The notes under the pieces are model-generated. The model had not been told where the DNA came from. It ran no database searches and saw only the letters and a program-made list of their open reading frames with translations. The translations under genes and the position numbers were made by a program. Below, one piece after another: positions 1-64,000 of a stretch of 64,000 nt of DNA (position 1 is the first letter of the stretch; each line of letters starts with the position of its first letter). Source of the DNA: Bacilli bacterium (GTDB lineage Bacteria > Bacillota_I > Bacilli_A > RF39 > UBA660); the NCBI GenBank assembly GCA_017511945.1, contig JAFWHR010000001.1, forward strand, positions 16,654 through 80,653, given 5' to 3'.

Positions 1-10
1 AACATATTTA

Positions 11-730
11 TTATTTATTTATAATTACTTTTTTATTTAATCTTTCTTTCTTATAATCTGCTAAATATTCTTTAAGTGATTTTGTCTGTTTAAATGGATT
101 TAAGAATGAATACTTTTCTTTTCTCTTTGCTTGTTCATCTTTAATATGCATTTTAAATTGTTCATATTTAACAGTGATATTGTTTTCTTTCGCATAATCT
201 TTAATCTTGATATATAGTTTACTAGAATATACTAAATCTATTAAAATAAATCCGGTGAATATTCCAAGTGTATATGAGAAAGTTAAATTTTTACTAAACC
301 AATCTAAAGAATGAAATACGTATGGTGCAAGAAAATAATAGTATATACCACCTATTACAGTCCATATTGCACTAAAAAGTGGACATATTAAGCCTTTATA
401 GTTTCCCCACTGATCACTATAATCCCATAGTCTAACATTGTTTTTTAGTCCTATCAAACCTCCGATTAATTCTATCACTGTCATAAGAAGGCCCATTAAT
501 AGAATTATAATAATAGGATTTAAGTTACTATCTTTAAATAGTAGGTATATTACAGTTAATGCTGATAATCCAAATCCATATATAGGGAGGTATGGACCTA
601 TTAAAAATCCTGGGTTAACCCACTTTCCATGGACAATTCTTCTAAAAAACAATTCCAATATCCATCCTAATGTACATCCCATATAAAATATAAATATAAA
701 TTGTAAAAATAGATTCATATGTACAAACAC
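11..730 (-). CDS. multi-pass membrane protein of unknown function
   Basis: 239-aa ORF with several hydrophobic helices and a Lys-rich C-terminus. No catalytic motif recognised. Confidence 0.4.
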   Translation of the reverse strand: MFVHMNLFLQFIFIFYMGCTLGWILELFFRRIVHGKWVNPGFLIGPYLPIYGFGLSALTVIYLLFKDSNLNPIIIILLMGLLMTVIELIGGLIGLKNNVRLWDYSDQWGNYKGLICPLFSAIWTVIGGIYYYFLAPYVFHSLDWFSKNLTFSYTLGIFTGFILIDLVYSSKLYIKIKDYAKENNITVKYEQFKMHIKDEQAKRKEKYSFLNPFKQTKSLKEYLADYKKERLNKKVIINK

Positions 731-733
731 TCC

Positions 734-1174
734 TTATTTAGTTTTTTTCAATACTTTTTCTGGATTTTCGTTATTCTTAACAAATGATTTAAAGTGCATT
801 AAATACTCATAAGCTTTTTCATTTTTATAAAATACTCTATTTTTTTCTATCGTACTTTTTGGAAAACTATTAAAGATTTTAATCGCTTTTATAAAATGAT
901 ATCTATACAGATTTTTATAAAATTCACCTAGTTCAGTTAGATCATTATATCTATCTATTAGATCATAAAGCTCCCAGTAAAATAACTCTCTATATCTATA
1001 ATCTTCTTCCAACTTTTTAGTTACACTATCCAGTTTTGTAATAAGATCTAAACAGGAATAATCAATTTGATTTAAAAGGTTTTCAAGTACTTTTTGTCTA
1101 TCATCATCTGACAGTGATTTAATATATTCATATAACTCTTTTTCACTGAGATTTTTAATATCATTTTGCATCAT
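734..1174 (-). CDS. hypothetical protein, co-directional with and overlapping the polA start by 14 nt
   Basis: 146-aa ORF, Tyr- and Lys-rich, no recognisable motif. Its start overlaps the end of the polA ORF, so the two are probably co-transcribed. Confidence 0.35.
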   Translation of the reverse strand: MMQNDIKNLSEKELYEYIKSLSDDDRQKVLENLLNQIDYSCLDLITKLDSVTKKLEEDYRYRELFYWELYDLIDRYNDLTELGEFYKNLYRYHFIKAIKIFNSFPKSTIEKNRVFYKNEKAYEYLMHFKSFVKNNENPEKVLKKTK

Positions 1175-3848
1175 ACCAACTCTTTCCGTAATTTTTTGTA
1201 ACTTTTAATGGGACACTAAGCTTATATACATTATCCATTATTTCAGTTACTATCTCATCTAATTTTTTAATTTCATCTTCATATACGTCAAATACTAGTT
1301 CATCGTGAACTTGTATTATCATTTTACTTTTTAAATTATTATCTTTTAGGGCTTTATACACTTTTACCATGGCAAGTTTAATTATATCTGCAGCTGTTCC
1401 TTGTATTGGTGTATTTAAGGCTATTCTCTCACCTGACTGTCTAATTAAGTAAACTGTATTATTTATCTCTGGAATGTTTCTCTTTCTTCCAAATAATGTC
1501 TTTACACTTCCCTTTTCTTTTGCTTCTTTTACTGTTTTTTCCATATAATCTTTAATTCCTGGATATGTCATTAAATAGGTATCTATAAACTGTTTGGCTT
1601 CTTTATTTGAAATTCCTACATTATCTCCTAGTCCGAAACTACTTATTCCATATATTATTCCAAAGTTAACTGCTTTGGCTACTCTTCTTTGATTTGATGT
1701 AACTAATGAAGGGGCAACTTTAAAGATGTCTGATGCTGTTTTTGTATGTATATCTTCTCCTTTTATGAAGGCTTGTTTTAAAGATTCAATATCAGCCATA
1801 TGGGTAAATATTCTAAGTTCAATCTGTGAGTAATCTGCTCCATATATGTAATCAAAATTAGGTATGAATGCTTTTCTTATATCTCTTCCAATTTGATCTC
1901 TAATAGGTATGTTTTGAAGGTTTGGTTCAATAGATGATAGTCTTCCTGTTCTGGTTAAATTTTGAGTATATATAGTATGGACTTTTCCATCTTTTATTTC
2001 ACTTAGTATTCCTTCTATGTATGTATTATATACTTTAGTAAGTTTTCTATATTCGATTATCTTATCTATTATAGGGTGAACTTCTCTCAGTTTATTAAGG
2101 ACATCTATGGCAGTTGATGTTGAGTTTTTTTTATGTGGAAGATCTAGCTTTTCAAACAGTATTTTAGATAGCTGTTTAGGAGATGAGATGTTGAACTTTT
2201 CTCCAGCTAAATTATATATGTCATTTGAAACTAGTTCTATTTTTATTTTAATACTCTCACCTTGATTTTTAAGTATTTGACTATCAACTTTTACACCAGT
2301 ATATTCCATGTCGGCTAAAACTATAGATAGTGGCATTTCTATTTCATTAAAAAGGTATTCTATATCTTCTTCTTTTATCTTTTTATTTAATTCATCTTTT
2401 GATTCCCAGATGAATCTCGCTCTATTAATTGTCTCTTTAATTATTTCTTCTTCATCTGGCAATGATAATTTAGAAAGTTTTCCATATATGTTTTCATAAA
2501 ATTTTAAATCATAATCTAACTGGTTTGCAAGATAGGATATATCGTCTTTCATGTTATAGTCTAATAGTGAGCCTGCTATCATGGTATCAAAAACTACGTT
2601 ATCTATATCTACATTTTGGTATTTGAGTGATACCAACATCTTTTTTAAATCGTATGTATATTTTTTGTTTTCCTTTAAAAATTTTGGATTTTGTTTTAAT
2701 ACATCTAAAGGAATATAATATGAAATATCATCATTGTAAACTCCCATTCCGATAATATGTGATTTATGATAATTTGTTCCAAGTATTTCTAAATATACGG
2801 CTACATCTTTATCAACTTTAATTTCATCTACATTTTTTATGACTTTAATTTCAGTTTCTTTAACTGATTTTTTTTCTTTTTTCTTTTTTAAAAATGAGTA
2901 AAATTCTAAGTCTTCATATATATTATTTAAGTTATCTGTGTCTTCTTTTCTATATATACAGTCATCTATATCTATATCCATATCTACATCTTTAACTATG
3001 GTTGCTAGATGATATGATTTGTAGGCGTTTTCCCTATCATTTATTAATTTTTCTTTTAATTTTCCTTTAACATTTTCTATATTTTCATATATTCCATCTA
3101 AGGTTTTATAGTCGTGAAGTAGTTTTAAAGCGGTCTTTTCTCCTACTCCTTTAACTCCTGGAATGTTATCTGAAGGATCTCCCATTAGGGCTTTTAAGTC
3201 TATTATGTTAATAGGATCTATTCCCCACTCTTTTTTAAATGATGTCTCATCATATCTGATATAATCTTTTTGTTTTAAAAGTTTTATATCTACATCTTTG
3301 GTAATCAGTTGTAAAAGGTCTTTATCACTACTTATAATAGTTCCTATAAATTCTTCTTTTTTATTGCAGTACTCTGAAAATGTACCGATTATATCATCTG
3401 CTTCATAGTTATCTATTTCATAGTATTTTATTCCCATTGCGGTTAGTATTTCTTTGGCTTTGGGAAACTGCATTTTTAACTCATCAGGTGTCTTTACTCT
3501 TCCATCTTTATATCCTTCATACTCTATATGTCTAAATGTCTTACCTTTATCAAAAGCAACTATAATATACTGTGGATTTTCTTCGTTTATTATTTTACTT
3601 ATCATATTTACAAATCCGTATAATGCATTTGTAGGAAATCCTTTAGAATTTTTCATAAAATTACCATTGTATGCGGTGGCATAATAGCTTCTAAATAGTA
3701 AGTTGTTTCCATCTACTAGTATTATTTTTTTCATATTTAATTTCCTTTCTAATTTATACTTTGTTAAGTCATCTAGATTTATTATAAAGTAATTTTTTAA
3801 ATAAAACAACCTGTGTAAATTTGTATAATTGTGTAAAAGTGTGAACAA
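1161..3848 (-). CDS. polA: DNA polymerase I
   Basis: 895 aa. N-terminal 5'-3' exonuclease region (MKKIILVDGNNLLFRSYYA, GDPSDNIPGVKGVGEKTA). C-terminal family A polymerase motifs (DYSQIELRI, RRVAKAVNFGIIYG, QVHDELVFD). Confidence 0.92.
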   Translation of the reverse strand: MFTLLHNYTNLHRLFYLKNYFIINLDDLTKYKLERKLNMKKIILVDGNNLLFRSYYATAYNGNFMKNSKGFPTNALYGFVNMISKIINEENPQYIIVAFDKGKTFRHIEYEGYKDGRVKTPDELKMQFPKAKEILTAMGIKYYEIDNYEADDIIGTFSEYCNKKEEFIGTIISSDKDLLQLITKDVDIKLLKQKDYIRYDETSFKKEWGIDPINIIDLKALMGDPSDNIPGVKGVGEKTALKLLHDYKTLDGIYENIENVKGKLKEKLINDRENAYKSYHLATIVKDVDMDIDIDDCIYRKEDTDNLNNIYEDLEFYSFLKKKKEKKSVKETEIKVIKNVDEIKVDKDVAVYLEILGTNYHKSHIIGMGVYNDDISYYIPLDVLKQNPKFLKENKKYTYDLKKMLVSLKYQNVDIDNVVFDTMIAGSLLDYNMKDDISYLANQLDYDLKFYENIYGKLSKLSLPDEEEIIKETINRARFIWESKDELNKKIKEEDIEYLFNEIEMPLSIVLADMEYTGVKVDSQILKNQGESIKIKIELVSNDIYNLAGEKFNISSPKQLSKILFEKLDLPHKKNSTSTAIDVLNKLREVHPIIDKIIEYRKLTKVYNTYIEGILSEIKDGKVHTIYTQNLTRTGRLSSIEPNLQNIPIRDQIGRDIRKAFIPNFDYIYGADYSQIELRIFTHMADIESLKQAFIKGEDIHTKTASDIFKVAPSLVTSNQRRVAKAVNFGIIYGISSFGLGDNVGISNKEAKQFIDTYLMTYPGIKDYMEKTVKEAKEKGSVKTLFGRKRNIPEINNTVYLIRQSGERIALNTPIQGTAADIIKLAMVKVYKALKDNNLKSKMIIQVHDELVFDVYEDEIKKLDEIVTEIMDNVYKLSVPLKVTKNYGKSWYDAK

Positions 3849-3901
3849 TTGATGTTTAAATTTTACCTCTACGTGTTAATATATTAATGGAGGTTAGCTT
3901 T

Positions 3902-4420
3902 ATGGTATATACTAAGAAAAAAAGAAATAGAAAAAATGTAATTATCATTTTATTAATTATCTCGGTAATTGGTCTTACGGGATATATTATTTATGGTAAT
4001 TTATATGATAATAAGAAGATGAATAGCCTAAACGATGATGTAGAAAAATTAAATAGTAAAGTCTCTGATTTGAAAAAAGAAAATGAAAAGCTAAGTGAAG
4101 AAGTTAAAAAAAATGAAGAGGAAAAAAAAGAAGCTGAATCTAAAGGATATATAAACGCTTTTTACTATGGTGTTAATAATGGGATAGATCCAAGTGGAAT
4201 TCAAGTTAACATTAAAACTTGTTTAACCTTGTTTGATGATGGAACTTTTACACAAATATATGTCGATAGTGAGGGACTTAGTGGTACATATAAATTTGAA
4301 AATGGAAAGATAATTTTATCTGGCAATAATGCTAATGGTGAGTTTAACATTGTTTCGGATATATCTGATGATAATAAAACTATACAACTTGGAAATGTCA
4401 CATTAAATAAAGTAAACTAA
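3902..4420 (+). CDS. membrane-anchored coiled-coil protein, unknown function
   Basis: The start is likely at the internal ATG at 3902 (MVYTKKKRNRK), preceded by GGAGG at about -9. One N-terminal TM helix, then a Lys/Glu-rich coiled coil and a small beta-rich C-terminal domain. Confidence 0.45.
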   Translation: MVYTKKKRNRKNVIIILLIISVIGLTGYIIYGNLYDNKKMNSLNDDVEKLNSKVSDLKKENEKLSEEVKKNEEEKKEAESKGYINAFYYGVNNGIDPSGIQVNIKTCLTLFDDGTFTQIYVDSEGLSGTYKFENGKIILSGNNANGEFNIVSDISDDNKTIQLGNVTLNKVN

Positions 4421-4434
4421 AAGAAATTTACATT

Positions 4435-4911
4435 TTATTTTGTAAATTTCTTTATTTTTATGTTTTCTTTTTTAGATATGTTTAAATCAATATCACTAGA
4501 TATTACTGGTCTATCTGTGCCTAGGGCTCTTACTTTTATAACTTTAACTGTATTATCTATAATCTCATCTATAAGTTCATCTGTAAGAATTCCAAATTCT
4601 AAATTTTTACGTATACTTTCGTTATAAAGTGTTACTAGGGATGAAAAATCCTGTGTGTAATAACCGTTTCTATCCATATATTTTAGGGTTAGTGGTACAT
4701 CTTTTTCTTTAAATATCCTCATCATGTATACGCCTTTAATTTTGCCATTACTTTTGTGGACTCTAAAATCAATGTTACACTTTTTTTTATACTCATTTTC
4801 ATAAATATCTACACATATTGATGTTTTATCTACAACTGGACTTAAATATTTTCTATGAATTCTTCCCTTTTCATCTATATATTCAAATGATTCTACATGC
4901 ACATCTATCAC
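4435..4911 (-). CDS. hypothetical protein
   Basis: 158-aa ORF with no recognisable motif. It lies immediately downstream of the Fic-like ORF on the same strand and is probably co-transcribed with it. Confidence 0.35.
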   Translation of the reverse strand: MIDVHVESFEYIDEKGRIHRKYLSPVVDKTSICVDIYENEYKKKCNIDFRVHKSNGKIKGVYMMRIFKEKDVPLTLKYMDRNGYYTQDFSSLVTLYNESIRKNLEFGILTDELIDEIIDNTVKVIKVRALGTDRPVISSDIDLNISKKENIKIKKFTK

Positions 4912-4954
4912 CTCTTAAGCTGGTATTATATCACTTATATTATTTATATTCAAA

Positions 4955-5926
4955 TCATTTGGATATTTTTTTAATTTTAACTTTTTTGTATACATCATCA
5001 TCTAATTCTATCAATTGTCTATTTAGATATAACTTTTTATTCATGTTATTTTTTTCTATTATAATATTTTTATCTAAGAGTTGCTTAAGTATTTTTAGTG
5101 AACTTCTATCTATTAATTTTATTATATCTTTGGAATTTGTAATATTGAGCATTATTTTAATCATATACATCTGTTCACTTGATAGATTTCGATATTTTTT
5201 TATGCTATTTATTATTGAATGTATTTCCATTTCTTTTTGAACTGATGATAAGGACAATTCAATAAAATCTGTAACATTTCCCTTTCTAGAGTTATAAAGG
5301 GATCTTTGATATTTACTTCTATTAAATGAAAGTCCATTTTCAATTAATAAGTAGTTATAGTTTTTATTGTTGATGAGATTCCACGATGCAAGCATTCTAG
5401 AGGTCCTTTTGTTTAAATCGAAATACGGATGTATGTAGTATAGATAAAAGTGAATAATCTGTGAGTCTATAAAGTTTTCAATATCTTCTGATTTGCTATT
5501 TTGGATAAATAAAAATAATCTATCCATGAATTCGTTAATTTTATTATAATCCATACATTCTATACAGTCTAATATACTTCCGTTTTTTAATATAAATACC
5601 TCGCCCTCTCTATAGTATTTTCCCATGTTTTTTTCACTATATATGTCAAGTAATTTGTCACTTCTTATGTCATATAGTTTTTTTAAGGTATCTTTATTTA
5701 TATCTCTTTGATTTAAAATGTATTCGTATGATTTAAGTACATTATTTCTTTCTTTTCTATTATAATCTGTTAAATTTAAAATATCTTTTACCGAAATATT
5801 ACTTAGTGAATTCTCAATTGATAGGAATATTTCGATATCTTTCTTTAAGTTTGTTACACGTATTTGATCATAGTATAATCTTCTTCCTCTCTCTGTTCTA
5901 AGAGGGATTCTTATATATCTATCCAT
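4955..5926 (-). CDS. Fic/Doc-fold protein with degenerate active-site motif
   Basis: 323 aa. The segment HFYLYYIHPYFDLNKRTSRMLASWNLI matches the Fic core helix, but the HPFx[DE]GNGRxxR signature is degenerate (HPYFDLNKRTSR, with both Gly lost). The C-terminal part looks like a winged-helix domain. Confidence 0.4.
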   Translation of the reverse strand: MDRYIRIPLRTERGRRLYYDQIRVTNLKKDIEIFLSIENSLSNISVKDILNLTDYNRKERNNVLKSYEYILNQRDINKDTLKKLYDIRSDKLLDIYSEKNMGKYYREGEVFILKNGSILDCIECMDYNKINEFMDRLFLFIQNSKSEDIENFIDSQIIHFYLYYIHPYFDLNKRTSRMLASWNLINNKNYNYLLIENGLSFNRSKYQRSLYNSRKGNVTDFIELSLSSVQKEMEIHSIINSIKKYRNLSSEQMYMIKIMLNITNSKDIIKLIDRSSLKILKQLLDKNIIIEKNNMNKKLYLNRQLIELDDDVYKKVKIKKISK

Positions 5927-6010
5927 ATAATCACTTCCAAGAATATAATTATATACTATTAATATTTAATGTCAAATTTAGTATTATTTACATCATAAAA
6001 AATGCAAAGG

Positions 6011-6589
6011 TTAATTTCTGCATTTTTGTTTTAATAATTTTTTTATTTCATCTTCTTTAGAAATCCTTATTGGCTCTTCTATCATCTTTTTCAATTCTTC
6101 TTTGTATGTACTATCGACTTCTTCAGAAAAACTCTTTATGAATCTCATATTATTGGAATTCATTATTACTCTCGCGTGGGCGTCTATGTCGGAATCTTTA
6201 ATATCTCTTGCATATTTAAAATTCCAATATGGGCTAGCGCTTTCTATCATTAATCTACCGTGTGCTAAGATGTCGGCTCCTTTAACATCTCTTGCGAATA
6301 AATAGTTCCAATGTAGATCTTTACTCTCTAAAATGAATGTTTCGTGTGATTTAATATCTGCTCCTTCAACATCTCTTGCGAAAAAATAATTTAAATATCG
6401 ATTTCTACTTTTTAAAACAACTTTTCCATGTTCTAAAACACTTGCTCCTTTTATAGTTTTTGCAAAGTCGTATGATAGTTTTGCATCATTAAGGCTTAAA
6501 ATATCGCTTTCAAATTTATCTACTTCCTCATTAAATCCATATTCCTTAACATATAATGCGATTCTATTTACTATTTCCTCTAATTCCAT
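6011..6589 (-). CDS. repeat protein with four ~30-36 aa internal repeats, unknown function
   Basis: 192 aa. Four tandem copies of an (F/Y)ARD(V/I)xGADIxxH-type repeat. The repeat is visible at DNA level at 6100-6470 as three near-identical copies of gctcctttaacatctcttgcgaa. Confidence 0.45.
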   Translation of the reverse strand: MELEEIVNRIALYVKEYGFNEEVDKFESDILSLNDAKLSYDFAKTIKGASVLEHGKVVLKSRNRYLNYFFARDVEGADIKSHETFILESKDLHWNYLFARDVKGADILAHGRLMIESASPYWNFKYARDIKDSDIDAHARVIMNSNNMRFIKSFSEEVDSTYKEELKKMIEEPIRISKEDEIKKLLKQKCRN

Positions 6590-6604
6590 TTTTCCAAACC
6601 TCCT

Positions 6605-9600
6605 TTAAAATAGACTTAGTTGACTGGATTCTTCCATCCCATCTAAAACTCCCATCGATCTCAACTTTTCTATCAGAGTAGATGATATTTTGGCTCTTTT
6701 TTGAAGATCTTCAATACTTATGAAGTTTCTCTTTTCTCTTTCATCAACTATGTTTTTAGCAACTGTTATCCCAAGGCCATCAACTGATCTAAATGGAGGA
6801 ATTAATGAATGGTTATCTTCATCTATTACAAAGTCTGAGTAATGGCTTTTATATAAATCTATCGGTTTAAAGGTATATCCTCTCGCTAGAGCTTCTAGAG
6901 CTACTTTTAAGCATTCTAATATTGATGATTCTTTATTGGTTGCATCATATCCTTTTTCCTGAATTTCGATAATTCTAGCTTTTACTGATTCATATCCTTT
7001 TATCATGCAATCGATATCGAAGTCATCATATTCTACGGAAAATTGGGCAGCATAATATACTTCTGGTTTATGTACTTTATAATATGCTAGTCTGAAGGCG
7101 TTTACAACATAGGCAACTGCGTGGGCTTTTGGAAACATGTATTTTATTTTAGCACACGAATCTATAAACCACTTTTCTATGTCATTTTCTTCCATTATTT
7201 TTACGTATTCCTGCCAAAGTGCGGGATCTTTACTCGCTCTACCTTTTCTTACAAATTCCATAATTTTAAAGGCATCTATCGGTTTTAATCCATGATACAT
7301 AAGATAAACCATAATATCATCACGGCAGCCTATTACATCAGAAAATGGTACTATTTCCTGGTCTATCAGATCTTTAGCATTTCCATTCCATACATCGGTT
7401 CCGTGTGATAGACCTGATATTTTAACTAGTTCAGCAAATGTTTTAGGTTTAGTTTCTCTTACTAGTTGAAGGGTAAATGGTGTACCAAATTCTGGTATTC
7501 CTAAACTTCCTGTATCGTTCATGATTTCCTCTTTGGTAACTCCAAGTGGTTTTGGGGATAAAAATATTCCCATGGTTTCTTTATCATCTAATGGTATTTT
7601 TGTAACATCATCACCGGTTATATCTTGAACAACTCTTAGTTTAGTAGGTCCAGAATGACCTAAAATGTCTAATTTAAGAACGTCTTGGTCAATGGCATGA
7701 TAATCAAAATGTGTAGTTCTCCAAGGTGATGTTACATCATCTGCTGGATACTGGTAAGGTGTAAAGTCATATACATCCATGTATCCTGGTATAACTACTA
7801 TTCCACCTGGGTGCTGGCCAGTTGTCCTTTTTACTCCTTCACATCCTTTAGCAAGTCTTTCTACTTCAGCTGTTCTCATGTAAATACCTTTATCTTCACA
7901 GTATCCTTTGACAAATCCAAAGGCGGTTTTTTCAGCAACTGTTCCAATAGTTCCTGCTCTATATACGTTATCTACTCCAAATAGTACTTTTGTATATTCA
8001 TGGGCTGCTGCTTGATTTCTCTCTGAAAAGTTCAAATCGATATCTGGCACTTTATCGGCGTGGAATCCTAAGAATGTAGCAAATGGCATGTCTTGTCCTT
8101 CTTTGTTCATTTTTGTTTCGCATTTAGGACAGTTTTTATCTGGAAGATCATATCCACTTCCATAATCACTTCCAAGTGGTTTTCCATCTATTTCAAATAT
8201 TGAGTGTTTACAGTTTGGACATACATAATGTGGCGGGAGGGCATTAACTTCTGTTATTCCCATCATTGTTGCGACTAATGATGATCCTACTGATCCTCTA
8301 CTTCCAACTAAATATCCATCATCATTTGACTTTTTAACCAGTTTTTGACTGATTAAATATATGACGTCAAAATGGGCACCTATTATTCCTGTAAGTCTAT
8401 CTTCTACTTCTTTATCTATGTTTTCTTCTATTCCTTTATCTAATAAGTCTTTTTTAATTATTTCTTTTACTTTATCAATGCCACCAATCATTGCTTCATG
8501 TAGTTTTTCATATATAATCTTTTCATATTCTTCATTTGATAATTTATCTTTTTTTGTTTGGTTTTTAATAGCATCAAATGGTTCGTCTCCATAAAGTTCT
8601 GTGGCTAGGCGCTCTTCTATGTTGTATGGAAGAGGATTTCCATATATCTCTTCTGCTTTGGTGTAAACTAAATCTAGGGTTGTCTCTGTACAATTTTCTA
8701 TTTTAGGGGCGAATGGTATTCCACCGGTATCAATTATTACCTCTAGAATATCTACCATATCTGCTATTTTATTTGTATTTGTAATGACTATCTCTCTTGC
8801 CTCTTCTTCATTTAAAAATGAGAAGTCTTCTAACATTTCATCTGTTGTTCTAAAGTATTGATTTGGAATTGATGTTATATTTTTTCTAGCTAGTGGATGT
8901 CTTCCTCCTCCAGGAACTTTTTGGTTTACAATTATCTCTCTATATATTTTATCTTCTGGTTCTATCTGATGTACATCGCCTGATGCGACTATGATCTTTC
9001 CTGATTCTTTTGTAACTCTAATTATCTTTTTTATATGGTTAATCAGCTCTGCTTTATTGGCGAAATCTCCCATTTGAATTAAATGATCATATACATCTAG
9101 TGGCTGAACTTCTACATAGTCGTAGAAATTGATTAGGTTTGAAAGTTCTTCATCAGATTTACTTCTAGCTAATCTAAATATTTCACTTTCATAACATCCG
9201 CTTCCAATTAGTAATCCCTCTCTATGTTTTTCTATTTCACTTCTAAGTATTCTCGGTGTTTTATATAAATACTTTGTATTTGATAGAGATATCAATTTAA
9301 ACATATTTTTAAGTCCTGTTTTGTTTTTGGCAATCATGTTTACGTGGTAACTTGATCCATATTTGTGTATTTCATCTTTTGAAACTAATTTATCTAAATC
9401 TTTAATCGTTTTAAAGTTTCTAGATACTAGTTTTTTTAACATCTTATGAAAAACTAAAGCTGTTCCTTCTGCGTCGTAATCACCTCTATGATGGGCAGTT
9501 TCATCCCATGGAACGTCATACCTTTTAACTAATGCAGAAAGGCCATGTCTGGAATAACCTGAATCTAAGGTTCTAGATAGTTCTAATGTGTCAATTACTG

Positions 9601-11122
9601 TATTATTAAACTCTCCTAAGTTATATTTACTATGGGCCATTTTTATAAATGACACATCGAATTTAGCATTATGGGCAACCATGGGAAGATTTCCTGTCCA
9701 TTTTTTAAACTTCTTTACAGACGCTTCTTCATCTGGTTTTCCTTTAAGCATATCGTCTGTTATACTTGTAAGTTCTGTTATCTTTTTTGGAAGTTTTCTC
9801 TTTGGGTCTATAAGTTCATCAAATCTATCTATGATTTCACCATTGCATATTTTAACTGCTCCTATTTCTATGATTGAATCTGCACCGGCTGCATTGAATC
9901 CTGTGGTCTCTAAGTCAAATACTACATATGTCGTTTTAAGCAAATCTTCTTCTTTTGCTCTTAAAACTATGTCAACTGAATCGTCAATTAATGTAAGTTC
10001 TGTTCCATATAGTGCTTTAAATTTATCTTTTTCTTCTTTTCCTTTATTGTATTTGGTAACCATATTAAATACATGGGGAAAGGCTTGACATCCATTGTGA
10101 TCGGTTATGGCTATTGCTTTATGTCCGAATTTAATTGCTCTTTCAACTAGTTTAATCTCGTCGGCAACTCCATCCATCTGACTCATCTTAGTGTGGGCGT
10201 GAATTTCTACTCTCTTTTGTTTTGATTTGTCTTCTCTTTCGTCTTCTTTTACTTCGATTTCATTTATATCTCTCGCGTTAAGTACTATCTCATTATTTGA
10301 ATAAGCATCTGCTTTAGTATATCCTTTGATTAAATACCATTTACCTGGCTTTAATCTCTTTAGGTATTTACTGTAATCTTTTGAGTCTCTCGTAAACAGT
10401 TTACAGTAAATACTATCTGTCTTATCAGTTAGTTTAAGTGTGATTATTTTAAAATCACTTTTGCTGGATTCAAATGAATCTACTCCAAATATTTTTGCTT
10501 TTATTGTGACATTATCCATCTCATATGTTATGTTGCTTATATTTGTTATTTCTGTTTTTATTTCGCCTCCTAATATTATTGGACTTTCTTTTACAGGTGA
10601 TGATTTAACAATTTTTGTCTTTTCTATCTCTTTTATTATTTCTTCTGACTTTTCTTTATTAATTGTCGTGATTATGTTTATGTCAAGTCCTGCATTTTTT
10701 AATTTTTCTTCTAATTTGTTTTTTATACTTCCTATCTTCATCTGTTCTGCTTTATTTGCTATTTCGATATTTAAATAATTATCTTCTAATGTAACTTTAC
10801 TTTCGATAAATTCTCTAAGTAAGGGGGCTTGTTTACTGAACTTTTTCATATAGTATTTATAGTATTCTAAAACGTCATTTAACTCATATTTTTTTACAGT
10901 AAAAAAAGGGGTTACTGTATAGTTTGAATATTTATTTTTTAACAGACTTCTAAATTCTATGTAAATATCTGGTGGAAGTACATTTTTTAAATTAATATAA
11001 AAGGCATATTTATCTTTATTCTTGTTACATACTATCTTTTCCAATTTTCCGTCTTTAAAAAATGTATAGTCATCTTTTTTTAGTTTTATCTGTTTTAGTA
11101 ATAATTCTAATTTGTCTTGCAT
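6605..11122 (-). CDS. polC: DNA polymerase III alpha subunit, Gram-positive PolC type
   Basis: 1505 aa. PHP domain (EIHAHTKMSQMDGV). Inserted 3'-5' exonuclease domain (VVFDLETTGF...HNAKFDVSF...HRGDYDAEGT). Zn-finger CPNCKHSIF...CPKC and the polymerase core. Confidence 0.93.
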   Translation of the reverse strand: MQDKLELLLKQIKLKKDDYTFFKDGKLEKIVCNKNKDKYAFYINLKNVLPPDIYIEFRSLLKNKYSNYTVTPFFTVKKYELNDVLEYYKYYMKKFSKQAPLLREFIESKVTLEDNYLNIEIANKAEQMKIGSIKNKLEEKLKNAGLDINIITTINKEKSEEIIKEIEKTKIVKSSPVKESPIILGGEIKTEITNISNITYEMDNVTIKAKIFGVDSFESSKSDFKIITLKLTDKTDSIYCKLFTRDSKDYSKYLKRLKPGKWYLIKGYTKADAYSNNEIVLNARDINEIEVKEDEREDKSKQKRVEIHAHTKMSQMDGVADEIKLVERAIKFGHKAIAITDHNGCQAFPHVFNMVTKYNKGKEEKDKFKALYGTELTLIDDSVDIVLRAKEEDLLKTTYVVFDLETTGFNAAGADSIIEIGAVKICNGEIIDRFDELIDPKRKLPKKITELTSITDDMLKGKPDEEASVKKFKKWTGNLPMVAHNAKFDVSFIKMAHSKYNLGEFNNTVIDTLELSRTLDSGYSRHGLSALVKRYDVPWDETAHHRGDYDAEGTALVFHKMLKKLVSRNFKTIKDLDKLVSKDEIHKYGSSYHVNMIAKNKTGLKNMFKLISLSNTKYLYKTPRILRSEIEKHREGLLIGSGCYESEIFRLARSKSDEELSNLINFYDYVEVQPLDVYDHLIQMGDFANKAELINHIKKIIRVTKESGKIIVASGDVHQIEPEDKIYREIIVNQKVPGGGRHPLARKNITSIPNQYFRTTDEMLEDFSFLNEEEAREIVITNTNKIADMVDILEVIIDTGGIPFAPKIENCTETTLDLVYTKAEEIYGNPLPYNIEERLATELYGDEPFDAIKNQTKKDKLSNEEYEKIIYEKLHEAMIGGIDKVKEIIKKDLLDKGIEENIDKEVEDRLTGIIGAHFDVIYLISQKLVKKSNDDGYLVGSRGSVGSSLVATMMGITEVNALPPHYVCPNCKHSIFEIDGKPLGSDYGSGYDLPDKNCPKCETKMNKEGQDMPFATFLGFHADKVPDIDLNFSERNQAAAHEYTKVLFGVDNVYRAGTIGTVAEKTAFGFVKGYCEDKGIYMRTAEVERLAKGCEGVKRTTGQHPGGIVVIPGYMDVYDFTPYQYPADDVTSPWRTTHFDYHAIDQDVLKLDILGHSGPTKLRVVQDITGDDVTKIPLDDKETMGIFLSPKPLGVTKEEIMNDTGSLGIPEFGTPFTLQLVRETKPKTFAELVKISGLSHGTDVWNGNAKDLIDQEIVPFSDVIGCRDDIMVYLMYHGLKPIDAFKIMEFVRKGRASKDPALWQEYVKIMEENDIEKWFIDSCAKIKYMFPKAHAVAYVVNAFRLAYYKVHKPEVYYAAQFSVEYDDFDIDCMIKGYESVKARIIEIQEKGYDATNKESSILECLKVALEALARGYTFKPIDLYKSHYSDFVIDEDNHSLIPPFRSVDGLGITVAKNIVDEREKRNFISIEDLQKRAKISSTLIEKLRSMGVLDGMEESSQLSLF

Positions 11123-11165
11123 GTTATCACCTTTTTGTAGAAAAGAAAATGATTTTCATCACTTT

Positions 11166-13292
11166 CTATATTTTTGGAATTAAAACTTTCCTTTTTGATT
11201 TTCTTTTAACATCTGCTTTTATTATAGATAGGTATATTGCTCTATGAGGAATTGACACATCTTTAATTAATGCATAAACTCTTTGACCTAACTTTAGTTT
11301 ATACTTATCACTTTCTGTCGGAAGTGTTATGTCATTTAAATTTGCAATTCCTTTAATTCTATTATCCAATATGACATCTAATCCATATGGGGTAAAAGCA
11401 GTTATTTGTCCTCTATATTCATCTCCAATGTGGTTAATACTATACTCGGCCATTTTTAGTTCTAAGGTTTCTTTTTCCGCTTCATCAGCTTGCCTTTCCA
11501 TGAATGACGAGTGGGCACATATTTCTGGGAGAATCATGTTTATCGATTTTATTTTTTCTTCTGTATTTTCATTTTTATATTCGTCTATTAATCTGTGAAC
11601 TTCTAAATCAGGATATCTTCTGATTGGGGATGTAAAGTGTGTATAGTAATCTAAAGCAAGTCCATAATGACCTTCATTTTGATCTGAATATCTCGCTTTA
11701 CTCATACTTGTAAGTATGGCTACTGAGATGATTTCCTCTACTTCTGTAGACCTATATCTATTTAAAAAATCTTCTAAATCATTTGAAGTTAGTTTATTTT
11801 TTTCTATTTTGTTAATTAAATGGATGGCATCTGAACCACATAATCCTTCATTTAACAGATACCTTAAACTTCTGATTAATCTATCATTATTGGGATTTGC
11901 GTGAACTCTATAGACAAATGGAAGTTTTTGAGATGCATAGTGTTTTGTAACTGTCTCATTTGTCAAAATCATGAAGTTTTCTATAATCTTTTCAGCTATC
12001 TCTCCTTTGTTTAATTTAAAAATAGTATCTTCCTCTTCTATTACGGAAACTTCAGTTGACGTAAAGTCTATATTTCCTCTCTGATTTCTTTTGTTTTCTA
12101 ATATTTCTGATAGCAAATACATAAAAAGTAAATCTTCTGTAAATGGTTCATAGTCACTTATGAGATTATTATTCATTAAAAATTCATTTACATCTTCATA
12201 TGTCATCTTCTTTTTAGAGTTTATTATACTGTCAAATATTTTATAATCTACTACATTTCCATCATCATCTATTTCCATTTCTACTGTCTTTGTAAGTCTA
12301 TCTTCACCCTCATTTAACGAACATATTCCGTTAGATAAAGTATGCGGAAGCATAGGTATTACAGAATCTGCAAGATACGCAGATGTGCCTCTTTCTCTTG
12401 CTTCTTTATCTAAATAACTACCCTTTTTTACATAGTGGTTTACATCGGCTATGTGAACTGACAATATAAAGTTTCCTTTTGCATTTATATCTATGCTAAT
12501 AGCATCATCCATATCCTTTGTATGTGAACCATCTATTGTAAATATGTTCTTATCTCTAAGGTCTACTCTTCCAATCATTTCTTCTTCTGTAACGTGATTT
12601 GGTATTTGTCTTAACTCTTCTAAAGCTTCTTTTGAAAACTCTGTCATAAATCCATGGTTGGCTCCAATTGCTTTTACTTCTATATCTGGATCATCTTTAT
12701 GTCCAATTACCTCTTCAATTTGTCCTTCAAATAGAACTTTTTTATTTATAATGGCAACTGGATTATCACTTAAATTAACTAAAACTAAATTTCCTGAAAC
12801 TAGTCCTTTTAATGCTTCTTCACTACATTTTACTACAATATTTCCATATATGTCATATGGTTTTAATTGTTTTCCATCAAATTCGAATATTGCTTTTCCT
12901 TCTTTTCTCTCTAATATTTTTACTACTTTCGCACTTGTATAACCTGCATTTTCTGTTTTTTCAGGTTTTATAAGTACTGTATCTCCTTCAAGTGAGCCAT
13001 TTAAATCTTCTTCTTTTATGATGTACTTTACCATTGATGAAATATAGACCTTTCCATGACCTGTTTTTGATATATGAAGTACTCCTTTTACTAGATTTTT
13101 TTTATTTTCTAGTGATGTCTGATAGTAACCGTCTTCATCTAAAAATATCTTTTTTTCTTCCTCTAGTTTTTTTAATGTACTAAAAAAAGTAGCCTTTGCC
13201 TTTCCTCCTTTGATGTTTAAAATTCTTCGGAGCATGTTTGCAGTTAGCTTCTTTTTTTCTATATTTTGTAATATTTTATTTTCCATACCCAA
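11166..13292 (-). CDS. rnr: ribonuclease R
   Basis: 708 aa. N-terminal HTH and cold-shock region. RNB catalytic domain (FTIDGSHTKDMDDAISI, HYGLALDYYTHFTSPIRRYPDL). C-terminal S1 domain and a basic tail. Confidence 0.85.
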   Translation of the reverse strand: MGMENKILQNIEKKKLTANMLRRILNIKGGKAKATFFSTLKKLEEEKKIFLDEDGYYQTSLENKKNLVKGVLHISKTGHGKVYISSMVKYIIKEEDLNGSLEGDTVLIKPEKTENAGYTSAKVVKILERKEGKAIFEFDGKQLKPYDIYGNIVVKCSEEALKGLVSGNLVLVNLSDNPVAIINKKVLFEGQIEEVIGHKDDPDIEVKAIGANHGFMTEFSKEALEELRQIPNHVTEEEMIGRVDLRDKNIFTIDGSHTKDMDDAISIDINAKGNFILSVHIADVNHYVKKGSYLDKEARERGTSAYLADSVIPMLPHTLSNGICSLNEGEDRLTKTVEMEIDDDGNVVDYKIFDSIINSKKKMTYEDVNEFLMNNNLISDYEPFTEDLLFMYLLSEILENKRNQRGNIDFTSTEVSVIEEEDTIFKLNKGEIAEKIIENFMILTNETVTKHYASQKLPFVYRVHANPNNDRLIRSLRYLLNEGLCGSDAIHLINKIEKNKLTSNDLEDFLNRYRSTEVEEIISVAILTSMSKARYSDQNEGHYGLALDYYTHFTSPIRRYPDLEVHRLIDEYKNENTEEKIKSINMILPEICAHSSFMERQADEAEKETLELKMAEYSINHIGDEYRGQITAFTPYGLDVILDNRIKGIANLNDITLPTESDKYKLKLGQRVYALIKDVSIPHRAIYLSIIKADVKRKSKRKVLIPKI

Positions 13293-13360
13293 CCACCTTG
13301 ATTTAATTATAACTTATTTAAATCATTAATACAATAGGTGCGGAATAAAGTTTACACATT

Positions 13361-14071
13361 TTAGACAAATATAAATATGTACCTATCTCTATTTGTAAGA
13401 TCTTTTTCTATTTTTATATCTGTATATTTTATATACTCTTTTACAATTCGCTTTATTTTATCTCCTTGATTCATTCCTATTTCAAAGGCTATTATACCTG
13501 GTGTTTTTATATTGTTATTGACTCTTTTTAGTATTTTTTCATAGAATTCTAAGCCTTCATTTTTAGCAAATAAGGCAATATTTGGTTCATTTTCTTTAAC
13601 TATTTTTTCTACCTTTTCATCATATGATATATAAGGTGGATTACTGATAATTAAATCGTACTTTCCCTTTACGTTTTCAAGCATATCACTTTGATAGAAG
13701 TTTATTTCTACATTATTTAGTTTTGCATTCTCTTTTGCAACGTTGAGCGCTTTTAAAGATATGTCAATTCCATCTACTTCACAGTTTAGTTTTGTTTTTA
13801 AACTGATACTTATCGCACCTGAACCTGTACCTAAATCGATTATTTTAATAGGCTCTTTTAAATACTTTTTAACATATTTAATTGTCTTTTCTACTAAATA
13901 TTCTGTCTCAAATCTGGGTATTAGAACATTTTCATCTACTTTTATGTTTATTCCATAGAAGTTTACACTTCCGACTATGTACTGTACAGGGATATTTTTT
14001 TTTAATTTTTTTAGTCCTTCATCAAACTTTTCTTTTGGTAGATATTTTTTTAAATACTCTTTATCTGTCAT
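13361..14071 (-). CDS. prmC: release factor glutamine N5-methyltransferase (short form)
   Basis: 236 aa. SAM-binding motif [13 protein letters not shown] and NPPY catalytic motif ([11 protein letters not shown]). Its end overlaps the prfA end by 4 nt, the classic prfA-prmC operon arrangement. Confidence 0.8.
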
Positions 14072-15123
14072 GAGGCTTTTAATTTTCTATTTTGATCTTC
14101 GGTGATTAGGGCTGATATGATGTCTTCTAAATTTCCTTCCATAACTCTATCTAGGGCTTTAGTCGTATATCCTATTCGGTGATCGGTAACTCTATTTTGT
14201 GGATAGTTATATGTCCTAATCTTTTCTGATCTATCGCCAGAACCTATTTTATTTCTTCTCTCATTACCTAATTTTTCTTCTTGCTTTCTCACTTTATCTT
14301 CATATAGTCTACTTCTCAGTATCTGCATGGCTTTTTCTTTATTTTGAACTTGGCTTCTTTCATTTTGACAAGTTACTACTGTGTTAGTTGGAAGGTGGGT
14401 AATTCTTACTGCACTGTCGGTTGTATTAACTGATTGGCCTCCTGCTCCTGATGAGTGAAATACATCTATTTTTAGATCATTTGGATTAATTTCTACATCT
14501 ACCTCTTCGGCTTCTGGCATTACTAAAACTGTGGCAGTAGAGGTGTGAACTCTTCCTTGGGTTTCGGTTACTGGAACTCTTTGAACTCTATGGGCACCTG
14601 ATTCATATTTTAGCCGTGAATATACATTTTTTCCTTTAACCATGAATTCTACTAAAGGATATCCTCCTGAGTCACTGTGTTCATCTGATATTACATCTAT
14701 ATTCCATCCTTCTTTTTCTGCATATTTAGTATACATTCTGTATAAATCTCCAGCAAATATATTTGCTTCATCTCCGCCTGCTGCTCCTCTAATTTCTACT
14801 ATTACGTTTTTCCCATCATTAGGATCTTTTGGAAGTAACATTATTTCTATTTCTGACTCTAATTTTTCTTTTTCTTTTGAAAGATTTTCTAATTCTTCTT
14901 TGGCAAATTCACCTAACTCTGGATCTTTTACCATCTCTTTTGCCTGTTTTATGTCACTTTCTAGTTTTTTATATTTTTTGTACGCTTCATATGGTTCTTT
15001 GAGAGATGATGCTTCTTTTGTAAGTTTAAGCATTTCTTTTATATCATTTGAAATTTCAGGATTACTAAGTTTACTTTGCAAAGCCTCATATTTTTCTTCA
15101 ATTGTTTTTAGTCTCTCTATCAT
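14068..15123 (-). CDS. prfA: peptide chain release factor 1
   Basis: 351 aa. GGQ motif ([20 protein letters not shown]). The tripeptide motif region is the RF1 type. It lies upstream of prmC. Confidence 0.92.
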
Positions 15124-15189
15124 TTTGTAGTCATCCCTTTCGCTTTTTAATTATACTATAATTTGTTTTTTATTACAAATAAAGATGGG

Positions 15190-15648
15190 TTATTCCAACT
15201 CATCTTCATCAACTATTGTAAGTTCATCATCTTCTATTTCATCTATATCATCTAGGTCTGTATCTTCTACATTAGAATCATCATCCATCTCATGATACTC
15301 TTCTGGTGCCATGTCATCTAGTTCTTCTTCTAATTCCTCTTCAGTTTCGGTTAATTCTTCATCATCTTCTTCATCTATATTTATATTTCTCGAGTGGTGT
15401 GAACTTAAATCCCATGTCCCATTTTCTAACAAAATAAATGTTTTATCTGTGGTTAAATCCGTATAAAAATCCCCTATTTTATTTTCACATTCTTCTGATG
15501 ATAGTTCAAGAAGTTTACATATTTTTTTAAATATTTCTAAGGTGTTTAATTTCTTTCTAGACTCCATTATAATCTTTTTTGCGAGATCTATATACGAGTA
15601 TGATTCTAACTCTTCTTTTGTCATCTTATTTAATTTCATATTTTTCAC
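15190..15648 (-). CDS. rpoE: DNA-directed RNA polymerase delta subunit
   Basis: 152 aa. N-terminal HARE-HTH-like domain (EIFKKICKLLELSSEECENKIGDFYTDLTTDKTFILLENGTWDL, matching the FYTDL...W.L pattern of B. subtilis RpoE). Followed by a long Asp/Glu-rich acidic tail. Confidence 0.7.
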   Translation of the reverse strand: MKNMKLNKMTKEELESYSYIDLAKKIIMESRKKLNTLEIFKKICKLLELSSEECENKIGDFYTDLTTDKTFILLENGTWDLSSHHSRNINIDEEDDEELTETEEELEEELDDMAPEEYHEMDDDSNVEDTDLDDIDEIEDDELTIVDEDELE

Positions 15649-15685
15649 TCCTTAAGCAATTCTTTAACATTGTATCATATTATCT

Positions 15686-16048
15686 TTACCTGTCAATACT
15701 ATATTCTAAATTATATGTAAAAGTGTCAATTAAGTGTTCATCTATTATTAAGTCATATACTATTTTTATTTTATTTTCTTCTATTTTAATTGTTTTAGCA
15801 AGTGTTTTTATATCTACTGTTCCATATTTATTTTTTAATTTTCCTTCTAAAGGAATTCCTTCTTTTAATTTTATCTTTAATTCGTAATCTTTTTTTCTAT
15901 ATATTTCTACTATTTTATCTAGTTTTATCTTTGTTAGGACATATTTATCTATATAAGTGATTTGATTTTTACTTTTTATTGCTTTTCCCTCATATACATA
16001 GTTTTCACTTTTACTTTTTATATATACTTTTATTTTTATTTTACTCAA
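15686..16048 (-). CDS. small beta-rich protein, possibly DUF1934/YwiB-like
   Basis: 120 aa with alternating hydrophobic and Lys-rich strands. Weak resemblance only. Confidence 0.3.
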   Translation of the reverse strand: MSKIKIKVYIKSKSENYVYEGKAIKSKNQITYIDKYVLTKIKLDKIVEIYRKKDYELKIKLKEGIPLEGKLKNKYGTVDIKTLAKTIKIEENKIKIVYDLIIDEHLIDTFTYNLEYSIDR

Positions 16049-16146
16049 GTATAATCACTTCCGTTTAGAATTATACCATGTATTTATTTTTTTACTCATA
16101 TTTTTTTTATTTTTTCTAATAATAAATTTAGAAAGAGAGTGTTTAT

Positions 16147-18108
16147 ATGAGAAAAATTAAAAAAATTTTTATTATAATTATTATTTTTATTCTTATTTTA
16201 ATTGTCTCATATTCTGGGATTTATCTATATGCGAAGTCTACACCTAAACTCTCTATAAAGGGGGCGAATGGTTATTATTTATATGACAATAAAGGGAAAA
16301 TATATGAGGGAGGTTCTGAAGATTGGGCATCTTTTGATGATATATCATCTAATTTAATAAATGCGACTATTTCCTGCGAAGATAAAAATTTCTATTCTCA
16401 TAGGGGATTCGATATATTTAGAATTTTTAAAGCGCTTTTTATAAATGTCAAAAATAAAAGCAATTCTCAAGGGGCTTCAACTATTACTCAGCAGCTATCT
16501 AAAAATTTATTTTTGGACTTTGATAAAACTTGGTCTCGTAAGATTAAAGAGGCTTGGATCACTTTTAGACTTGAATCTCACTATAGTAAAGATAAGATTC
16601 TTGAGGGGTATTTAAACACTATAAATTATGGTGGGATATTCGGCATTCAAAATGCCTCTAAATATTATTTTGGCAAAAGTTCAAAGGATCTTTCTTTGGC
16701 TGAGGCCAGCATGCTTGCAGGTATTCCTAAAAATCCCAGTAAATACTCTCCACTACTCAATTTTAAAGAATCTAAAAAAAGACAAAAGTCTATTTTGAAT
16801 TCTATGGTTAAAAATGGCTACATTACTAAAAGTGAGGCTGATAATGCATATAATGAGGAGGTAGTGTTTGCTAAAGATGAAAATGATGAAAGTTTAAAAA
16901 TGATAATGTACTATCAAGATGCGGTAATGGATGAGTTATCTACTCTTCCATCTATTCCCTCTACTTTTTTAGAAACGGGTGGTCTTAAGATATACACTAA
17001 TTTAGATACTAGGGCTCAAAAAATACTGGAGTCATCAAGTGATAATATAGTTAACAAGGATATTGAACTATCTGGTGTAATAATGGATCCTAAAAGTGGT
17101 AAGGTCCTCTCTTTAACTGGTGGGAGGGATTATAATAAAAGTGAATTTAACAGGGCAATTAAAGCTAAAAGACAGATAGGCTCTACTATTAAACCATTTT
17201 TATATTATTCTGCTTTGGAAAATGGTTTTACTCCTTCTACTACTTTTACTTCTGAGAAAACTACTTTTAGTTTTTCTGGCGGGAAGACTTATAGTCCTAA
17301 AAACTATAATGATAAATATGCGAATGGTCCAATCAGTTTAGCTGCAGCCATTAGCTATTCTGACAATATATATGCGGTTAAAACTCATCTGTTTTTGGGG
17401 GAAGATGCGCTTAGTGATATTTTAAAGAGAGTTGGTATTAACGGAAACTTTTCTAATTTACCTTCGCTTGCTTTAGGTGCGGTCGATATGGACATGATGA
17501 GTATGATGGGTGCATACAGTTCTTTAGCTAATGAAGGATATAGAGTTAAGCCTTATTTTATAAGTAAAGTTACTGATATGGATGGAAATGTATTATATGA
17601 TTATAACTATACACCTGAAAGCATTTTAAATAAGAGTACTGTTTACATATTAAATGAACTTTTAACTACAACTTACTCTTCTGAATTTAAGGATTACAAT
17701 GTTCCGACTTGCCTTAGCATATTTCCTAAAATGACTCACAAATATGCGATTAAGAGTGGGACTACTAATACTGATAATTTGATATTTGGATATAATAAAG
17801 AGTTGTTAGTAGGTCTTTGGACTGGATATGATAATAATACTACTGTGGATAATAAAGATAGTTTAAATATTAAAAATATGTGGGTTGACATAATGGAGGA
17901 GTATTTAAAGGGTAAAACTGATGAGGAAACTTGGTATGAGATTCCAAATAATGTGGTAGGAGTTCCAATTGATCCTATAAGTGGACTTGCTTCTACTGAT
18001 GGAGGTAAATCTAAGATTTTATATTATATTAAGGGAACTGAACCTTCTGATAATAAAGCATCTTTAGATGATGTAATTCCAACTGTAAAAGAAATCACAG
18101 AGGATTAA
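16147..18108 (+). CDS. class A penicillin-binding protein (glycosyltransferase + transpeptidase)
   Basis: 653 aa. N-terminal TM helix. GT51 motifs (EDKNFYSHRGFD, GASTITQQLSKN). Transpeptidase SxxK (GSTIKPFLY), SxN and KTG-like motifs (KSGTT). Confidence 0.82.
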   Translation: MRKIKKIFIIIIIFILILIVSYSGIYLYAKSTPKLSIKGANGYYLYDNKGKIYEGGSEDWASFDDISSNLINATISCEDKNFYSHRGFDIFRIFKALFINVKNKSNSQGASTITQQLSKNLFLDFDKTWSRKIKEAWITFRLESHYSKDKILEGYLNTINYGGIFGIQNASKYYFGKSSKDLSLAEASMLAGIPKNPSKYSPLLNFKESKKRQKSILNSMVKNGYITKSEADNAYNEEVVFAKDENDESLKMIMYYQDAVMDELSTLPSIPSTFLETGGLKIYTNLDTRAQKILESSSDNIVNKDIELSGVIMDPKSGKVLSLTGGRDYNKSEFNRAIKAKRQIGSTIKPFLYYSALENGFTPSTTFTSEKTTFSFSGGKTYSPKNYNDKYANGPISLAAAISYSDNIYAVKTHLFLGEDALSDILKRVGINGNFSNLPSLALGAVDMDMMSMMGAYSSLANEGYRVKPYFISKVTDMDGNVLYDYNYTPESILNKSTVYILNELLTTTYSSEFKDYNVPTCLSIFPKMTHKYAIKSGTTNTDNLIFGYNKELLVGLWTGYDNNTTVDNKDSLNIKNMWVDIMEEYLKGKTDEETWYEIPNNVVGVPIDPISGLASTDGGKSKILYYIKGTEPSDNKASLDDVIPTVKEITED

Positions 18109-18127
18109 TCTGTGATTTTTTTATCTT
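18094..18127. terminator. rho-independent terminator after the PBP gene
   Basis: atcacag-aggattaat-ctgtgat followed by tttttta. It overlaps the PBP stop codon and lies between convergent genes. Confidence 0.55.
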
Positions 18128-18891
18128 CCCATTGAACTAGTTTCTGGAAGTGTAGATGCGCCATCTATAACTACTGTTTGACCTGTTATATAACTCGATC
18201 TATCTGATGCGAGAAAAGCTGTTAAATCTCCTAATTCTTCTATTTTTCCCATTCTCTTCATTGGAATAGCACTTTCTATTTCATTTATAACTCTATTTGG
18301 GTTATCTGGATCTGTAAGATGAGCCATCTTCTCTACCATAGGTGTTAGTATGTAACCTGGCATAATTGCATTTACTCTTATATTCTTTTCAACCAGTTCT
18401 GCAGCTAGTGATTTTGTAAAGCCTAAAATTGCGGCTTTTGTGGTTGCATAGGCTACTTCCCCTGGGTCTGCTACCATAGGTCCTGTTACACTCGATAAGT
18501 TAATGATAGATCCTTTTTTCATATGTGGTAAAACTGCTTTGGTTACATTCCAAGTCCCTTTGATATTTATATCGAAGTGAAAATCTCTCAGTTCATCATC
18601 CATATCTTCAAATGATTCTAGTTGACATACTCCTGCATTGTTTACAAGTATATCTATATTACCTAGTTTTTTGTGTATATCTTCTATTACTTTCTCTACT
18701 GCTTTTTTTTCTCTAATATCTACTTTATATCCGTAAACTTCTCCTTTTAAAGATTTTAGTGTCTTTTCTAACTCATCAGAGTAATCTAGAATTGCAACTT
18801 TTACTCCTTCTTTTAAAAATACTTTAACAATTCCAAGTCCATTTCCCATGGCTCCGCCTGTTACTACGGCTACTTTATTTTCTAAATTCAT
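18121..18891 (-). CDS. short-chain dehydrogenase/reductase (SDR) family oxidoreductase
   Basis: 256 aa. N-terminal TGGAMGNGLG Rossmann motif and NNAG. Catalytic YxxxK (YATTKAA). Confidence 0.8.
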   Translation of the reverse strand: MNLENKVAVVTGGAMGNGLGIVKVFLKEGVKVAILDYSDELEKTLKSLKGEVYGYKVDIREKKAVEKVIEDIHKKLGNIDILVNNAGVCQLESFEDMDDELRDFHFDINIKGTWNVTKAVLPHMKKGSIINLSSVTGPMVADPGEVAYATTKAAILGFTKSLAAELVEKNIRVNAIMPGYILTPMVEKMAHLTDPDNPNRVINEIESAIPMKRMGKIEELGDLTAFLASDRSSYITGQTVVIDGASTLPETSSMGR

Positions 18892-18893
18892 TT

Positions 18894-19460
18894 TTATTCC
18901 TCCATTATCTCTAATATATCCCCTGTTTTTAAATTAAATGCATTTCCATCATCTGTGTCTAGGTGTAGTTCAAATGAACTATTTTTATCTACTTTGAAAT
19001 ATACATTATCAAGTGTTCCACCTTTTTCACCTTTTATTCTTATTTTGACTTTTTTCTTATTTTCAAAGCCATATTTTTTTAACTCTTCTGGGGTTATATG
19101 TATGTGTCTGTTTGCTATTATGCAGCCTTTATCTAAGTGTACTTCTTTTTTTTCTGAAATTAGTGTTATAGGTGAAGAGCCTTCTAAATCACCTGACTTT
19201 CTTATAGGTGGATTTAATTTTAAATAATAACTATCTGTTTTGGATATTTCTACTTGATTATAATTTCTAAGTGGTCCTAGCACTCTTACTTTGTTCAGCT
19301 CTCTATCGCCATTTTTAATGGTTAAAAATTTGTTTGAGGCGAATTGTCCTGGCTGTTTTAAGTATTTAACCACTTCTAATGGTTCATTTCCAAATAATTC
19401 TTTATATATTTTTTTATCTAAATGAACATGTCTATTTGATACTCCTAGTGTAACTTTCAT
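18894..19460 (-). CDS. pduL: PduL-type phosphate propanoyl/acetyl-transferase
   Basis: 188 aa. Two PduL half-motifs (GVSNRHVHL and ANRHIHITPEE). Confidence 0.65.
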   Translation of the reverse strand: MKVTLGVSNRHVHLDKKIYKELFGNEPLEVVKYLKQPGQFASNKFLTIKNGDRELNKVRVLGPLRNYNQVEISKTDSYYLKLNPPIRKSGDLEGSSPITLISEKKEVHLDKGCIIANRHIHITPEELKKYGFENKKKVKIRIKGEKGGTLDNVYFKVDKNSSFELHLDTDDGNAFNLKTGDILEIMEE

Positions 19461-19557
19461 ATTTTCCTCTTTTCTAAGGTTTACCTGTAATATCTTTATT
19501 CTTTTCTGAAAGATAGCCTTAATCTATTATATTTTTAACTTATGTGCAACAGTTTTT

Positions 19558-19755
19558 TCATGGTGGATAGTTCTCTATATTATCCTTTATATATTCGTCT
19601 GCTGATGCAAATATCAAATCATTACTTGTAGTTGATACTACATCACTATTTTCTTTTAATCTATTTACTACAAGCGGAGTTATTATTACTGCTAGTAACC
19701 CTATTATAACTATCACTCCAAGTATTTCTGCTAATGTGAATGCTCTCTTATTCAT
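19558..19755 (-). CDS. prepilin-type N-terminal cleavage/methylation domain protein (pseudopilin)
   Basis: 65 aa. Class III signal (KRAFTLAEILGVIVIIGLLAVI) with Glu at +5 after the cleavage site. No adjacent pilus assembly genes. Confidence 0.6.
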   Translation of the reverse strand: MNKRAFTLAEILGVIVIIGLLAVIITPLVVNRLKENSDVVSTTSNDLIFASADEYIKDNIENYPP

Positions 19756-19830
19756 ATCATTACCAACCTTATCTTTAAGTAAAATTATATCATATTTTAA
19801 TTTATTAATAAATATATTTTTTAATGGAAG

Positions 19831-20199
19831 GTGATATTTTTGAATAGTGAATTTGCGAATGGAGGAAGTTTTCCTGGAAATCCTCTATATGTTGGCGGGC
19901 AAACTGTACCTAATCAACAAAATCAAATCAATTTTAATACGACATTTGAACAGTCATATATTGAAAACATTTTGAGATTAAATAAGGGGAAAAAAGTTGA
20001 AATATATGCTTCTTACCCTGATTCTTCTGAGTGGAGAAACATGGTTTTCAAAGGTATAATTGAACAGTCTGGAAGAGATCACATAATTTTAAGTGATCCT
20101 AATACCGGTGAGTGGTATTTAATTTTAATAATATATGTAAATTATGTTAAATTTGATGAAGCAATTGCTTACAGCCCAAGTTTTTATCCAAATAATTGA
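19831..20199 (+). CDS. gerQ: spore coat protein GerQ-like
   Basis: 122 aa. The C-terminal region (EQSYIENILRLNKGKKVEIYASYPDS...FKGIIEQSGRDHIILSDPNTGEWYL) matches the GerQ domain pattern. Confidence 0.55.
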   Translation: MIFLNSEFANGGSFPGNPLYVGGQTVPNQQNQINFNTTFEQSYIENILRLNKGKKVEIYASYPDSSEWRNMVFKGIIEQSGRDHIILSDPNTGEWYLILIIYVNYVKFDEAIAYSPSFYPNN

Positions 20200-20241
20200 T
20201 AAATACTTTAAATGTGTGCTATAATGTTTAAGGTGAATGAT

Positions 20242-20787
20242 ATGGGATTATTAATTATTGTATTTTTAATGTTTTTACTATTTTGTATGATATTTATTTT
20301 ATCTATTTCTATATACAATAAATTTCAAGTATATATAATTAGAATTAATGAAGCTGAGAACAATATAGACTCTGTTCTTCGAAAGAGGTTTGATCTACTT
20401 AACAAATCTATAGAAGTTATTAAAGCAAATACTAAAGTAGACGGGGATGTTTTAAAGAGTGTTGAAAACTTAAAATCTAAAAAATTATCCAATTTTGATT
20501 TGGACAGAAAACTTTATGACTGTCTTAAAGAATACAGTAAATATAAAGAGGAATATCCAAAGCTTAAGAATAATGAATCGTTTGTTAAAATTGATGTTGA
20601 ACTATCTGAATCTGAAGCGGAAATTGTCGCTTTTAGGAAGTATTACAATGATATAATTACTGATTATAACAAGATGGTTAAGTCTTTTCCTTCTAATTTG
20701 ACTGCTATTGTATTTGGATTTAAGAGTAAACTTTATTTTGACGGAAAAGATATGAGTGATGACGACATATACGATTTTAAATTATAA
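20242..20787 (+). CDS. lemA: LemA family membrane protein
   Basis: Start taken at the internal ATG (MGLLIIV), which is preceded by aaggtga. N-terminal TM helix followed by a LemA-like soluble domain. Confidence 0.7.
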   Translation: MGLLIIVFLMFLLFCMIFILSISIYNKFQVYIIRINEAENNIDSVLRKRFDLLNKSIEVIKANTKVDGDVLKSVENLKSKKLSNFDLDRKLYDCLKEYSKYKEEYPKLKNNESFVKIDVELSESEAEIVAFRKYYNDIITDYNKMVKSFPSNLTAIVFGFKSKLYFDGKDMSDDDIYDFKL

Positions 20788-20807
20788 GGACCTTTTGGTC
20801 TTTTTTT

Positions 20808-21623
20808 TTGTTTTATGCATATAATTTTTTGGGTGATAATATAGGTTTTAAAGTTGGAGATTTAGTCACTAGAAATTCTCATGGCAATGACATTATATTT
20901 AAAATAATAGAAATATCTAATGATACTTGTGAACTAAAGGGTGTTAATGTTCGGTTACTTGTAGATTGTAATATAAATGATCTTGCTAAGTATAACAACG
21001 AAGATATTGAACATGAGGAAAATTTTTTAAAAAGAATTGATGAACCTGTTGATTTAGATAGGGATGACTATTTTTACTTGCCGGGAAAGATACTTCATAT
21101 AGATAGTGATTCTGACTATTTATCTAGGTGTTTAGATTATTATGACAAGTCTAATGTTTGGTCTATGGGTATAAATGAGGAAGAGAAAAACGTTCCTGAA
21201 AATATTGTAAATTGGCTAAATAAGTATAAGCCTAATATTGTGGTTATTACAGGACACGATGCTTATTACAAGAGAAAAGGTGCGTTAAATGATATTAGTG
21301 CTTATAAAAATAGCAAATACTTTGTAGGTGCAATTAGTAAGGCTAGAGAGTATGAGACGAGTCATGAGAAGCTTGTAATAATTGCTGGAGGGTGCTCTTC
21401 TTGTTATGAAGAGTTAATTAAAGCTGGGGCTAATTTTGCATCTAGTCCTAAGAGGGTAAATATTCACGCTCTAGATCCAGCGGTAATTGCGGTAAAGATG
21501 AGTTTATCTGATATTAATAAAAATATAGATTTAAAAAGTATTCTTGATAAGACTAAATACGGTAAGGAGGGAATGGGTGGCATTATTACGAAAGGATGCA
21601 TGTATGTTGGATATCCAAGGTAG
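20808..21623 (+). CDS. yabG: sporulation-specific protease YabG
   Basis: 271 aa with strong similarity to B. subtilis YabG throughout (GDLVTRNSHGNDIIFKII, ITGHDAYYKRKG, AGGCSSCYEELIKAGANFASSPKRVNIHALDP). Confidence 0.85.
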   Translation: MFYAYNFLGDNIGFKVGDLVTRNSHGNDIIFKIIEISNDTCELKGVNVRLLVDCNINDLAKYNNEDIEHEENFLKRIDEPVDLDRDDYFYLPGKILHIDSDSDYLSRCLDYYDKSNVWSMGINEEEKNVPENIVNWLNKYKPNIVVITGHDAYYKRKGALNDISAYKNSKYFVGAISKAREYETSHEKLVIIAGGCSSCYEELIKAGANFASSPKRVNIHALDPAVIAVKMSLSDINKNIDLKSILDKTKYGKEGMGGIITKGCMYVGYPR

Positions 21624-21633
21624 AGCTAGTAGT

Positions 21634-21834
21634 ATGATGGTTAAAAAGGCTCTTTTACCTCTTATTGATAAAAAGGTTAAAATAAAGTACAATTTAGGAA
21701 GAAATAAATATGATGAATTTGATGGTACTATTATTAAAATATATAACTCTCTATTTTTAGTTAAAGATAATAATACTGTGAAATCTTTTTCTTTTGCTGA
21801 TGTAGTGACTAAAATTATAAAAATATATGTATAA
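21634..21834 (+). CDS. veg: Veg (biofilm/sporulation-associated small protein)
   Basis: Start chosen at MMVKK. The sequence (LLPLIDKKVKIKYNLGRNKYDEFDGTIIKIYNSLFLVKDNNTVKSFSFADV) matches Veg and sits in the conserved position between yabG and spoVG. The upstream extension in the ORF track overlaps yabG and is probably not translated. Confidence 0.6.
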   Translation: MMVKKALLPLIDKKVKIKYNLGRNKYDEFDGTIIKIYNSLFLVKDNNTVKSFSFADVVTKIIKIYV

Positions 21835-21903
21835 AACTGTTGCTTTTTGTCTTTAAATATTGTACAATATATTTGAAAAACATACTAGAAGGGAGAGGTT
21901 AGC

Positions 21904-22167
21904 TTGGAAATTACAAAAGTAAATGTCCGCAAGGTTGACAGCGCTAATGAGCACATGCGTGCTATTGCTTCAGTTACTATTGACGAGTGCTTTGTAGTTC
22001 ACGGCATTAGAGTTATCGAGGGTGATAAAGGGTTATTTACTGCTATGCCTAGTCGTAAGTCTAATGATGGAGAATACCATGATGTTGCTCACCCAATCAC
22101 ACCTGAATGTCGTAAGATGTTCGAAGATGCGATTATCGATGAGTATAATAAAATAAAAGATGAATAA
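21904..22167 (+). CDS. spoVG: septation/sporulation regulator SpoVG
   Basis: 87 aa with a TTG start preceded by gggagagg. Near-identical in pattern to SpoVG (VNVRKVDSANEHMRAIASVTIDECFVVHGIRVIEGDKGLFTAMPSRKSNDGEYHDVAHPI). Confidence 0.92.
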   Translation: MEITKVNVRKVDSANEHMRAIASVTIDECFVVHGIRVIEGDKGLFTAMPSRKSNDGEYHDVAHPITPECRKMFEDAIIDEYNKIKDE

Positions 22168-22206
22168 TTTTTCATCTTTTTTATATATTTAAACTAGGAG
22201 GATATT

Positions 22207-22497
22207 ATGGACAAGATTGATAGTGTTATTACATCACTCAATCACAGTATTACTATAAACGAAAGAAAAAATATCATTATTACTGGTGTTAAGAAAATAG
22301 ATAACTTTGATGAGGAAGAATTTTTTATGGAGACTAGTATGGGAAATTTATCTTTAAAAGGGGTTGGTCTAGAAATTATTAAATTAGATACTTATCAGGG
22401 GAATGTTTCAATTAAGGGAAAGGTCGACAGTATCAGTTATACAGATGATAGTGGAAAAGATTCTAATGGAGGATTATTTAACAAATTATTTAAATGA
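22207..22497 (+). CDS. yabP: sporulation protein YabP
   Basis: 96 aa. ITGVKKIDNFDEEEFFMETSMGNLSLKGVGLEIIKLD matches the YabP family. Confidence 0.75.
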   Translation: MDKIDSVITSLNHSITINERKNIIITGVKKIDNFDEEEFFMETSMGNLSLKGVGLEIIKLDTYQGNVSIKGKVDSISYTDDSGKDSNGGLFNKLFK

Positions 22498-22772
22498 GTT
22501 TAAAACTTCAGATTATCTCTTCCCTATTTTCTTTGGCATTTGGTTTTCTCTTTTCTACTTTTCTGTTTATTAATAAGAAGATTATTTATAATAAAAGTAA
22601 GTTTATAAGATTGTTTGGAAGTTTTTTAATTATTTTAGTTAGCTCTTTAGTTTATTTTATAATACTTAATAGTATTAATAATTCAATTTTTCACCCCTAC
22701 TTAATTTTGTTAATTACTATAGGGTTTTTCTTAGAAAATTATATACATATATTTGTAAAAAAAAATAAATAG
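22494..22772 (+). CDS. yabQ: spore cortex biosynthesis membrane protein YabQ
   Basis: 92-aa hydrophobic protein whose start overlaps the yabP stop, the conserved yabP-yabQ-divIC order. Confidence 0.55.
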   Translation: MSLKLQIISSLFSLAFGFLFSTFLFINKKIIYNKSKFIRLFGSFLIILVSSLVYFIILNSINNSIFHPYLILLITIGFFLENYIHIFVKKNK

Positions 22773-22804
22773 TGATATAATTTTTCTAAGGTAGGTGATA
22801 AAAC

Positions 22805-23227
22805 TTGGGTAAAAAAAGAAAAAAAATTCCTAAAAAAGCTAAAAGAAGGCTTATATTTTTAGGACCAATTGCTGTGTTTATTATCATCTATTGTGGTTTT
22901 ACTTTAGTTACTACATCTATCAATTTATACAATTTGCAAAGGGAAGAGAAAAAATTAAATGAAAAACTTAACAATTTGAAAACTGATGCTAAATCTTTAA
23001 AAAATGAAATTACTAAGCTTCAAGATAAGGAATACATCGCTAGATATGCTAGGGAAAATTATTTATACACAAAAGATGGTGAGTATGTAATTAAAATGGA
23101 TGATGATGGTAAAACTGTTAAAAAGGTTAAGGTTAATAATAAAGTTGATCACATGATATATATCTGCTCTGGGATCATACTATTTATTTTGCTATTTATT
23201 ATACTTAAACATAGAAAAAAACGCTAA
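22805..23227 (+). CDS. divIC: septum formation initiator DivIC/FtsB family
   Basis: 140 aa. Basic N-terminus, TM helix, then coiled coil (LQREEKKLNEKLNNLKTDAKSLKNEITKLQDKEYIARYARENY). Confidence 0.7.
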   Translation: MGKKRKKIPKKAKRRLIFLGPIAVFIIIYCGFTLVTTSINLYNLQREEKKLNEKLNNLKTDAKSLKNEITKLQDKEYIARYARENYLYTKDGEYVIKMDDDGKTVKKVKVNNKVDHMIYICSGIILFILLFIILKHRKKR

Positions 23228-23242
23228 TTTTTTAAGCGTTTT

Positions 23243-24499
23243 TTATTGATTTTGTTTTGGGTTAACTTGATTTATATACTTTGGATTATCTACTGGTTTT
23301 AATAATGGTTTTGCTGATTTCTGTTTTTTTTCTCTTTCATCAGCTTTTGTAATATTTTTCTTTGATTTCTTCTTACTTTTTAATAATATAATAATTACAA
23401 TGATAATTAATAATAATCCACCTATTCCTACTATAATTATATTTTGAATATTGTATATTTCAAATTCAAAATTTACATTGGAGTTTTGCATTTGCATCAA
23501 ATCCCATGTAAGCTTTTTTCCATTATTTTCTACATTTGTTGCATTAGATGATATTACTTTATATGGAAGGTTAACAACCATTTTTAAATCCATTCCATTA
23601 AGATTGTTCATATAGTTACTAGTTAAATCTGATGTAATATCTGTTTCTGAAACTTCCGTATCATTAATTGAAGCTGTTTGAATTATGGCATCATACTTTT
23701 CTTCACTATTATATAATTCATTAATAGCTGATTTTATTTCTTCATTCTTCTCCTGTGAATATCCATTGAATACTTTTTTACCAATAACTAAATATGGAAC
23801 ACTGTCCGTTTCTTCTCCTAACTGTTTAGAAACCTGTTTCATAAAGTTTCCATTTGCTTCATTTTCCCATACTTCATATGAAACTAAATTAAATTTATCT
23901 CCTAATTCTTTTATCAAACTGTTTGAAATATACTGCAATAATTCTTTACAGTGGCTACATCCATTTCCTCTAAATAAGTAAATATTTACTTTATTATTAT
24001 TTTCTTGATAATTTGATAGATCGTGCTGGATGCCTTCAGCAGTTAAGGTTTCTTCTAATGTTTCACTTACAGTAAGTTCTTCACTACTGTTAGAAGATGA
24101 ATTTTGTAAATCACTTATGTTTTGTTGCTTGGCATTATATGTATATTTGTTTTTGAGAAAGCCTTTTTTTATTTTAAATATTTTATCTTGATTTTTAGAT
24201 ATATCTATACTACTTGTTATATCTTTTGTAGTACTTATATCATCAATGTTATTTATTTTTTTAGATATCTTATATCCTTGATATTTATCGTCACTATAAT
24301 CTTCAATTTTAAATTTTTCTTTTTTTAATTCATCTAGATTTAAGCTATTAAATGTGTCTGTTGTTATTAATGATTTGTCGAAAGCCTCAATTACTTCTAA
24401 GTTCATGCTTTTATCTTTGCCTATTGACATTTTTACATCTAATTTAACACATCCTGTAAATAATAGTAGACAAAATAATAAATATTTTACTTTTTTCAT
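23243..24499 (-). CDS. thioredoxin-fold lipoprotein with additional C-terminal TM anchor
   Basis: 418 aa. Lipobox LLLFTGC, a CxxC motif (GNGCSHCKEL) in a thioredoxin-like segment, and a C-terminal hydrophobic helix plus Lys-rich tail. Immediately downstream of ftsX. Confidence 0.5.
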   Translation of the reverse strand: MKKVKYLLFCLLLFTGCVKLDVKMSIGKDKSMNLEVIEAFDKSLITTDTFNSLNLDELKKEKFKIEDYSDDKYQGYKISKKINNIDDISTTKDITSSIDISKNQDKIFKIKKGFLKNKYTYNAKQQNISDLQNSSSNSSEELTVSETLEETLTAEGIQHDLSNYQENNNKVNIYLFRGNGCSHCKELLQYISNSLIKELGDKFNLVSYEVWENEANGNFMKQVSKQLGEETDSVPYLVIGKKVFNGYSQEKNEEIKSAINELYNSEEKYDAIIQTASINDTEVSETDITSDLTSNYMNNLNGMDLKMVVNLPYKVISSNATNVENNGKKLTWDLMQMQNSNVNFEFEIYNIQNIIIVGIGGLLLIIIVIIILLKSKKKSKKNITKADEREKKQKSAKPLLKPVDNPKYINQVNPKQNQ

Positions 24500-24510
24500 A
24501 CTACACTCCT

Positions 24511-25410
24511 TTATATTTTTAAATGTTTTTTAACGGCTCTCCAAGAACCAAACATACCAACTAATATACCAATTGATAATAAAACTACCGATGTTGCATA
24601 TACAAATGGAACTGGTTTTATAAGTTTTATAAAATCTGAAAATAGGTGCCCACCGAAGTGATCATACAGTTTTTGGTATCCATATATTGTCAAAACGATT
24701 GGAATGATTGAACCTAATATTCCTAAGATTAAACCTTCTATTATAAACGGTATTCTAATATTTAGATTTGAAGCTCCAATAAGTCTCATAATACCTATCT
24801 CTCTTTGTCTTGATGAAATTGTTATTTTTATAGTATTTGATATTAGAAAGGCTGTTACTAATATTAAAGCAACTACTGCACCAATACATATCTTATGGAT
24901 AAATGAAAATGTTGAAATCAATCCTTCTATCATTCCTTCACCATATTTTACTAAGGTTATTCCATCTAGTTTTTTTATTTTATCAGCTGTATCATTTATT
25001 TTATTAATATCTTTTACTTTTACTTGGAATGTGTTTTGAATTGGATTTTCTGAACTATCCCAGTTTTTCATAATACTGTCAAACACTTCTGATGATTCCA
25101 TCATCTCTTTGGTTATCTTCTGTTTAGATTTATATTCATATTTTTCTACGTTACTCATTTTACTTATCTCTTTTTTTATTTCATCAATTTTTTTCTCTTC
25201 TAAATCATTGTCGATAAAGGCAACTATTGTAACGTCTTTTTCTACTAGTAATGTAAAGTTGTTTACGTTTTCAGATAATACCATAGAAACGGCTACTACT
25301 ATTAGAGTTATAGTTATACATGATATTGATGCGAATGAAAGTGAAAAATTTCTAAATACTCCTTTAAAGGCATCTCTAATATTTCTTCCAATTATTCTAA
25401 ATGTTTTCAT
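24511..25410 (-). CDS. ftsX: cell division ABC transporter permease FtsX
   Basis: 299 aa. Four TM helices with a large extracellular loop. Overlaps ftsE by 4 nt. Confidence 0.85.
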   Translation of the reverse strand: MKTFRIIGRNIRDAFKGVFRNFSLSFASISCITITLIVVAVSMVLSENVNNFTLLVEKDVTIVAFIDNDLEEKKIDEIKKEISKMSNVEKYEYKSKQKITKEMMESSEVFDSIMKNWDSSENPIQNTFQVKVKDINKINDTADKIKKLDGITLVKYGEGMIEGLISTFSFIHKICIGAVVALILVTAFLISNTIKITISSRQREIGIMRLIGASNLNIRIPFIIEGLILGILGSIIPIVLTIYGYQKLYDHFGGHLFSDFIKLIKPVPFVYATSVVLLSIGILVGMFGSWRAVKKHLKI

Positions 25411-26099
25411 CTATATGTTCCCCTTTCAAAGTCATTTAAGACTCTTCCAGAATCTAATTCTATAACTCTTTTATCCATCTCTTTTACTATGTCAATGTCG
25501 TGTGTAACCATTATTATAGTTGTTCCAAGTTTATTAATTTCATTTAGTACGGCCATTATCTCTTTACTTGTCTCTTTATCTAGATTTCCTGTTGGCTCAT
25601 CGCATATTAACAATTTTGGTCCATTTACAATTGCACGGGCGATTGCAACTCTCTGTTGCTGCCCTCCTGACAGTTGATCTGGATATGAGGTTATTTTATC
25701 TTTTAGTCCAACTAGATCTAGAGCTTTTACAACTTTGGCATGTATTTCATCTTTAGGAATACCAAATATCTCTAGTGCGAAGGCTACATTCTCAAATACG
25801 GTTGATTTTTCTAACAGTTTAAAGTCTTGAAATACGACTCCTATCTTTCTTCTAATTTTATACACTTTACCATTTCTAAGTTTTCCAACATCTATTCCGC
25901 CTACTAGTATTTGTCCAGCTGTAGGTTTTTCTTCTCTGTATAACATTTTGATAAGTGTACTCTTTCCACATCCTGTAGCTCCTATTATGAATACAAAGTC
26001 TCCTTTTGTTATTCTAAGGTTTAAATCTCTAATGGCTGTTACTCCTGTATTATAGGTCTTTTTTACATTTGTAAGTCTTATTAAATCCACATTCATCAC
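25407..26099 (-). CDS. ftsE: cell division ABC transporter ATP-binding protein FtsE
   Basis: 230 aa. Walker A (GATGCGKST), ABC signature (LSGGQQQRVAIARA), Walker B (LLICDEPTGNLD). Confidence 0.9.
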   Translation of the reverse strand: MMNVDLIRLTNVKKTYNTGVTAIRDLNLRITKGDFVFIIGATGCGKSTLIKMLYREEKPTAGQILVGGIDVGKLRNGKVYKIRRKIGVVFQDFKLLEKSTVFENVAFALEIFGIPKDEIHAKVVKALDLVGLKDKITSYPDQLSGGQQQRVAIARAIVNGPKLLICDEPTGNLDKETSKEIMAVLNEINKLGTTIIMVTHDIDIVKEMDKRVIELDSGRVLNDFERGTYR

Positions 26100-26105
26100 T
26101 TCTTT

Positions 26106-26984
26106 CTAATTACCCTGAATTTCATATGTGTCTATAGCTATCACGAAGGCTTCAGGGTCTATTTTTTTTATTCCTTCTGTCGCTATAAAGTACTCTCTAG
26201 TTGGTATTGCACATAATAGTACTTTTTTATTTTTATCGGTATATGCTCCTTTGGCATCTATTTGAGTTATACCGTGGTTTAAACTTTTAATTATATACTC
26301 TTTGATTTCTTTTTCTCTATCGGTTATTATTTGGAGAGTTTTGTATTCTGATATACCCATTATAACTCTATCGCTTACATATCCTGATACTATTAAGGTA
26401 ATTAAAGAATAAATTAGCGCTTCCCAGCCAAATACTATTCCTCCTAAAAACATTATCAATCCTTCTGAATATATATTGGCTTTTGAGTAAGACATTTTAC
26501 CATATTTTGAATATATCTGTTTTAATACATCTGTTCCGCCTGATGTGAAGTTATTTTTAAATATTAGTCCTGTTCCTATACCTGAAAGTATTGCCCCACA
26601 CATTGCGATTACAACTGTCTCGGTATTTCCTAAATCTATGTAGTTAGGCAAAAAATCTGTAAGTTTTACGAGTACTGGATATAGAATAGAACCTACTATC
26701 GTTCTTCTTGTTGCCTCTCTTCCAAGGAATGTGTAACTTAGAATTAAGAGTAATACATTTCCTACCATAATAATTATTGATGGGTCAATTTTGTATAGTT
26801 TTTCTGTCATTATAGATATTCCACTTACTCCAAAGATTAAATGACATGGTTTGATAAATAGATTAAAGGCTACTGCTGATAATAAAACTCCTATAAAAAA
26901 CATAAAACTTCTAGTTACTTTTTTACTTTCTTTTATTTCCTTTAGTATTTTAGTACTATCAAAATTATGTGTTTTTAATATCAA
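26106..26984 (-). CDS. YitT/DUF161 family membrane protein with DUF2179 C-terminal domain
   Basis: 292 aa. Five to six TM helices plus a soluble C-terminal domain. The pattern is typical of the YitT family. Confidence 0.55.
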   Translation of the reverse strand: MILKTHNFDSTKILKEIKESKKVTRSFMFFIGVLLSAVAFNLFIKPCHLIFGVSGISIMTEKLYKIDPSIIIMVGNVLLLILSYTFLGREATRRTIVGSILYPVLVKLTDFLPNYIDLGNTETVVIAMCGAILSGIGTGLIFKNNFTSGGTDVLKQIYSKYGKMSYSKANIYSEGLIMFLGGIVFGWEALIYSLITLIVSGYVSDRVIMGISEYKTLQIITDREKEIKEYIIKSLNHGITQIDAKGAYTDKNKKVLLCAIPTREYFIATEGIKKIDPEAFVIAIDTYEIQGN

Positions 26985-28064
26985 TTTGCGTTCCTCCTTA
27001 AATTTTCATATATAAATTCATCTATATCTCCATCTAACACTCTATTTACGTTTGTATTTTCTATATTGGTTCTGTGGTCTTTAACTAAGGAGTATGGATG
27101 CATAATATAACTTCTAATTTGTGAACCGAAGTTAATATCGTCCTCTGTACCTTTTAAATCTTTAATTTCTTTTTTCTTTGCTTTTTCTTCAATCTCGTAC
27201 AGTTTACTTTTAAGTATTTGCATCGCCTTATCTTTATTTTGAACTTGACTTCGCTCATTTTGGCATGTAACTACTATTCCAGTTTTTAGATGGGTAATTC
27301 TAACGGCACTGTCTGTTGTATTTACCGATTGTCCTCCGGCTCCTGATGAGTGGAATACATCTATTTTTAAGTCTTTGGGATTTATGTCTACTGTTACGTT
27401 ATCATCTATTACTGGGGTTATGCTTATAGATGCGAATGATGTGTGCCTTCTACTATTTGAATCGAATGGTGATAGTCTAACTAATCTATGTATTCCTTTT
27501 TCATTTTTAAGGTATCCATAGGCATTTATTCCTTTGATTATTATGGTCATGCTTTTTATTCCTGCTTCAAGTCCTGGTTGTGTATCTATGATTTCTTCTT
27601 TGAAGTTGTGTTTTAAAGTCCATCTCGAGTACATTCTATATAGCATATTTGCCCAGTCACATGCCTCCGTTCCTCCGGCTCCTGAATGTATTTCTAATAC
27701 AGCATCATTTTTATCATACTTTCCATTTAGTAAAACTTCTACTTCAAAACTACTTAATGATTTTTTTATATTTTCTATTTCTTTTTCTGCATATTCTTTC
27801 ATCTCTTCATCATCTAATGAATCTAAATAAAAATCTATTTCTTCTTTTAATTTTTGGGCTGTTTCCAATTTGTTTTTTATGTCATTATACTCATTTATAG
27901 TTTTTTCTGCTTTCTTTTTATCATTCCAAAATGTAGGTGTATTAATAGTTTTATCTAATTTCTTTAATTGTTTTTGCTTTTTTTCTGAGTCAAAGAGACC
28001 TCCATATTTTATCTGATTTTTCCTTTAGTTTTGTATAAATAGTTTTCAGTTCTTTAGTCTCCAC
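26981..28064 (-). CDS. prfB: peptide chain release factor 2 (requires programmed +1 ribosomal frameshift)
   Basis: ORF0 starts at GTG 28064 (RBS aggagag). It encodes ~24 aa and ends at CTT TGA C, preceded by an internal SD-like GGAGG (minus-strand ...ATGGAGGTCTCTTTGACTCAG...). A +1 shift joins it to the 295-aa ORF, which carries SPF and GGQ motifs ([21 protein letters not shown]). Confidence 0.88.
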
Positions 28065-28250
28065 TTTATATCACTCTCCTATGTTTATAATTATACCATT
28101 TTATCGGTTTTTTTACTATATTTTTGCGATAAAAAAAAGAACTTTCTCAATTCTCAAAGTAAATGCATCTAAAAAATTAAAGTTTTTTTACTATTAGAAA
28201 TTAAGAAAAAGAAGTTCTTAATTATTTTAATTTTTTTGTAATAGCAAAAT

Positions 28251-28859
28251 TTAATTATCTAATTCATTCGTCGTATATGTATTATACCCTTCATATAGAT
28301 AACTTGCATCTATTCCTTTCATATATACAGTTCTATCATCAACTCTATCGGTAAGTGCATTTTTGAGCAAAATATTTATTTCAGTGTCTTTTATAGGACT
28401 TCTTTCCATAGCTAGTAAATAATCATCCTTATCAATTTTACTCCAATCTACAACTTTGTTTATTTCTTTTTTCAATATCATATCGAGCCAAATTCTTGTA
28501 CTTCTACCATTTCCTTCTCTAAATGGATGTGCGACATTCATTTCAATGTATTTTTTTATAATATTATTAAAAGTGTCTTGAGGCATACTATTTATTATAT
28601 TTAATGTATCTTCTAAATACATTGCAGGAACGAATCTAAAATTCCCTTTAGCTAAATTAACATCTCTTATTTTTCCAGCAAAATAATAAATATCAGAAAA
28701 TAAATAACTATGAATATCAGATAAACCTTTAAAAGTACCAACTTCAAATTCATTTATTTTATTTGTATCAAATAATTCTAAAGCTTTCAATTTAGTTATT
28801 TTTTCTTCTTTTTTTGAAAGTTCAACTTCATTAGTAATTCCCAATTTGTTTTCAAGCAT
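28251..28859 (-). CDS. fic: Fic family protein, class III (C-terminal inhibitory helix)
   Basis: 202 aa. Canonical HPFREGNGRSTR motif and a C-terminal SYLYEG inhibitory motif ([ST]xxxE[GN]). Confidence 0.8.
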   Translation of the reverse strand: MLENKLGITNEVELSKKEEKITKLKALELFDTNKINEFEVGTFKGLSDIHSYLFSDIYYFAGKIRDVNLAKGNFRFVPAMYLEDTLNIINSMPQDTFNNIIKKYIEMNVAHPFREGNGRSTRIWLDMILKKEINKVVDWSKIDKDDYLLAMERSPIKDTEINILLKNALTDRVDDRTVYMKGIDASYLYEGYNTYTTNELDN

Positions 28860-28952
28860 TTATATCACCCCTAAACTATATATATTATATCATTAATAGG
28901 TCTTTTTCTCCACATTTATTAAATATAAAAAGATTAAATTATTATTTGTAAA

Positions 28953-28986
28953 TTGAAAAAGTCTAAAGTACCAAAAGCACTTTAGA
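28953..28986 (-). terminator. rho-independent terminator downstream of tRNA-Leu
   Basis: The minus strand reads tctaaagtgcttttggtactttaga followed by ttttt. Confidence 0.5.
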
Positions 28987-28997
28987 TGATATTCACA

Positions 28998-29087
28998 TGG
29001 TGCCTGTATTCGGACTTGAACCGAAACTTCCATCACTGGAAAATAGATTTTGAGTCTATCGTGTCTACCAATTTCACCATACAGGCA
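28998..29087 (-). tRNA. tRNA-Leu (anticodon CAA)
   Basis: The minus-strand sequence folds with a 7-bp acceptor stem (GCCTGTA/TACAGGC), D-arm, CAA anticodon loop (gactCAAaatc), long variable arm, T-arm GGTTCAAGTCC, and terminal CCA. Confidence 0.8.
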
Positions 29088-29134
29088 AGTACAAAAATAT
29101 TATATCATAATTATATTGATTTGTACCATTAAAA

Positions 29135-29689
29135 TTATTGGTCTGTATATTTTGAATCATATAATTCTATGCTTTTATTTTTTTCTTCTAAATCTATTTT
29201 GGGAAGGTCTTTTACTGATTCAATTCCAAAGTAGTCGAGAAACTGATGTGTAACTCCATATAATCTAGGCTTGCCTGGTAGGTCTGATCTTCCCTTTTCT
29301 TCTATTAGATTTTTAAAAACTAACTTCCTTACTAAATGTGCGCTTGAAACTCCTCTTATCTCATCTATTGTTATTCTAGTTACAGGTTCATTATATGCGA
29401 TTATAGCTAATACTTCTAGTGCTGATGGACTTAATTTTTCACTTATCTGTTCATCTACTAGTCTTTTATAATACTCTGCATGTTGTTTTTTTGTTACTAA
29501 TTTATATTTGTCACCATATTTTTTTAATTCTATTCCTCTATCTTCTTTTTGATAATCTTCTTTTAATTCATCTATCAATTTTATAGCTTCATCTTGTTTA
29601 ACAGATAATATATCTGCTATAGAATCTATATCTATTCCCTCTTCACCTGATACAAATAATAATCCTTCTGTTACTGCTTTTAAATTCAT
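29135..29689 (-). CDS. scpB: segregation and condensation protein B
   Basis: 184 aa with tandem winged-helix pattern (LLFVSGEEGIDIDSIADIL and ALEVLAIIAYNEPVTRITIDEIRGV). Confidence 0.85.
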   Translation of the reverse strand: MNLKAVTEGLLFVSGEEGIDIDSIADILSVKQDEAIKLIDELKEDYQKEDRGIELKKYGDKYKLVTKKQHAEYYKRLVDEQISEKLSPSALEVLAIIAYNEPVTRITIDEIRGVSSAHLVRKLVFKNLIEEKGRSDLPGKPRLYGVTHQFLDYFGIESVKDLPKIDLEEKNKSIELYDSKYTDQ

Positions 29690-29691
29690 TT

Positions 29692-30399
29692 TTATTCTCC
29701 TTTATTTGATAGTACTATAGAATCTAATTCACTATCTTGATATATGTTTAATTTGCCATCTTTTGCTAAATTTAATATAGCTAAAAATGTGACTACAACA
29801 TAGCTTTTTTCTCTTTTTTCAAAAAGTTGCTCGAATTTTACCTTTTTGTATTTATTTATCTTTTTAATAATTTCACTTGCTCTTTTGTGAACAGAGTACT
29901 CTTTTTTTGTAACTACTGTGTTTAGTGGCTTTAATGATTCTACTTTTTCATTGAACTTTATGAAAGCATTTACGAGATCATCTAATGTGATATCTTCATC
30001 TATATTTATGTTTTTACTGTGGAACTGTTCTAGCTCGCTTGGAAGTTTATCATAGAATTTTTTTCTCTCTTCTTCCATTCTTTTAAATATACTACTTATT
30101 TCTTTATATTTCTTATATTCAACTAATCTATTAATAAACTCTTCTTTAGGATCTTCTTCATCTTCTGTTTCGTGCGGTAATAGTTCTCTTGATTTTAGAT
30201 GGATTAATTCTGAGGCTACTGTCAAATATTCACTGTCGACATTTAAATCTAGACTTTTTAAATTTTCTATGTATCTTAAATACTGTTCTGTAATATCTGC
30301 TATATTTATGTTAAAAATGTCCATATTTTCTGACTTTATCAGATGTAAGAGTAAATCTAGTGGTCCCTCAAAGTCTGTCGTTTTAAATTTATAATCCAT
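29692..30399 (-). CDS. scpA: segregation and condensation protein A
   Basis: 235 aa. N-terminal FEGPLDLLLHLIKSENMDIF kleisin motif. Adjacent to scpB. Confidence 0.85.
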   Translation of the reverse strand: MDYKFKTTDFEGPLDLLLHLIKSENMDIFNINIADITEQYLRYIENLKSLDLNVDSEYLTVASELIHLKSRELLPHETEDEEDPKEEFINRLVEYKKYKEISSIFKRMEEERKKFYDKLPSELEQFHSKNINIDEDITLDDLVNAFIKFNEKVESLKPLNTVVTKKEYSVHKRASEIIKKINKYKKVKFEQLFEKREKSYVVVTFLAILNLAKDGKLNIYQDSELDSIVLSNKGE

Positions 30400-30723
30400 C
30401 GTAAATCCTCCATCATCATTATATATTTTAATGTAGTAAATTGCAAGATAATAGAAAATAACTGTAAAATTTATTTGTTTTATTAATATTATTAAATAGA
30501 TGTGATTTAATGATAGTTAGAGTATCTTTTTTTCTAATTGGATTTGGTTTTAGCATAATTGGTTTTACTTTTATTATAACTTACCTAAATTTAATTCCAT
30601 TGGGGTATAATTTTTTTGAATATGTAAATTTTATTAGTAAGAGGATCGAATGTTTAATTGGTCCAATAGGACTTTTAATTGTCTTTCTTTCCATTTTTTA
30701 TAAAGGAGATGATTCAGGTAATG

Positions 30724-31359
30724 AATTACATTTATGATGTGATTTTAAATTTTAATAGGTTTTTCTATGATTTTTACGAATGGAATGACAGTGATAAGAT
30801 AGTTCATATTCGTAAAATTCCTTCATTTAAAGTTTCCAGTGATGATCTTTGTTCTCTTAAATATAATAATATTAAAATTGATGATATTTTATATAATAAA
30901 ATTTTTAACAAAACGGAGACATTTAGAAAAAAAGACGTTAAAGGGATTATGTGTAGTTGTATCTTTTCTGATGGTAAAGATATAATTGCGATTAGTTTTG
31001 ACAGTAGGAAAGTTAACTATCTAAAGAGTTCTCTTGGGGTTGATGAAAGTGATGAAATAATGGATATAGTAAAGTATCAAAAAGAAATTAAACTTCCTTA
31101 TAAAGTTATAGACAAAAAAAAACTTTATAGCTTTAAAACTAGATTTGAAATTGAAAATGAAATATTTATGAAAAACGAATTAGATAAAATATACAATAAT
31201 CACGACTACAAAAAATTAAATTATATTTGTTTGGAGTGTTTTGGAAAGACTGATAAAAATTTTGATAGAGCAATTAGTACAATAAAGAAAGAAATTATCA
31301 AAGGAAATGACAATTTCTATAAAATATTTAAAATTTTTAAAATGACAGAGCAAAAATAA
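30724..31359 (+). CDS. hypothetical protein
   Basis: Start uncertain: the ORF track starts at 30679; ATG 30724 (MNYIYDV) lies 12 nt after aaggag. No recognisable motif. Confidence 0.35.
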   Translation, partial: NYIYDVILNFNRFFYDFYEWNDSDKIVHIRKIPSFKVSSDDLCSLKYNNIKIDDILYNKIFNKTETFRKKDVKGIMCSCIFSDGKDIIAISFDSRKVNYLKSSLGVDESDEIMDIVKYQKEIKLPYKVIDKKKLYSFKTRFEIENEIFMKNELDKIYNNHDYKKLNYICLECFGKTDKNFDRAISTIKKEIIKGNDNFYKIFKIFKMTEQK

Positions 31360-31360
31360 T

Positions 31361-32092
31361 TTATCCAATCAATTTAAATATAAACGGTAAAGCAATTATA
31401 AATGCAATTACAATTATACCAATAATTATGATGAATTTTTTAGTTCCTTTTTTGTCTTTTATAAGTTCTTCATCATTTTGAACTGTTTTTTCCTGTACAC
31501 TGCTTTCAGTATTGCCTTGTGCTTTACTTACATTAGACTGTTCTATAGTTTGCGCCTGTGGATTAGGTATAGAATCCTGCTCTTGAACTTGGTTTACTGG
31601 TGCTAGAGTTGGTTCTACCGGTGCTTGAACTACTGGCTGTGGCGCTGGTTCTATTGGCGTTTGAACTACTGGCTGTGGCGCTGGTTCTATTGGCGTTTGA
31701 ACTACTGGCTGTGGCGCTGGTTCTATTGGCGTTTGAACTACTGGCTGTGGCGCTGGTTCTATTGGCGTTTGAACTACTGGCTGTGGTGCTGGTGCTGGTT
31801 CTACTGGCGTTTGAACTACTGGCTGTGGCGCTGGTGCTGGTTCTACTGGTGCTTGAACTACTGGCTCTGGTGCTGGTGCTGGTGCTGGTTCTACTGGCGT
31901 TTGATTTATTGGCTGTTTAGGCACTTGATTTATGTTTTTTTCTGGCTCAACTTGACTTGAAAAATCAAAGCTATAACTTAATCCATTTGTATCGACATTA
32001 ATTGTATTTGCATCTCCTGTATTTATATCAGATTTTCTCTGTTCCATTTTATCCCTCCATATTCTAGAAATATTATAGCAAATTTTTAACAA
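31361..32092 (-). CDS. proline-rich tandem-repeat protein with C-terminal membrane anchor
   Basis: 243 aa. The central region is (PVEPAPAPQPVVQT)n. The C-terminal hydrophobic helix FIIIIGIIVIAFIIALPFIF makes it tail-anchored. The N-terminal 60 aa are non-repetitive. Confidence 0.55.
   Translation of the reverse strand: MLKICYNISRIWRDKMEQRKSDINTGDANTINVDTNGLSYSFDFSSQVEPEKNINQVPKQPINQTPVEPAPAPAPEPVVQAPVEPAPAPQPVVQTPVEPAPAPQPVVQTPIEPAPQPVVQTPIEPAPQPVVQTPIEPAPQPVVQTPIEPAPQPVVQAPVEPTLAPVNQVQEQDSIPNPQAQTIEQSNVSKAQGNTESSVQEKTVQNDEELIKDKKGTKKFIIIIGIIVIAFIIALPFIFKLIG
31620..31900. repeat. perfect 36-bp tandem repeat array inside the proline-rich gene
   Basis: ggcgctggttctattggcgtttgaactactggctgt is repeated at least 4 times exactly, plus several 42-bp variants with an extra gctggt. 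Confidence 0.85.
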
Positions 32093-32142
32093 AAGTCAAA
32101 ATTATTTATAGAATTTTTATTAACCTATTAAAAACAAGAGAA

Positions 32143-33159
32143 TTATTTCTCTTGCTCTTTGTCTCCAAAATTATAGAAATCACGAACTTTTTTATTAACT
32201 TCTTCAAAAAATTCTGGATTTTTTTTCATATATTCCTTAACATTTTCTTTTCCTTGACCTATCTTTTCACCATTATAAGAATACCATGCTCCTGCTTTTT
32301 CAATTACTCCAGCTTCTACTCCTAGATCAACTAGTTCTCCTTCTCTTGATATTCCAGTTCCATACATTATATCTACTTCACATGTTTTAAATGGTGGGGC
32401 CATTTTATTTTTGACTACTTTAACTTTAGTCTTATTTCCAATAATGTCACTTCCTAGTTTAATTTGTTCTCCTCTTCTTATATCCAATCTAATTGAAGAG
32501 TAGAATTTAAGAGCTCTTCCTCCTGTTGTCACTTCTGGATTACCATACATTACTCCAACTTTTTCACGTAATTGGTTTATAAATATAGCAATTGTATTAG
32601 TTTTATTAATTATTCCGGCTAGTTTTCTAAGGGCCTGACTCATAAGTCTCGCTTGCAAGCCAACGTGCGAATCTCCCATTTCCCCTTCTATTTCCGCTTG
32701 TGGTACTAAAGCAGCTACTGAATCAACTACAATTATACTGATTGCTCCACTTCTAACTAATGCCTCTGTTATTTCTAAAGCTTGCTCTCCGTTATCTGGC
32801 TGTGATAATAATAGTTCATCTATATTTACACCTAAGTTTGCTGCATACTGTGGATCTAAAGCATTTTCTGCATCTATAAATGCTGCTTTGCCTCCACTTT
32901 TTTGAGCTTCTGCAATTGCATGAAGCGCAAATGTCGTCTTTCCACTTGACTCAGGTCCATATATCTCTATTATTCTTCCTTTTGGATATCCACCAATTCC
33001 AAGGGATACGTCTAATGCGATACTACCACTCGAAACTACATCTATCTCCCTATTTCCACTATCTCCAAGTTTCATTATAGATCCTTTACCAAACTGTTTT
33101 TCGATGTCTGCTAGTACTTGTTTTAAATTTTGATCACTCGTAGTATTTGATTTTGCCAT
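32143..33159 (-). CDS. recA: recombinase RecA
   Basis: 338 aa. Walker A (GPESSGKTT) and the L1/L2 loop regions. Essentially canonical RecA. Confidence 0.96.
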
Positions 33160-33191
33160 TACTGTTCCTCCTTCACTCCTACAATTTAATT

Positions 33192-33596
33192 TTATAACAG
33201 TATTTTTGAAATGTCAATAGTTTTTTCGAACATTTGTTCTTTTTGCTTGAAATAATCACTATATCCTTTATTTGATATGACTTTTGCGGGAGCTCCAGCT
33301 ATTGTTATACTACCCTTAAATGACTTACCAACTACGCTATTAGTTCCAACTACTACATTATCTCCTAGTTCAATGTCTCCGTATATTCTAGATCCAGGAC
33401 CTGCCCATACATTGTCTCCTATCTTAGGTGATTTCATTGATCTACCTATATTTTTACCTATAGTTGTCATTGGATGAATTCTAAAATTTTTGCCTATTTT
33501 ACAGTTGTCATTTATGTATATAGGTCTGGTGTTAATTATACATAGACCTCTATCAATTGTATTAATTGGTATGTGAAAGCCATATTTTATTGACAA
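33192..33596 (-). CDS. hexapeptide-repeat (left-handed beta-helix) acetyltransferase
   Basis: 134 aa with repeated [LIV]G-x4 hexapeptides (IGKNIGR..., [32 protein letters not shown]). Confidence 0.65.
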
Positions 33597-33799
33597 TTTT
33601 CAAATTTAATGTTTAATTTTTTTAAATAAATTTTTCCAGCAATATCTTTTCGACAATTAGTATAATATTCTATTTTTCTAAGAAGTTTTAGATACTTTAA
33701 TATATTTTTTAATTCACGTGTAAACATAGAATAACTGTTATAATAATTATCTTCTTCATATTTTAGTACATCTATATATTGTTTTTTGTCTGTTATCAT
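33587..33799 (-). CDS. small hypothetical protein
   Basis: 70-aa ORF co-directional with and overlapping the acetyltransferase start. No motif recognised. Confidence 0.25.
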   Translation of the reverse strand: MITDKKQYIDVLKYEEDNYYNSYSMFTRELKNILKYLKLLRKIEYYTNCRKDIAGKIYLKKLNIKFENCQ

Positions 33800-33834
33800 T
33801 TATGGCACCTACTTATTATAGAAAAGAGGAATTA

Positions 33835-34437
33835 TTAAATTCCCCCATCTCCAAATATCAATTTTTTATTCATCGTAAAATACTGAACTCCTGAAATAAT
33901 TGACAGTGCACATGCAATTATAAGCATGAAATCAGATACGTGTATATTCCATAGTTCGAATGGCATATCATAGAATAGTGTCAGTACAATTCCTATCATG
34001 AGAGAAGCTGTTTTGAATTTTCCACTTTTGATTGCAGCGATAACTTTTCCTTTAGATCCAGCAACCATTTTTATAGAATCTACTATTGTATCTCTAAGTA
34101 TTATTATCACTGGTATTATGGGGTGAATAAATCCTTGGGCACTTAATATTATAAGTACTGAGTTTACTAGTATTTTATCGGCAATCGCATCCATCATTTT
34201 TCCAAAGTCTGTTATCAAATTATACTTTCTCGCAATTATTCCATCTATGAAATCTGTAAGTGACGCGGCTATAAACAATATGCCGGCGATAATATATCTA
34301 ATATCGATAACTATCGATTCATTTACAAATATTTTTGGCATTTCTATTCCCATTGCGGAGAACGGAAATAGTAAAATGACAATTATTATAATAGTCATAA
34401 TTATTCTAAGCATAGTAAGTTTATTTGGTAAATTCAT
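33835..34437 (-). CDS. pgsA: CDP-diacylglycerol--glycerol-3-phosphate 3-phosphatidyltransferase
   Basis: 200 aa. CDP-alcohol phosphatidyltransferase motif (DFIDGIIARKYNLITDFGKMMDAIADK). Confidence 0.85.
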   Translation of the reverse strand: MNLPNKLTMLRIIMTIIIIVILLFPFSAMGIEMPKIFVNESIVIDIRYIIAGILFIAASLTDFIDGIIARKYNLITDFGKMMDAIADKILVNSVLIILSAQGFIHPIIPVIIILRDTIVDSIKMVAGSKGKVIAAIKSGKFKTASLMIGIVLTLFYDMPFELWNIHVSDFMLIIACALSIISGVQYFTMNKKLIFGDGGI

Positions 34438-34446
34438 ATTTTCCTC

Positions 34447-34914
34447 CTATTTCTTTTCTGTGACTACAGAGCCTTCTTTAAAATCTCCTTTATCGGCGTT
34501 TTCTATCCCTAAAATGAGATATACAATTAGACAAATTAAAATTATCATCACAATATAAAAGGCTATCCAAAATTTTGGATACTTTTTCTTTATATTGGTA
34601 TATGGTGATTTTATTCTCTTCGCATCTGATCGTTCTTTTTTAGCTTTTTTTATATCATTTAATGATAGTCTTGATGTGTAATCAAAGAGATATTCATTAT
34701 ATTCATCAACTAAATCTTCTTTATTTAATCCTAAATATTTTGCATAATCTCTAATGAGATATTTAACATTATATACATCTTTAAAAGCTTCGGAATTTCC
34801 AGATTCTATGTTTTCTATTTCTTTTGATTCAAGTTTTAAGTCATCGGCTACCTCTTCTATTGATACGCCTATACTTTCTCTTGCATCTTTTAGTTTTTCA
34901 CCAATATCTTTCAT
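34447..34914 (-). CDS. RodZ-like XRE-family HTH membrane protein
   Basis: 155 aa. N-terminal HTH (IGEKLKDARESIGVSIEEVADDLKL), a basic linker and one TM helix. Sits in the conserved position upstream of pgsA. Confidence 0.55.
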   Translation of the reverse strand: MKDIGEKLKDARESIGVSIEEVADDLKLESKEIENIESGNSEAFKDVYNVKYLIRDYAKYLGLNKEDLVDEYNEYLFDYTSRLSLNDIKKAKKERSDAKRIKSPYTNIKKKYPKFWIAFYIVMIILICLIVYLILGIENADKGDFKEGSVVTEKK

Positions 34915-34927
34915 TATAATCAGTCCT

Positions 34928-35292
34928 TAATAAATAATATTTTATAAGCCATATTCTGTTCCTTTATAAAAGGCGACAAACATCTATCTACTGATTAAAT
35001 CAGTCCCAAAAGAAGATTCTATATTCTCCTCTTTCGAGTTCCCCTACCATAATTTGGGTTTCTTGCTTGCGGAGTTTACCATCGTTTCACTCTTTTATTT
35101 CTAAAAGCATCGTCACTGCGGCACTTTATACTCATGTAGCCATAGATTACTCCTTAGGCATCAGAGCGTCGTTAGCATTATACTACCCTAGGTTATTTTT
35201 TCCCTAAGCACAATCACTACAGTCATCACAGAACTGTGCAAGTATGGACTTTCCTCTACATTACTAATGAATGCAGCGTTTGTCAAAATATT
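34928..35292 (-). ncRNA. rnpB: RNase P RNA, bacterial type B
   Basis: The minus strand contains the P4 motif GTAGAGGAAAGTCCATACTTGCACAG, the segment AGTGCCGCAGTGACGA, the segment GGTAAACTCCGCAAGCAAGAAACCCAAATTATGGTAGGGGAAC, and ACAGAATATGGCTTATAAAA. These align with B. subtilis RNase P RNA in the correct order. Ends are approximate. Confidence 0.85.
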
Positions 35293-35617
35293 ATCTCTCA
35301 CTTCCGTATACTATCTTTTCTAAACTTGATAGACGTCTTAATAAATCGGCGTTTGAAACATCACTATTTCCTGATTCTCTTAAAACATCTAATTTTGTTC
35401 TAGCATTTCTAACTTCTTGTTTCAACCTGATATTCTCGTCGATTAACGTTTTCTTTTCTTTTTCCAAATCTCTAACTACACTAATCATCTCTTCATAGTC
35501 ACTTATAATTGCATCTAAAAATTTGTCTACTTCTTGTGGTCTATATCCTCTAGTGTCTATTTTAAACTCTTTTTCTAGAATGTCTTTTGGTGTCAATAGT
35601 AACCTCTCTTGAAGCAT
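35291..35617 (-). CDS. gpsB: DivIVA-domain cell cycle protein GpsB
   Basis: 108 aa. N-terminal DivIVA domain (LTPKDILEKEFKIDTRGYRPQEVDKFLD). Size and synteny with rnpB match GpsB. Confidence 0.75.
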   Translation of the reverse strand: MLQERLLLTPKDILEKEFKIDTRGYRPQEVDKFLDAIISDYEEMISVVRDLEKEKKTLIDENIRLKQEVRNARTKLDVLRESGNSDVSNADLLRRLSSLEKIVYGSER

Positions 35618-35725
35618 AAATCATACCCTCTTTCTTTCACACAATAATTTTCTCAAAAATATCAAATTTTGTCAACTGTATAATACTTTACATGTATAGA
35701 AAGGAACTACTTTCTTTGTAGTCCC

Positions 35726-37471
35726 TTATTCTAAAATAGCTTTAATTCTCCTAACTCCTGAAGAAGAAGACTGTTCTTTTTTAATTTTGAAATGGCCTAG
35801 TTTTCCTGTTGACTTTACATGAGGTCCTCCGCAAAGTTCTTTTGAAAAATCTCCTATATAGTAAACTGTTACTATATCTGGATATTTCTCTATGAATCTA
35901 CATTCTGCTCCTGATAGTAATGCTTCTTTTTTACTCATCTGTTTTTTAATTACTGGAATATCTTCTTCAATCCATCTGTTAACTAGGTTTTCAACTTTTA
36001 TCTTCTCTTCATCTGTAAGTTTATGATCACAAGGAAAATCAAATCTGAGTCTTTCTGTATTTATATTACTCCCAAGCTGACAAGATTCATTTCCAATTAC
36101 CTGTTTTAAAGCGGCATTTAAAAGATGGGTTGCTGTATGATATTTTGTCTCTATCTCTGAGTGGCCTAGTAGTCCACCTTTGAACATTCCTTTTGAAGCT
36201 GTTCTAGATTTTTCTTGATGATTTTTAAATCTCTCATGAAAACCTTTTTCATCTACTTTTAGATTTCTCCTTTTTGCCTCTTCTATAGTAAGTTCTATTG
36301 GAAAACCATATGTATCATATAATTTAAAGGCAATATCTCCTGTTATGTCATTACTATGCTTTAATATCTTTTCAAATTCTCTAAGTCCTTTTTCTAAGGT
36401 TTTTGAAAACTTTTGTTTTTCCTCTTTTAATATGTTAAATATGTAATCTCTATCTTTTAATTCTGGATAGTACTTTTCATATTTATCTATAATTATTGAG
36501 GATACTTTTTTATCGTAATCACTGTTTATATCTATTCCTAGTTCTTTTGCATATCTTATAGATCTTCTAATCAGTCTTCTTAATATATACCCTCTATCTG
36601 TATTACTAGGTTTTATCTTAGCTGGATCTGCTGATATGAATGTGGCTGTTCTTATGTGGTCTGCAATTATTCTCATAGCTTTTTCATTACCTTCATAAGG
36701 TTTTGATGATATTTCACATATTAAATCTATGACATCTTTCCAAATAGATGATTGATAGTTATCGTCTACATTTTCTATTACTGATACGATTCTCTCAAGT
36801 CCCATTCCGGTATCGACGTTTTTTTGAGATAGTTCACTAACTTTTCCTTTTTCATCTATGTAATACTCCATAAATACGTTATTCCATATTTCAACCCATC
36901 TATCATCACTTGGATCAAATTTTGATGGTACTTCTTCATCTGATCTAAAATAGAATATCTCTGTATCTGGTCCACATGGTGAGGCATCACCAGCTGACCA
37001 GAAGTTATCTTCTTTTCCAAGATAAGCAATTTTTTCTCTTTTTATTCCTAAGTCCATCCACGTTTTTGCGGATACTTCGTCTTTAGGAATTTTATCATCA
37101 CCTTTAAATACGGTAACCGCTAGTTTTTCTACTGGTATATTTAAAACTTTTGTCAAAAATTCAAAACTGTAACTTATGGATTCTTCTTTAAAATAATCTC
37201 CTAAACTCCAATTTCCTAGCATTTCAAAAAATGTATGATGAGTCTTATCTCCTATTTCCTCTAAGTCTGTCAGTCTAACACATTTTTGATAGTCACATAA
37301 CCTTTTTCCATATGGGTGTTTTTGACCCATTAAATATGGTATTAGTGGCTGCATTCCAGCTGTATTAAAGAGTACTGTTGGGTCATTTTCTGGAACGATT
37401 GGACTACTCGGTATTTGTCTATGTCCTTTATTTTCAAAGTATTTAATATATTCTTCTCTTATGTTCATCAT
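35726..37471 (-). CDS. alaS: alanine--tRNA ligase, compact form (aminoacylation + editing core, no C-Ala)
   Basis: 581 aa. N-terminal class II AlaRS catalytic domain (FNTAGMQPLIPYL, FFEMLGNWSLGDYFK). The C-terminal editing core carries HxxxH (YHTATHLL) and CGGPH. It ends at GVRRIKAILE, i.e. right after the editing domain. Confidence 0.75.
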   Translation of the reverse strand: MMNIREEYIKYFENKGHRQIPSSPIVPENDPTVLFNTAGMQPLIPYLMGQKHPYGKRLCDYQKCVRLTDLEEIGDKTHHTFFEMLGNWSLGDYFKEESISYSFEFLTKVLNIPVEKLAVTVFKGDDKIPKDEVSAKTWMDLGIKREKIAYLGKEDNFWSAGDASPCGPDTEIFYFRSDEEVPSKFDPSDDRWVEIWNNVFMEYYIDEKGKVSELSQKNVDTGMGLERIVSVIENVDDNYQSSIWKDVIDLICEISSKPYEGNEKAMRIIADHIRTATFISADPAKIKPSNTDRGYILRRLIRRSIRYAKELGIDINSDYDKKVSSIIIDKYEKYYPELKDRDYIFNILKEEKQKFSKTLEKGLREFEKILKHSNDITGDIAFKLYDTYGFPIELTIEEAKRRNLKVDEKGFHERFKNHQEKSRTASKGMFKGGLLGHSEIETKYHTATHLLNAALKQVIGNESCQLGSNINTERLRFDFPCDHKLTDEEKIKVENLVNRWIEEDIPVIKKQMSKKEALLSGAECRFIEKYPDIVTVYYIGDFSKELCGGPHVKSTGKLGHFKIKKEQSSSSGVRRIKAILE

Positions 37472-37995
37472 TTCACTTCCTTAAGTATTTTATCTACTTT
37501 TTCTTTTAGTTTTTCTAAAGTACTGTCATTTTCTATTACATAATCGTATTTATCATAGTTTTCCAAAGCTGTTTCTGTAGAATGGTTTTGTTCGTTATTT
37601 GTTAAAGGACTTTTGTAATTTGGTCTATTTACCTTAATGGTATATACATTTTCAAATAATTCTTTTGGAGTATCTATTTCTTTTGGAAATCTGGCATCAC
37701 TTATAGTTATAACATCAAAGTAATAACTGTATACTCTAATATCATCGCACAGTCTTTTAATGAAAAAGTCTTCATCTATATTTTTTCTGATTACTTCTGT
37801 ACCTAATGTCTGAAGTAATTTTCTGGGTTTAGTTTCATCTGAGCCATCCCAATCGCTTATGTTTTTTGCATACATTTTGATGTAACTTCCATATGATAAG
37901 TTTATCACTTTTTTATCCTTATATATTTCTTTTATCATATTTGCGACGGTATCTTTTCCATTTCTAGCTTTACCTGCTATTATAAATATTTTCAT
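37468..37995 (-). CDS. P-loop nucleotide/nucleoside kinase-like protein
   Basis: 175 aa. Walker A (IAGKARNGKDT). Overlaps the alaS start by 4 nt (translational coupling). Confidence 0.5.
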   Translation of the reverse strand: MKIFIIAGKARNGKDTVANMIKEIYKDKKVINLSYGSYIKMYAKNISDWDGSDETKPRKLLQTLGTEVIRKNIDEDFFIKRLCDDIRVYSYYFDVITISDARFPKEIDTPKELFENVYTIKVNRPNYKSPLTNNEQNHSTETALENYDKYDYVIENDSTLEKLKEKVDKILKEVK

Positions 37996-38020
37996 AATAA
38001 TCTTTTCCTTTCAAGAAAAG

Positions 38021-39157
38021 TCACGCCTGTTCGTGACTGTTTTCTTTTATTATCTTATATTTGTCATTCCAAAACATTAGAATAGTTTTTACTGAGGCTA
38101 TTATAGGTGTAGATATTAGCATGCCTATTATTCCAAAGAAGTGTCCAAACAGTAATAGACCTAATATAATTGTTACTGGATGAAGTTTTGTCGTTTTTGA
38201 CATGATGTATGGCTGAAGGAAATTGCCTTCTAAAAATTGTATTACGAATATTACTATTAGACAGAATATTCCAATTAGTGGATCTTGAGTAAATCCTACT
38301 AGTACTGCTGGAGCCCCTCCTATATATGGTCCTGCATAAGGTATTATGTTTGTAAGACCGCAAAATAATCCAAACAGAACTGGAGCTTTTAGGCCACATA
38401 TCCATAGACCGATAGATGACAGTATGAATATTATAGTGCAGTCTATTATAGCTCCTCTTACATAACTTCTAAGTGATATATTGACTTTATCTAATATATT
38501 TACTGTCTCTTTCCTGTATTTTTTTGGTATGAAGTTAAACAGTTTTGATGAACTGTCAAAGTTAACTATTAAGAAAAATCCGATGATTAATCCAAGGATA
38601 AATGTTCCTATATACGATATCATTTTAGATACAAAACCTATAAAGTTTTTTGGCATTGTAGTTGTGATATTTGACGTAATATCATTTACATATGTCATGA
38701 ACTGTGATTTCATCTTTACGCCATCTAATCCCATTTTACTTAGGTGTTTAAATACATCGCTTGCCCAGTCTTTTACTTCATCAACTACTTCAGGAACCGT
38801 CTTTATAAAATCCTGTGTTTGATCTATCAGTAGTGGTACTAGTGAATATATAACCAGGAATAGACATAAAAATATAAGTACATAGGTTATAACGGAGCCC
38901 CAAAATCTCTTTATTTTTTTCTTTTCTAACCATTTTACAAATGGATCAAATAGCCAGGCTATTAGTAATCCTATAAAGAGTGGTGAGACTACTTTGATAA
39001 TTGTTTTTAAAATGTATAATATCTTAGTCTCTTTAAATATAATTACTACTATGTAAACTCCAAGAGCAATCAGCAAAAGATATAGAACTTTTAATACTTT
39101 AGAAGATAGGTCAATTACTTCACCTAATTTCTTTTTTTTGTTAAACATTTTAAACAC
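38021..39157 (-). CDS. AI-2E family transporter (PerM/YhhT-like permease)
   Basis: 378 aa with about eight TM helices in the typical AI-2E arrangement. Overlaps the frr start by 8 nt. Confidence 0.65.
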   Translation of the reverse strand: MFKMFNKKKKLGEVIDLSSKVLKVLYLLLIALGVYIVVIIFKETKILYILKTIIKVVSPLFIGLLIAWLFDPFVKWLEKKKIKRFWGSVITYVLIFLCLFLVIYSLVPLLIDQTQDFIKTVPEVVDEVKDWASDVFKHLSKMGLDGVKMKSQFMTYVNDITSNITTTMPKNFIGFVSKMISYIGTFILGLIIGFFLIVNFDSSSKLFNFIPKKYRKETVNILDKVNISLRSYVRGAIIDCTIIFILSSIGLWICGLKAPVLFGLFCGLTNIIPYAGPYIGGAPAVLVGFTQDPLIGIFCLIVIFVIQFLEGNFLQPYIMSKTTKLHPVTIILGLLLFGHFFGIIGMLISTPIIASVKTILMFWNDKYKIIKENSHEQA

Positions 39158-39692
39158 TTAACAGATCTTTTTCTTTTTCTTTTGTCTTTTCGTCTACTAT
39201 TTTATTATATTTATTAATTAAATCTTGAATATCATCCATTTTGTTTTCTTTTTCATCTTCTGTAAAACTATCATTTTTCTTGATGTCGTTATTGGCATCT
39301 TGTCTGATATTTCTAAGGTTTATTTTGCACTCTTCAGAAATCTGTTTTACTTCTTTAACGTACTCTTTTCTAGTCTCTTCTGTTAAAGCGGGAATGTTTA
39401 ATGTTATTACATCTCCATTGTTATTTGGTGTAAGTCCTATATTTGACTCATATATTCCCTTTTCGATATCACTTAAACTACCTTTATCAAATGGTTTTAT
39501 CATGAGCTGTCTTGCTTCAGGGATAGAAATTGTAGCTAGTGATTTTAGTGGTGTTTGGGTTCCATAATAGTTAACCATAACTTTATCTAATATTGCGGGG
39601 TTTGCTCTTCCTGCTCTTACGTTTGAAAAACGTCTTTCCATAGTTTCTATTGCCTTTTCCATTTTTGTTTTAACATCATTTGAATAATCCAT
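39150..39692 (-). CDS. frr: ribosome recycling factor
   Basis: 180 aa (MEKAIETMERRFSNVRAGRANPAILDKVMVNYYGTQTPLKSLATISIPEARQLMIKPFD...). Confidence 0.9.
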   Translation of the reverse strand: MDYSNDVKTKMEKAIETMERRFSNVRAGRANPAILDKVMVNYYGTQTPLKSLATISIPEARQLMIKPFDKGSLSDIEKGIYESNIGLTPNNNGDVITLNIPALTEETRKEYVKEVKQISEECKINLRNIRQDANNDIKKNDSFTEDEKENKMDDIQDLINKYNKIVDEKTKEKEKDLLSV

Positions 39693-39706
39693 TTTTTTAC
39701 CTCTTT

Positions 39707-40225
39707 CTATATAGTTTTAGCAGTTTGATATATCATATTTTCATTTGGAAAGTTGTAGCTGTCATCTACTCTTTCTTCTAGATCTTTTAATATGTTTTGA
39801 AGTTTTCTCTTGCCATTTTTAAAAACGTTTGTATGAAGTTCAATTGTTCTTCCAGTATTTTTACACAAATTATCCATTTCTTTTTTAAATTCTACAAGTC
39901 TTTCAAATTGATACGTATTGATAACGTCTGGAATGTAGATAATTTCAAAACTTCCGTTCATCATTAAGATGGCAACTGCCTTTCTTTTATTTAAATCATC
40001 TGGAAATGATTCTTCAATATTAAATGTTACATCAAAGTCGTCATATAATACTTCCATTATCTTTTTTGCAGCATCTGCATGACTCAAGGTTGGAACTGTT
40101 ATTTCTTGAGATGGGGTTATAACTCTTAAGGCTGCTCCATATTTAGATTTTCCTGAAAATAAGTTTTCAAAATCAAATTCGGTTTCAAGCCCTCTTAACT
40201 CTTCAATTTTTTGGTTTTTTTCCAT
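39707..40225 (-). CDS. hypothetical protein
   Basis: 172-aa ORF with no motif recognised. Not part of the usual frr neighbourhood. Confidence 0.35.
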   Translation of the reverse strand: MEKNQKIEELRGLETEFDFENLFSGKSKYGAALRVITPSQEITVPTLSHADAAKKIMEVLYDDFDVTFNIEESFPDDLNKRKAVAILMMNGSFEIIYIPDVINTYQFERLVEFKKEMDNLCKNTGRTIELHTNVFKNGKRKLQNILKDLEERVDDSYNFPNENMIYQTAKTI

Positions 40226-40239
40226 AATAACACCTCTCC

Positions 40240-40860
40240 CTATAACGAAATGTTTTGCCTTAGTTTTAATCTCTTTGTATCACTTACTCCTTTTTGTACT
40301 ACGGCATTCTCATCTCTCACTTTAATTTTATCATAAACCATACTGATTATACTAGTAAAATCTTCAAGAAAGTTGAACATTTTTACATTTTCTCTATCTT
40401 TGGCACAGACGCATACTACTATTTCCTTTTTCCCCTTTTGTTTTAAATAATCATTTATTCTAATTAAGCTGTCATACATTTCAAATAGTTTACTAAGTTG
40501 ATATTTATTTATTTTTTGTGGCATCCATATGAGTGAGTAGTATTTTGACATAAGCTGGATGCATATATTATTTAGTTCTAACGATGTTTCTCTATAATCA
40601 TAATTATTTTTCTTGTATATTTCATAAAAATTGTCATATAGTGCATCGTAAACTTTTTCAACTAAGTATTCATGCTTTCCATAGTTATAGCAGTAAAATG
40701 TCTGACTTTCTGTAATTATTCCAAGGCCACTGTTTACTATTTCGCTTGTGTTTATATTTTGAAGATAAAATTCAAATATATCAAATGTTTCATTTTGGCT
40801 TTGTATCTCTTTTCTTACTTCTTTTAGTGAAGAGATATTTTCTATATTTTTCATATTCAC
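40240..40860 (-). CDS. hypothetical protein
   Basis: 206-aa ORF with no motif recognised. Adjacent to the IS element. Confidence 0.35.
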   Translation of the reverse strand: MNMKNIENISSLKEVRKEIQSQNETFDIFEFYLQNINTSEIVNSGLGIITESQTFYCYNYGKHEYLVEKVYDALYDNFYEIYKKNNYDYRETSLELNNICIQLMSKYYSLIWMPQKINKYQLSKLFEMYDSLIRINDYLKQKGKKEIVVCVCAKDRENVKMFNFLEDFTSIISMVYDKIKVRDENAVVQKGVSDTKRLKLRQNISL

Positions 40861-40978
40861 CTCTTTTGGCTATATATTCTACCATTTTAATCACTTATTT
40901 ACAAATTTTTTACAATTAAAAGATGGACTAAAGCCTAAAGTGTACCCAATGTCAAGGACTAAATAAAAAAGAGAGAAT

Positions 40979-41827
40979 CTAGGCAATGGATGCAAATAGA
41001 TGATTTCTGTATTGTACAGGAGTCATCTTTTTTAAATTCCATTGATATCTGTAATTATTATAATATTCAATATAATCTTTTATTTCATTACATACATCTC
41101 TAAATGTGAAGCAAGTATCTAAGTTCAATTCATCTTTCATATGACCAAAATAAGATTCCTGAGGTGCATTATCCCAACAATTTCCTCTTCTAGACATAGA
41201 TTGCCCTATATTATATTTTTTTAATAAACTATGAAACTTTGGACTTGTATAATGCACACCTTGATCTGAATGAATTATAACATTTTCATTTAATACTAAA
41301 TTCCTTTTACGATGTAGTTTTTTAATTGTCTCTAAAGAAATATCCAATGTCATGTTTTCACTTATGTAATAAGAAAGTATTTCGTTAGTTTCAGCATCTT
41401 TAATAGTTGATAAATAACACTTCTTATTATCACCATAAAATAGATATGTTATATCGGTTAAAAGTACATTATATGGGATTCCCGTTTTAAATACACGATT
41501 AACAATATTTTTACAAGTAGTATGTTCTTGTGTTGCCTTCATCATTCTTCTATATGGATTAGCTTGTCTTATTGGACATTTTAATCCATATTTCTTCATT
41601 AATCTTCTTATTTTCTTAAGATTAAAATGAGTATTGAATTCATTATCAAGCACCATCATTATTTGCCTAGCCCCTTTTTTACGTTTTTTAAATTTGTATG
41701 CTTTCAATATTAATTCAAAATTTTTTTGGTCTTTATTATCTCTCTCAATTCTTTTATCTTCATTTTTCAAATAATTATAATATCCTGATTTAGAAACTCC
41801 AATACATTTACATAAATATGAGGTCAT
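40979..41827 (-). CDS. IS3-family transposase OrfB (DDE integrase core)
   Basis: 282 aa with an rve-type integrase catalytic domain (HSDQGVHYTS ... E). Reading in the same frame upstream of its ATG gives an open frame up to the slippery site. Confidence 0.85.
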   Translation of the reverse strand: MTSYLCKCIGVSKSGYYNYLKNEDKRIERDNKDQKNFELILKAYKFKKRKKGARQIMMVLDNEFNTHFNLKKIRRLMKKYGLKCPIRQANPYRRMMKATQEHTTCKNIVNRVFKTGIPYNVLLTDITYLFYGDNKKCYLSTIKDAETNEILSYYISENMTLDISLETIKKLHRKRNLVLNENVIIHSDQGVHYTSPKFHSLLKKYNIGQSMSRRGNCWDNAPQESYFGHMKDELNLDTCFTFRDVCNEIKDYIEYYNNYRYQWNLKKMTPVQYRNHLFASIA

Positions 41828-41859
41828 CCCTACTAATTTATATTTATCAATTACATATT

Positions 41860-42330
41860 TTATTGTTTCAAATTTGATATTGATTTGATATCTGTTACAA
41901 TGCCCATTTCTATCAGTTCGTTTTTTTTTAATAATTCATTTTCTGCCTCTAGTAATTTAATTTTAGCTTCAGCTCGTTCAAGTTTTTCTTTATCGGATAA
42001 TTCTCTTTCAAGAGTGCGACCAGACTTAGTTTTTCTAGTATCTATTATTTCTCCAGTACTTTTAAGTTGTTTTCTCCATCGATATGCACAATTTTGTATC
42101 CTTATAATTCCAACAATTTCAGGTTCAATACCACATTCGCTAAACACATCTTGAGGGAACTTATTATAATTTTCACATTCTTTTACCAATTTATATTTAA
42201 ATTCATTGGTATAAGTTATTCCTTTATTTGTAATGTTTTTTATCCATTTGTTTTTTTTTAATTTCTTTACTTGAGCATCTGTAAATAATATTTTAGACAT
42301 TATTACCACCAACTTTCTTATATTATACAA
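41860..42330 (-). CDS. IS3-family transposase OrfA (HTH, leucine zipper)
   Basis: 156 aa. HTH region followed by coiled coil LERAEAKIKLLEAENELLKKNELI. Ends at the frameshift window. Confidence 0.85.
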   Translation of the reverse strand: MYNIRKLVVIMSKILFTDAQVKKLKKNKWIKNITNKGITYTNEFKYKLVKECENYNKFPQDVFSECGIEPEIVGIIRIQNCAYRWRKQLKSTGEIIDTRKTKSGRTLERELSDKEKLERAEAKIKLLEAENELLKKNELIEMGIVTDIKSISNLKQ

Positions 42331-42345
42331 TAAGACATAATAAAA

Positions 42346-42395
42346 ACCTATAAAGTGGGTCTCTCTTTTTTTTAGAGTCCACTTTATAGGTTACA
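42346..42395 (-). terminator. strong hairpin terminator for the gene at 42411..42878
   Basis: A 14-bp perfect stem aacctataaagtgg/ccactttataggtt with a 20-nt loop. On the minus strand it is followed by ttttta. It sits directly beside the IS end. Confidence 0.55.
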
Positions 42396-42410
42396 TTTTA
42401 ATAGGTTATC

Positions 42411-42878
42411 TCATTTTTTTAACTTTTTAGTTATATCACCTAAACCACAAACTAAAGGTAAAAAACTTACACATAATATACCTTCACTAATTATAAACAT
42501 AACTTTAGCAGTATATATAAACTCATTAGAAATAGTATTATTATATATCTTAAGAGATTTCTCTTTTAACTCTTCCCTATTAATTTCAAAACACTTGCCA
42601 TCCTTTTCAAATATCAAATACTCATCACTACTATTTAACATATCAAAGTATTCATCTATAGAAAAAACAAATTCATATACCACGCCATCAGCAAAAGTCT
42701 TAATAAAAGCTATATCAGGTTCAAAAGTAAAATCTAGAGGATTAACTATAAAAGAAATATAATCATTCTCCCTAAACTTAATCATATAATCATTTGATTT
42801 ATAATTTTGACAACCCTTCAAAAATAAAGAACCTGCAATTAAAACAGAAAAAACCTTCTTATCTAAACTGTATTTCAA
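42411..42878 (-). CDS. putative lipoprotein, unknown function
   Basis: 155 aa with a signal peptide and lipobox-like LFLKGC. Confidence 0.4.
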   Translation of the reverse strand: MKYSLDKKVFSVLIAGSLFLKGCQNYKSNDYMIKFRENDYISFIVNPLDFTFEPDIAFIKTFADGVVYEFVFSIDEYFDMLNSSDEYLIFEKDGKCFEINREELKEKSLKIYNNTISNEFIYTAKVMFIISEGILCVSFLPLVCGLGDITKKLKK

Positions 42879-42926
42879 TATACCCCTCTAAATATATTAT
42901 ATTCAGAAAAGTTAATATAAGTTCAT

Positions 42927-44111
42927 CTATTTTTCATATACCCCTATAGAAATGTCATCATTAAATTCAAACTCAGTATTAGTAATAACTCTTCTAATAC
43001 CTTTATCACTAAAATAAGAATAATTATTTCCATCCTTAAAATAGATTTTATCTTTTAAATAAACAATATCAGTAAGTTTACTAGTTTTAAAAATAAAAGT
43101 TTTAACGTCATCCCTCTTATCCATCATATAAACTAAATAATCATCACCATTTTTCTTATATAGATAATAATTGCCAAATATCTCATCAATCTTATCGTAT
43201 CCTTTAATATCATATTTATTCTCAAACTTTTTTTCAGATAAAGCTTCATTTAAAGATATAACAGTCCATTTACCATTATAGTATTTAATGTTATCCTTAT
43301 CACCTATCATTTCAACTTCTTCATTTTTAATATCTATAGAATATTGCTTTTTATTTTCCTTATCAAAAAGATATACCTTACCATCTACTGCTCCCATAAT
43401 ATAACTGTCAAAAGAAATATCATCATAACTTCTAATATTCTTCTTCTCACCATTGACAATATTCACTAAAATAAAATTCTTAAAAGAAAATTCACTATTG
43501 TAATCCGCACATAAATAATACTTATCAGTAAAAATGCTGATTGGTTTCTTATATACATCCTTATCAAACAATCTAACAGAAGCATCCTTACTATTAAATA
43601 AAGTAAGGCCAGTATAAGATTCTAATGCTAAATAATTATCATTAGATAAGTTGTTTTTATACAAAGTTGTCGTAGGAGAAACCGTTATCTCTTCCCCATT
43701 ATCATCAAATCTTTTAGAATTATAACCGTACTTTTGAAAATAATTATCAACTAAAGAATCATCTAAACTACCAGCAAAATATAAAACATCATCTTTTAAA
43801 CATAAAACATCAGTCAAAACTTTATTACCTTTAAAGATAGGTAAAAAACACTCTCTACCAGAGATATTTTTATTATATAATTTAGTTAAAACCTTCTCCT
43901 CTTTATTATAATTATGAGACATTTTAAAACTTAAATGATTATTCTCACCATTTAAAATAAAAAAGTACCCTTCTTTATCTAAAATCTCTTTAACTGAATA
44001 ATTACCAACATTATAGTTGACAATATGACCATCATCTAAAAGAAAAATGACCCAATTAAGAACTAAATAAACTATTAAAAATATACCCAAACACTTTAAT
44101 AAAAACTTCAT
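42927..44111 (-). CDS. membrane-anchored extracellular protein, unknown function
   Basis: 394 aa. One N-terminal TM helix, then a Tyr/Asn/Lys-rich beta-rich ectodomain. Confidence 0.4.
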   Translation of the reverse strand: MKFLLKCLGIFLIVYLVLNWVIFLLDDGHIVNYNVGNYSVKEILDKEGYFFILNGENNHLSFKMSHNYNKEEKVLTKLYNKNISGRECFLPIFKGNKVLTDVLCLKDDVLYFAGSLDDSLVDNYFQKYGYNSKRFDDNGEEITVSPTTTLYKNNLSNDNYLALESYTGLTLFNSKDASVRLFDKDVYKKPISIFTDKYYLCADYNSEFSFKNFILVNIVNGEKKNIRSYDDISFDSYIMGAVDGKVYLFDKENKKQYSIDIKNEEVEMIGDKDNIKYYNGKWTVISLNEALSEKKFENKYDIKGYDKIDEIFGNYYLYKKNGDDYLVYMMDKRDDVKTFIFKTSKLTDIVYLKDKIYFKDGNNYSYFSDKGIRRVITNTEFEFNDDISIGVYEK

Positions 44112-44144
44112 AAAACATCCTCCAATTTAGAATTAAAAAGGAGA

Positions 44145-44651
44145 TTATAACTCTCCATTTTTAGAAATCTCTTTAAGTTCATTTTCCATTGATTCAACAT
44201 CCTTTGTTGTACTCTCATCACCAAGTTCAAGTTGTCTTTTTTTCTGAATCATATATTTAGTTAAAACAGTTTCTATCTCTTTAATCGCACCCCTTGATAA
44301 ATTAGATAAATATACCTGCTCTTTAACTGTATCAATTATAGCCTTACCCCATATAAGTCCAACACTCAAAGTTAAATCATTGAACATATCAGGAGTAATA
44401 CTGTAGTAAAAATAACCATAAAACAGTCTCTTTTGAGCAAGTACAATTCTTTTATCAGTTACAACAAATATAAAAGTTGAAAAAATATTAAAAGAATTCG
44501 GATCTTTTTGACAGGCAAATGCATAGAGAATCTCCTCATCACCATTAATTAATTCAGATGCCAGTTTCGCATGAGATTTTAGTCTCCAAGAAATCGTTCC
44601 AGGAAATCTCCTCTCAAAATCCTTAGCCATTTCATAAATCTTATTTTCCAA
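44145..44651 (-). CDS. hypothetical cytoplasmic protein (possibly bacterial PH-like)
   Basis: 168 aa with no catalytic motif. The central hydrophobic hairpin resembles YokE-like bPH proteins, but this is weak. Confidence 0.3.
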   Translation of the reverse strand: MENKIYEMAKDFERRFPGTISWRLKSHAKLASELINGDEEILYAFACQKDPNSFNIFSTFIFVVTDKRIVLAQKRLFYGYFYYSITPDMFNDLTLSVGLIWGKAIIDTVKEQVYLSNLSRGAIKEIETVLTKYMIQKKRQLELGDESTTKDVESMENELKEISKNGEL

Positions 44652-44666
44652 AGTAGATCACCTCTT

Positions 44667-45548
44667 TTATAACAATTTATTTTTCTTTAGTGATTTCTCA
44701 ATTGTTTTCTTATTGTCATCATTAGGTTCAGTCAAAGGAAGTCTAGGTATGCCAACATCATATCCCATTAAATTTAAAGCGTACTTAACAGGTCCAGGAT
44801 TAACCTCTATAAATAGAGAATTTATTAAATCTATAGACTCTAATTGCATTCTCATAGAACTATCCTTATCACCATTAATATATGAAATAACCATATCATG
44901 AACATACTTAGGCATGACATTAGAAAGTACAGATATAACCCCTTTTCCACCTACAGATAAAATAGGAACTATCTGATCATCATTTCCAGAATAAATATCT
45001 AAATTATCTTTGCACATAGATGCAATTTTTACTACCTGAGACATATTTCCACTAGCTTCTTTTATTGCAACTATGTTATCTATTTTAGATAGTTCCAAAC
45101 AAGTCTCAGGAGTTATATTAACACCAGTTCTAGATGGAACATTGTACATAATTAAAGGAATACTTATACTACTAGCAATATTAGTATAGTGTTCTATAAG
45201 TCCTCTTTGAGTAGCTTTATTATAATAAGGAGTGACAACTAAAACACCATCAGCCCCTGCCTCCTCAGCATACTTAGACATATTAATAGCCTCCATTGTA
45301 TTATTACTTCCAGTCCCAGCTATTACCTTACATCTTCCTGAAACATTATCAATAACATACTTTATTACATTCTTCTTCTCTTCCTTACTCATAGTTGCAG
45401 ACTCACCAGTAGTACCACATACTATAATAGCATCAACTTTACCTTTTATCTGATCTTCTATAAGATTATCTAAAACGTCATAATTGACACCAGTTTCATC
45501 AAAAGGAGTAATCAAAGCAGTTCCACAACCTTCAAAAATAGACCTCAT
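44667..45548 (-). CDS. dapA: 4-hydroxy-tetrahydrodipicolinate synthase
   Basis: 293 aa. TIM-barrel Schiff-base lyase pattern (GTTGESATMS, catalytic Lys region IVAIKEASGN). Confidence 0.9.
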   Translation of the reverse strand: MRSIFEGCGTALITPFDETGVNYDVLDNLIEDQIKGKVDAIIVCGTTGESATMSKEEKKNVIKYVIDNVSGRCKVIAGTGSNNTMEAINMSKYAEEAGADGVLVVTPYYNKATQRGLIEHYTNIASSISIPLIMYNVPSRTGVNITPETCLELSKIDNIVAIKEASGNMSQVVKIASMCKDNLDIYSGNDDQIVPILSVGGKGVISVLSNVMPKYVHDMVISYINGDKDSSMRMQLESIDLINSLFIEVNPGPVKYALNLMGYDVGIPRLPLTEPNDDNKKTIEKSLKKNKLL

Positions 45549-45549
45549 A

Positions 45550-46827
45550 TTACTTCATCTCCTTAAAATAACCTACTATATCTTTAAAAGATACACTATC
45601 TTTAACCTGAGTTTTAGTATCCTCTACCTCATAACTATCACCATTAAACTTATTACCTAATACAATCATTTTAGGAGTTCCTAAGACATATACATCATTA
45701 ATTCTATTACCAATTCCTAAATTAGGCCTATCATCTATTATACAATTAATACCACCTTCATTTAATTCATCATATAACTTAAAAGCACTTTCTTCATTAG
45801 CCTCATTATATATAATCTGAACCTTATAAGGTGCGATATCATATGGTAGAGAAAATCCTTTTAACTTATCTTTAACTTTAACTATGTTATTTTCAATTAA
45901 ACAAGCAATAATTCTTCCAAGACCAATTCCATAACACCCCATATAATAAGGTTTTTTATTTTCATCTTCATCTATATAAAATAAATTCATACTCTCAGAA
46001 TACTTAGTTCCAAGTTGAAAATTATTTCCAAGTTCAACTGCATTAAACTCTTCTAAAGAACTAACATCTTTAATATTTAATCTCTCTAAATACTCATCTC
46101 TGTTTTCAAATTCCAAAACTTCCTTATTAATTCCAATATTCTGCTTTCTATCATATAAAAGAGTATCCTCACCAAGCTTAGTAGCAGCCTGAAATTCTTC
46201 AGCAACATTTCCACCAATAACACCATTATCACTTATAGTTGGAATAATATCTATGCCAAGTCTTTTAAAGATTTTCATATAAGCATCATGCATGTCATTA
46301 TAAGTTTTCTCCATGTCCTCTTTAGATTTATCAAAAGAATAAGCATCCATCATTACAAAAGTTCTAGGTCTAAACAAAAAACCTCTAGTCCTAATCTCTT
46401 TTCTAAATTTTTCACCTATCTGATAATAAATTGCCGGCATATTCTTATAAGATATAAGCCTATTTGCGCCAAATAAAGTAGCTGCTTCCTCAGCCGTAGG
46501 AGCAAGACCATATTCGCCTAAATTGTTATTTAAAGTAAACATAATATCCCCATCTTTAGTATACATATCCCATCTATTAGAAATATCCCAAATCTTTTTA
46601 GGTTGTAATTTAGGAAATTCAACTTGTATACATCCAACCTTATCCAACTCATCAATTATGACATTTTCAACATTTCTCTCTAACTTTGTCCATAGATTAC
46701 CATAGCCATATATACCACTTTCATATTGATATAATTCACCAATTTTCATTAGTATATCTTGACCAGTATAATTCTCATCAATATCATTCAAACTAATCTT
46801 TTTAATATTAAGTCTACTAAGTTTCAT
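45550..46827 (-). CDS. proS: proline--tRNA ligase, bacterial-type without INS editing domain
   Basis: 425 aa. Class II motif 2 (FRKEIRTRGFLFRPRTFVMMDAYSF) and motif 3 (YYMGCYGIGLGRIIACLIEN), followed by a C-terminal anticodon-binding domain. There is no ~180-aa insertion domain. Confidence 0.78.
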   Translation of the reverse strand: MKLSRLNIKKISLNDIDENYTGQDILMKIGELYQYESGIYGYGNLWTKLERNVENVIIDELDKVGCIQVEFPKLQPKKIWDISNRWDMYTKDGDIMFTLNNNLGEYGLAPTAEEAATLFGANRLISYKNMPAIYYQIGEKFRKEIRTRGFLFRPRTFVMMDAYSFDKSKEDMEKTYNDMHDAYMKIFKRLGIDIIPTISDNGVIGGNVAEEFQAATKLGEDTLLYDRKQNIGINKEVLEFENRDEYLERLNIKDVSSLEEFNAVELGNNFQLGTKYSESMNLFYIDEDENKKPYYMGCYGIGLGRIIACLIENNIVKVKDKLKGFSLPYDIAPYKVQIIYNEANEESAFKLYDELNEGGINCIIDDRPNLGIGNRINDVYVLGTPKMIVLGNKFNGDSYEVEDTKTQVKDSVSFKDIVGYFKEMK

Positions 46828-46834
46828 ATAAATA

Positions 46835-47060
46835 CCTCCAATTAATTAAAAAAAAATAGCCATAAGGAGTCTTAATATAGACGGTGCCATCCTTTAAAGT
46901 CACATAACGATTTTAAAAAATTTGCAATCCATATAAAGAAGGTAGCACCATAACTCACCATCACTTAAATTAACCATTATGACTTATCTAATTAGTATTC
47001 CTTCTTAAGTATTACAACTCATCTACTAGTAGTATAACATATTTTACTATTTAATAAAAC
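46835..47060 (-). promoter_or_regulatory. possible T-box leader upstream of proS (unverified)
   Basis: A 226-nt untranslated leader on the minus strand contains AAAGGATGGCACCGTC, matching the T-box consensus GGGTGGNACCGCG at 10/13. A U9 run follows about 20 nt later. I could not find convincing terminator or antiterminator pairing by eye. Confidence 0.3.
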
Positions 47061-47074
47061 TAATTATAACAAAA

Positions 47075-47581
47075 TTATACTTTAGGTTTATTTTTAATGA
47101 TAGATATACAATTACTGATAATTATAACTATCTCAAAAAATATAGATATATATGACTTATATATAATTGCATATATAAGCCAGCATATAAATGAAATAAG
47201 TCCAATAATTCTAATCAAATTCTCGCTATCAGTTAAAAATGATAAAATTACAATTTCCGATGCGATTAAAGGAAAAACAGAGTATATATTTTGAAATGTC
47301 ACAATATTTACAATAAGTAAAACTAAACAAAATAAAATAGTAGGTATAATTTTATATTTTAGATGATACTTCTCAAAGAAAAATATCACTGTTAGAGCGA
47401 GTAAACAAATTAAGTTACATATAGCGCCAGAGATGCCGTTTAAAAAATAATAGTGAAGCGAAAACATTATATAAGCAATTAACTGCATAAAAAGTATCTG
47501 AGTTTTATCTTTTTTAAAATAACTTAGAGATATAGTAGCAAACCCAACGGCTCCAATCAATTGAACTATTAAAAAATTCAT
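47075..47581 (-). CDS. small polytopic membrane protein
   Basis: 168 aa with five to six TM helices. Confidence 0.4.
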   Translation of the reverse strand: MNFLIVQLIGAVGFATISLSYFKKDKTQILFMQLIAYIMFSLHYYFLNGISGAICNLICLLALTVIFFFEKYHLKYKIIPTILFCLVLLIVNIVTFQNIYSVFPLIASEIVILSFLTDSENLIRIIGLISFICWLIYAIIYKSYISIFFEIVIIISNCISIIKNKPKV

Positions 47582-47627
47582 ATTAACACCTTTTTCTCAT
47601 AAAAAATTATAATCAAATTAAAAACAC

Positions 47628-48374
47628 TTACAGTTTATCATATTCACTATCAGATACTCTCTCACACCAAGTAGTTGACGTATTATCACCAGGAACCTCA
47701 ACTGCTAAATGAGAAAACCACTTATCCTTAGCCGCACCATGCCAATGTTTTACATTAGGTTTAATAGTTACCACATCACCTTTTTTAAGTCTCTTAGCTT
47801 TCTCTCCTTCTTCTTGATACCATCCTTCACCATCAACACATATTAATACTTGACCTCCACCTTTATCTGCATTATGAATGTGCCAATTATTTCTACACCC
47901 AGGCTCAAAAGTTACGTTAAATATACTAAAACCTATATCATCTATTTTAGATAATGAATTTAAATAACTTTGCCCAGTAAAATACTTTCCATATGGGTTC
48001 TTATCACCCAAACCAAATCCACCACCGTGAATTAAAACATCACCATTTTCAATTTCATCTTTATATACTTCTTTAATTAAATTAAATACAGCCCATGCAT
48101 TTGGCCATCCAGCATAAAAAGCAGCATGAGTTACTATTTCAGACATTTCACTTAAAGTAATTCCATTTTTTTTAGCATTAATCAAATGATACCTAAGTGA
48201 GCTATCAACTAATCCTTTTCCCATAAATACACAAATTGTTACTAACGACCTATCCCTTAAAGATAACTTATCCTCTCTAGACCATACTTCCCCAAAAAGT
48301 ACATCATCATTTAACTCAGCAAATTTTGAAGCAAAATTTCCAAGATTATCTCTTCCTGCAGTTTGTTTAACCAT
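47628..48374 (-). CDS. carboxymuconolactone decarboxylase-family domain fused to cupin domain
   Basis: 248 aa. The N-terminal half has the CMD/AhpD-like pattern (HAAFYAGWPNAW). The C-terminal half is a cupin with His residues (NNWHIHNADKGGGQVLICVDGEGWY...VKHWHGA). Confidence 0.55.
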   Translation of the reverse strand: MVKQTAGRDNLGNFASKFAELNDDVLFGEVWSREDKLSLRDRSLVTICVFMGKGLVDSSLRYHLINAKKNGITLSEMSEIVTHAAFYAGWPNAWAVFNLIKEVYKDEIENGDVLIHGGGFGLGDKNPYGKYFTGQSYLNSLSKIDDIGFSIFNVTFEPGCRNNWHIHNADKGGGQVLICVDGEGWYQEEGEKAKRLKKGDVVTIKPNVKHWHGAAKDKWFSHLAVEVPGDNTSTTWCERVSDSEYDKL

Positions 48375-48894
48375 CTAATCTCCTCCTTAAAATCCAACTG
48401 TTAACATCTGATTTAGAATCACCAACTCTACTTCCACTAATTGCAAGCCCTTCATCAATTTCAGCTCCTATACATATTTCACTTAATTGTCCAGGCACCC
48501 CAGACAATCCTGACCCTTCATGAGTTGTAAAAGGTCTAATAATCTTACCACTAAAATCATAACCTTTTAAAGCAGTATATAACTCTTCCGGCATACCGCC
48601 CCAATAAATTGGAAAGCCGACATAAATTACTTCATAACCTGTAATATCAGGAATATTTTCCTTAATAGGGGCATCATGATTACTAGTTCTAACCTTCGCC
48701 TCATTTATGCATTCCGTATAATCATCTGAATATGGTTTTAATGGTTCAACTTTAAACATATCTGCTCCAGTAATTTCACTAATATACTCAGCAATAACTT
48801 CCGTATTACCTTTATCAATATATTTAATATCGCCACCAAAATAATTTTCACCAGCTCTACTGAAATAAATAATCAAACTCTTTTTATCACTCAT
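48367..48894 (-). CDS. flavodoxin-like protein
   Basis: 175 aa. N-terminal LIIYFSRAGENY flavodoxin-type loop. Confidence 0.6.
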   Translation of the reverse strand: MSDKKSLIIYFSRAGENYFGGDIKYIDKGNTEVIAEYISEITGADMFKVEPLKPYSDDYTECINEAKVRTSNHDAPIKENIPDITGYEVIYVGFPIYWGGMPEELYTALKGYDFSGKIIRPFTTHEGSGLSGVPGQLSEICIGAEIDEGLAISGSRVGDSKSDVNSWILRRRLDG

Positions 48895-48904
48895 AAAATA
48901 CCTC

Positions 48905-49798
48905 CTAATTATTTTGCCTTATTTTAATAACGTCATTACTATTTAAATCACCAACTAATAAAGAAGATTTAGGGTTGTGCTTACCATAATTTTCATTAAC
49001 TTTACTCTCATCATAATTAGCATAACAGTACTTGCAAAAATGCCTGCAAGAATTATATACTCCAATATCTACCATCTCAACACATCTACAAACTAAATCC
49101 TTCCTCGCTCTCCATTTTTTATTAAATGTCTTACCAGTCAATTTTAAAGCTAACTCCTTTGACATACAATCATCTTTTATAAAACCATACTCTGTTAAAT
49201 CTCTTTTTTCATTACACGTATGAACACTAATATTGTGCTTTTTCGCACTAAAGCTAAATGAAGTACCTATAATCTTATAATCATTATCAGTTAAACTTCT
49301 ATATTTTATAGAGCCATAATTTTTTCTAACATTTTTATAGTCATCGATAAAGTGAATTAATATCTTATTTACATACCCATCCAATAATTCACATATCCTA
49401 TCAAATGTTTTAACGTGATACATTAAACTGTACTCATCACTGATAAAAATAGGATCATATCTAATAACTAAATTATCTATACCAATAATATCAGATAATT
49501 TTTTTATAGCGTCTATTATTTTTTTCTTAGGTGGTAAATTAGGTTCAATATTTTTTTTATAAGAAGTTAAAGTCACATGAAAATACATTTTTTTATTTAT
49601 ATTCTTAAGTTTATCTAATATCGGAATTGGATTTTTAGTACAAAAGAATAACAAATCTACATCATCCATCATAATCCTACTAACCATTTTAGGATTGAAA
49701 GGATTTCTAACATCTATAAATCCCTCATCTAACCTATTCATAAGCCAATCAGAATAAAAAGCGACAATATCAGTCCTTCCACTTATATTTAAAATCAT
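48905..49798 (-). CDS. DUF1848-like protein with C-terminal CX3CX2C cysteine cluster
   Basis: 297 aa. Near the C-terminus is a CRHFCKYC motif (Cx3Cx2C), and further upstream CRC. The overall family assignment is tentative. Confidence 0.35.
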   Translation of the reverse strand: MILNISGRTDIVAFYSDWLMNRLDEGFIDVRNPFNPKMVSRIMMDDVDLLFFCTKNPIPILDKLKNINKKMYFHVTLTSYKKNIEPNLPPKKKIIDAIKKLSDIIGIDNLVIRYDPIFISDEYSLMYHVKTFDRICELLDGYVNKILIHFIDDYKNVRKNYGSIKYRSLTDNDYKIIGTSFSFSAKKHNISVHTCNEKRDLTEYGFIKDDCMSKELALKLTGKTFNKKWRARKDLVCRCVEMVDIGVYNSCRHFCKYCYANYDESKVNENYGKHNPKSSLLVGDLNSNDVIKIRQNN

Positions 49799-49816
49799 TT
49801 ACATCTCCCAATAATA

Positions 49817-50569
49817 TCAATCAATTAACTTTTTAAAAGAATTAGCATTTAATATCGTATTTGAAATAAACTTACCCTTATAAAAATTTGCCCAATTATT
49901 AAATACACATGGAACATTTTTAACTTTTTCTAGTGAATCAACCTTTATAAACTTTAACTTAATTTTATTTCCCCTAGCATAATCAGATAACTCTTTTACT
50001 TCATACTCTACATAAGGACATTCGTTAGAATAATAAATAGTAAATTCGTCATTTTCAAGCTTCATCTTTCTTGCACTATCACAAAATTTAGGCTCCTCAC
50101 TATCATCAAATTTTAAAACCATAAGCTCATAATCATCAATAGTATCAACTACTTTAAATCCAAAATGTTCAAAAAATTTTTTATCACCAATAAAAGGTTT
50201 TTTCTTTTTAGAAACTACTGTGCATATACCACTTTTCCTACTTTCTTTAGCATCTTTAATAGTATACTCTAAAAGCTCCTTTCCAATTCCTTTACCCTTA
50301 AAACTTCCAGCAACCCATAAACAGTATATATAAATATAGTTTTTACCATCAATAGAAGCCCAAGCAGTTTCTACTGGTTCATATTCGATAAATGTCTTAC
50401 CTCTAACATTTAGTTTTCTAAATACATGACCATCCTTTAACTTACTTTTAATCCATTCTTTTTTCTTATCTACCCCATCTTGATGTTTAGGATCACCAAT
50501 CGCACAGCAAATGTGCTCATCATCAATATTATCTATATTTAAATTAATATACTCATTCATATCTAACAC
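49817..50569 (-). CDS. GNAT N-acetyltransferase with YoaP-like C-terminal domain
   Basis: 250 aa. GNAT motif A region (VAGSFKGKGIGKELL). The C-terminal roughly 90 aa form an extra domain. Confidence 0.55.
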   Translation of the reverse strand: MLDMNEYINLNIDNIDDEHICCAIGDPKHQDGVDKKKEWIKSKLKDGHVFRKLNVRGKTFIEYEPVETAWASIDGKNYIYIYCLWVAGSFKGKGIGKELLEYTIKDAKESRKSGICTVVSKKKKPFIGDKKFFEHFGFKVVDTIDDYELMVLKFDDSEEPKFCDSARKMKLENDEFTIYYSNECPYVEYEVKELSDYARGNKIKLKFIKVDSLEKVKNVPCVFNNWANFYKGKFISNTILNANSFKKLID

Positions 50570-50625
50570 ACCCTCATATATAATATATCAAAAAAAGATG
50601 AATATTTCATCCTTTTCATAAATAT

Positions 50626-51957
50626 TTATATTGATAATTGTTTACCTCCAACATATAACTTATAACCATTTAAATCAATGTTTGAATAAGTAGTATCAGC
50701 ATCTTCCAGCTTTGAAACATATGAATCTCCAGTTAATTTTATTTTAGAAGTACTATCTAAAACTAATTTAATATTTTTAGCTTCATTACTACCATTTATA
50801 GTTCCAACATAACTTGACGATTTTTCTAGTTTCATAGATAGTTGTGATATAGAATCGACTACTATATTTCCATTTACTTTTTGATTAGAAAGTACTAAAT
50901 CAACTTCTCCACCATTAGAACCAGTTTTTCCCCAAGAATCCTTTTGTATTCTTAAGAAATTACCAGACTTATCATTATTTATAAACTCATTGTTTTCTAA
51001 TGTTATACTCGCTTTAGTATTAGTTACATAAATTGAATCACCTTTATTAGTTACAATAGTTGAATCTTTTGATGAAAACTCTGCTACCCCAGTATCAGCA
51101 TCTCCAGACATAGATTGATATATAAATATGTTTTTATATGTTGTCGACTGACCATTTAATGTATTATTAGTATCGGTTAATTTAACATTTTGTAATTTTA
51201 TCTTATTCTTTCCTTCAATTATTAATCCTTCAGACGCTTCAGATATTAATGATGCATTCTTAACAGTAATATCTGCGGTTGAATAAACTGTAGGAGAACC
51301 TTTACCTGTCGTAGTATAAGTTCCTTTATTAACAGTTACATCTCCTCCACCTCTATCAGATCTAATAGCAGCACTTGATGTTCCACTTGTCTTAACTTCT
51401 AAATTAGTTGCATTCATTATTCCTCCGCCTGTCGTCATAATTCCACCAGAGTTATCTTTAGTAGTAGTAATTTTTGAATCACTTATGTTAACAGTAGTTC
51501 CATCACTTGACAAGTTAGATGTAGTAGCATTTCCTCCATAACTAAATACCCCATTTGCTCCAGTCGCATCAGTAGTTATTTTTGAATTTTTAATTGTAAG
51601 ATTTGCACCTGACTTTGCTAGTATAGCTGAATTATTTCCATAAAAACTTGAACTATCACCACCATCAGAATCTCCTGTTTTATAAGCAGATATATCAGAT
51701 ATATTTGATTTTACATTTCCAGATACCAATATGACATTTTCATCAGAATTTGTAGATTTAAACTCCCCTGAATTTATATCTTCATCTTTAGTTATCTCTT
51801 TTACTGCTGAATATGTCACAGATGAATTATTAATCTCAGGCATATTATTTAAACTATTATCTGTACCACTAATAATTAAGTACCAAAGTATTCCTAAAAT
51901 TATAATTAAAACGACTATAGTAATTATATATATCCATGTCTTTTTATCCCTCATCAT
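50626..51957 (-). CDS. membrane-anchored beta-helix repeat protein (LiaG/DUF4097-like putative adhesin)
   Basis: 443 aa. N-terminal TM helix, then Thr/Ser/Gly/Asn-rich repetitive beta-strand units (…NLTIKNSKITTDATG…, VNISDSKITTTKD…). Located downstream of the two-component system. Confidence 0.5.
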   Translation of the reverse strand: MMRDKKTWIYIITIVVLIIILGILWYLIISGTDNSLNNMPEINNSSVTYSAVKEITKDEDINSGEFKSTNSDENVILVSGNVKSNISDISAYKTGDSDGGDSSSFYGNNSAILAKSGANLTIKNSKITTDATGANGVFSYGGNATTSNLSSDGTTVNISDSKITTTKDNSGGIMTTGGGIMNATNLEVKTSGTSSAAIRSDRGGGDVTVNKGTYTTTGKGSPTVYSTADITVKNASLISEASEGLIIEGKNKIKLQNVKLTDTNNTLNGQSTTYKNIFIYQSMSGDADTGVAEFSSKDSTIVTNKGDSIYVTNTKASITLENNEFINNDKSGNFLRIQKDSWGKTGSNGGEVDLVLSNQKVNGNIVVDSISQLSMKLEKSSSYVGTINGSNEAKNIKLVLDSTSKIKLTGDSYVSKLEDADTTYSNIDLNGYKLYVGGKQLSI

Positions 51958-51971
51958 TATATCCTTCCTAA

Positions 51972-52223
51972 CTAATTATTATTCTGCGTGTTACTATCAT
52001 TTTGTGTTGATTGTCCATTTTGTGTTGACTGGCCATTTTCTTCATTTGGTCTCTCAGGTGGTTGATTGTTTTGACCATTTGTCTTTCCAGGCAAATTTCC
52101 TCCAGGCATTCCAATTTGATGGTTATTACATGTCACACTTTTAGTATATACTAAAAACGCTCCTGTTGAAATTACCGCACCAACTAATAAACCTATCACA
52201 AAAATTATCATTTTTTCCTTCAT
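51972..52223 (-). CDS. small membrane-anchored protein with NGQSTQN repeats
   Basis: 83 aa. One TM helix followed by a Gln/Asn/Pro-rich low-complexity tail. Confidence 0.35.
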   Translation of the reverse strand: MKEKMIIFVIGLLVGAVISTGAFLVYTKSVTCNNHQIGMPGGNLPGKTNGQNNQPPERPNEENGQSTQNGQSTQNDSNTQNNN

Positions 52224-52336
52224 TTAATTCCTCCATTCCTTTTAACAAAATAGTATTTTTTATTAATATTTCACCTCCCACAAATTGATAATAACTGACA
52301 AAAATTAAAAGAACATTAAATATTTCATAAATGTTC

Positions 52337-53548
52337 CTATTTTTTAAAACTTATTTTAAATGTCGTTTTACCATCAAAAGAATAAGCATTAATCATTCCA
52401 CCATGATTAATAACTATATTCTTAGCTATCGCAAGCCCTAAACCATAACGATTAGATTCCCTATTTCTAGATTTATCGCCTCTATAAAACCTTTCAAATA
52501 TCTTTTCCTCATCCCCTACTTTTATTGGATCACCTGAATTTGTTATTTCTATGTTAACAACATTTTTAGTTTTATTCAAAATGACATATATTGTAGATTT
52601 CTTATATCCATGTTTAACCGCATTATCTAATATTATCGAAAATAATCTTTCCATTTCTTCCTTACTACATTTAAACATAATATCTTTCTCAATATCAGTT
52701 TCAATTTTAATATTATTTTCATAAGCAATAGAATCAAATGTTAAACAGATTCCCTGAGCAATCTTAGATAAATTTTCTTCTCTATAGCTATCTATAGATA
52801 CACCATTTTCTAATTTTGATAAATCTAGTAAACTCTTAATTAAAGTACTCATTCTTTCAGATTCATATTTGATATTATCTATATATTTTTGATTATTTTT
52901 ATCACATTTGAGTTCATCAGAAGATGCCATAATTACTGCCAGTGGTGTTTTAAGTTCATGTGACGCATCTGCAATAAATTCTTTCTGCTTGTCAAACGCT
53001 TCTTTTGCAGGTTTAGTAATTCTTTGAGTAATCTTTTTAGACACATAATAAATGATAATCTCAAATCCCAATAATATAATTATTGAATAAATTAAAGTAA
53101 ATATAAGTCTATTAGTAATGCTTTTAATATTAATAATGACAATTGTATTTGATTTATAATTATATGAATAATTATCGAAATATAAGTTTCCAACTTTTAA
53201 TTCTTCTTTATTATTAATAATTCTCTGTGCAACTTTTTGAACATCAAAACTACTATTATTACTGTGATTAATTATCCTTTCTATTTTATTACCATCTAAT
53301 TTAACAGTGTATACTTCATAATCCATGATCATCATATTATCTAAATCTCTGTCTTTTGGATTAGGTCTTGAAGGATTTAAATCAGAAGGTTCTGGGATTT
53401 TTTTCTCTTCGATAAAACTCAAATTCCTCTTAACATTGTCATATTCTTTTTTATAGGAACTGCCATTATAGACAATCATGCCAGTTACTACAAAAAATGA
53501 TAAAATGAAAAATATAGTTTTAAATACCTTTTTATTTAGTTCCTTCAT
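52337..53548 (-). CDS. sensor histidine kinase
   Basis: 403 aa. Two TM helices. H-box (ADASHELKTPL) and N/G-box ATP-binding motifs (DNAVKHG, GLGLAIAKNIV). Confidence 0.85.
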   Translation of the reverse strand: MKELNKKVFKTIFFILSFFVVTGMIVYNGSSYKKEYDNVKRNLSFIEEKKIPEPSDLNPSRPNPKDRDLDNMMIMDYEVYTVKLDGNKIERIINHSNNSSFDVQKVAQRIINNKEELKVGNLYFDNYSYNYKSNTIVIINIKSITNRLIFTLIYSIIILLGFEIIIYYVSKKITQRITKPAKEAFDKQKEFIADASHELKTPLAVIMASSDELKCDKNNQKYIDNIKYESERMSTLIKSLLDLSKLENGVSIDSYREENLSKIAQGICLTFDSIAYENNIKIETDIEKDIMFKCSKEEMERLFSIILDNAVKHGYKKSTIYVILNKTKNVVNIEITNSGDPIKVGDEEKIFERFYRGDKSRNRESNRYGLGLAIAKNIVINHGGMINAYSFDGKTTFKISFKK

Positions 53549-54230
53549 TGTTATACTCCATTTTATATCCTAAATTTCTAAGTGATTTTATTTGAACATT
53601 TGAATTAATCATCTTTAACTTTTTTCTAATAAATGATAAATATACCTCTAAATTATTAGACATAGAATTATTATCTAATCCCCATACTTTATCATATATC
53701 ATCTCTTTAGATAACACTTGATTTGGATTATTCATAAAATACTCTAAAAGTTGAAATTCTTTATTAATTATATTAATTTTTTCATTGCTGTTTTTATTAA
53801 AAATATCAGATGTTTTTAAATCTAAAGTTAAATCTCCAAATTCGAGACTATTATTTTGCACTTTATCACTTCTTAACCACACATTAACTCTTGCAACAAC
53901 TTCATCAATATGAAAAGGTTTAGAAATATAATCATTCGCTCCTTCACTAAAACCGAGTAATTTGTCTTCTATTTCCGATTTAGCAGTTAACATTATTACC
54001 TTTGTTTTTATATTATTCTTCTTAATTTCCTTTAATATTTCAATTCCATCTATACCAGGTAGCATTATATCTAATAATATTAAATCATATACATCCATTA
54101 AAGCATTATAAAGTCCATCTTCTCCATCAAGTGAAATATCGACTGTATATTTCTCCTTTTTCAATCTATCAGCTACTAATTCAGCAAGCAACTTTTCATC
54201 TTCCACAATCAATATTCGCATAATTTCCAC
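53532..54230 (-). CDS. OmpR-family response regulator
   Basis: 232 aa. Receiver domain (RILIVEDE, DLILLDIMLPGIDG) and a C-terminal winged-helix DNA-binding domain. Confidence 0.88.
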   Translation of the reverse strand: MEIMRILIVEDEKLLAELVADRLKKEKYTVDISLDGEDGLYNALMDVYDLILLDIMLPGIDGIEILKEIKKNNIKTKVIMLTAKSEIEDKLLGFSEGANDYISKPFHIDEVVARVNVWLRSDKVQNNSLEFGDLTLDLKTSDIFNKNSNEKINIINKEFQLLEYFMNNPNQVLSKEMIYDKVWGLDNNSMSNNLEVYLSFIRKKLKMINSNVQIKSLRNLGYKMEYNNEGTK

Positions 54231-54349
54231 CTCAAATATAATTATACATTTATTTATTAAATAAATATTAAACAGTTATCATTAAATTAATTATAACATA
54301 ATTATTTATCATTTTTTACATCAAAAAAAGTCCATATTTTATAGACTTT

Positions 54350-54790
54350 TTATTTAAATTTTATTTTTATATTACCATTACCTAAATCAGGTAAATTGTC
54401 AATATGTCCTATTTTAGTATAACTATATGATGTATCAAATGATTTATAAAACAAAACCAAACAGTTATCTCCATAAAGCATAATATCACCAGCATTAATT
54501 CTTTTAGGACTATATGAATCCATTGGCAACGCATTATCTAAATATACATACTTTTCATTACCATTTAATTCCTCCATATCAAATTCCAAAGGAAGCATAT
54601 TAATAAAGCTTTTAACTGTTTTATTATCTTCTAAATTAATTATATATTCCTTTCCATCTATTATTGCATTCATTGAATTAATCACCTCATAAGTATTAGC
54701 ATTAACTTCATTATCCTTACTACTTGAACTGCAACCAGTAATCATTATAACTGAAATTATTATACTAAATAATACTCTCTTATACATCAT
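54350..54790 (-). CDS. lipoprotein, unknown function
   Basis: 146 aa with lipobox ITGC. Confidence 0.4.
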   Translation of the reverse strand: MMYKRVLFSIIISVIMITGCSSSSKDNEVNANTYEVINSMNAIIDGKEYIINLEDNKTVKSFINMLPLEFDMEELNGNEKYVYLDNALPMDSYSPKRINAGDIMLYGDNCLVLFYKSFDTSYSYTKIGHIDNLPDLGNGNIKIKFK

Positions 54791-55773
54791 ATATTTTCCC
54801 TAATAAATTTTTCTATTTTATCAAAAGGAATCTTATCTTTTTTATCATATAAATCTGTATGAGTAGCATTTGGAACAATTACAAATTCTTTATTATCTTT
54901 AAACTTAGAATCTTTTATCATATTATCATATGCATCTTTACCCATATAAAATGAATGTGCTTTATCACCATGAACAATCATTACTGCATTTCTTATCTCA
55001 TTTGCATAGTAAAATAGTCTAACATTCATCATAGATGTATTAGTTTGAATAGCCCAACCACCATTTGAATTTAAACTTCTTTTATGATATCCTCTGGGAG
55101 TTTTATAATATGAATGATAACCTTGTAAAAACTCAGCAGAACCATTCGGAAGTGGATCAATTACTCCACCAGCTAATGCATAGTTACCATTTTTATAATC
55201 TTCATTTCTTTGTTTATTAAGATTTACTCTTAACTGATATCTAGCCTCTTCATTATCTTGCTCATCAAAATATCCATTTCCAGCAACTCTAGACATATCA
55301 TACATAGTAGATACTATAGTCACCTTAACTCTCGTATCAATACAAGCAGTTTGAAGAGCCATTCCACCCCAACCACAAATACCTATAATACTAATTTTCT
55401 CAGAATCTACATTATCTAAACTTATTAAAAAATCTACTGCTGATTGAAAATCTTCGACATTAATATCATAAGAAGTCATATATCTTGGAAATCCTCCAGA
55501 TTCACCTGTGTATGATGGATCAAATGCAATTGCCAAAAAACCTCTTTCTGCCATCTCTTGTGCATAAAGTCCACTTGACTGCTCTTTGACTGCACCATAT
55601 GGTCCAGAAACTGCAATAGCAGGTAATTTACCACTATAATCTTTAGGCTCATACATATCTGCAACCAAAGATATTCCAAAATGATTTTTAAACGTTACCT
55701 TTTTATGATTAACCTTATCACTTAATGGAAATACTTTATCCCATTCATTAGTAATTTTTAACTCTTCTGTCAT
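54787..55773 (-). CDS. alpha/beta hydrolase family protein
   Basis: 328 aa. Nucleophile elbow GICGWGG (GxSxG variant with Cys) and typical fold spacing. Confidence 0.6.
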   Translation of the reverse strand: MTEELKITNEWDKVFPLSDKVNHKKVTFKNHFGISLVADMYEPKDYSGKLPAIAVSGPYGAVKEQSSGLYAQEMAERGFLAIAFDPSYTGESGGFPRYMTSYDINVEDFQSAVDFLISLDNVDSEKISIIGICGWGGMALQTACIDTRVKVTIVSTMYDMSRVAGNGYFDEQDNEEARYQLRVNLNKQRNEDYKNGNYALAGGVIDPLPNGSAEFLQGYHSYYKTPRGYHKRSLNSNGGWAIQTNTSMMNVRLFYYANEIRNAVMIVHGDKAHSFYMGKDAYDNMIKDSKFKDNKEFVIVPNATHTDLYDKKDKIPFDKIEKFIRENI

Positions 55774-55790
55774 CTTATAACCTCCTTTTC

Positions 55791-56321
55791 TTATATTTTA
55801 CTTAACATCTCTATTAATCTACCTGCATGATCAATAGCTTTTTCTTCTATTTCTTTCCCTTTATCATTTCTTATTTGATAAGATACTCCATAAGTTACAA
55901 TATTGCCTACATATTCCATTTGACATAATTTACAAGTTGCTTTAATTGGATTTAGAAAGTTATTTATATTACTATATACTTCTTTAGGTGCACCTGTAGT
56001 AAAAGATACTATCATTTTTTTACCTTTTAACTTATCACCAGTAGTGCCATGTGAAAATCCATGTTCAAACACCTCTTCCATCCATCGTTCTAATAATGAT
56101 GGCATCGAATACCAAAATATTGGATATTGTAAAACTATAATATCTGCTTTTATTAGTTTTTTTTGTTCTTCTTCTACATTAATTTTATAATTTGGATATA
56201 ATTCACTTAAATAATCTATTATAGCACCTGGTACCCTTCTACTTACCTCTTCTAATATCTTTTTATTAGCAACTGAATTAAGAAGATCAGTATGCCCTGA
56301 AACAATTAAAATATTCTTCAT
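55791..56321 (-). CDS. flavodoxin-like fold NAD(P)H-dependent oxidoreductase
   Basis: 176 aa with the N-terminal ILIVSGH pattern. Confidence 0.6.
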   Translation of the reverse strand: MKNILIVSGHTDLLNSVANKKILEEVSRRVPGAIIDYLSELYPNYKINVEEEQKKLIKADIIVLQYPIFWYSMPSLLERWMEEVFEHGFSHGTTGDKLKGKKMIVSFTTGAPKEVYSNINNFLNPIKATCKLCQMEYVGNIVTYGVSYQIRNDKGKEIEEKAIDHAGRLIEMLSKI

Positions 56322-56328
56322 TCTAAAC

Positions 56329-56655
56329 CTACTTTCTTATATATTTTTCATCCTGACTATTACTATCATATAAAACATATTTTTCTACTTTCATATGTAA
56401 ATCATATTTATCCCTAAGTTCCATTATCTTATTCATAGTTTCTGATTCATGATGCTTATCAAGAGATTCTTGATTCTTCCAACTATCAATAAGTAAGATA
56501 GTTTCTTTATCTTCTAATGGCTCAAAATAATCATATCTCAAATTACCCTCTTTACTTCTTATTTCTTCTACTATTCCAGAAGAAATCATTTCACTCGCAA
56601 ATTTTTTAGCTGATCCATTTTTACCACTATAATAAATGTTTACAGTAAAACTCAT
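56329..56655 (-). CDS. ABM-domain (antibiotic biosynthesis monooxygenase-like) protein
   Basis: Start taken at the second ATG (MSFTVNIYY), which is preceded by gggagtg. Roughly 108 aa with an alpha+beta ferredoxin-like pattern. Confidence 0.45.
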   Translation of the reverse strand: MSFTVNIYYSGKNGSAKKFASEMISSGIVEEIRSKEGNLRYDYFEPLEDKETILLIDSWKNQESLDKHHESETMNKIMELRDKYDLHMKVEKYVLYDSNSQDEKYIRK

Positions 56656-56749
56656 ATCATCACTCCCCATAATCTATTTTACCATATAAAAGGAAGATTT
56701 ATCCATCTTCCATTTTAAATATCTACAGCTTTAAAATTATTTTTCATAT

Positions 56750-59700
56750 TTATTCTACACTTTTTAAAGATTCTATTAAATCTATTTTCTTTAAAGTAAA
56801 ATGCACACCAATACTTACAATTAATGAAAATAAAATCATAAATCCAAAAGTTTGCAGATAACTATCTAAATGAATACCTTTTATATACTTCATTGTGTTT
56901 ATTTCTATTGAATCTATCAGACTGTATGTAAATATAGTTCCCACAACTAAACCTACTATTATTCCTAGAATAGTTATTATTAATTCCTCCTTCATGATAT
57001 AATTATCTACTTCTTTATCATAATAACCTAAAACTTTTAACGTAGCTATTTCCCTTTGTCTTTCACTTATATTAATATAAGCTAAACTGTATAGTACTAC
57101 AAATGATAATGCTCCTGAAAATATTACTAAAACATAAACAATAATATTTAATGATTTAAATAGAGTATTAGCTTGCTGTTTGGCAGTTGATATTAAAATT
57201 GTGCTTAATATATGTGGATTTTTACTTTTTATATTATTAATTATCTCTTCTTCCTTATTTATGTCTTTAAATTTTAAATACTGTGTATTTATACTATATT
57301 CACCTATATAATTTTTATATGTCTCCTTCGTCATATATATATAGTCTCCAATATAGTTTTCACAAATATTTGAAATTGTAAATTCATAAGTTAAGTTATT
57401 GCTTTCCAATATTTTAATTTTATCTCCAACTTTTTTATTAAAATATTTAGCTAATTTTTCTGTAACAATTACAGAGTTTTCTTTTAAACTTATTTCTTCT
57501 TTAGTTTCAGCATCTTTAAACGTTAAAACTTTTTTAAATTCTTCATTATTATCTGGAATTATAAAAGATAATCTTTTATTCTCTACTTCAACTTGATCTA
57601 TTTTTGCATATACATTAAAATCTAAAGGCTCACTATTAGTATAAAGATCTAAATCTTGAGCATTCAATTTTCCATCCAAAGATATTAAAGCATCATTATG
57701 ATTTATTTCATTATATTGTTTATCTACAACATATGATATTGAATCTTTAATTCCATATCCTGCAAGCAAAATCATTGTACAAGATGCTATTCCAAATATT
57801 GACATTAATATTCTTCTTTTATATCTAAATATATTTCTAATTGTTAATTTATTAGAATATTTTATTCTATCCCATAAAAGTGATACTCTTTCCAAAAAGA
57901 TTTTTTTACCAATTGGTGGTGCTATTGGTCTTAATAATGATGTTGTCTTCTCTCTCACTAAATTATTAATCGTAATTATAGTTGAACCTACTATACATAA
58001 TATACTTATCAATATTCCAATAACTATAGGAAAAAAATCTGTACTATATACTGTTACTGGAATATTATGCATTATTTTAAATACTCTAATTATTATATCA
58101 GGAATTAAAGTATAACCTCCAATCGCACCTATAATTCCACCAATTAATGTTGCTAATAATGAATAAATGATAAACTTAAGTCTTACATCATGATTACTAA
58201 AACCTAATGCTTTCAAAGTACCTATTTCACTTCTGTCTTCAATAGCCATCCTTGCCATTGAAAGAAGACTTATCAAAATTGATACTAGGAAAAATATTAC
58301 AGGAAACAAATTGGAAAGTTTATCAACACTATTATAACTACTTACATATGTTATATACTCATTATTATCCTCTCTAGTTTGTATAAACCAAATCGGTTTT
58401 TCTATTTTATCTATCCTTTCTTTCGCTAAAAAAATCTCTTCCATTACTTTTTTCTTATTTTCTTCAAATTCCTTTACACCCTTATAATACTGTTCTGAAT
58501 TTAAATTGTATTCATTTAGACCAATATTATACTTTTTAATTCCTAAGTTATAGTCCCTAATTCCTGAATTGTATTTAATCATTCCATTTTGATATTGTTT
58601 ATATGCTTTATTTAATTCTTCTTCATTTTCATTTATCAATCTTGAATTATCATAAAACTGTCTATAACCATTTTCAATATCTCTAACTGCTGAAAAGAGT
58701 TTCTTAACTTCCTCTTTTTTATTTGAAAAACTCTCTAAATATGACCTAATTTCATTATAATATGCAAAATTTGTTGGAATACTTTCTCTAATTAAAATAA
58801 TAAATTTTTCATCTAAAATTAATTCTTTTAATTGATTTATTGTTACAACATCTAATATTTCATTTAATTTTAAATCCACCTTTTCAAGTAATTCTTTTTC
58901 ATTTATTCCGTATTTATTAAACATTTCTTCCAAATTTATACCATAGACACTTGCTATAGATTTTATATTAACTAAACTACTTTCTATAGTTTCTTTTATA
59001 TTTATCTCATCATTAAAAAGCTTAATAATATCATTAACAGAAAAAGATGAACTATCATATTTATTTACAAATTGTGATAATTTGTCATAAGTAATATTAT
59101 AATCTCCTATTTCATTTAATTTATTTTCTATTTCTTTTTTTCCATCATTTAATTTTTGACTAACCCTAGTAAGTTCTTCTTTAGAATTACTTATTAATTT
59201 ATATCCGTTTTGTATTTCAATATTTGCACTATCTAATACTCGTTTTGCATTATCTAATTCTATTTTGCCATCATCCAATTTTCTTTTAGCATTTTCTAAC
59301 TCAACTTTACCATTATCTAAATCTATTTTATATTGATCTAGTTTTTTTTGAACAATATCTAATTCACTATTCGCCTTTTCAATTTTCTCTTTTAATTCAC
59401 TATTTGCCTCATTAAGCACTTTAGTATATCTTTCAGTTTGCCTTTTTTCTTTTATCCCGTCAATTGTTTTAACATCATTTTTAATTTTTTCTAGATAATC
59501 ATCCTTCGTTGTTGTATATTTTGTAGCCTCATTATCTATCACATATATTTCTGTATAATAATTTAAATTAAATAATTCTTTAGAAACATAGGAATAGTAT
59601 GCTACTTGACCATTTCCTAAACTTGTGTTCCCCCTACTTTGTGTAGCTTGATGATTATTTAAATACTCAGGACTTCTGACAATTCCCACAACTATTAATT

Positions 59701-60190
59701 CATCAGTTTTTAATGATTTATCATCACTTTCTAACTCTAACTTTATCTTACTACCAATTTCATAATCTGTTTTATAATCAATTCCCTCTTCTACTACAAT
59801 TTCATTATAATTTTCTGGCATTCTACCTTTAATAAGTAAAATATTGTTAATATCTTTATTTATTTCATGCATCCTCAAAACGGCTTTATGCTTTCCATCA
59901 TTAAAAATAGCATCTTTAGTATGTGAACCCAATACTGTGTATTGACTATTTAATTTTTGAATTTCTTCTACATCCTCATCTTCTAGTCCAAGAGTTGAAA
60001 TAACTTTCAAATCATACATTTTATTATCATCATAGTATTTGTTTAATGATTCTAACATCGTAGGTCCTGACATTTTCATTCCTACAAAAAATGAGACTCC
60101 TAAAACACTCAGAATGCATAATGAAAAAAATCTCTTTTTCGATTTTTTTATTTCTCTTAGACTCATAGTTACTATTCTATTCTTCTTCAT
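56750..60190 (-). CDS. ABC transporter permease, giant duplicated FtsX-like (MacB-type) with long coiled-coil ectodomain
   Basis: 1146 aa. N-terminal and C-terminal FtsX-type 4-TM modules (C-terminal …LKKIDLIESLKSVE). Between them is a roughly 500-aa extracytoplasmic region containing a coiled coil with tandem DNGKVELENAKRKLDDGKIELDNAKRVL repeats. Confidence 0.75.
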   Translation of the reverse strand: MKKNRIVTMSLREIKKSKKRFFSLCILSVLGVSFFVGMKMSGPTMLESLNKYYDDNKMYDLKVISTLGLEDEDVEEIQKLNSQYTVLGSHTKDAIFNDGKHKAVLRMHEINKDINNILLIKGRMPENYNEIVVEEGIDYKTDYEIGSKIKLELESDDKSLKTDELIVVGIVRSPEYLNNHQATQSRGNTSLGNGQVAYYSYVSKELFNLNYYTEIYVIDNEATKYTTTKDDYLEKIKNDVKTIDGIKEKRQTERYTKVLNEANSELKEKIEKANSELDIVQKKLDQYKIDLDNGKVELENAKRKLDDGKIELDNAKRVLDSANIEIQNGYKLISNSKEELTRVSQKLNDGKKEIENKLNEIGDYNITYDKLSQFVNKYDSSSFSVNDIIKLFNDEINIKETIESSLVNIKSIASVYGINLEEMFNKYGINEKELLEKVDLKLNEILDVVTINQLKELILDEKFIILIRESIPTNFAYYNEIRSYLESFSNKKEEVKKLFSAVRDIENGYRQFYDNSRLINENEEELNKAYKQYQNGMIKYNSGIRDYNLGIKKYNIGLNEYNLNSEQYYKGVKEFEENKKKVMEEIFLAKERIDKIEKPIWFIQTREDNNEYITYVSSYNSVDKLSNLFPVIFFLVSILISLLSMARMAIEDRSEIGTLKALGFSNHDVRLKFIIYSLLATLIGGIIGAIGGYTLIPDIIIRVFKIMHNIPVTVYSTDFFPIVIGILISILCIVGSTIITINNLVREKTTSLLRPIAPPIGKKIFLERVSLLWDRIKYSNKLTIRNIFRYKRRILMSIFGIASCTMILLAGYGIKDSISYVVDKQYNEINHNDALISLDGKLNAQDLDLYTNSEPLDFNVYAKIDQVEVENKRLSFIIPDNNEEFKKVLTFKDAETKEEISLKENSVIVTEKLAKYFNKKVGDKIKILESNNLTYEFTISNICENYIGDYIYMTKETYKNYIGEYSINTQYLKFKDINKEEEIINNIKSKNPHILSTILISTAKQQANTLFKSLNIIVYVLVIFSGALSFVVLYSLAYINISERQREIATLKVLGYYDKEVDNYIMKEELIITILGIIVGLVVGTIFTYSLIDSIEINTMKYIKGIHLDSYLQTFGFMILFSLIVSIGVHFTLKKIDLIESLKSVE
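59220..59345. repeat. intragenic tandem repeat in the permease coiled-coil region
   Basis: About 39-bp units (…gcattatctaattctattttgccatcatccaatttt… / …gcattttctaactcaactttaccattatctaaatct…). Confidence 0.6.
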
Positions 60191-60215
60191 ATTTTATTAA
60201 CCCATTTCCCTTTTT

Positions 60216-60917
60216 TTACCACTCAATTCCTTTTACACTAATTGGATTTTTATTTATTATTACATCTTCTGCTTTGCCATTTCTAAACTTTATTACTCTA
60301 TCTGCCATAGGTGCCACCGCACTATTATGAGTTATTATGATAGTTGTTATTTTTTCTTTCCTGCAAGTTTTTTCTAACAATTCTAGTATCTGTTTACCAG
60401 TTTTATAATCTAATGCTCCCGTCGGTTCATCACCTAATAGTATTTTAGGCTTTCTTGCTATAGCCCTAGCAATAGATACTCTTTGCTGCTGTCCTCCTGA
60501 CATTTGTGAAGGAAAATTGTCCATTCGTTCTTCCAATCCAACTTTTTTTAAAGCTTTTTTTGCATCAAGTGGATTTTTACACATTTGAGTACCTAATTCA
60601 ATATTCTCAAGTGCAGTTAAATTTTGAACCAAATTATAAAATTGAAAAACAAAACCTATGTCATTTCTTCTATATTTAATCAGTTGTTTTTCACTAATTT
60701 TTGTAATATCTACCCCATCTACTATTACATTTCCATCAGTTACTTCATCCATTCCCCCTAATATATTTAAACAAGTAGATTTTCCAGAACCAGATTGTCC
60801 TAATATTACAACTAATTCTCCCTTTTCTATTTCAAAATTTACTTTATCTAAAGCTTTTAATTCAACTTCTCCCATTTTATAAATTTTTTCAACATTTTTA
60901 AATTCTATATAAGCCAT
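60216..60917 (-). CDS. ABC transporter ATP-binding protein (MacB/LolD-like)
   Basis: 233 aa. Walker A (GQSGSGKST), signature (MSGGQQQRVSIARA), Walker B (ILLGDEPTGALD). Confidence 0.9.
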   Translation of the reverse strand: MAYIEFKNVEKIYKMGEVELKALDKVNFEIEKGELVVILGQSGSGKSTCLNILGGMDEVTDGNVIVDGVDITKISEKQLIKYRRNDIGFVFQFYNLVQNLTALENIELGTQMCKNPLDAKKALKKVGLEERMDNFPSQMSGGQQQRVSIARAIARKPKILLGDEPTGALDYKTGKQILELLEKTCRKEKITTIIITHNSAVAPMADRVIKFRNGKAEDVIINKNPISVKGIEW

Positions 60918-60969
60918 TTTGTTCTCCTTTCAGGAGTAGTGTGTGATTAATATGTTTTATTCTATCCTA

Positions 60970-61015
60970 CTTAATTTTATCACATTTCTAATATACTTAC
61001 AATTGTTTTATCTAT
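60970..61015 (-). promoter_or_regulatory. candidate sigma-A promoter for the ABC transporter operon
   Basis: The minus strand reads TTGTAA, then 17 nt, then TAAAAT, about 60 nt upstream of the ATPase ATG, with RBS aaggag. Confidence 0.4.
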
Positions 61016-61029
61016 AATGAATAATTCTT

Positions 61030-62316
61030 TTACAATTTAATATCTTGAACTTTAATACTTTTATCATTACCTACTTGTTTAATGATATTAATTATACTAT
61101 CATTTATATCTTTAACATCTTCTTCTGAATACTTTTCCAATAAGTAATCATATATTATTTTAACTTTATTCTTATATTCAAAAATATGTGCAACAATAAC
61201 ATCAGTTCCATATGTTCCAATATTATTATCCCCATCTATTTCAAAATTAATATTCATTTTATCAGTATCTATCTGTAAATTTTGATAAGACAAAAATACA
61301 TTAGATGGAACAGGTCTATCATCATTATACTCTTTAAACAATTCGCTTCTATAGTTATAAATATAATCCATATGTTTATAGCAAGATTTTAGTAATAATC
61401 TCATTTCTCTAGTAAAATCTAAAAACGTAGCATTTGGTATTTTAACGACAAAATATGCAGCTTTTGTCACCATACCAGGAGTAAGCATTTCTTTAATATT
61501 TCTTCTATTTCTGTTTGCAGCAGATAAGAAAAAATTAGTTAAATTCGTTTTTTTATAAACATATAAAGCATATACACTCATGTAAAATGTCGAATCAGAT
61601 ATTTTGTTCATCTTGCAATAGTCTTTAACTATATTTACAATACTATCATCTATATCGAAAGTAAGCTTTTTACCATTTGTAAAAGAATATTTTTCTTTTT
61701 TAGAAGGAATATATCCAATATCTGGCACACCATTTTCAAACATTTTGTCCCAATATTTTTTATCTTGCAAGCACTTTTTACTGTAAGGATATTTTTCTTC
61801 TGACTTAATAAAATCTAGATAAGAAAAAAATATAATTTTATTTACCGTTTTACTATAGTATCCTAGTACTTCATATAATAATAGTCCCAATGTATATCCA
61901 TCTCCTATTGCGTGATTTAATTTTAAAAATATACCACCAAAACCATTATTATACCTATAAATAACTACGTGAAATAAAGGTGAATCAAACATTTCAAAAG
62001 GCTTATTTATAATATCATCTTTCAGTTTTTTAACATCATTTTCAGTATTTACATCAACTATTTCGAAATTCTGCTCCTCATAATCTTCAAAATACTGTAA
62101 TATTTTATCATCTTCTTTGCAAAGTTTTATTCTCAAATTATCACTTTTTTTAAAACAATAATTTAGTGCTTCCTTTAACCTATCAAAATCTATTTTTTGA
62201 TTTATTTTTAAATGTCCCCAAATGACATTTTTAGGTGTAAAAACAATATTTCCACTATCATCAAAATCAACTAAAACTCTAATTTGTGGCAATGTTAAGT
62301 TATATTTTTTTTTCAT
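61030..62316 (-). CDS. standalone condensation-domain / CoA-dependent acyltransferase superfamily protein
   Basis: 428 aa. An HHxxxDG-type active-site motif (LKLNHAIGDGYTL) lies about 130 aa from the N-terminus. Size and motif position resemble NRPS C domains and WS/DGAT or PapA5-type acyltransferases. Confidence 0.5.
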   Translation of the reverse strand: MKKKYNLTLPQIRVLVDFDDSGNIVFTPKNVIWGHLKINQKIDFDRLKEALNYCFKKSDNLRIKLCKEDDKILQYFEDYEEQNFEIVDVNTENDVKKLKDDIINKPFEMFDSPLFHVVIYRYNNGFGGIFLKLNHAIGDGYTLGLLLYEVLGYYSKTVNKIIFFSYLDFIKSEEKYPYSKKCLQDKKYWDKMFENGVPDIGYIPSKKEKYSFTNGKKLTFDIDDSIVNIVKDYCKMNKISDSTFYMSVYALYVYKKTNLTNFFLSAANRNRRNIKEMLTPGMVTKAAYFVVKIPNATFLDFTREMRLLLKSCYKHMDYIYNYRSELFKEYNDDRPVPSNVFLSYQNLQIDTDKMNINFEIDGDNNIGTYGTDVIVAHIFEYKNKVKIIYDYLLEKYSEEDVKDINDSIINIIKQVGNDKSIKVQDIKL

Positions 62317-62342
62317 ATATTTCTCCCACCATCACTTATTAT

Positions 62343-62393
62343 TCATGAATGACTGTAATACTGACACCACTTTTCTATATTACAAGTTTTCAT
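62343..62393 (-). CDS. possible 16-codon small ORF (MKTCNIEKWCQYYSHS) between promoter and C-domain gene
   Basis: An ATG immediately follows an extended -10 element (tgGTATAATtatt ATG) and there is no SD. The product has two Cys, one Trp and three Tyr. Highly speculative. Confidence 0.15.
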   Translation of the reverse strand: MKTCNIEKWCQYYSHS

Positions 62394-62554
62394 AATAATT
62401 ATACCACAAAATCTTATTTATATTATAAAACCACATTTTTTAGTATTAAATAAAAATATACAGTTCAAAATATAATGATATTGCACTTCATTTTATCACT
62501 TGAAAATCAAAATACTTTTCTAAAAAGGTATTTATTAAATTAATATAAACCAAT

Positions 62555-63307
62555 TTAAATAAATATTATCATAAATATATCTGCAATCAGATGACATAAT
62601 CCATGTGATATCATTGCATATCCAATACCATATTTTCTATAAAGATGCCCAAACGCTATCCCCAATCCACCATTAAATAAGAAACATCTAAAAATTATTA
62701 ATGGTGTCAATGTAGTCATAGTAGCAGTTGATGGTAAATGTCCTGCTGCAAAAAGTAATGCAGCCAAAATATTAGCAATAGCAAAAACCAAAGTAGACAT
62801 CTTGTTATTAAAGAATAATTTAGAAATAATAAACACTGTAAATGACATAAAAAATAATCTCATCATTACTTCCTCAATAATACCGCCAATAAGTATTCCA
62901 CTAATAATTTTATAAATAGTAGGTTTTAAAGTATATTGTTCATATACCCAAGTACTAAGTGACCCAAAAATTATCTTATCCCCAGGAAATAAAATTAATG
63001 CACCAACAATACTAATAATTATTGTAGGAAAAATAGCCTTTTTAGAAAGTTTAAATTCTTTCCACAGTTTAATTTTTTTTGATAATAATATACCAATACT
63101 AGCAAGTAATACCCCATATAGAAGTGCATATTGAAACATTGCAGAAATAACAACCATTTCCTTAGTTATATTATTATCTTGCATTTGTTTTAACAAATCT
63201 TTAGATAATGAATCAAAGCCATATACTCCAGTGCAGTATCCACCAAGTAATCCACCAAATAAAACTATTAATAAGAATTTCCAATTATCTTTAAAAAAAT
63301 TCTTCAT
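62555..63307 (-). CDS. CPBP family intramembrane metalloprotease (CAAX protease/Abi-like)
   Basis: 250 aa polytopic protein. Motif 1 (EEVMMRLFF), motif 2 (FAAGHL) and motif 3 (HGLCH). Confidence 0.7.
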   Translation of the reverse strand: MKNFFKDNWKFLLIVLFGGLLGGYCTGVYGFDSLSKDLLKQMQDNNITKEMVVISAMFQYALLYGVLLASIGILLSKKIKLWKEFKLSKKAIFPTIIISIVGALILFPGDKIIFGSLSTWVYEQYTLKPTIYKIISGILIGGIIEEVMMRLFFMSFTVFIISKLFFNNKMSTLVFAIANILAALLFAAGHLPSTATMTTLTPLIIFRCFLFNGGLGIAFGHLYRKYGIGYAMISHGLCHLIADIFMIIFI

Positions 63308-63930
63308 TAGTTGTTATCTCCTTTACTCATTACTTTTTTAGACCAACTTCTTTTTTTACATTTAGGACATTTTAAATATCTAGTTGTATTTAGATGGGGA
63401 GCTATCAATACCTTTAGATAAGAATTAGGTATATATCTGTGATGACAATTTTTACATTCATAATATCCTGCATCTACCTCAAGTTTTAAAGAATAAAAAC
63501 CTACCATTACTAAAATGAAAGTAGATATAACAACAATAATACCAAATAAAATACCTTCTCCTAATGTGTATGATGCAAGTAGTGTTATCCCAATGTAAAA
63601 AACAACCGTGGTAATACTTAAAACATACATATCCGTTATCATCTTTTTGTTTTTTAATTCTTCTTGTTTAGCAAGTTCAATAAGTAATTCATCCGTTTTC
63701 TTTTCATAATTTTTCATAGTTATCTTCTCACCATTCAATAGTTCATTTACATTGATTCCCAATATTTTACATAAATCTAACATCTTATCAGCATCTGGTA
63801 GAGATAAACCTCTTTCCCATTTTGACACAGCTCGATTAGTTATATGTAATTTTTCTGCTAATTGTTCTTGAGTTATATTTTTCTTTTTTCTGCAATCAGC
63901 AATAAATTTTCCAATCTTCATTACATCCAT
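63307..63930 (-). CDS. membrane-tethered XRE-family HTH regulator with C-terminal zinc ribbon
   Basis: 207 aa. N-terminal HTH_3 (ITQEQLAEKLHITNRAVSKWERG), two TM helices, and a C-terminal CxxC…CxxC (CKNCHH…CPKCKK). Its end overlaps the CPBP start (ATGA). Confidence 0.65.
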   Translation of the reverse strand: MDVMKIGKFIADCRKKKNITQEQLAEKLHITNRAVSKWERGLSLPDADKMLDLCKILGINVNELLNGEKITMKNYEKKTDELLIELAKQEELKNKKMITDMYVLSITTVVFYIGITLLASYTLGEGILFGIIVVISTFILVMVGFYSLKLEVDAGYYECKNCHHRYIPNSYLKVLIAPHLNTTRYLKCPKCKKRSWSKKVMSKGDNN

Positions 63931-64000
63931 GAACTTTCTCCTTTCATAACTTTATTATAAAATAAACCTCTTAAAAATTACACATACCAATGGTTGAGTT

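Follow-up and report, generated by a model that had tools for sequence, protein, structure and literature searches.

Comparison across related loci indicates that the conserved unit in this region of an uncultured ruminant-gut bacterium is three genes, encoding a 428-residue condensation-domain protein (hereafter C protein), an ABC ATPase, and a 1146-residue double-FtsX permease. Together they form a predicted operon for a cytoplasmic, free-standing C enzyme and a YbbAP-like type VII ABC machine, and the best reading is that an acyl-transfer step would be coupled to this machine. The first-pass annotation had proposed an undescribed module of five co-directional genes. Its novelty holds for the pairing of a C domain with a MacB-type ABC system, of which no description was found in the literature searched, but the XRE regulator, the CPBP protease and the tiny ORF fall outside the unit. 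In the window, the whole stretch of 64,000 nucleotides that was analysed, the five ORFs are co-directional on the minus strand (Table 1), and every gene call and domain assignment in that annotation proved correct by ORF and Pfam analysis. The locus runs past the window edge, and a metagenome contig 100% identical to the window (L001) extends the view upstream, where a paralogous C gene (66% identity) and a gene for a PaaK/F390-synthetase-like ligase lie just before the XRE gene.

Table 1 Features of the locus, listed in the direction of transcription.
Feature	Position	Strand	Basis
Membrane-anchored XRE regulator with C-terminal zinc ribbon, 207 aa	63307..63930	-	Pfam, hydropathy, Cys positions
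CPBP/Rce1-like intramembrane protease, 250 aa	62555..63307	-	Pfam, motifs
Extended -10 element TGgTATAAT of the C-ABC-permease unit	62398..62406	-	Read from sequence
16-codon ORF MKTCNIEKWCQYYSHS in the 5' leader, judged not a gene	62343..62393	-	Placement, non-conservation
Free-standing NRPS-type condensation-domain protein, 428 aa, predicted cytoplasmic (core gene 1)	61030..62316	-	Pfam, motifs, AF2/Foldseek
ABC ATPase of the MacB/LolD (type VII) kind, 233 aa (core gene 2)	60216..60917	-	Pfam, NCBIfam
Fused double-FtsX permease, 1146 aa, 8 predicted TM helices (core gene 3)	56750..60190	-	Pfam, hydropathy, AF2
Terminator-like hairpin ending the three-gene unit	56692..56711	-	Sole minus-strand terminator-like site in 56000-64000

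The C gene is directly adjacent to and co-directional with the ATPase and permease genes in 11 distinct loci (window/L001, L002, L004, L006, L012/13, L014/15, L020/21, L024/25, L031, L034, and L046), and decayed or deleted remnants of this arrangement are present in three more (L022, L037, and L040). The neighbourhood of five genes is not kept across these loci; only the C, ATPase, and permease genes travel together. Two gene orders occur, C-ABC-FtsX in clade A and ABC-FtsX-C in clade B, and adjacency persists down to 37% identity of the C protein and 49% identity of the permease. Where measured, 10-112 nt separate the C gene from the transporter gene beside it, and the first terminator comes only after the permease gene. 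In approximately 520 kb of flanking sequence, C genes lie next to this transporter much more frequently than in any other context. Related bacteria also carry the ATPase/permease pair without any C gene (L026/27, 61% permease identity; L028-30, 39%), so the transporter must have its own function. ATPase identity is 84-92% in every C-linked locus versus 73-79% in the C-less relatives, whereas the C protein diverges much faster (37-81%). C paralogues located away from the transporter (L016, L018, and the upstream paralogue in L001) were also found, and paralogues occur next to Fic, Peptidase_M13, or ABM/flavodoxin genes.

The C protein matches Pfam Condensation (PF00668, E=7.3e-36, residues 35-427) and gives no WS/DGAT or PapA match in Pfam. 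Motifs C1-C7 are recognisable. The NHAIGDG sequence, previously read as a motif of the HHxxxDG type, contains His135 and Asp139, which are invariant across the family ([N/S/H]HxxxDG); the first His is lost in clade A, and the motif ends in DG. The AF2 model has a pLDDT of 88.6, and its top Foldseek matches are all NRPS C domains (E about 1e-26). These sequence and model comparisons indicate that the C protein is a true NRPS-type C domain, and with the catalytic His and Asp conserved, it is not a member of an unrelated family lacking them. Neither a TM segment nor a signal peptide was found in the C protein, and the family consists of separate proteins of 425-444 residues that carry no carrier domain.

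The nearest relatives of the C protein are the N-terminal C domains of small NRPSs (27-32% identity). Among the top exhaustive matches, the best-matching stretch was the N-terminal C domain in all short NRPSs (about 37 of about 37; 1.2-2.6 kaa), and in the NRPSs of L005, L007, and L010 the N-terminal C domain scores far better than the internal one. N-terminal C domains of NRPSs are usually acyl-transferring starter domains. The C protein is no more similar in sequence to characterised starter C domains or OaaC than to ordinary elongation C domains, and we count this against our preferred reading. The starter C domains of small gut-Clostridia NRPSs share the catalytic motif and fold of the C protein. 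However, A and T domains follow them in the same polypeptide chain and their acceptor is carrier-bound, whereas the C protein is separate. Neither the window nor the 8 kb upstream encodes a carrier protein or a dedicated adenylating enzyme. The nearby PaaK-like ligase belongs to a very large family (74-97% identity across the 120 best matches; named members in Lachnospiraceae, Clostridia, and Firmicutes MAGs) and is absent from every other C locus.

The ATPase matches Pfam ABC_tran (E=2e-35), and in NCBIfam it comes closest to LolD, DevA, and MacB, without reaching the equivalog cut-off of any of them. The permease contains two FtsX matches (E=5.9e-32) and a MacB_PCD match (E=2.9e-10), and its topology was assigned from hydropathy. 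Ectodomain 1 (about residues 43-621) is predicted to carry a long coiled-coil hairpin with a tip domain, and ectodomain 2 (about residues 815-1008) corresponds to MacB_PCD. In the AF2 model (pLDDT 79), two long helices, residues 230-360 (131 residues) and 478-594 (117 residues), form the predicted hairpin of about 18-19 nm, and a small-helix domain (368-470) lies between them. The earlier description of a MacB-like ATPase paired with a permease bearing a coiled-coil ectodomain is borne out by Pfam, hydropathy, and this structure prediction. Among solved structures, E. coli YbbAP gives the closest fold match to the permease (E=3e-20, target-normalised TM-score 0.66), and BceAB and HrtBA are also among the fold matches.

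The two genes upstream differ from the triad in their conservation. The XRE regulator matches Pfam HTH_3 (E=1.5e-15), has a hydrophobic stretch at about residues 97-152 that fits two TM helices, and ends in a CxxC...CxxC arrangement (Cys159, Cys162, Cys188, and Cys191). The CPBP protease matches the Rce1-like family (E=3.5e-9) with intact EEVMMR, FAAGH, and HLIAD motifs (EExxxR, FxxxH, and HxxxD). The XRE stop codon overlaps the CPBP start codon by 1 nt (TAATG), an arrangement of translational coupling. The domains and the overlap of this proposed pair stand, but the pair is not part of the core, and three plasmid-encoded membrane-anchored XRE homologues have no CPBP neighbour. Close XRE homologues lie next to a C gene only in the window/L001 and L039, and the regulator is a lineage-specific neighbour. 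CPBP genes adjoin the triad in three loci (window, L020/L021, and L024) with no significant pairwise similarity among their products (BLASTP, E>0.04); they are not orthologous and are at most loosely associated with the triad.

The extended -10 element reported upstream of the C gene is present, and the homologous C genes in L001a, L014, L018, L020, and L022 have retained a TGnTATAAT-like box at the corresponding upstream position. Since this promoter lies upstream of the C gene, the C-ABC-permease genes are probably transcribed separately from XRE-CPBP. No terminator was found between the C and ATPase genes, and the terminator-like hairpin lies about 40 nt past the permease stop codon. The Cys/Trp/Tyr-rich ORF of 16 codons noted after the promoter did not hold up as a gene: its ATG is only 4 nt after the -10 hexamer, no Shine-Dalgarno sequence precedes it, and none of the seven homologous C genes examined has it upstream, so we regard it as no more than a chance ORF.

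In our preferred reading, held tentatively, the C enzyme makes a membrane-partitioning acyl amide or ester, and the transporter extracts it. The His/Asp site would transfer an acyl group from a thioester donor (acyl-CoA, or an acyl carrier protein whose gene lies elsewhere) to a free amine or hydroxyl acceptor. The amphiphilic product would partition into the membrane and, we infer, be handed over from the enzyme to the transporter. The ATPase would drive a conformational change in the permease (mechanotransmission), which would pull such lipid-like molecules from the outer leaflet and free them away from the cell, possibly guided by the coiled-coil stalk, whose predicted length would suffice to reach into or across the Gram-positive wall. 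We count in favour of this reading the linkage in 11 loci, the intact C-domain enzyme, and the precedents of OaaC and YbbAP-TesA; counted against it are the lack of a nearby carrier or adenylating enzyme, the transporters without a C gene, and the C paralogues elsewhere. Partners of type VII ABC systems are normally extracytoplasmic proteins, and we also count against it that the C enzyme, with neither signal peptide nor TM segment, is unlike them.

OaaC of gut Clostridia is a free-standing C enzyme that makes fatty-acid amides from acyl-ACP and free amines (PMC13310621) in an FAA NRPS-like pathway (Chang et al. 2021, as cited in PMC13310621). Both OaaC and the C protein are free-standing NRPS C enzymes of gut anaerobes (about 430-465 residues) that stand outside any assembly line. 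In each, the HHxxxDG motif begins with a non-canonical residue, and a free small-molecule acceptor is plausible for both. However, the FAA motif is (D/H)HxxxD[S/A], and the C protein has a type VII ABC transporter as its conserved partner. In YbbAP-TesA of E. coli (PDB 9ge6-9ge8), a fused type VII ABC transporter is coupled to an acyl-chemistry enzyme whose gene lies next to it, and the complex has been proposed to draw hydrophobic molecules out of the membrane (PMC12646458). As in YbbAP, the triad transporter has two FtsX modules and two extracytoplasmic domains in one polypeptide with a separate LolD/MacB-like ATPase, and it is adjoined by a gene whose product belongs to acyl (thio)ester chemistry. 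The enzyme, however, is a cytoplasmic C-domain acyltransferase rather than a periplasmic SGNH hydrolase, and the permease has 8 predicted TM helices, versus a 10-helix fold reported for YbbP, and an inserted coiled-coil hairpin with tip domain of about 360 residues, none being described for YbbP (PMC12646458). Permease and YbbP share about 8-9% sequence identity in the structural alignment. In mycobacterial PapA5/MmpL7, a C-domain-superfamily acyltransferase passes its lipid product on to a membrane exporter dedicated to that task. The principle is shared, but the triad differs in enzyme subfamily, phylum, and transporter class (type VII ABC versus RND/ABC-2).

A somewhat unlikely alternative is a detoxification or envelope-stress module, in which the transporter would clear toxic membrane-active compounds (in the rumen, for example, free unsaturated fatty acids, lysolipids, or antimicrobial lipopeptides), and the C enzyme would neutralise them, or their amine or alcohol partners, by acyl conjugation, as chloramphenicol acetyltransferase, of the same fold superfamily as C domains, inactivates its substrate. 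Membrane-signalling neighbours that vary by lineage are consistent with this: the membrane XRE and CPBP proteins in the window, two-component systems downstream in the window and in L022, and, in L012, an ECF-type sigma factor beside a weak DUF4179 match (E=1e-4, below the Pfam cut-off) that would, by analogy, point to an anti-sigma factor. CPBP proteins, known bacteriocin-immunity and stress factors, recur beside the triad, known Firmicute FtsX-type ABC systems such as BceAB and HrtBA are mostly resistance systems, and the module, which is dispensable, shows decay in some populations (L022, L037, L040, P0065, and P0067). YbbAP-TesA itself has been proposed to detoxify lysophospholipids (PMC12646458). 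However, the strong conservation of the ATPase and permease over a wide clade (ATPase identity 73-92%) is not typical of an accessory resistance cassette, and the regulators are not conserved with the triad. The C protein has no PADLOC or resistance-family match, and NRPS-type C domains are not known to act as resistance enzymes.

We consider it unlikely that the C gene is merely located beside a lineage-wide envelope machine, for example an FtsEX-like wall-hydrolase regulator with the coiled coil fused in, and is co-transcribed or sits in a tolerated insertion spot without shared chemistry. The well-conserved transporters without C in sister lineages, the C paralogues in unrelated contexts, and the faster divergence of C would fit, and the stalk recalls EnvC/PcsB, the adaptors of FtsEX. 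Against this, the adjacency survives a change of gene order and extensive C divergence, the genes are always co-directional with short, terminator-free gaps, and the flanking sequences show C predominantly beside this transporter.

It is improbable that the C protein truly belongs to the FAA pathway (OaaA/OaaACP/OaaC type), with genes for the adenylating enzyme and ACP lying at other sites and the ABC system serving as exporter. Pointing towards it are the free-standing nature of this gut-anaerobe C enzyme, the loss of the first His in clade A, as in many FAA C domains, and the kinship with N-terminal C domains, together with the grouping of FAA C domains nearest to starter C domains (PMC13310621). 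However, no ACP or fatty-acyl-AMP ligase gene is adjacent, the motif ends in DG rather than the typical D[S/A], and the FAA structure paper mentions no transporter. PDB 12kh, which we take to be OaaC from its DHxxxDS motif, matches at 32.5 bits (48.5 with the family profile), below the C domains of bacitracin and tyrocidine synthetases (44-67 bits).

The coupling of acylation or condensation to the ABC machine, proposed in the first-pass annotation, remains the best reading, but its acylated-peptide-signal version is left without a substrate gene by the unconserved, badly placed mini-ORF. A five-gene bacteriocin-like system, in which C would acylate a Cys-rich peptide, CPBP process it, the ABC system export it, and XRE sense it, is very improbable and largely refuted by lack of conservation: five co-directional genes, coupled XRE and CPBP, and recurrent CPBP neighbours stand against a lineage-specific XRE, non-orthologous CPBPs, a probably separate transcription unit, and no conserved intergenic small ORF among the matches listed. 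In that all-against-all comparison of small ORFs from 16 loci, which was not filtered to intergenic regions, the matches listed were only out-of-frame shadows of large genes.

Profile searches confirmed five co-directional ORFs on the minus strand of 56750-63930, with the domain content read in the first-pass annotation, which had proposed them as a single module. To examine co-conservation, the neighborhoods of C-protein homologs (C, NRPS-type condensation domain) from public assemblies were compared by tblastn. The three-gene core of C protein, ABC ATPase, and permease (hereafter the triad) was co-conserved, but the XRE regulator, the CPBP protease, and the 16-codon ORF were not. On this sequence comparison, the original module is best described as a three-gene core with optional CPBP neighbors. 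The C gene directly adjoins the ATPase/permease pair, co-directionally, in 11 distinct loci, and 10-112 nt separate it from the neighboring transporter gene in the measured loci. The gene order is C-ATPase-permease in clade A, whose C proteins are at least 61% identical to that of the window, and ATPase-permease-C in clade B, whose C proteins are 50-54% identical to it and carry the canonical HHxxxDG motif. Even for a far more distant stand-alone C protein (cluster P0204, 37% identical), the gene is preceded at 10 nt by a permease gene of this family (49% identity over the available fragment). In addition, 18 C clusters each equal a permease cluster in the length of their longest contig, which provides independent support for co-residence. 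The conserved linkage and the unusual permease can be regarded as solid. Literature searches for the combination of a C domain with FtsX/MacB, and for giant coiled-coil FtsX permeases, yielded no description; the three-gene core, although built from known kinds of component, had no earlier description in these searches.

Features of the locus and Fic-domain genes near C-family genes in compared loci
Feature	Location	Strand	Remarks
Terminator-like hairpin	56711..56692	minus	only minus-strand one in the window locus; 3' of permease
Permease, 1146 aa	56750..60190	minus	triad
ABC ATPase	60216..60917	minus	triad
C protein, 428 aa	61030..62316	minus	triad
16-codon ORF	62393..62343	minus	ORF physically present
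Extended -10 box	62406..62398	minus	present in sequence
CPBP/Rce1-like protease, 250 aa	62555..63307	minus	Pfam Rce1-like E=3.5e-9; motifs EEVMMR, FAAGH (residue 186), HLIAD (residue 239)
XRE regulator, 207 aa	63307..63930	minus	HTH_3 E=1.5e-15; hydrophobic block residues 97-152; CxxC-25-CxxC ribbon C159/162/188/191
Fic-domain gene	L012:18347-19318		
Fic-domain gene	L016:11560-12606		
Fic-domain gene	L018:8621-9589		

The 428-aa protein is a genuine C domain, as had been supposed from its motif. The free-standing, single-domain ORF matches Pfam PF00668 over residues 35-427 (E=7.3e-36, 124 bits against a cut-off of 30.6), and alignments of 20 and 25 sequences show no change at the catalytic H135 and D139 and almost none at G140. 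The alternative assignment to WS/DGAT or PapA5 fell away, since the WS/DGAT and PapA profiles did not match and Condensation was the sole Pfam family at E≤0.01. Each of the seven core motifs of C domains can be recognized, and the first His of HHxxxDG is Asn or Ser in clade A and His in clade B. The AF2 model (pLDDT 88.6, pTM 0.85) has a two-lobed CAT-like fold, which Foldseek matched to the C domains of Txo2, LgrA, SrfA-C, and TycC with E ~1e-26 and TM-scores of ~0.75-0.8.

In an exhaustive HMMER search of 1.8 billion representatives, stand-alone proteins formed about four clusters at 50% identity (P0044, P0192, P0204, and P0278), and the remaining matches were multimodular NRPSs. The best-scoring stretch was the N-terminal C domain in all of the short NRPSs (1.2-2.6 kaa, ~37 among the top matches); in loci L005, L007, and L010, this domain scored far above the internal C domain. 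Judged by position, the matched N-terminal domains are probably of the initiating ('starter') type. Starter C domains typically transfer an acyl group. The C protein resembles elongation domains at least as closely as it does solved starter domains or OaaC, the C enzyme of the gut clostridial fatty-acid amide (FAA) pathway. Close relatives all come from metagenomes or MAGs labeled uncultured Erysipelotrichaceae, Clostridia, or Clostridium, with record names that point to ruminant gastrointestinal samples. A mobile or defense origin was rejected: no relatives were found on viral contigs, the only matches on plasmids were NRPS C domains at ≤27.5% identity, and PADLOC matched neither the C protein nor the CPBP protease.

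The transporter has the FtsX permease domains, MacB-like extracytoplasmic domain, and LolD/MacB-type ATPase of the type VII (MacB/FtsX) ABC class. The best matches of the ATPase are LolD, DevA, and MacB, and the permease contains two FtsX domains (E=5.9e-32) and MacB_PCD (E=2.9e-10). Hydropathy and the AlphaFold model (pLDDT 79) suggest eight TM helices, arranged as TM1, ectodomain 1 (residues 43-621), TM2-4, a short, polar linker (747-792), TM5, ectodomain 2 (MacB_PCD, 815-1008), and TM6-8. Ectodomain 1 is predicted to consist of an alpha/beta core and an inserted hairpin, in which a 131-residue helix (230-360) leads to a tip of small helices of ~100 residues (368-470) and a 117-residue helix (478-594) returns. 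The hairpin (230-594) is a predicted coiled coil inserted into the first MacB-like ectodomain, and in the DNA, repeats with lengths of 21 and 63 nt (59230-59366) specify a heptad-like pattern. With 0.15 nm for each residue, the predicted stalk would be ~18-19 nm long and could reach into or across a Gram-positive wall. An apparent variation in the coiled-coil repeats between L014 (6969-10196, 1075 aa) and L015 (4640-7993, 1117 aa) was discarded as an assembly gap, a run of N/X; apart from this apparent 42-aa difference, the two permeases are 99.9% identical and the C proteins are identical.

Among solved structures, E. coli YbbAP is the best fold match of the permease (E=3e-20), followed by LolCDE, BceAB, MacB, and HrtBA. 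YbbAP forms a complex with the acyl-(thio)esterase TesA, whose gene adjoins its own; before this system was described in 2025, no type VII ABC transporter was known to cooperate with an enzyme that modifies lipids (PMC12646458). Like YbbP, the present permease is a single fused polypeptide with two extracytoplasmic domains, and in both systems the gene of an acyl-chemistry enzyme adjoins the transporter. The YbbP fold has 10 transmembrane helices; hydropathy and the AF2 secondary structure suggest eight here. The stalk is an addition. No SGNH/TesA-like gene occurs in any compared locus, the conserved neighbor being a C-domain protein; TesA is a periplasmic hydrolase, whereas the present partner is a cytoplasmic transferase. 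BceAB-type modules for resistance to antimicrobial peptides have a permease of ~650 aa with 10 TM helices and one large ectodomain, and an adjacent BceRS-type two-component system. In contrast, the present permease has 1146 aa and two ectodomains, and the response regulator/histidine kinase pair of the window lies four genes downstream, neither adjacent to nor conserved with the triad.

From these components we infer the chemistry and its coupling to transport. The C enzyme would conjugate a free nucleophile with an acyl thioester, the resulting amphiphile would enter the membrane, and the type VII ABC machine would then extract and expel it. We give this mechanism as a whole somewhat less than an even chance. 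A more novel proposal is decidedly tentative: a C enzyme that needs no carrier protein would serve a type VII ABC mechanotransmitter as its dedicated partner in the cytoplasm, and the two would form a new 'synthase-extractor' that makes a lipid-like amide or ester and expels it from the membrane and through the Gram-positive wall via the 18-19 nm stalk. If true, uncultured ruminant-gut Bacillota would secrete acyl metabolites of a class not known before or would modify their envelope in a new way. A conserved pairing of a C domain with a type VII ABC transporter would be a third mode of C-domain use and would give these transporters a new class of partner. It would also indicate that ruminant-gut bacteria recorded so far only in metagenomes contain a metabolite or envelope lipid still to be explored. 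The permease, with its YbbP-like fold, ~360-residue coiled-coil hairpin insert, and tip domain, is also testable for the mechanotransmission model, and its family is widespread in related Bacillota.

The same chemistry might instead serve detoxification or a response to envelope stress, which we consider unlikely but worth weighing. In its favor are the varied membrane regulators and CPBPs near the triad and the decay that the module shows in some populations. Three further loci show a decayed arrangement: L022 retains only ATPase and permease fragments (11165-12872), 5 kb from C, and in L037 and L040, as in the clusters P0065 and P0067, a deletion has fused C residues 1-212 to the final ~100 permease residues. 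Some populations are thus losing the module. In the window, the XRE stop codon shares one base with the start of the gene that follows, and the CPBP protein has all three catalytic motifs of the CPBP/Rce1-like family (EExxxR, FxxxH, and HxxxN/D) intact. Close homologs of the XRE protein adjoin a C gene only in L001, a metagenome contig, and in L039. CPBP genes flank the triad in three loci (the window, L020/21, and L024) and in no other part of the ~520 kb of sequence compared; these three CPBPs share no significant similarity (BLASTP E>0.04), and no hidden CPBPs were found among the unannotated neighbors. This distribution hints at a loose functional affinity of CPBPs with the triad, not a fixed component. 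The view that XRE and CPBP form a typical pair fared poorly in a weak test, in which three membrane-anchored plasmid homologs of the XRE protein had no CPBP neighbor.

The C enzyme and the transporter may also be functionally independent neighbors, which we consider rather improbable. In related bacteria, the ATPase/permease pair occurs without any C gene, in L026/27 (permease 61% identical) and L028-30 (39%); therefore, the pair predates its link with C and is more widely distributed. The ATPase is also far more conserved (73-92%) than C. Permeases of 1047-1170 aa, ~40% identical over the full length, are encoded in many other Bacillota without a C gene. If the arrangement were mere co-location, two unremarkable families would lie side by side.

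A true member of the FAA pathway with its partners encoded elsewhere is a quite unlikely alternative. In gut Clostridia, N-acyl amines arise from the action of three free-standing proteins, OaaA (A domain), OaaACP, and OaaC, and the C domains of this pathway form a clade that neighbors starter C domains and has the motif (D/H)HxxxD[S/A]; fatty-acid amides that gut anaerobes produce with free-standing C enzymes act on host receptors (PMC13310621). The present C family is also free-standing and also altered at the first His. However, its motif is [N/S/H]HxxxDG, its profile score to OaaC (12kh) is 48.5 bits, lower than those to BacC (67) and TycC (64), and its locus has neither an adjacent ACP nor a co-conserved fatty-acid-activating A domain. 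In motif, OaaC similarity, and adjacent ACP/A genes, the family does not match the FAA pathway. A six-frame search for the phosphopantetheine-attachment motif in the 64-kb window and 8 kb upstream gave only chance matches inside large genes, and no ACP was found in any compared neighborhood.

The edge of the window conceals part of the locus. L001, whose proteins are 100% identical to those of the window and whose source, to judge by the sample name, may be a ruminant gut catalog, extends beyond the XRE gene on its upstream side. Upstream of XRE, L001 encodes a second 428-aa C protein (66% identical, motif SHVICDG; Pfam Condensation E=3.8e-41) and, beside this paralog, a 453-aa PaaK/F390-synthetase-like adenylate-forming ligase (2996-4357). 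The ligase was rejected as a dedicated adenylating partner, since no other C locus contains it and its family is independent and very large (1838 matches at E<1e-20). The best 120 of these matches are 74-97% identical, and those with a source name are from Lachnospiraceae, Clostridia, or Firmicutes MAGs. Such high identity across differently labeled groups suggests recent horizontal spread or very strong constraint. The ligase gene is adjoined by that of a 679-aa protein (L001:539-2578) with no Pfam, NCBIfam, or PADLOC match and only a weak precomputed match to pEK499_p136.

The original model of a five-gene peptide-signal system is very improbable, and the 'tiny Cys peptide' does not hold up as a gene. 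Its ATG lies 4 nt past the -10 hexamer, a ribosome-binding site is absent, and the ORF is missing upstream of 7/7 homologous C genes, where a TGnTATAAT-like box is retained; by position and non-conservation, we regard it as a chance ORF in a ~75-nt 5' leader. An all-against-all small-ORF search of intergenic and genic sequence in 16 loci gave only out-of-frame shadows of large genes among the matches listed, and Rfam scans of 52000-64000 and of L001 1-10000 found the leaders free of riboswitches, T-boxes, and other RNA families.

Other genes around the triad vary. The membrane-signaling regulators at the upstream position differ by lineage. In L012 (8120-9723), two other genes stand ahead of the triad where the window has XRE and CPBP. 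One encodes an ECF-type sigma factor and the other a single-pass membrane protein of 356 aa, which matches DUF4179 weakly (E=1e-4, below the Pfam cut-off) and by analogy is possibly an anti-sigma factor. In L024, which has the clade-B arrangement, a chagasin-like protease inhibitor (Inhibitor_I42, 7122-7517) lies between the C and CPBP genes. The rest of the window is ordinary chromosome with PolC, PolA, RNase R, and tRNA synthetases. Downstream of the permease, 52337-56670 encodes ABM monooxygenase-like, flavodoxin-like, S15-type alpha/beta hydrolase, and cyclophilin-like lipoprotein genes together with an OmpR-type response regulator and a histidine kinase. This set is partly syntenic in related contigs (L022, L023, and L037), and the ABM gene is immediately upstream of the C gene in L022/L023. 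In three contexts that have nothing else in common, a gene for a Fic-domain protein lies only a few genes away from a C-family gene; two of the three Fic proteins carry an HTH.
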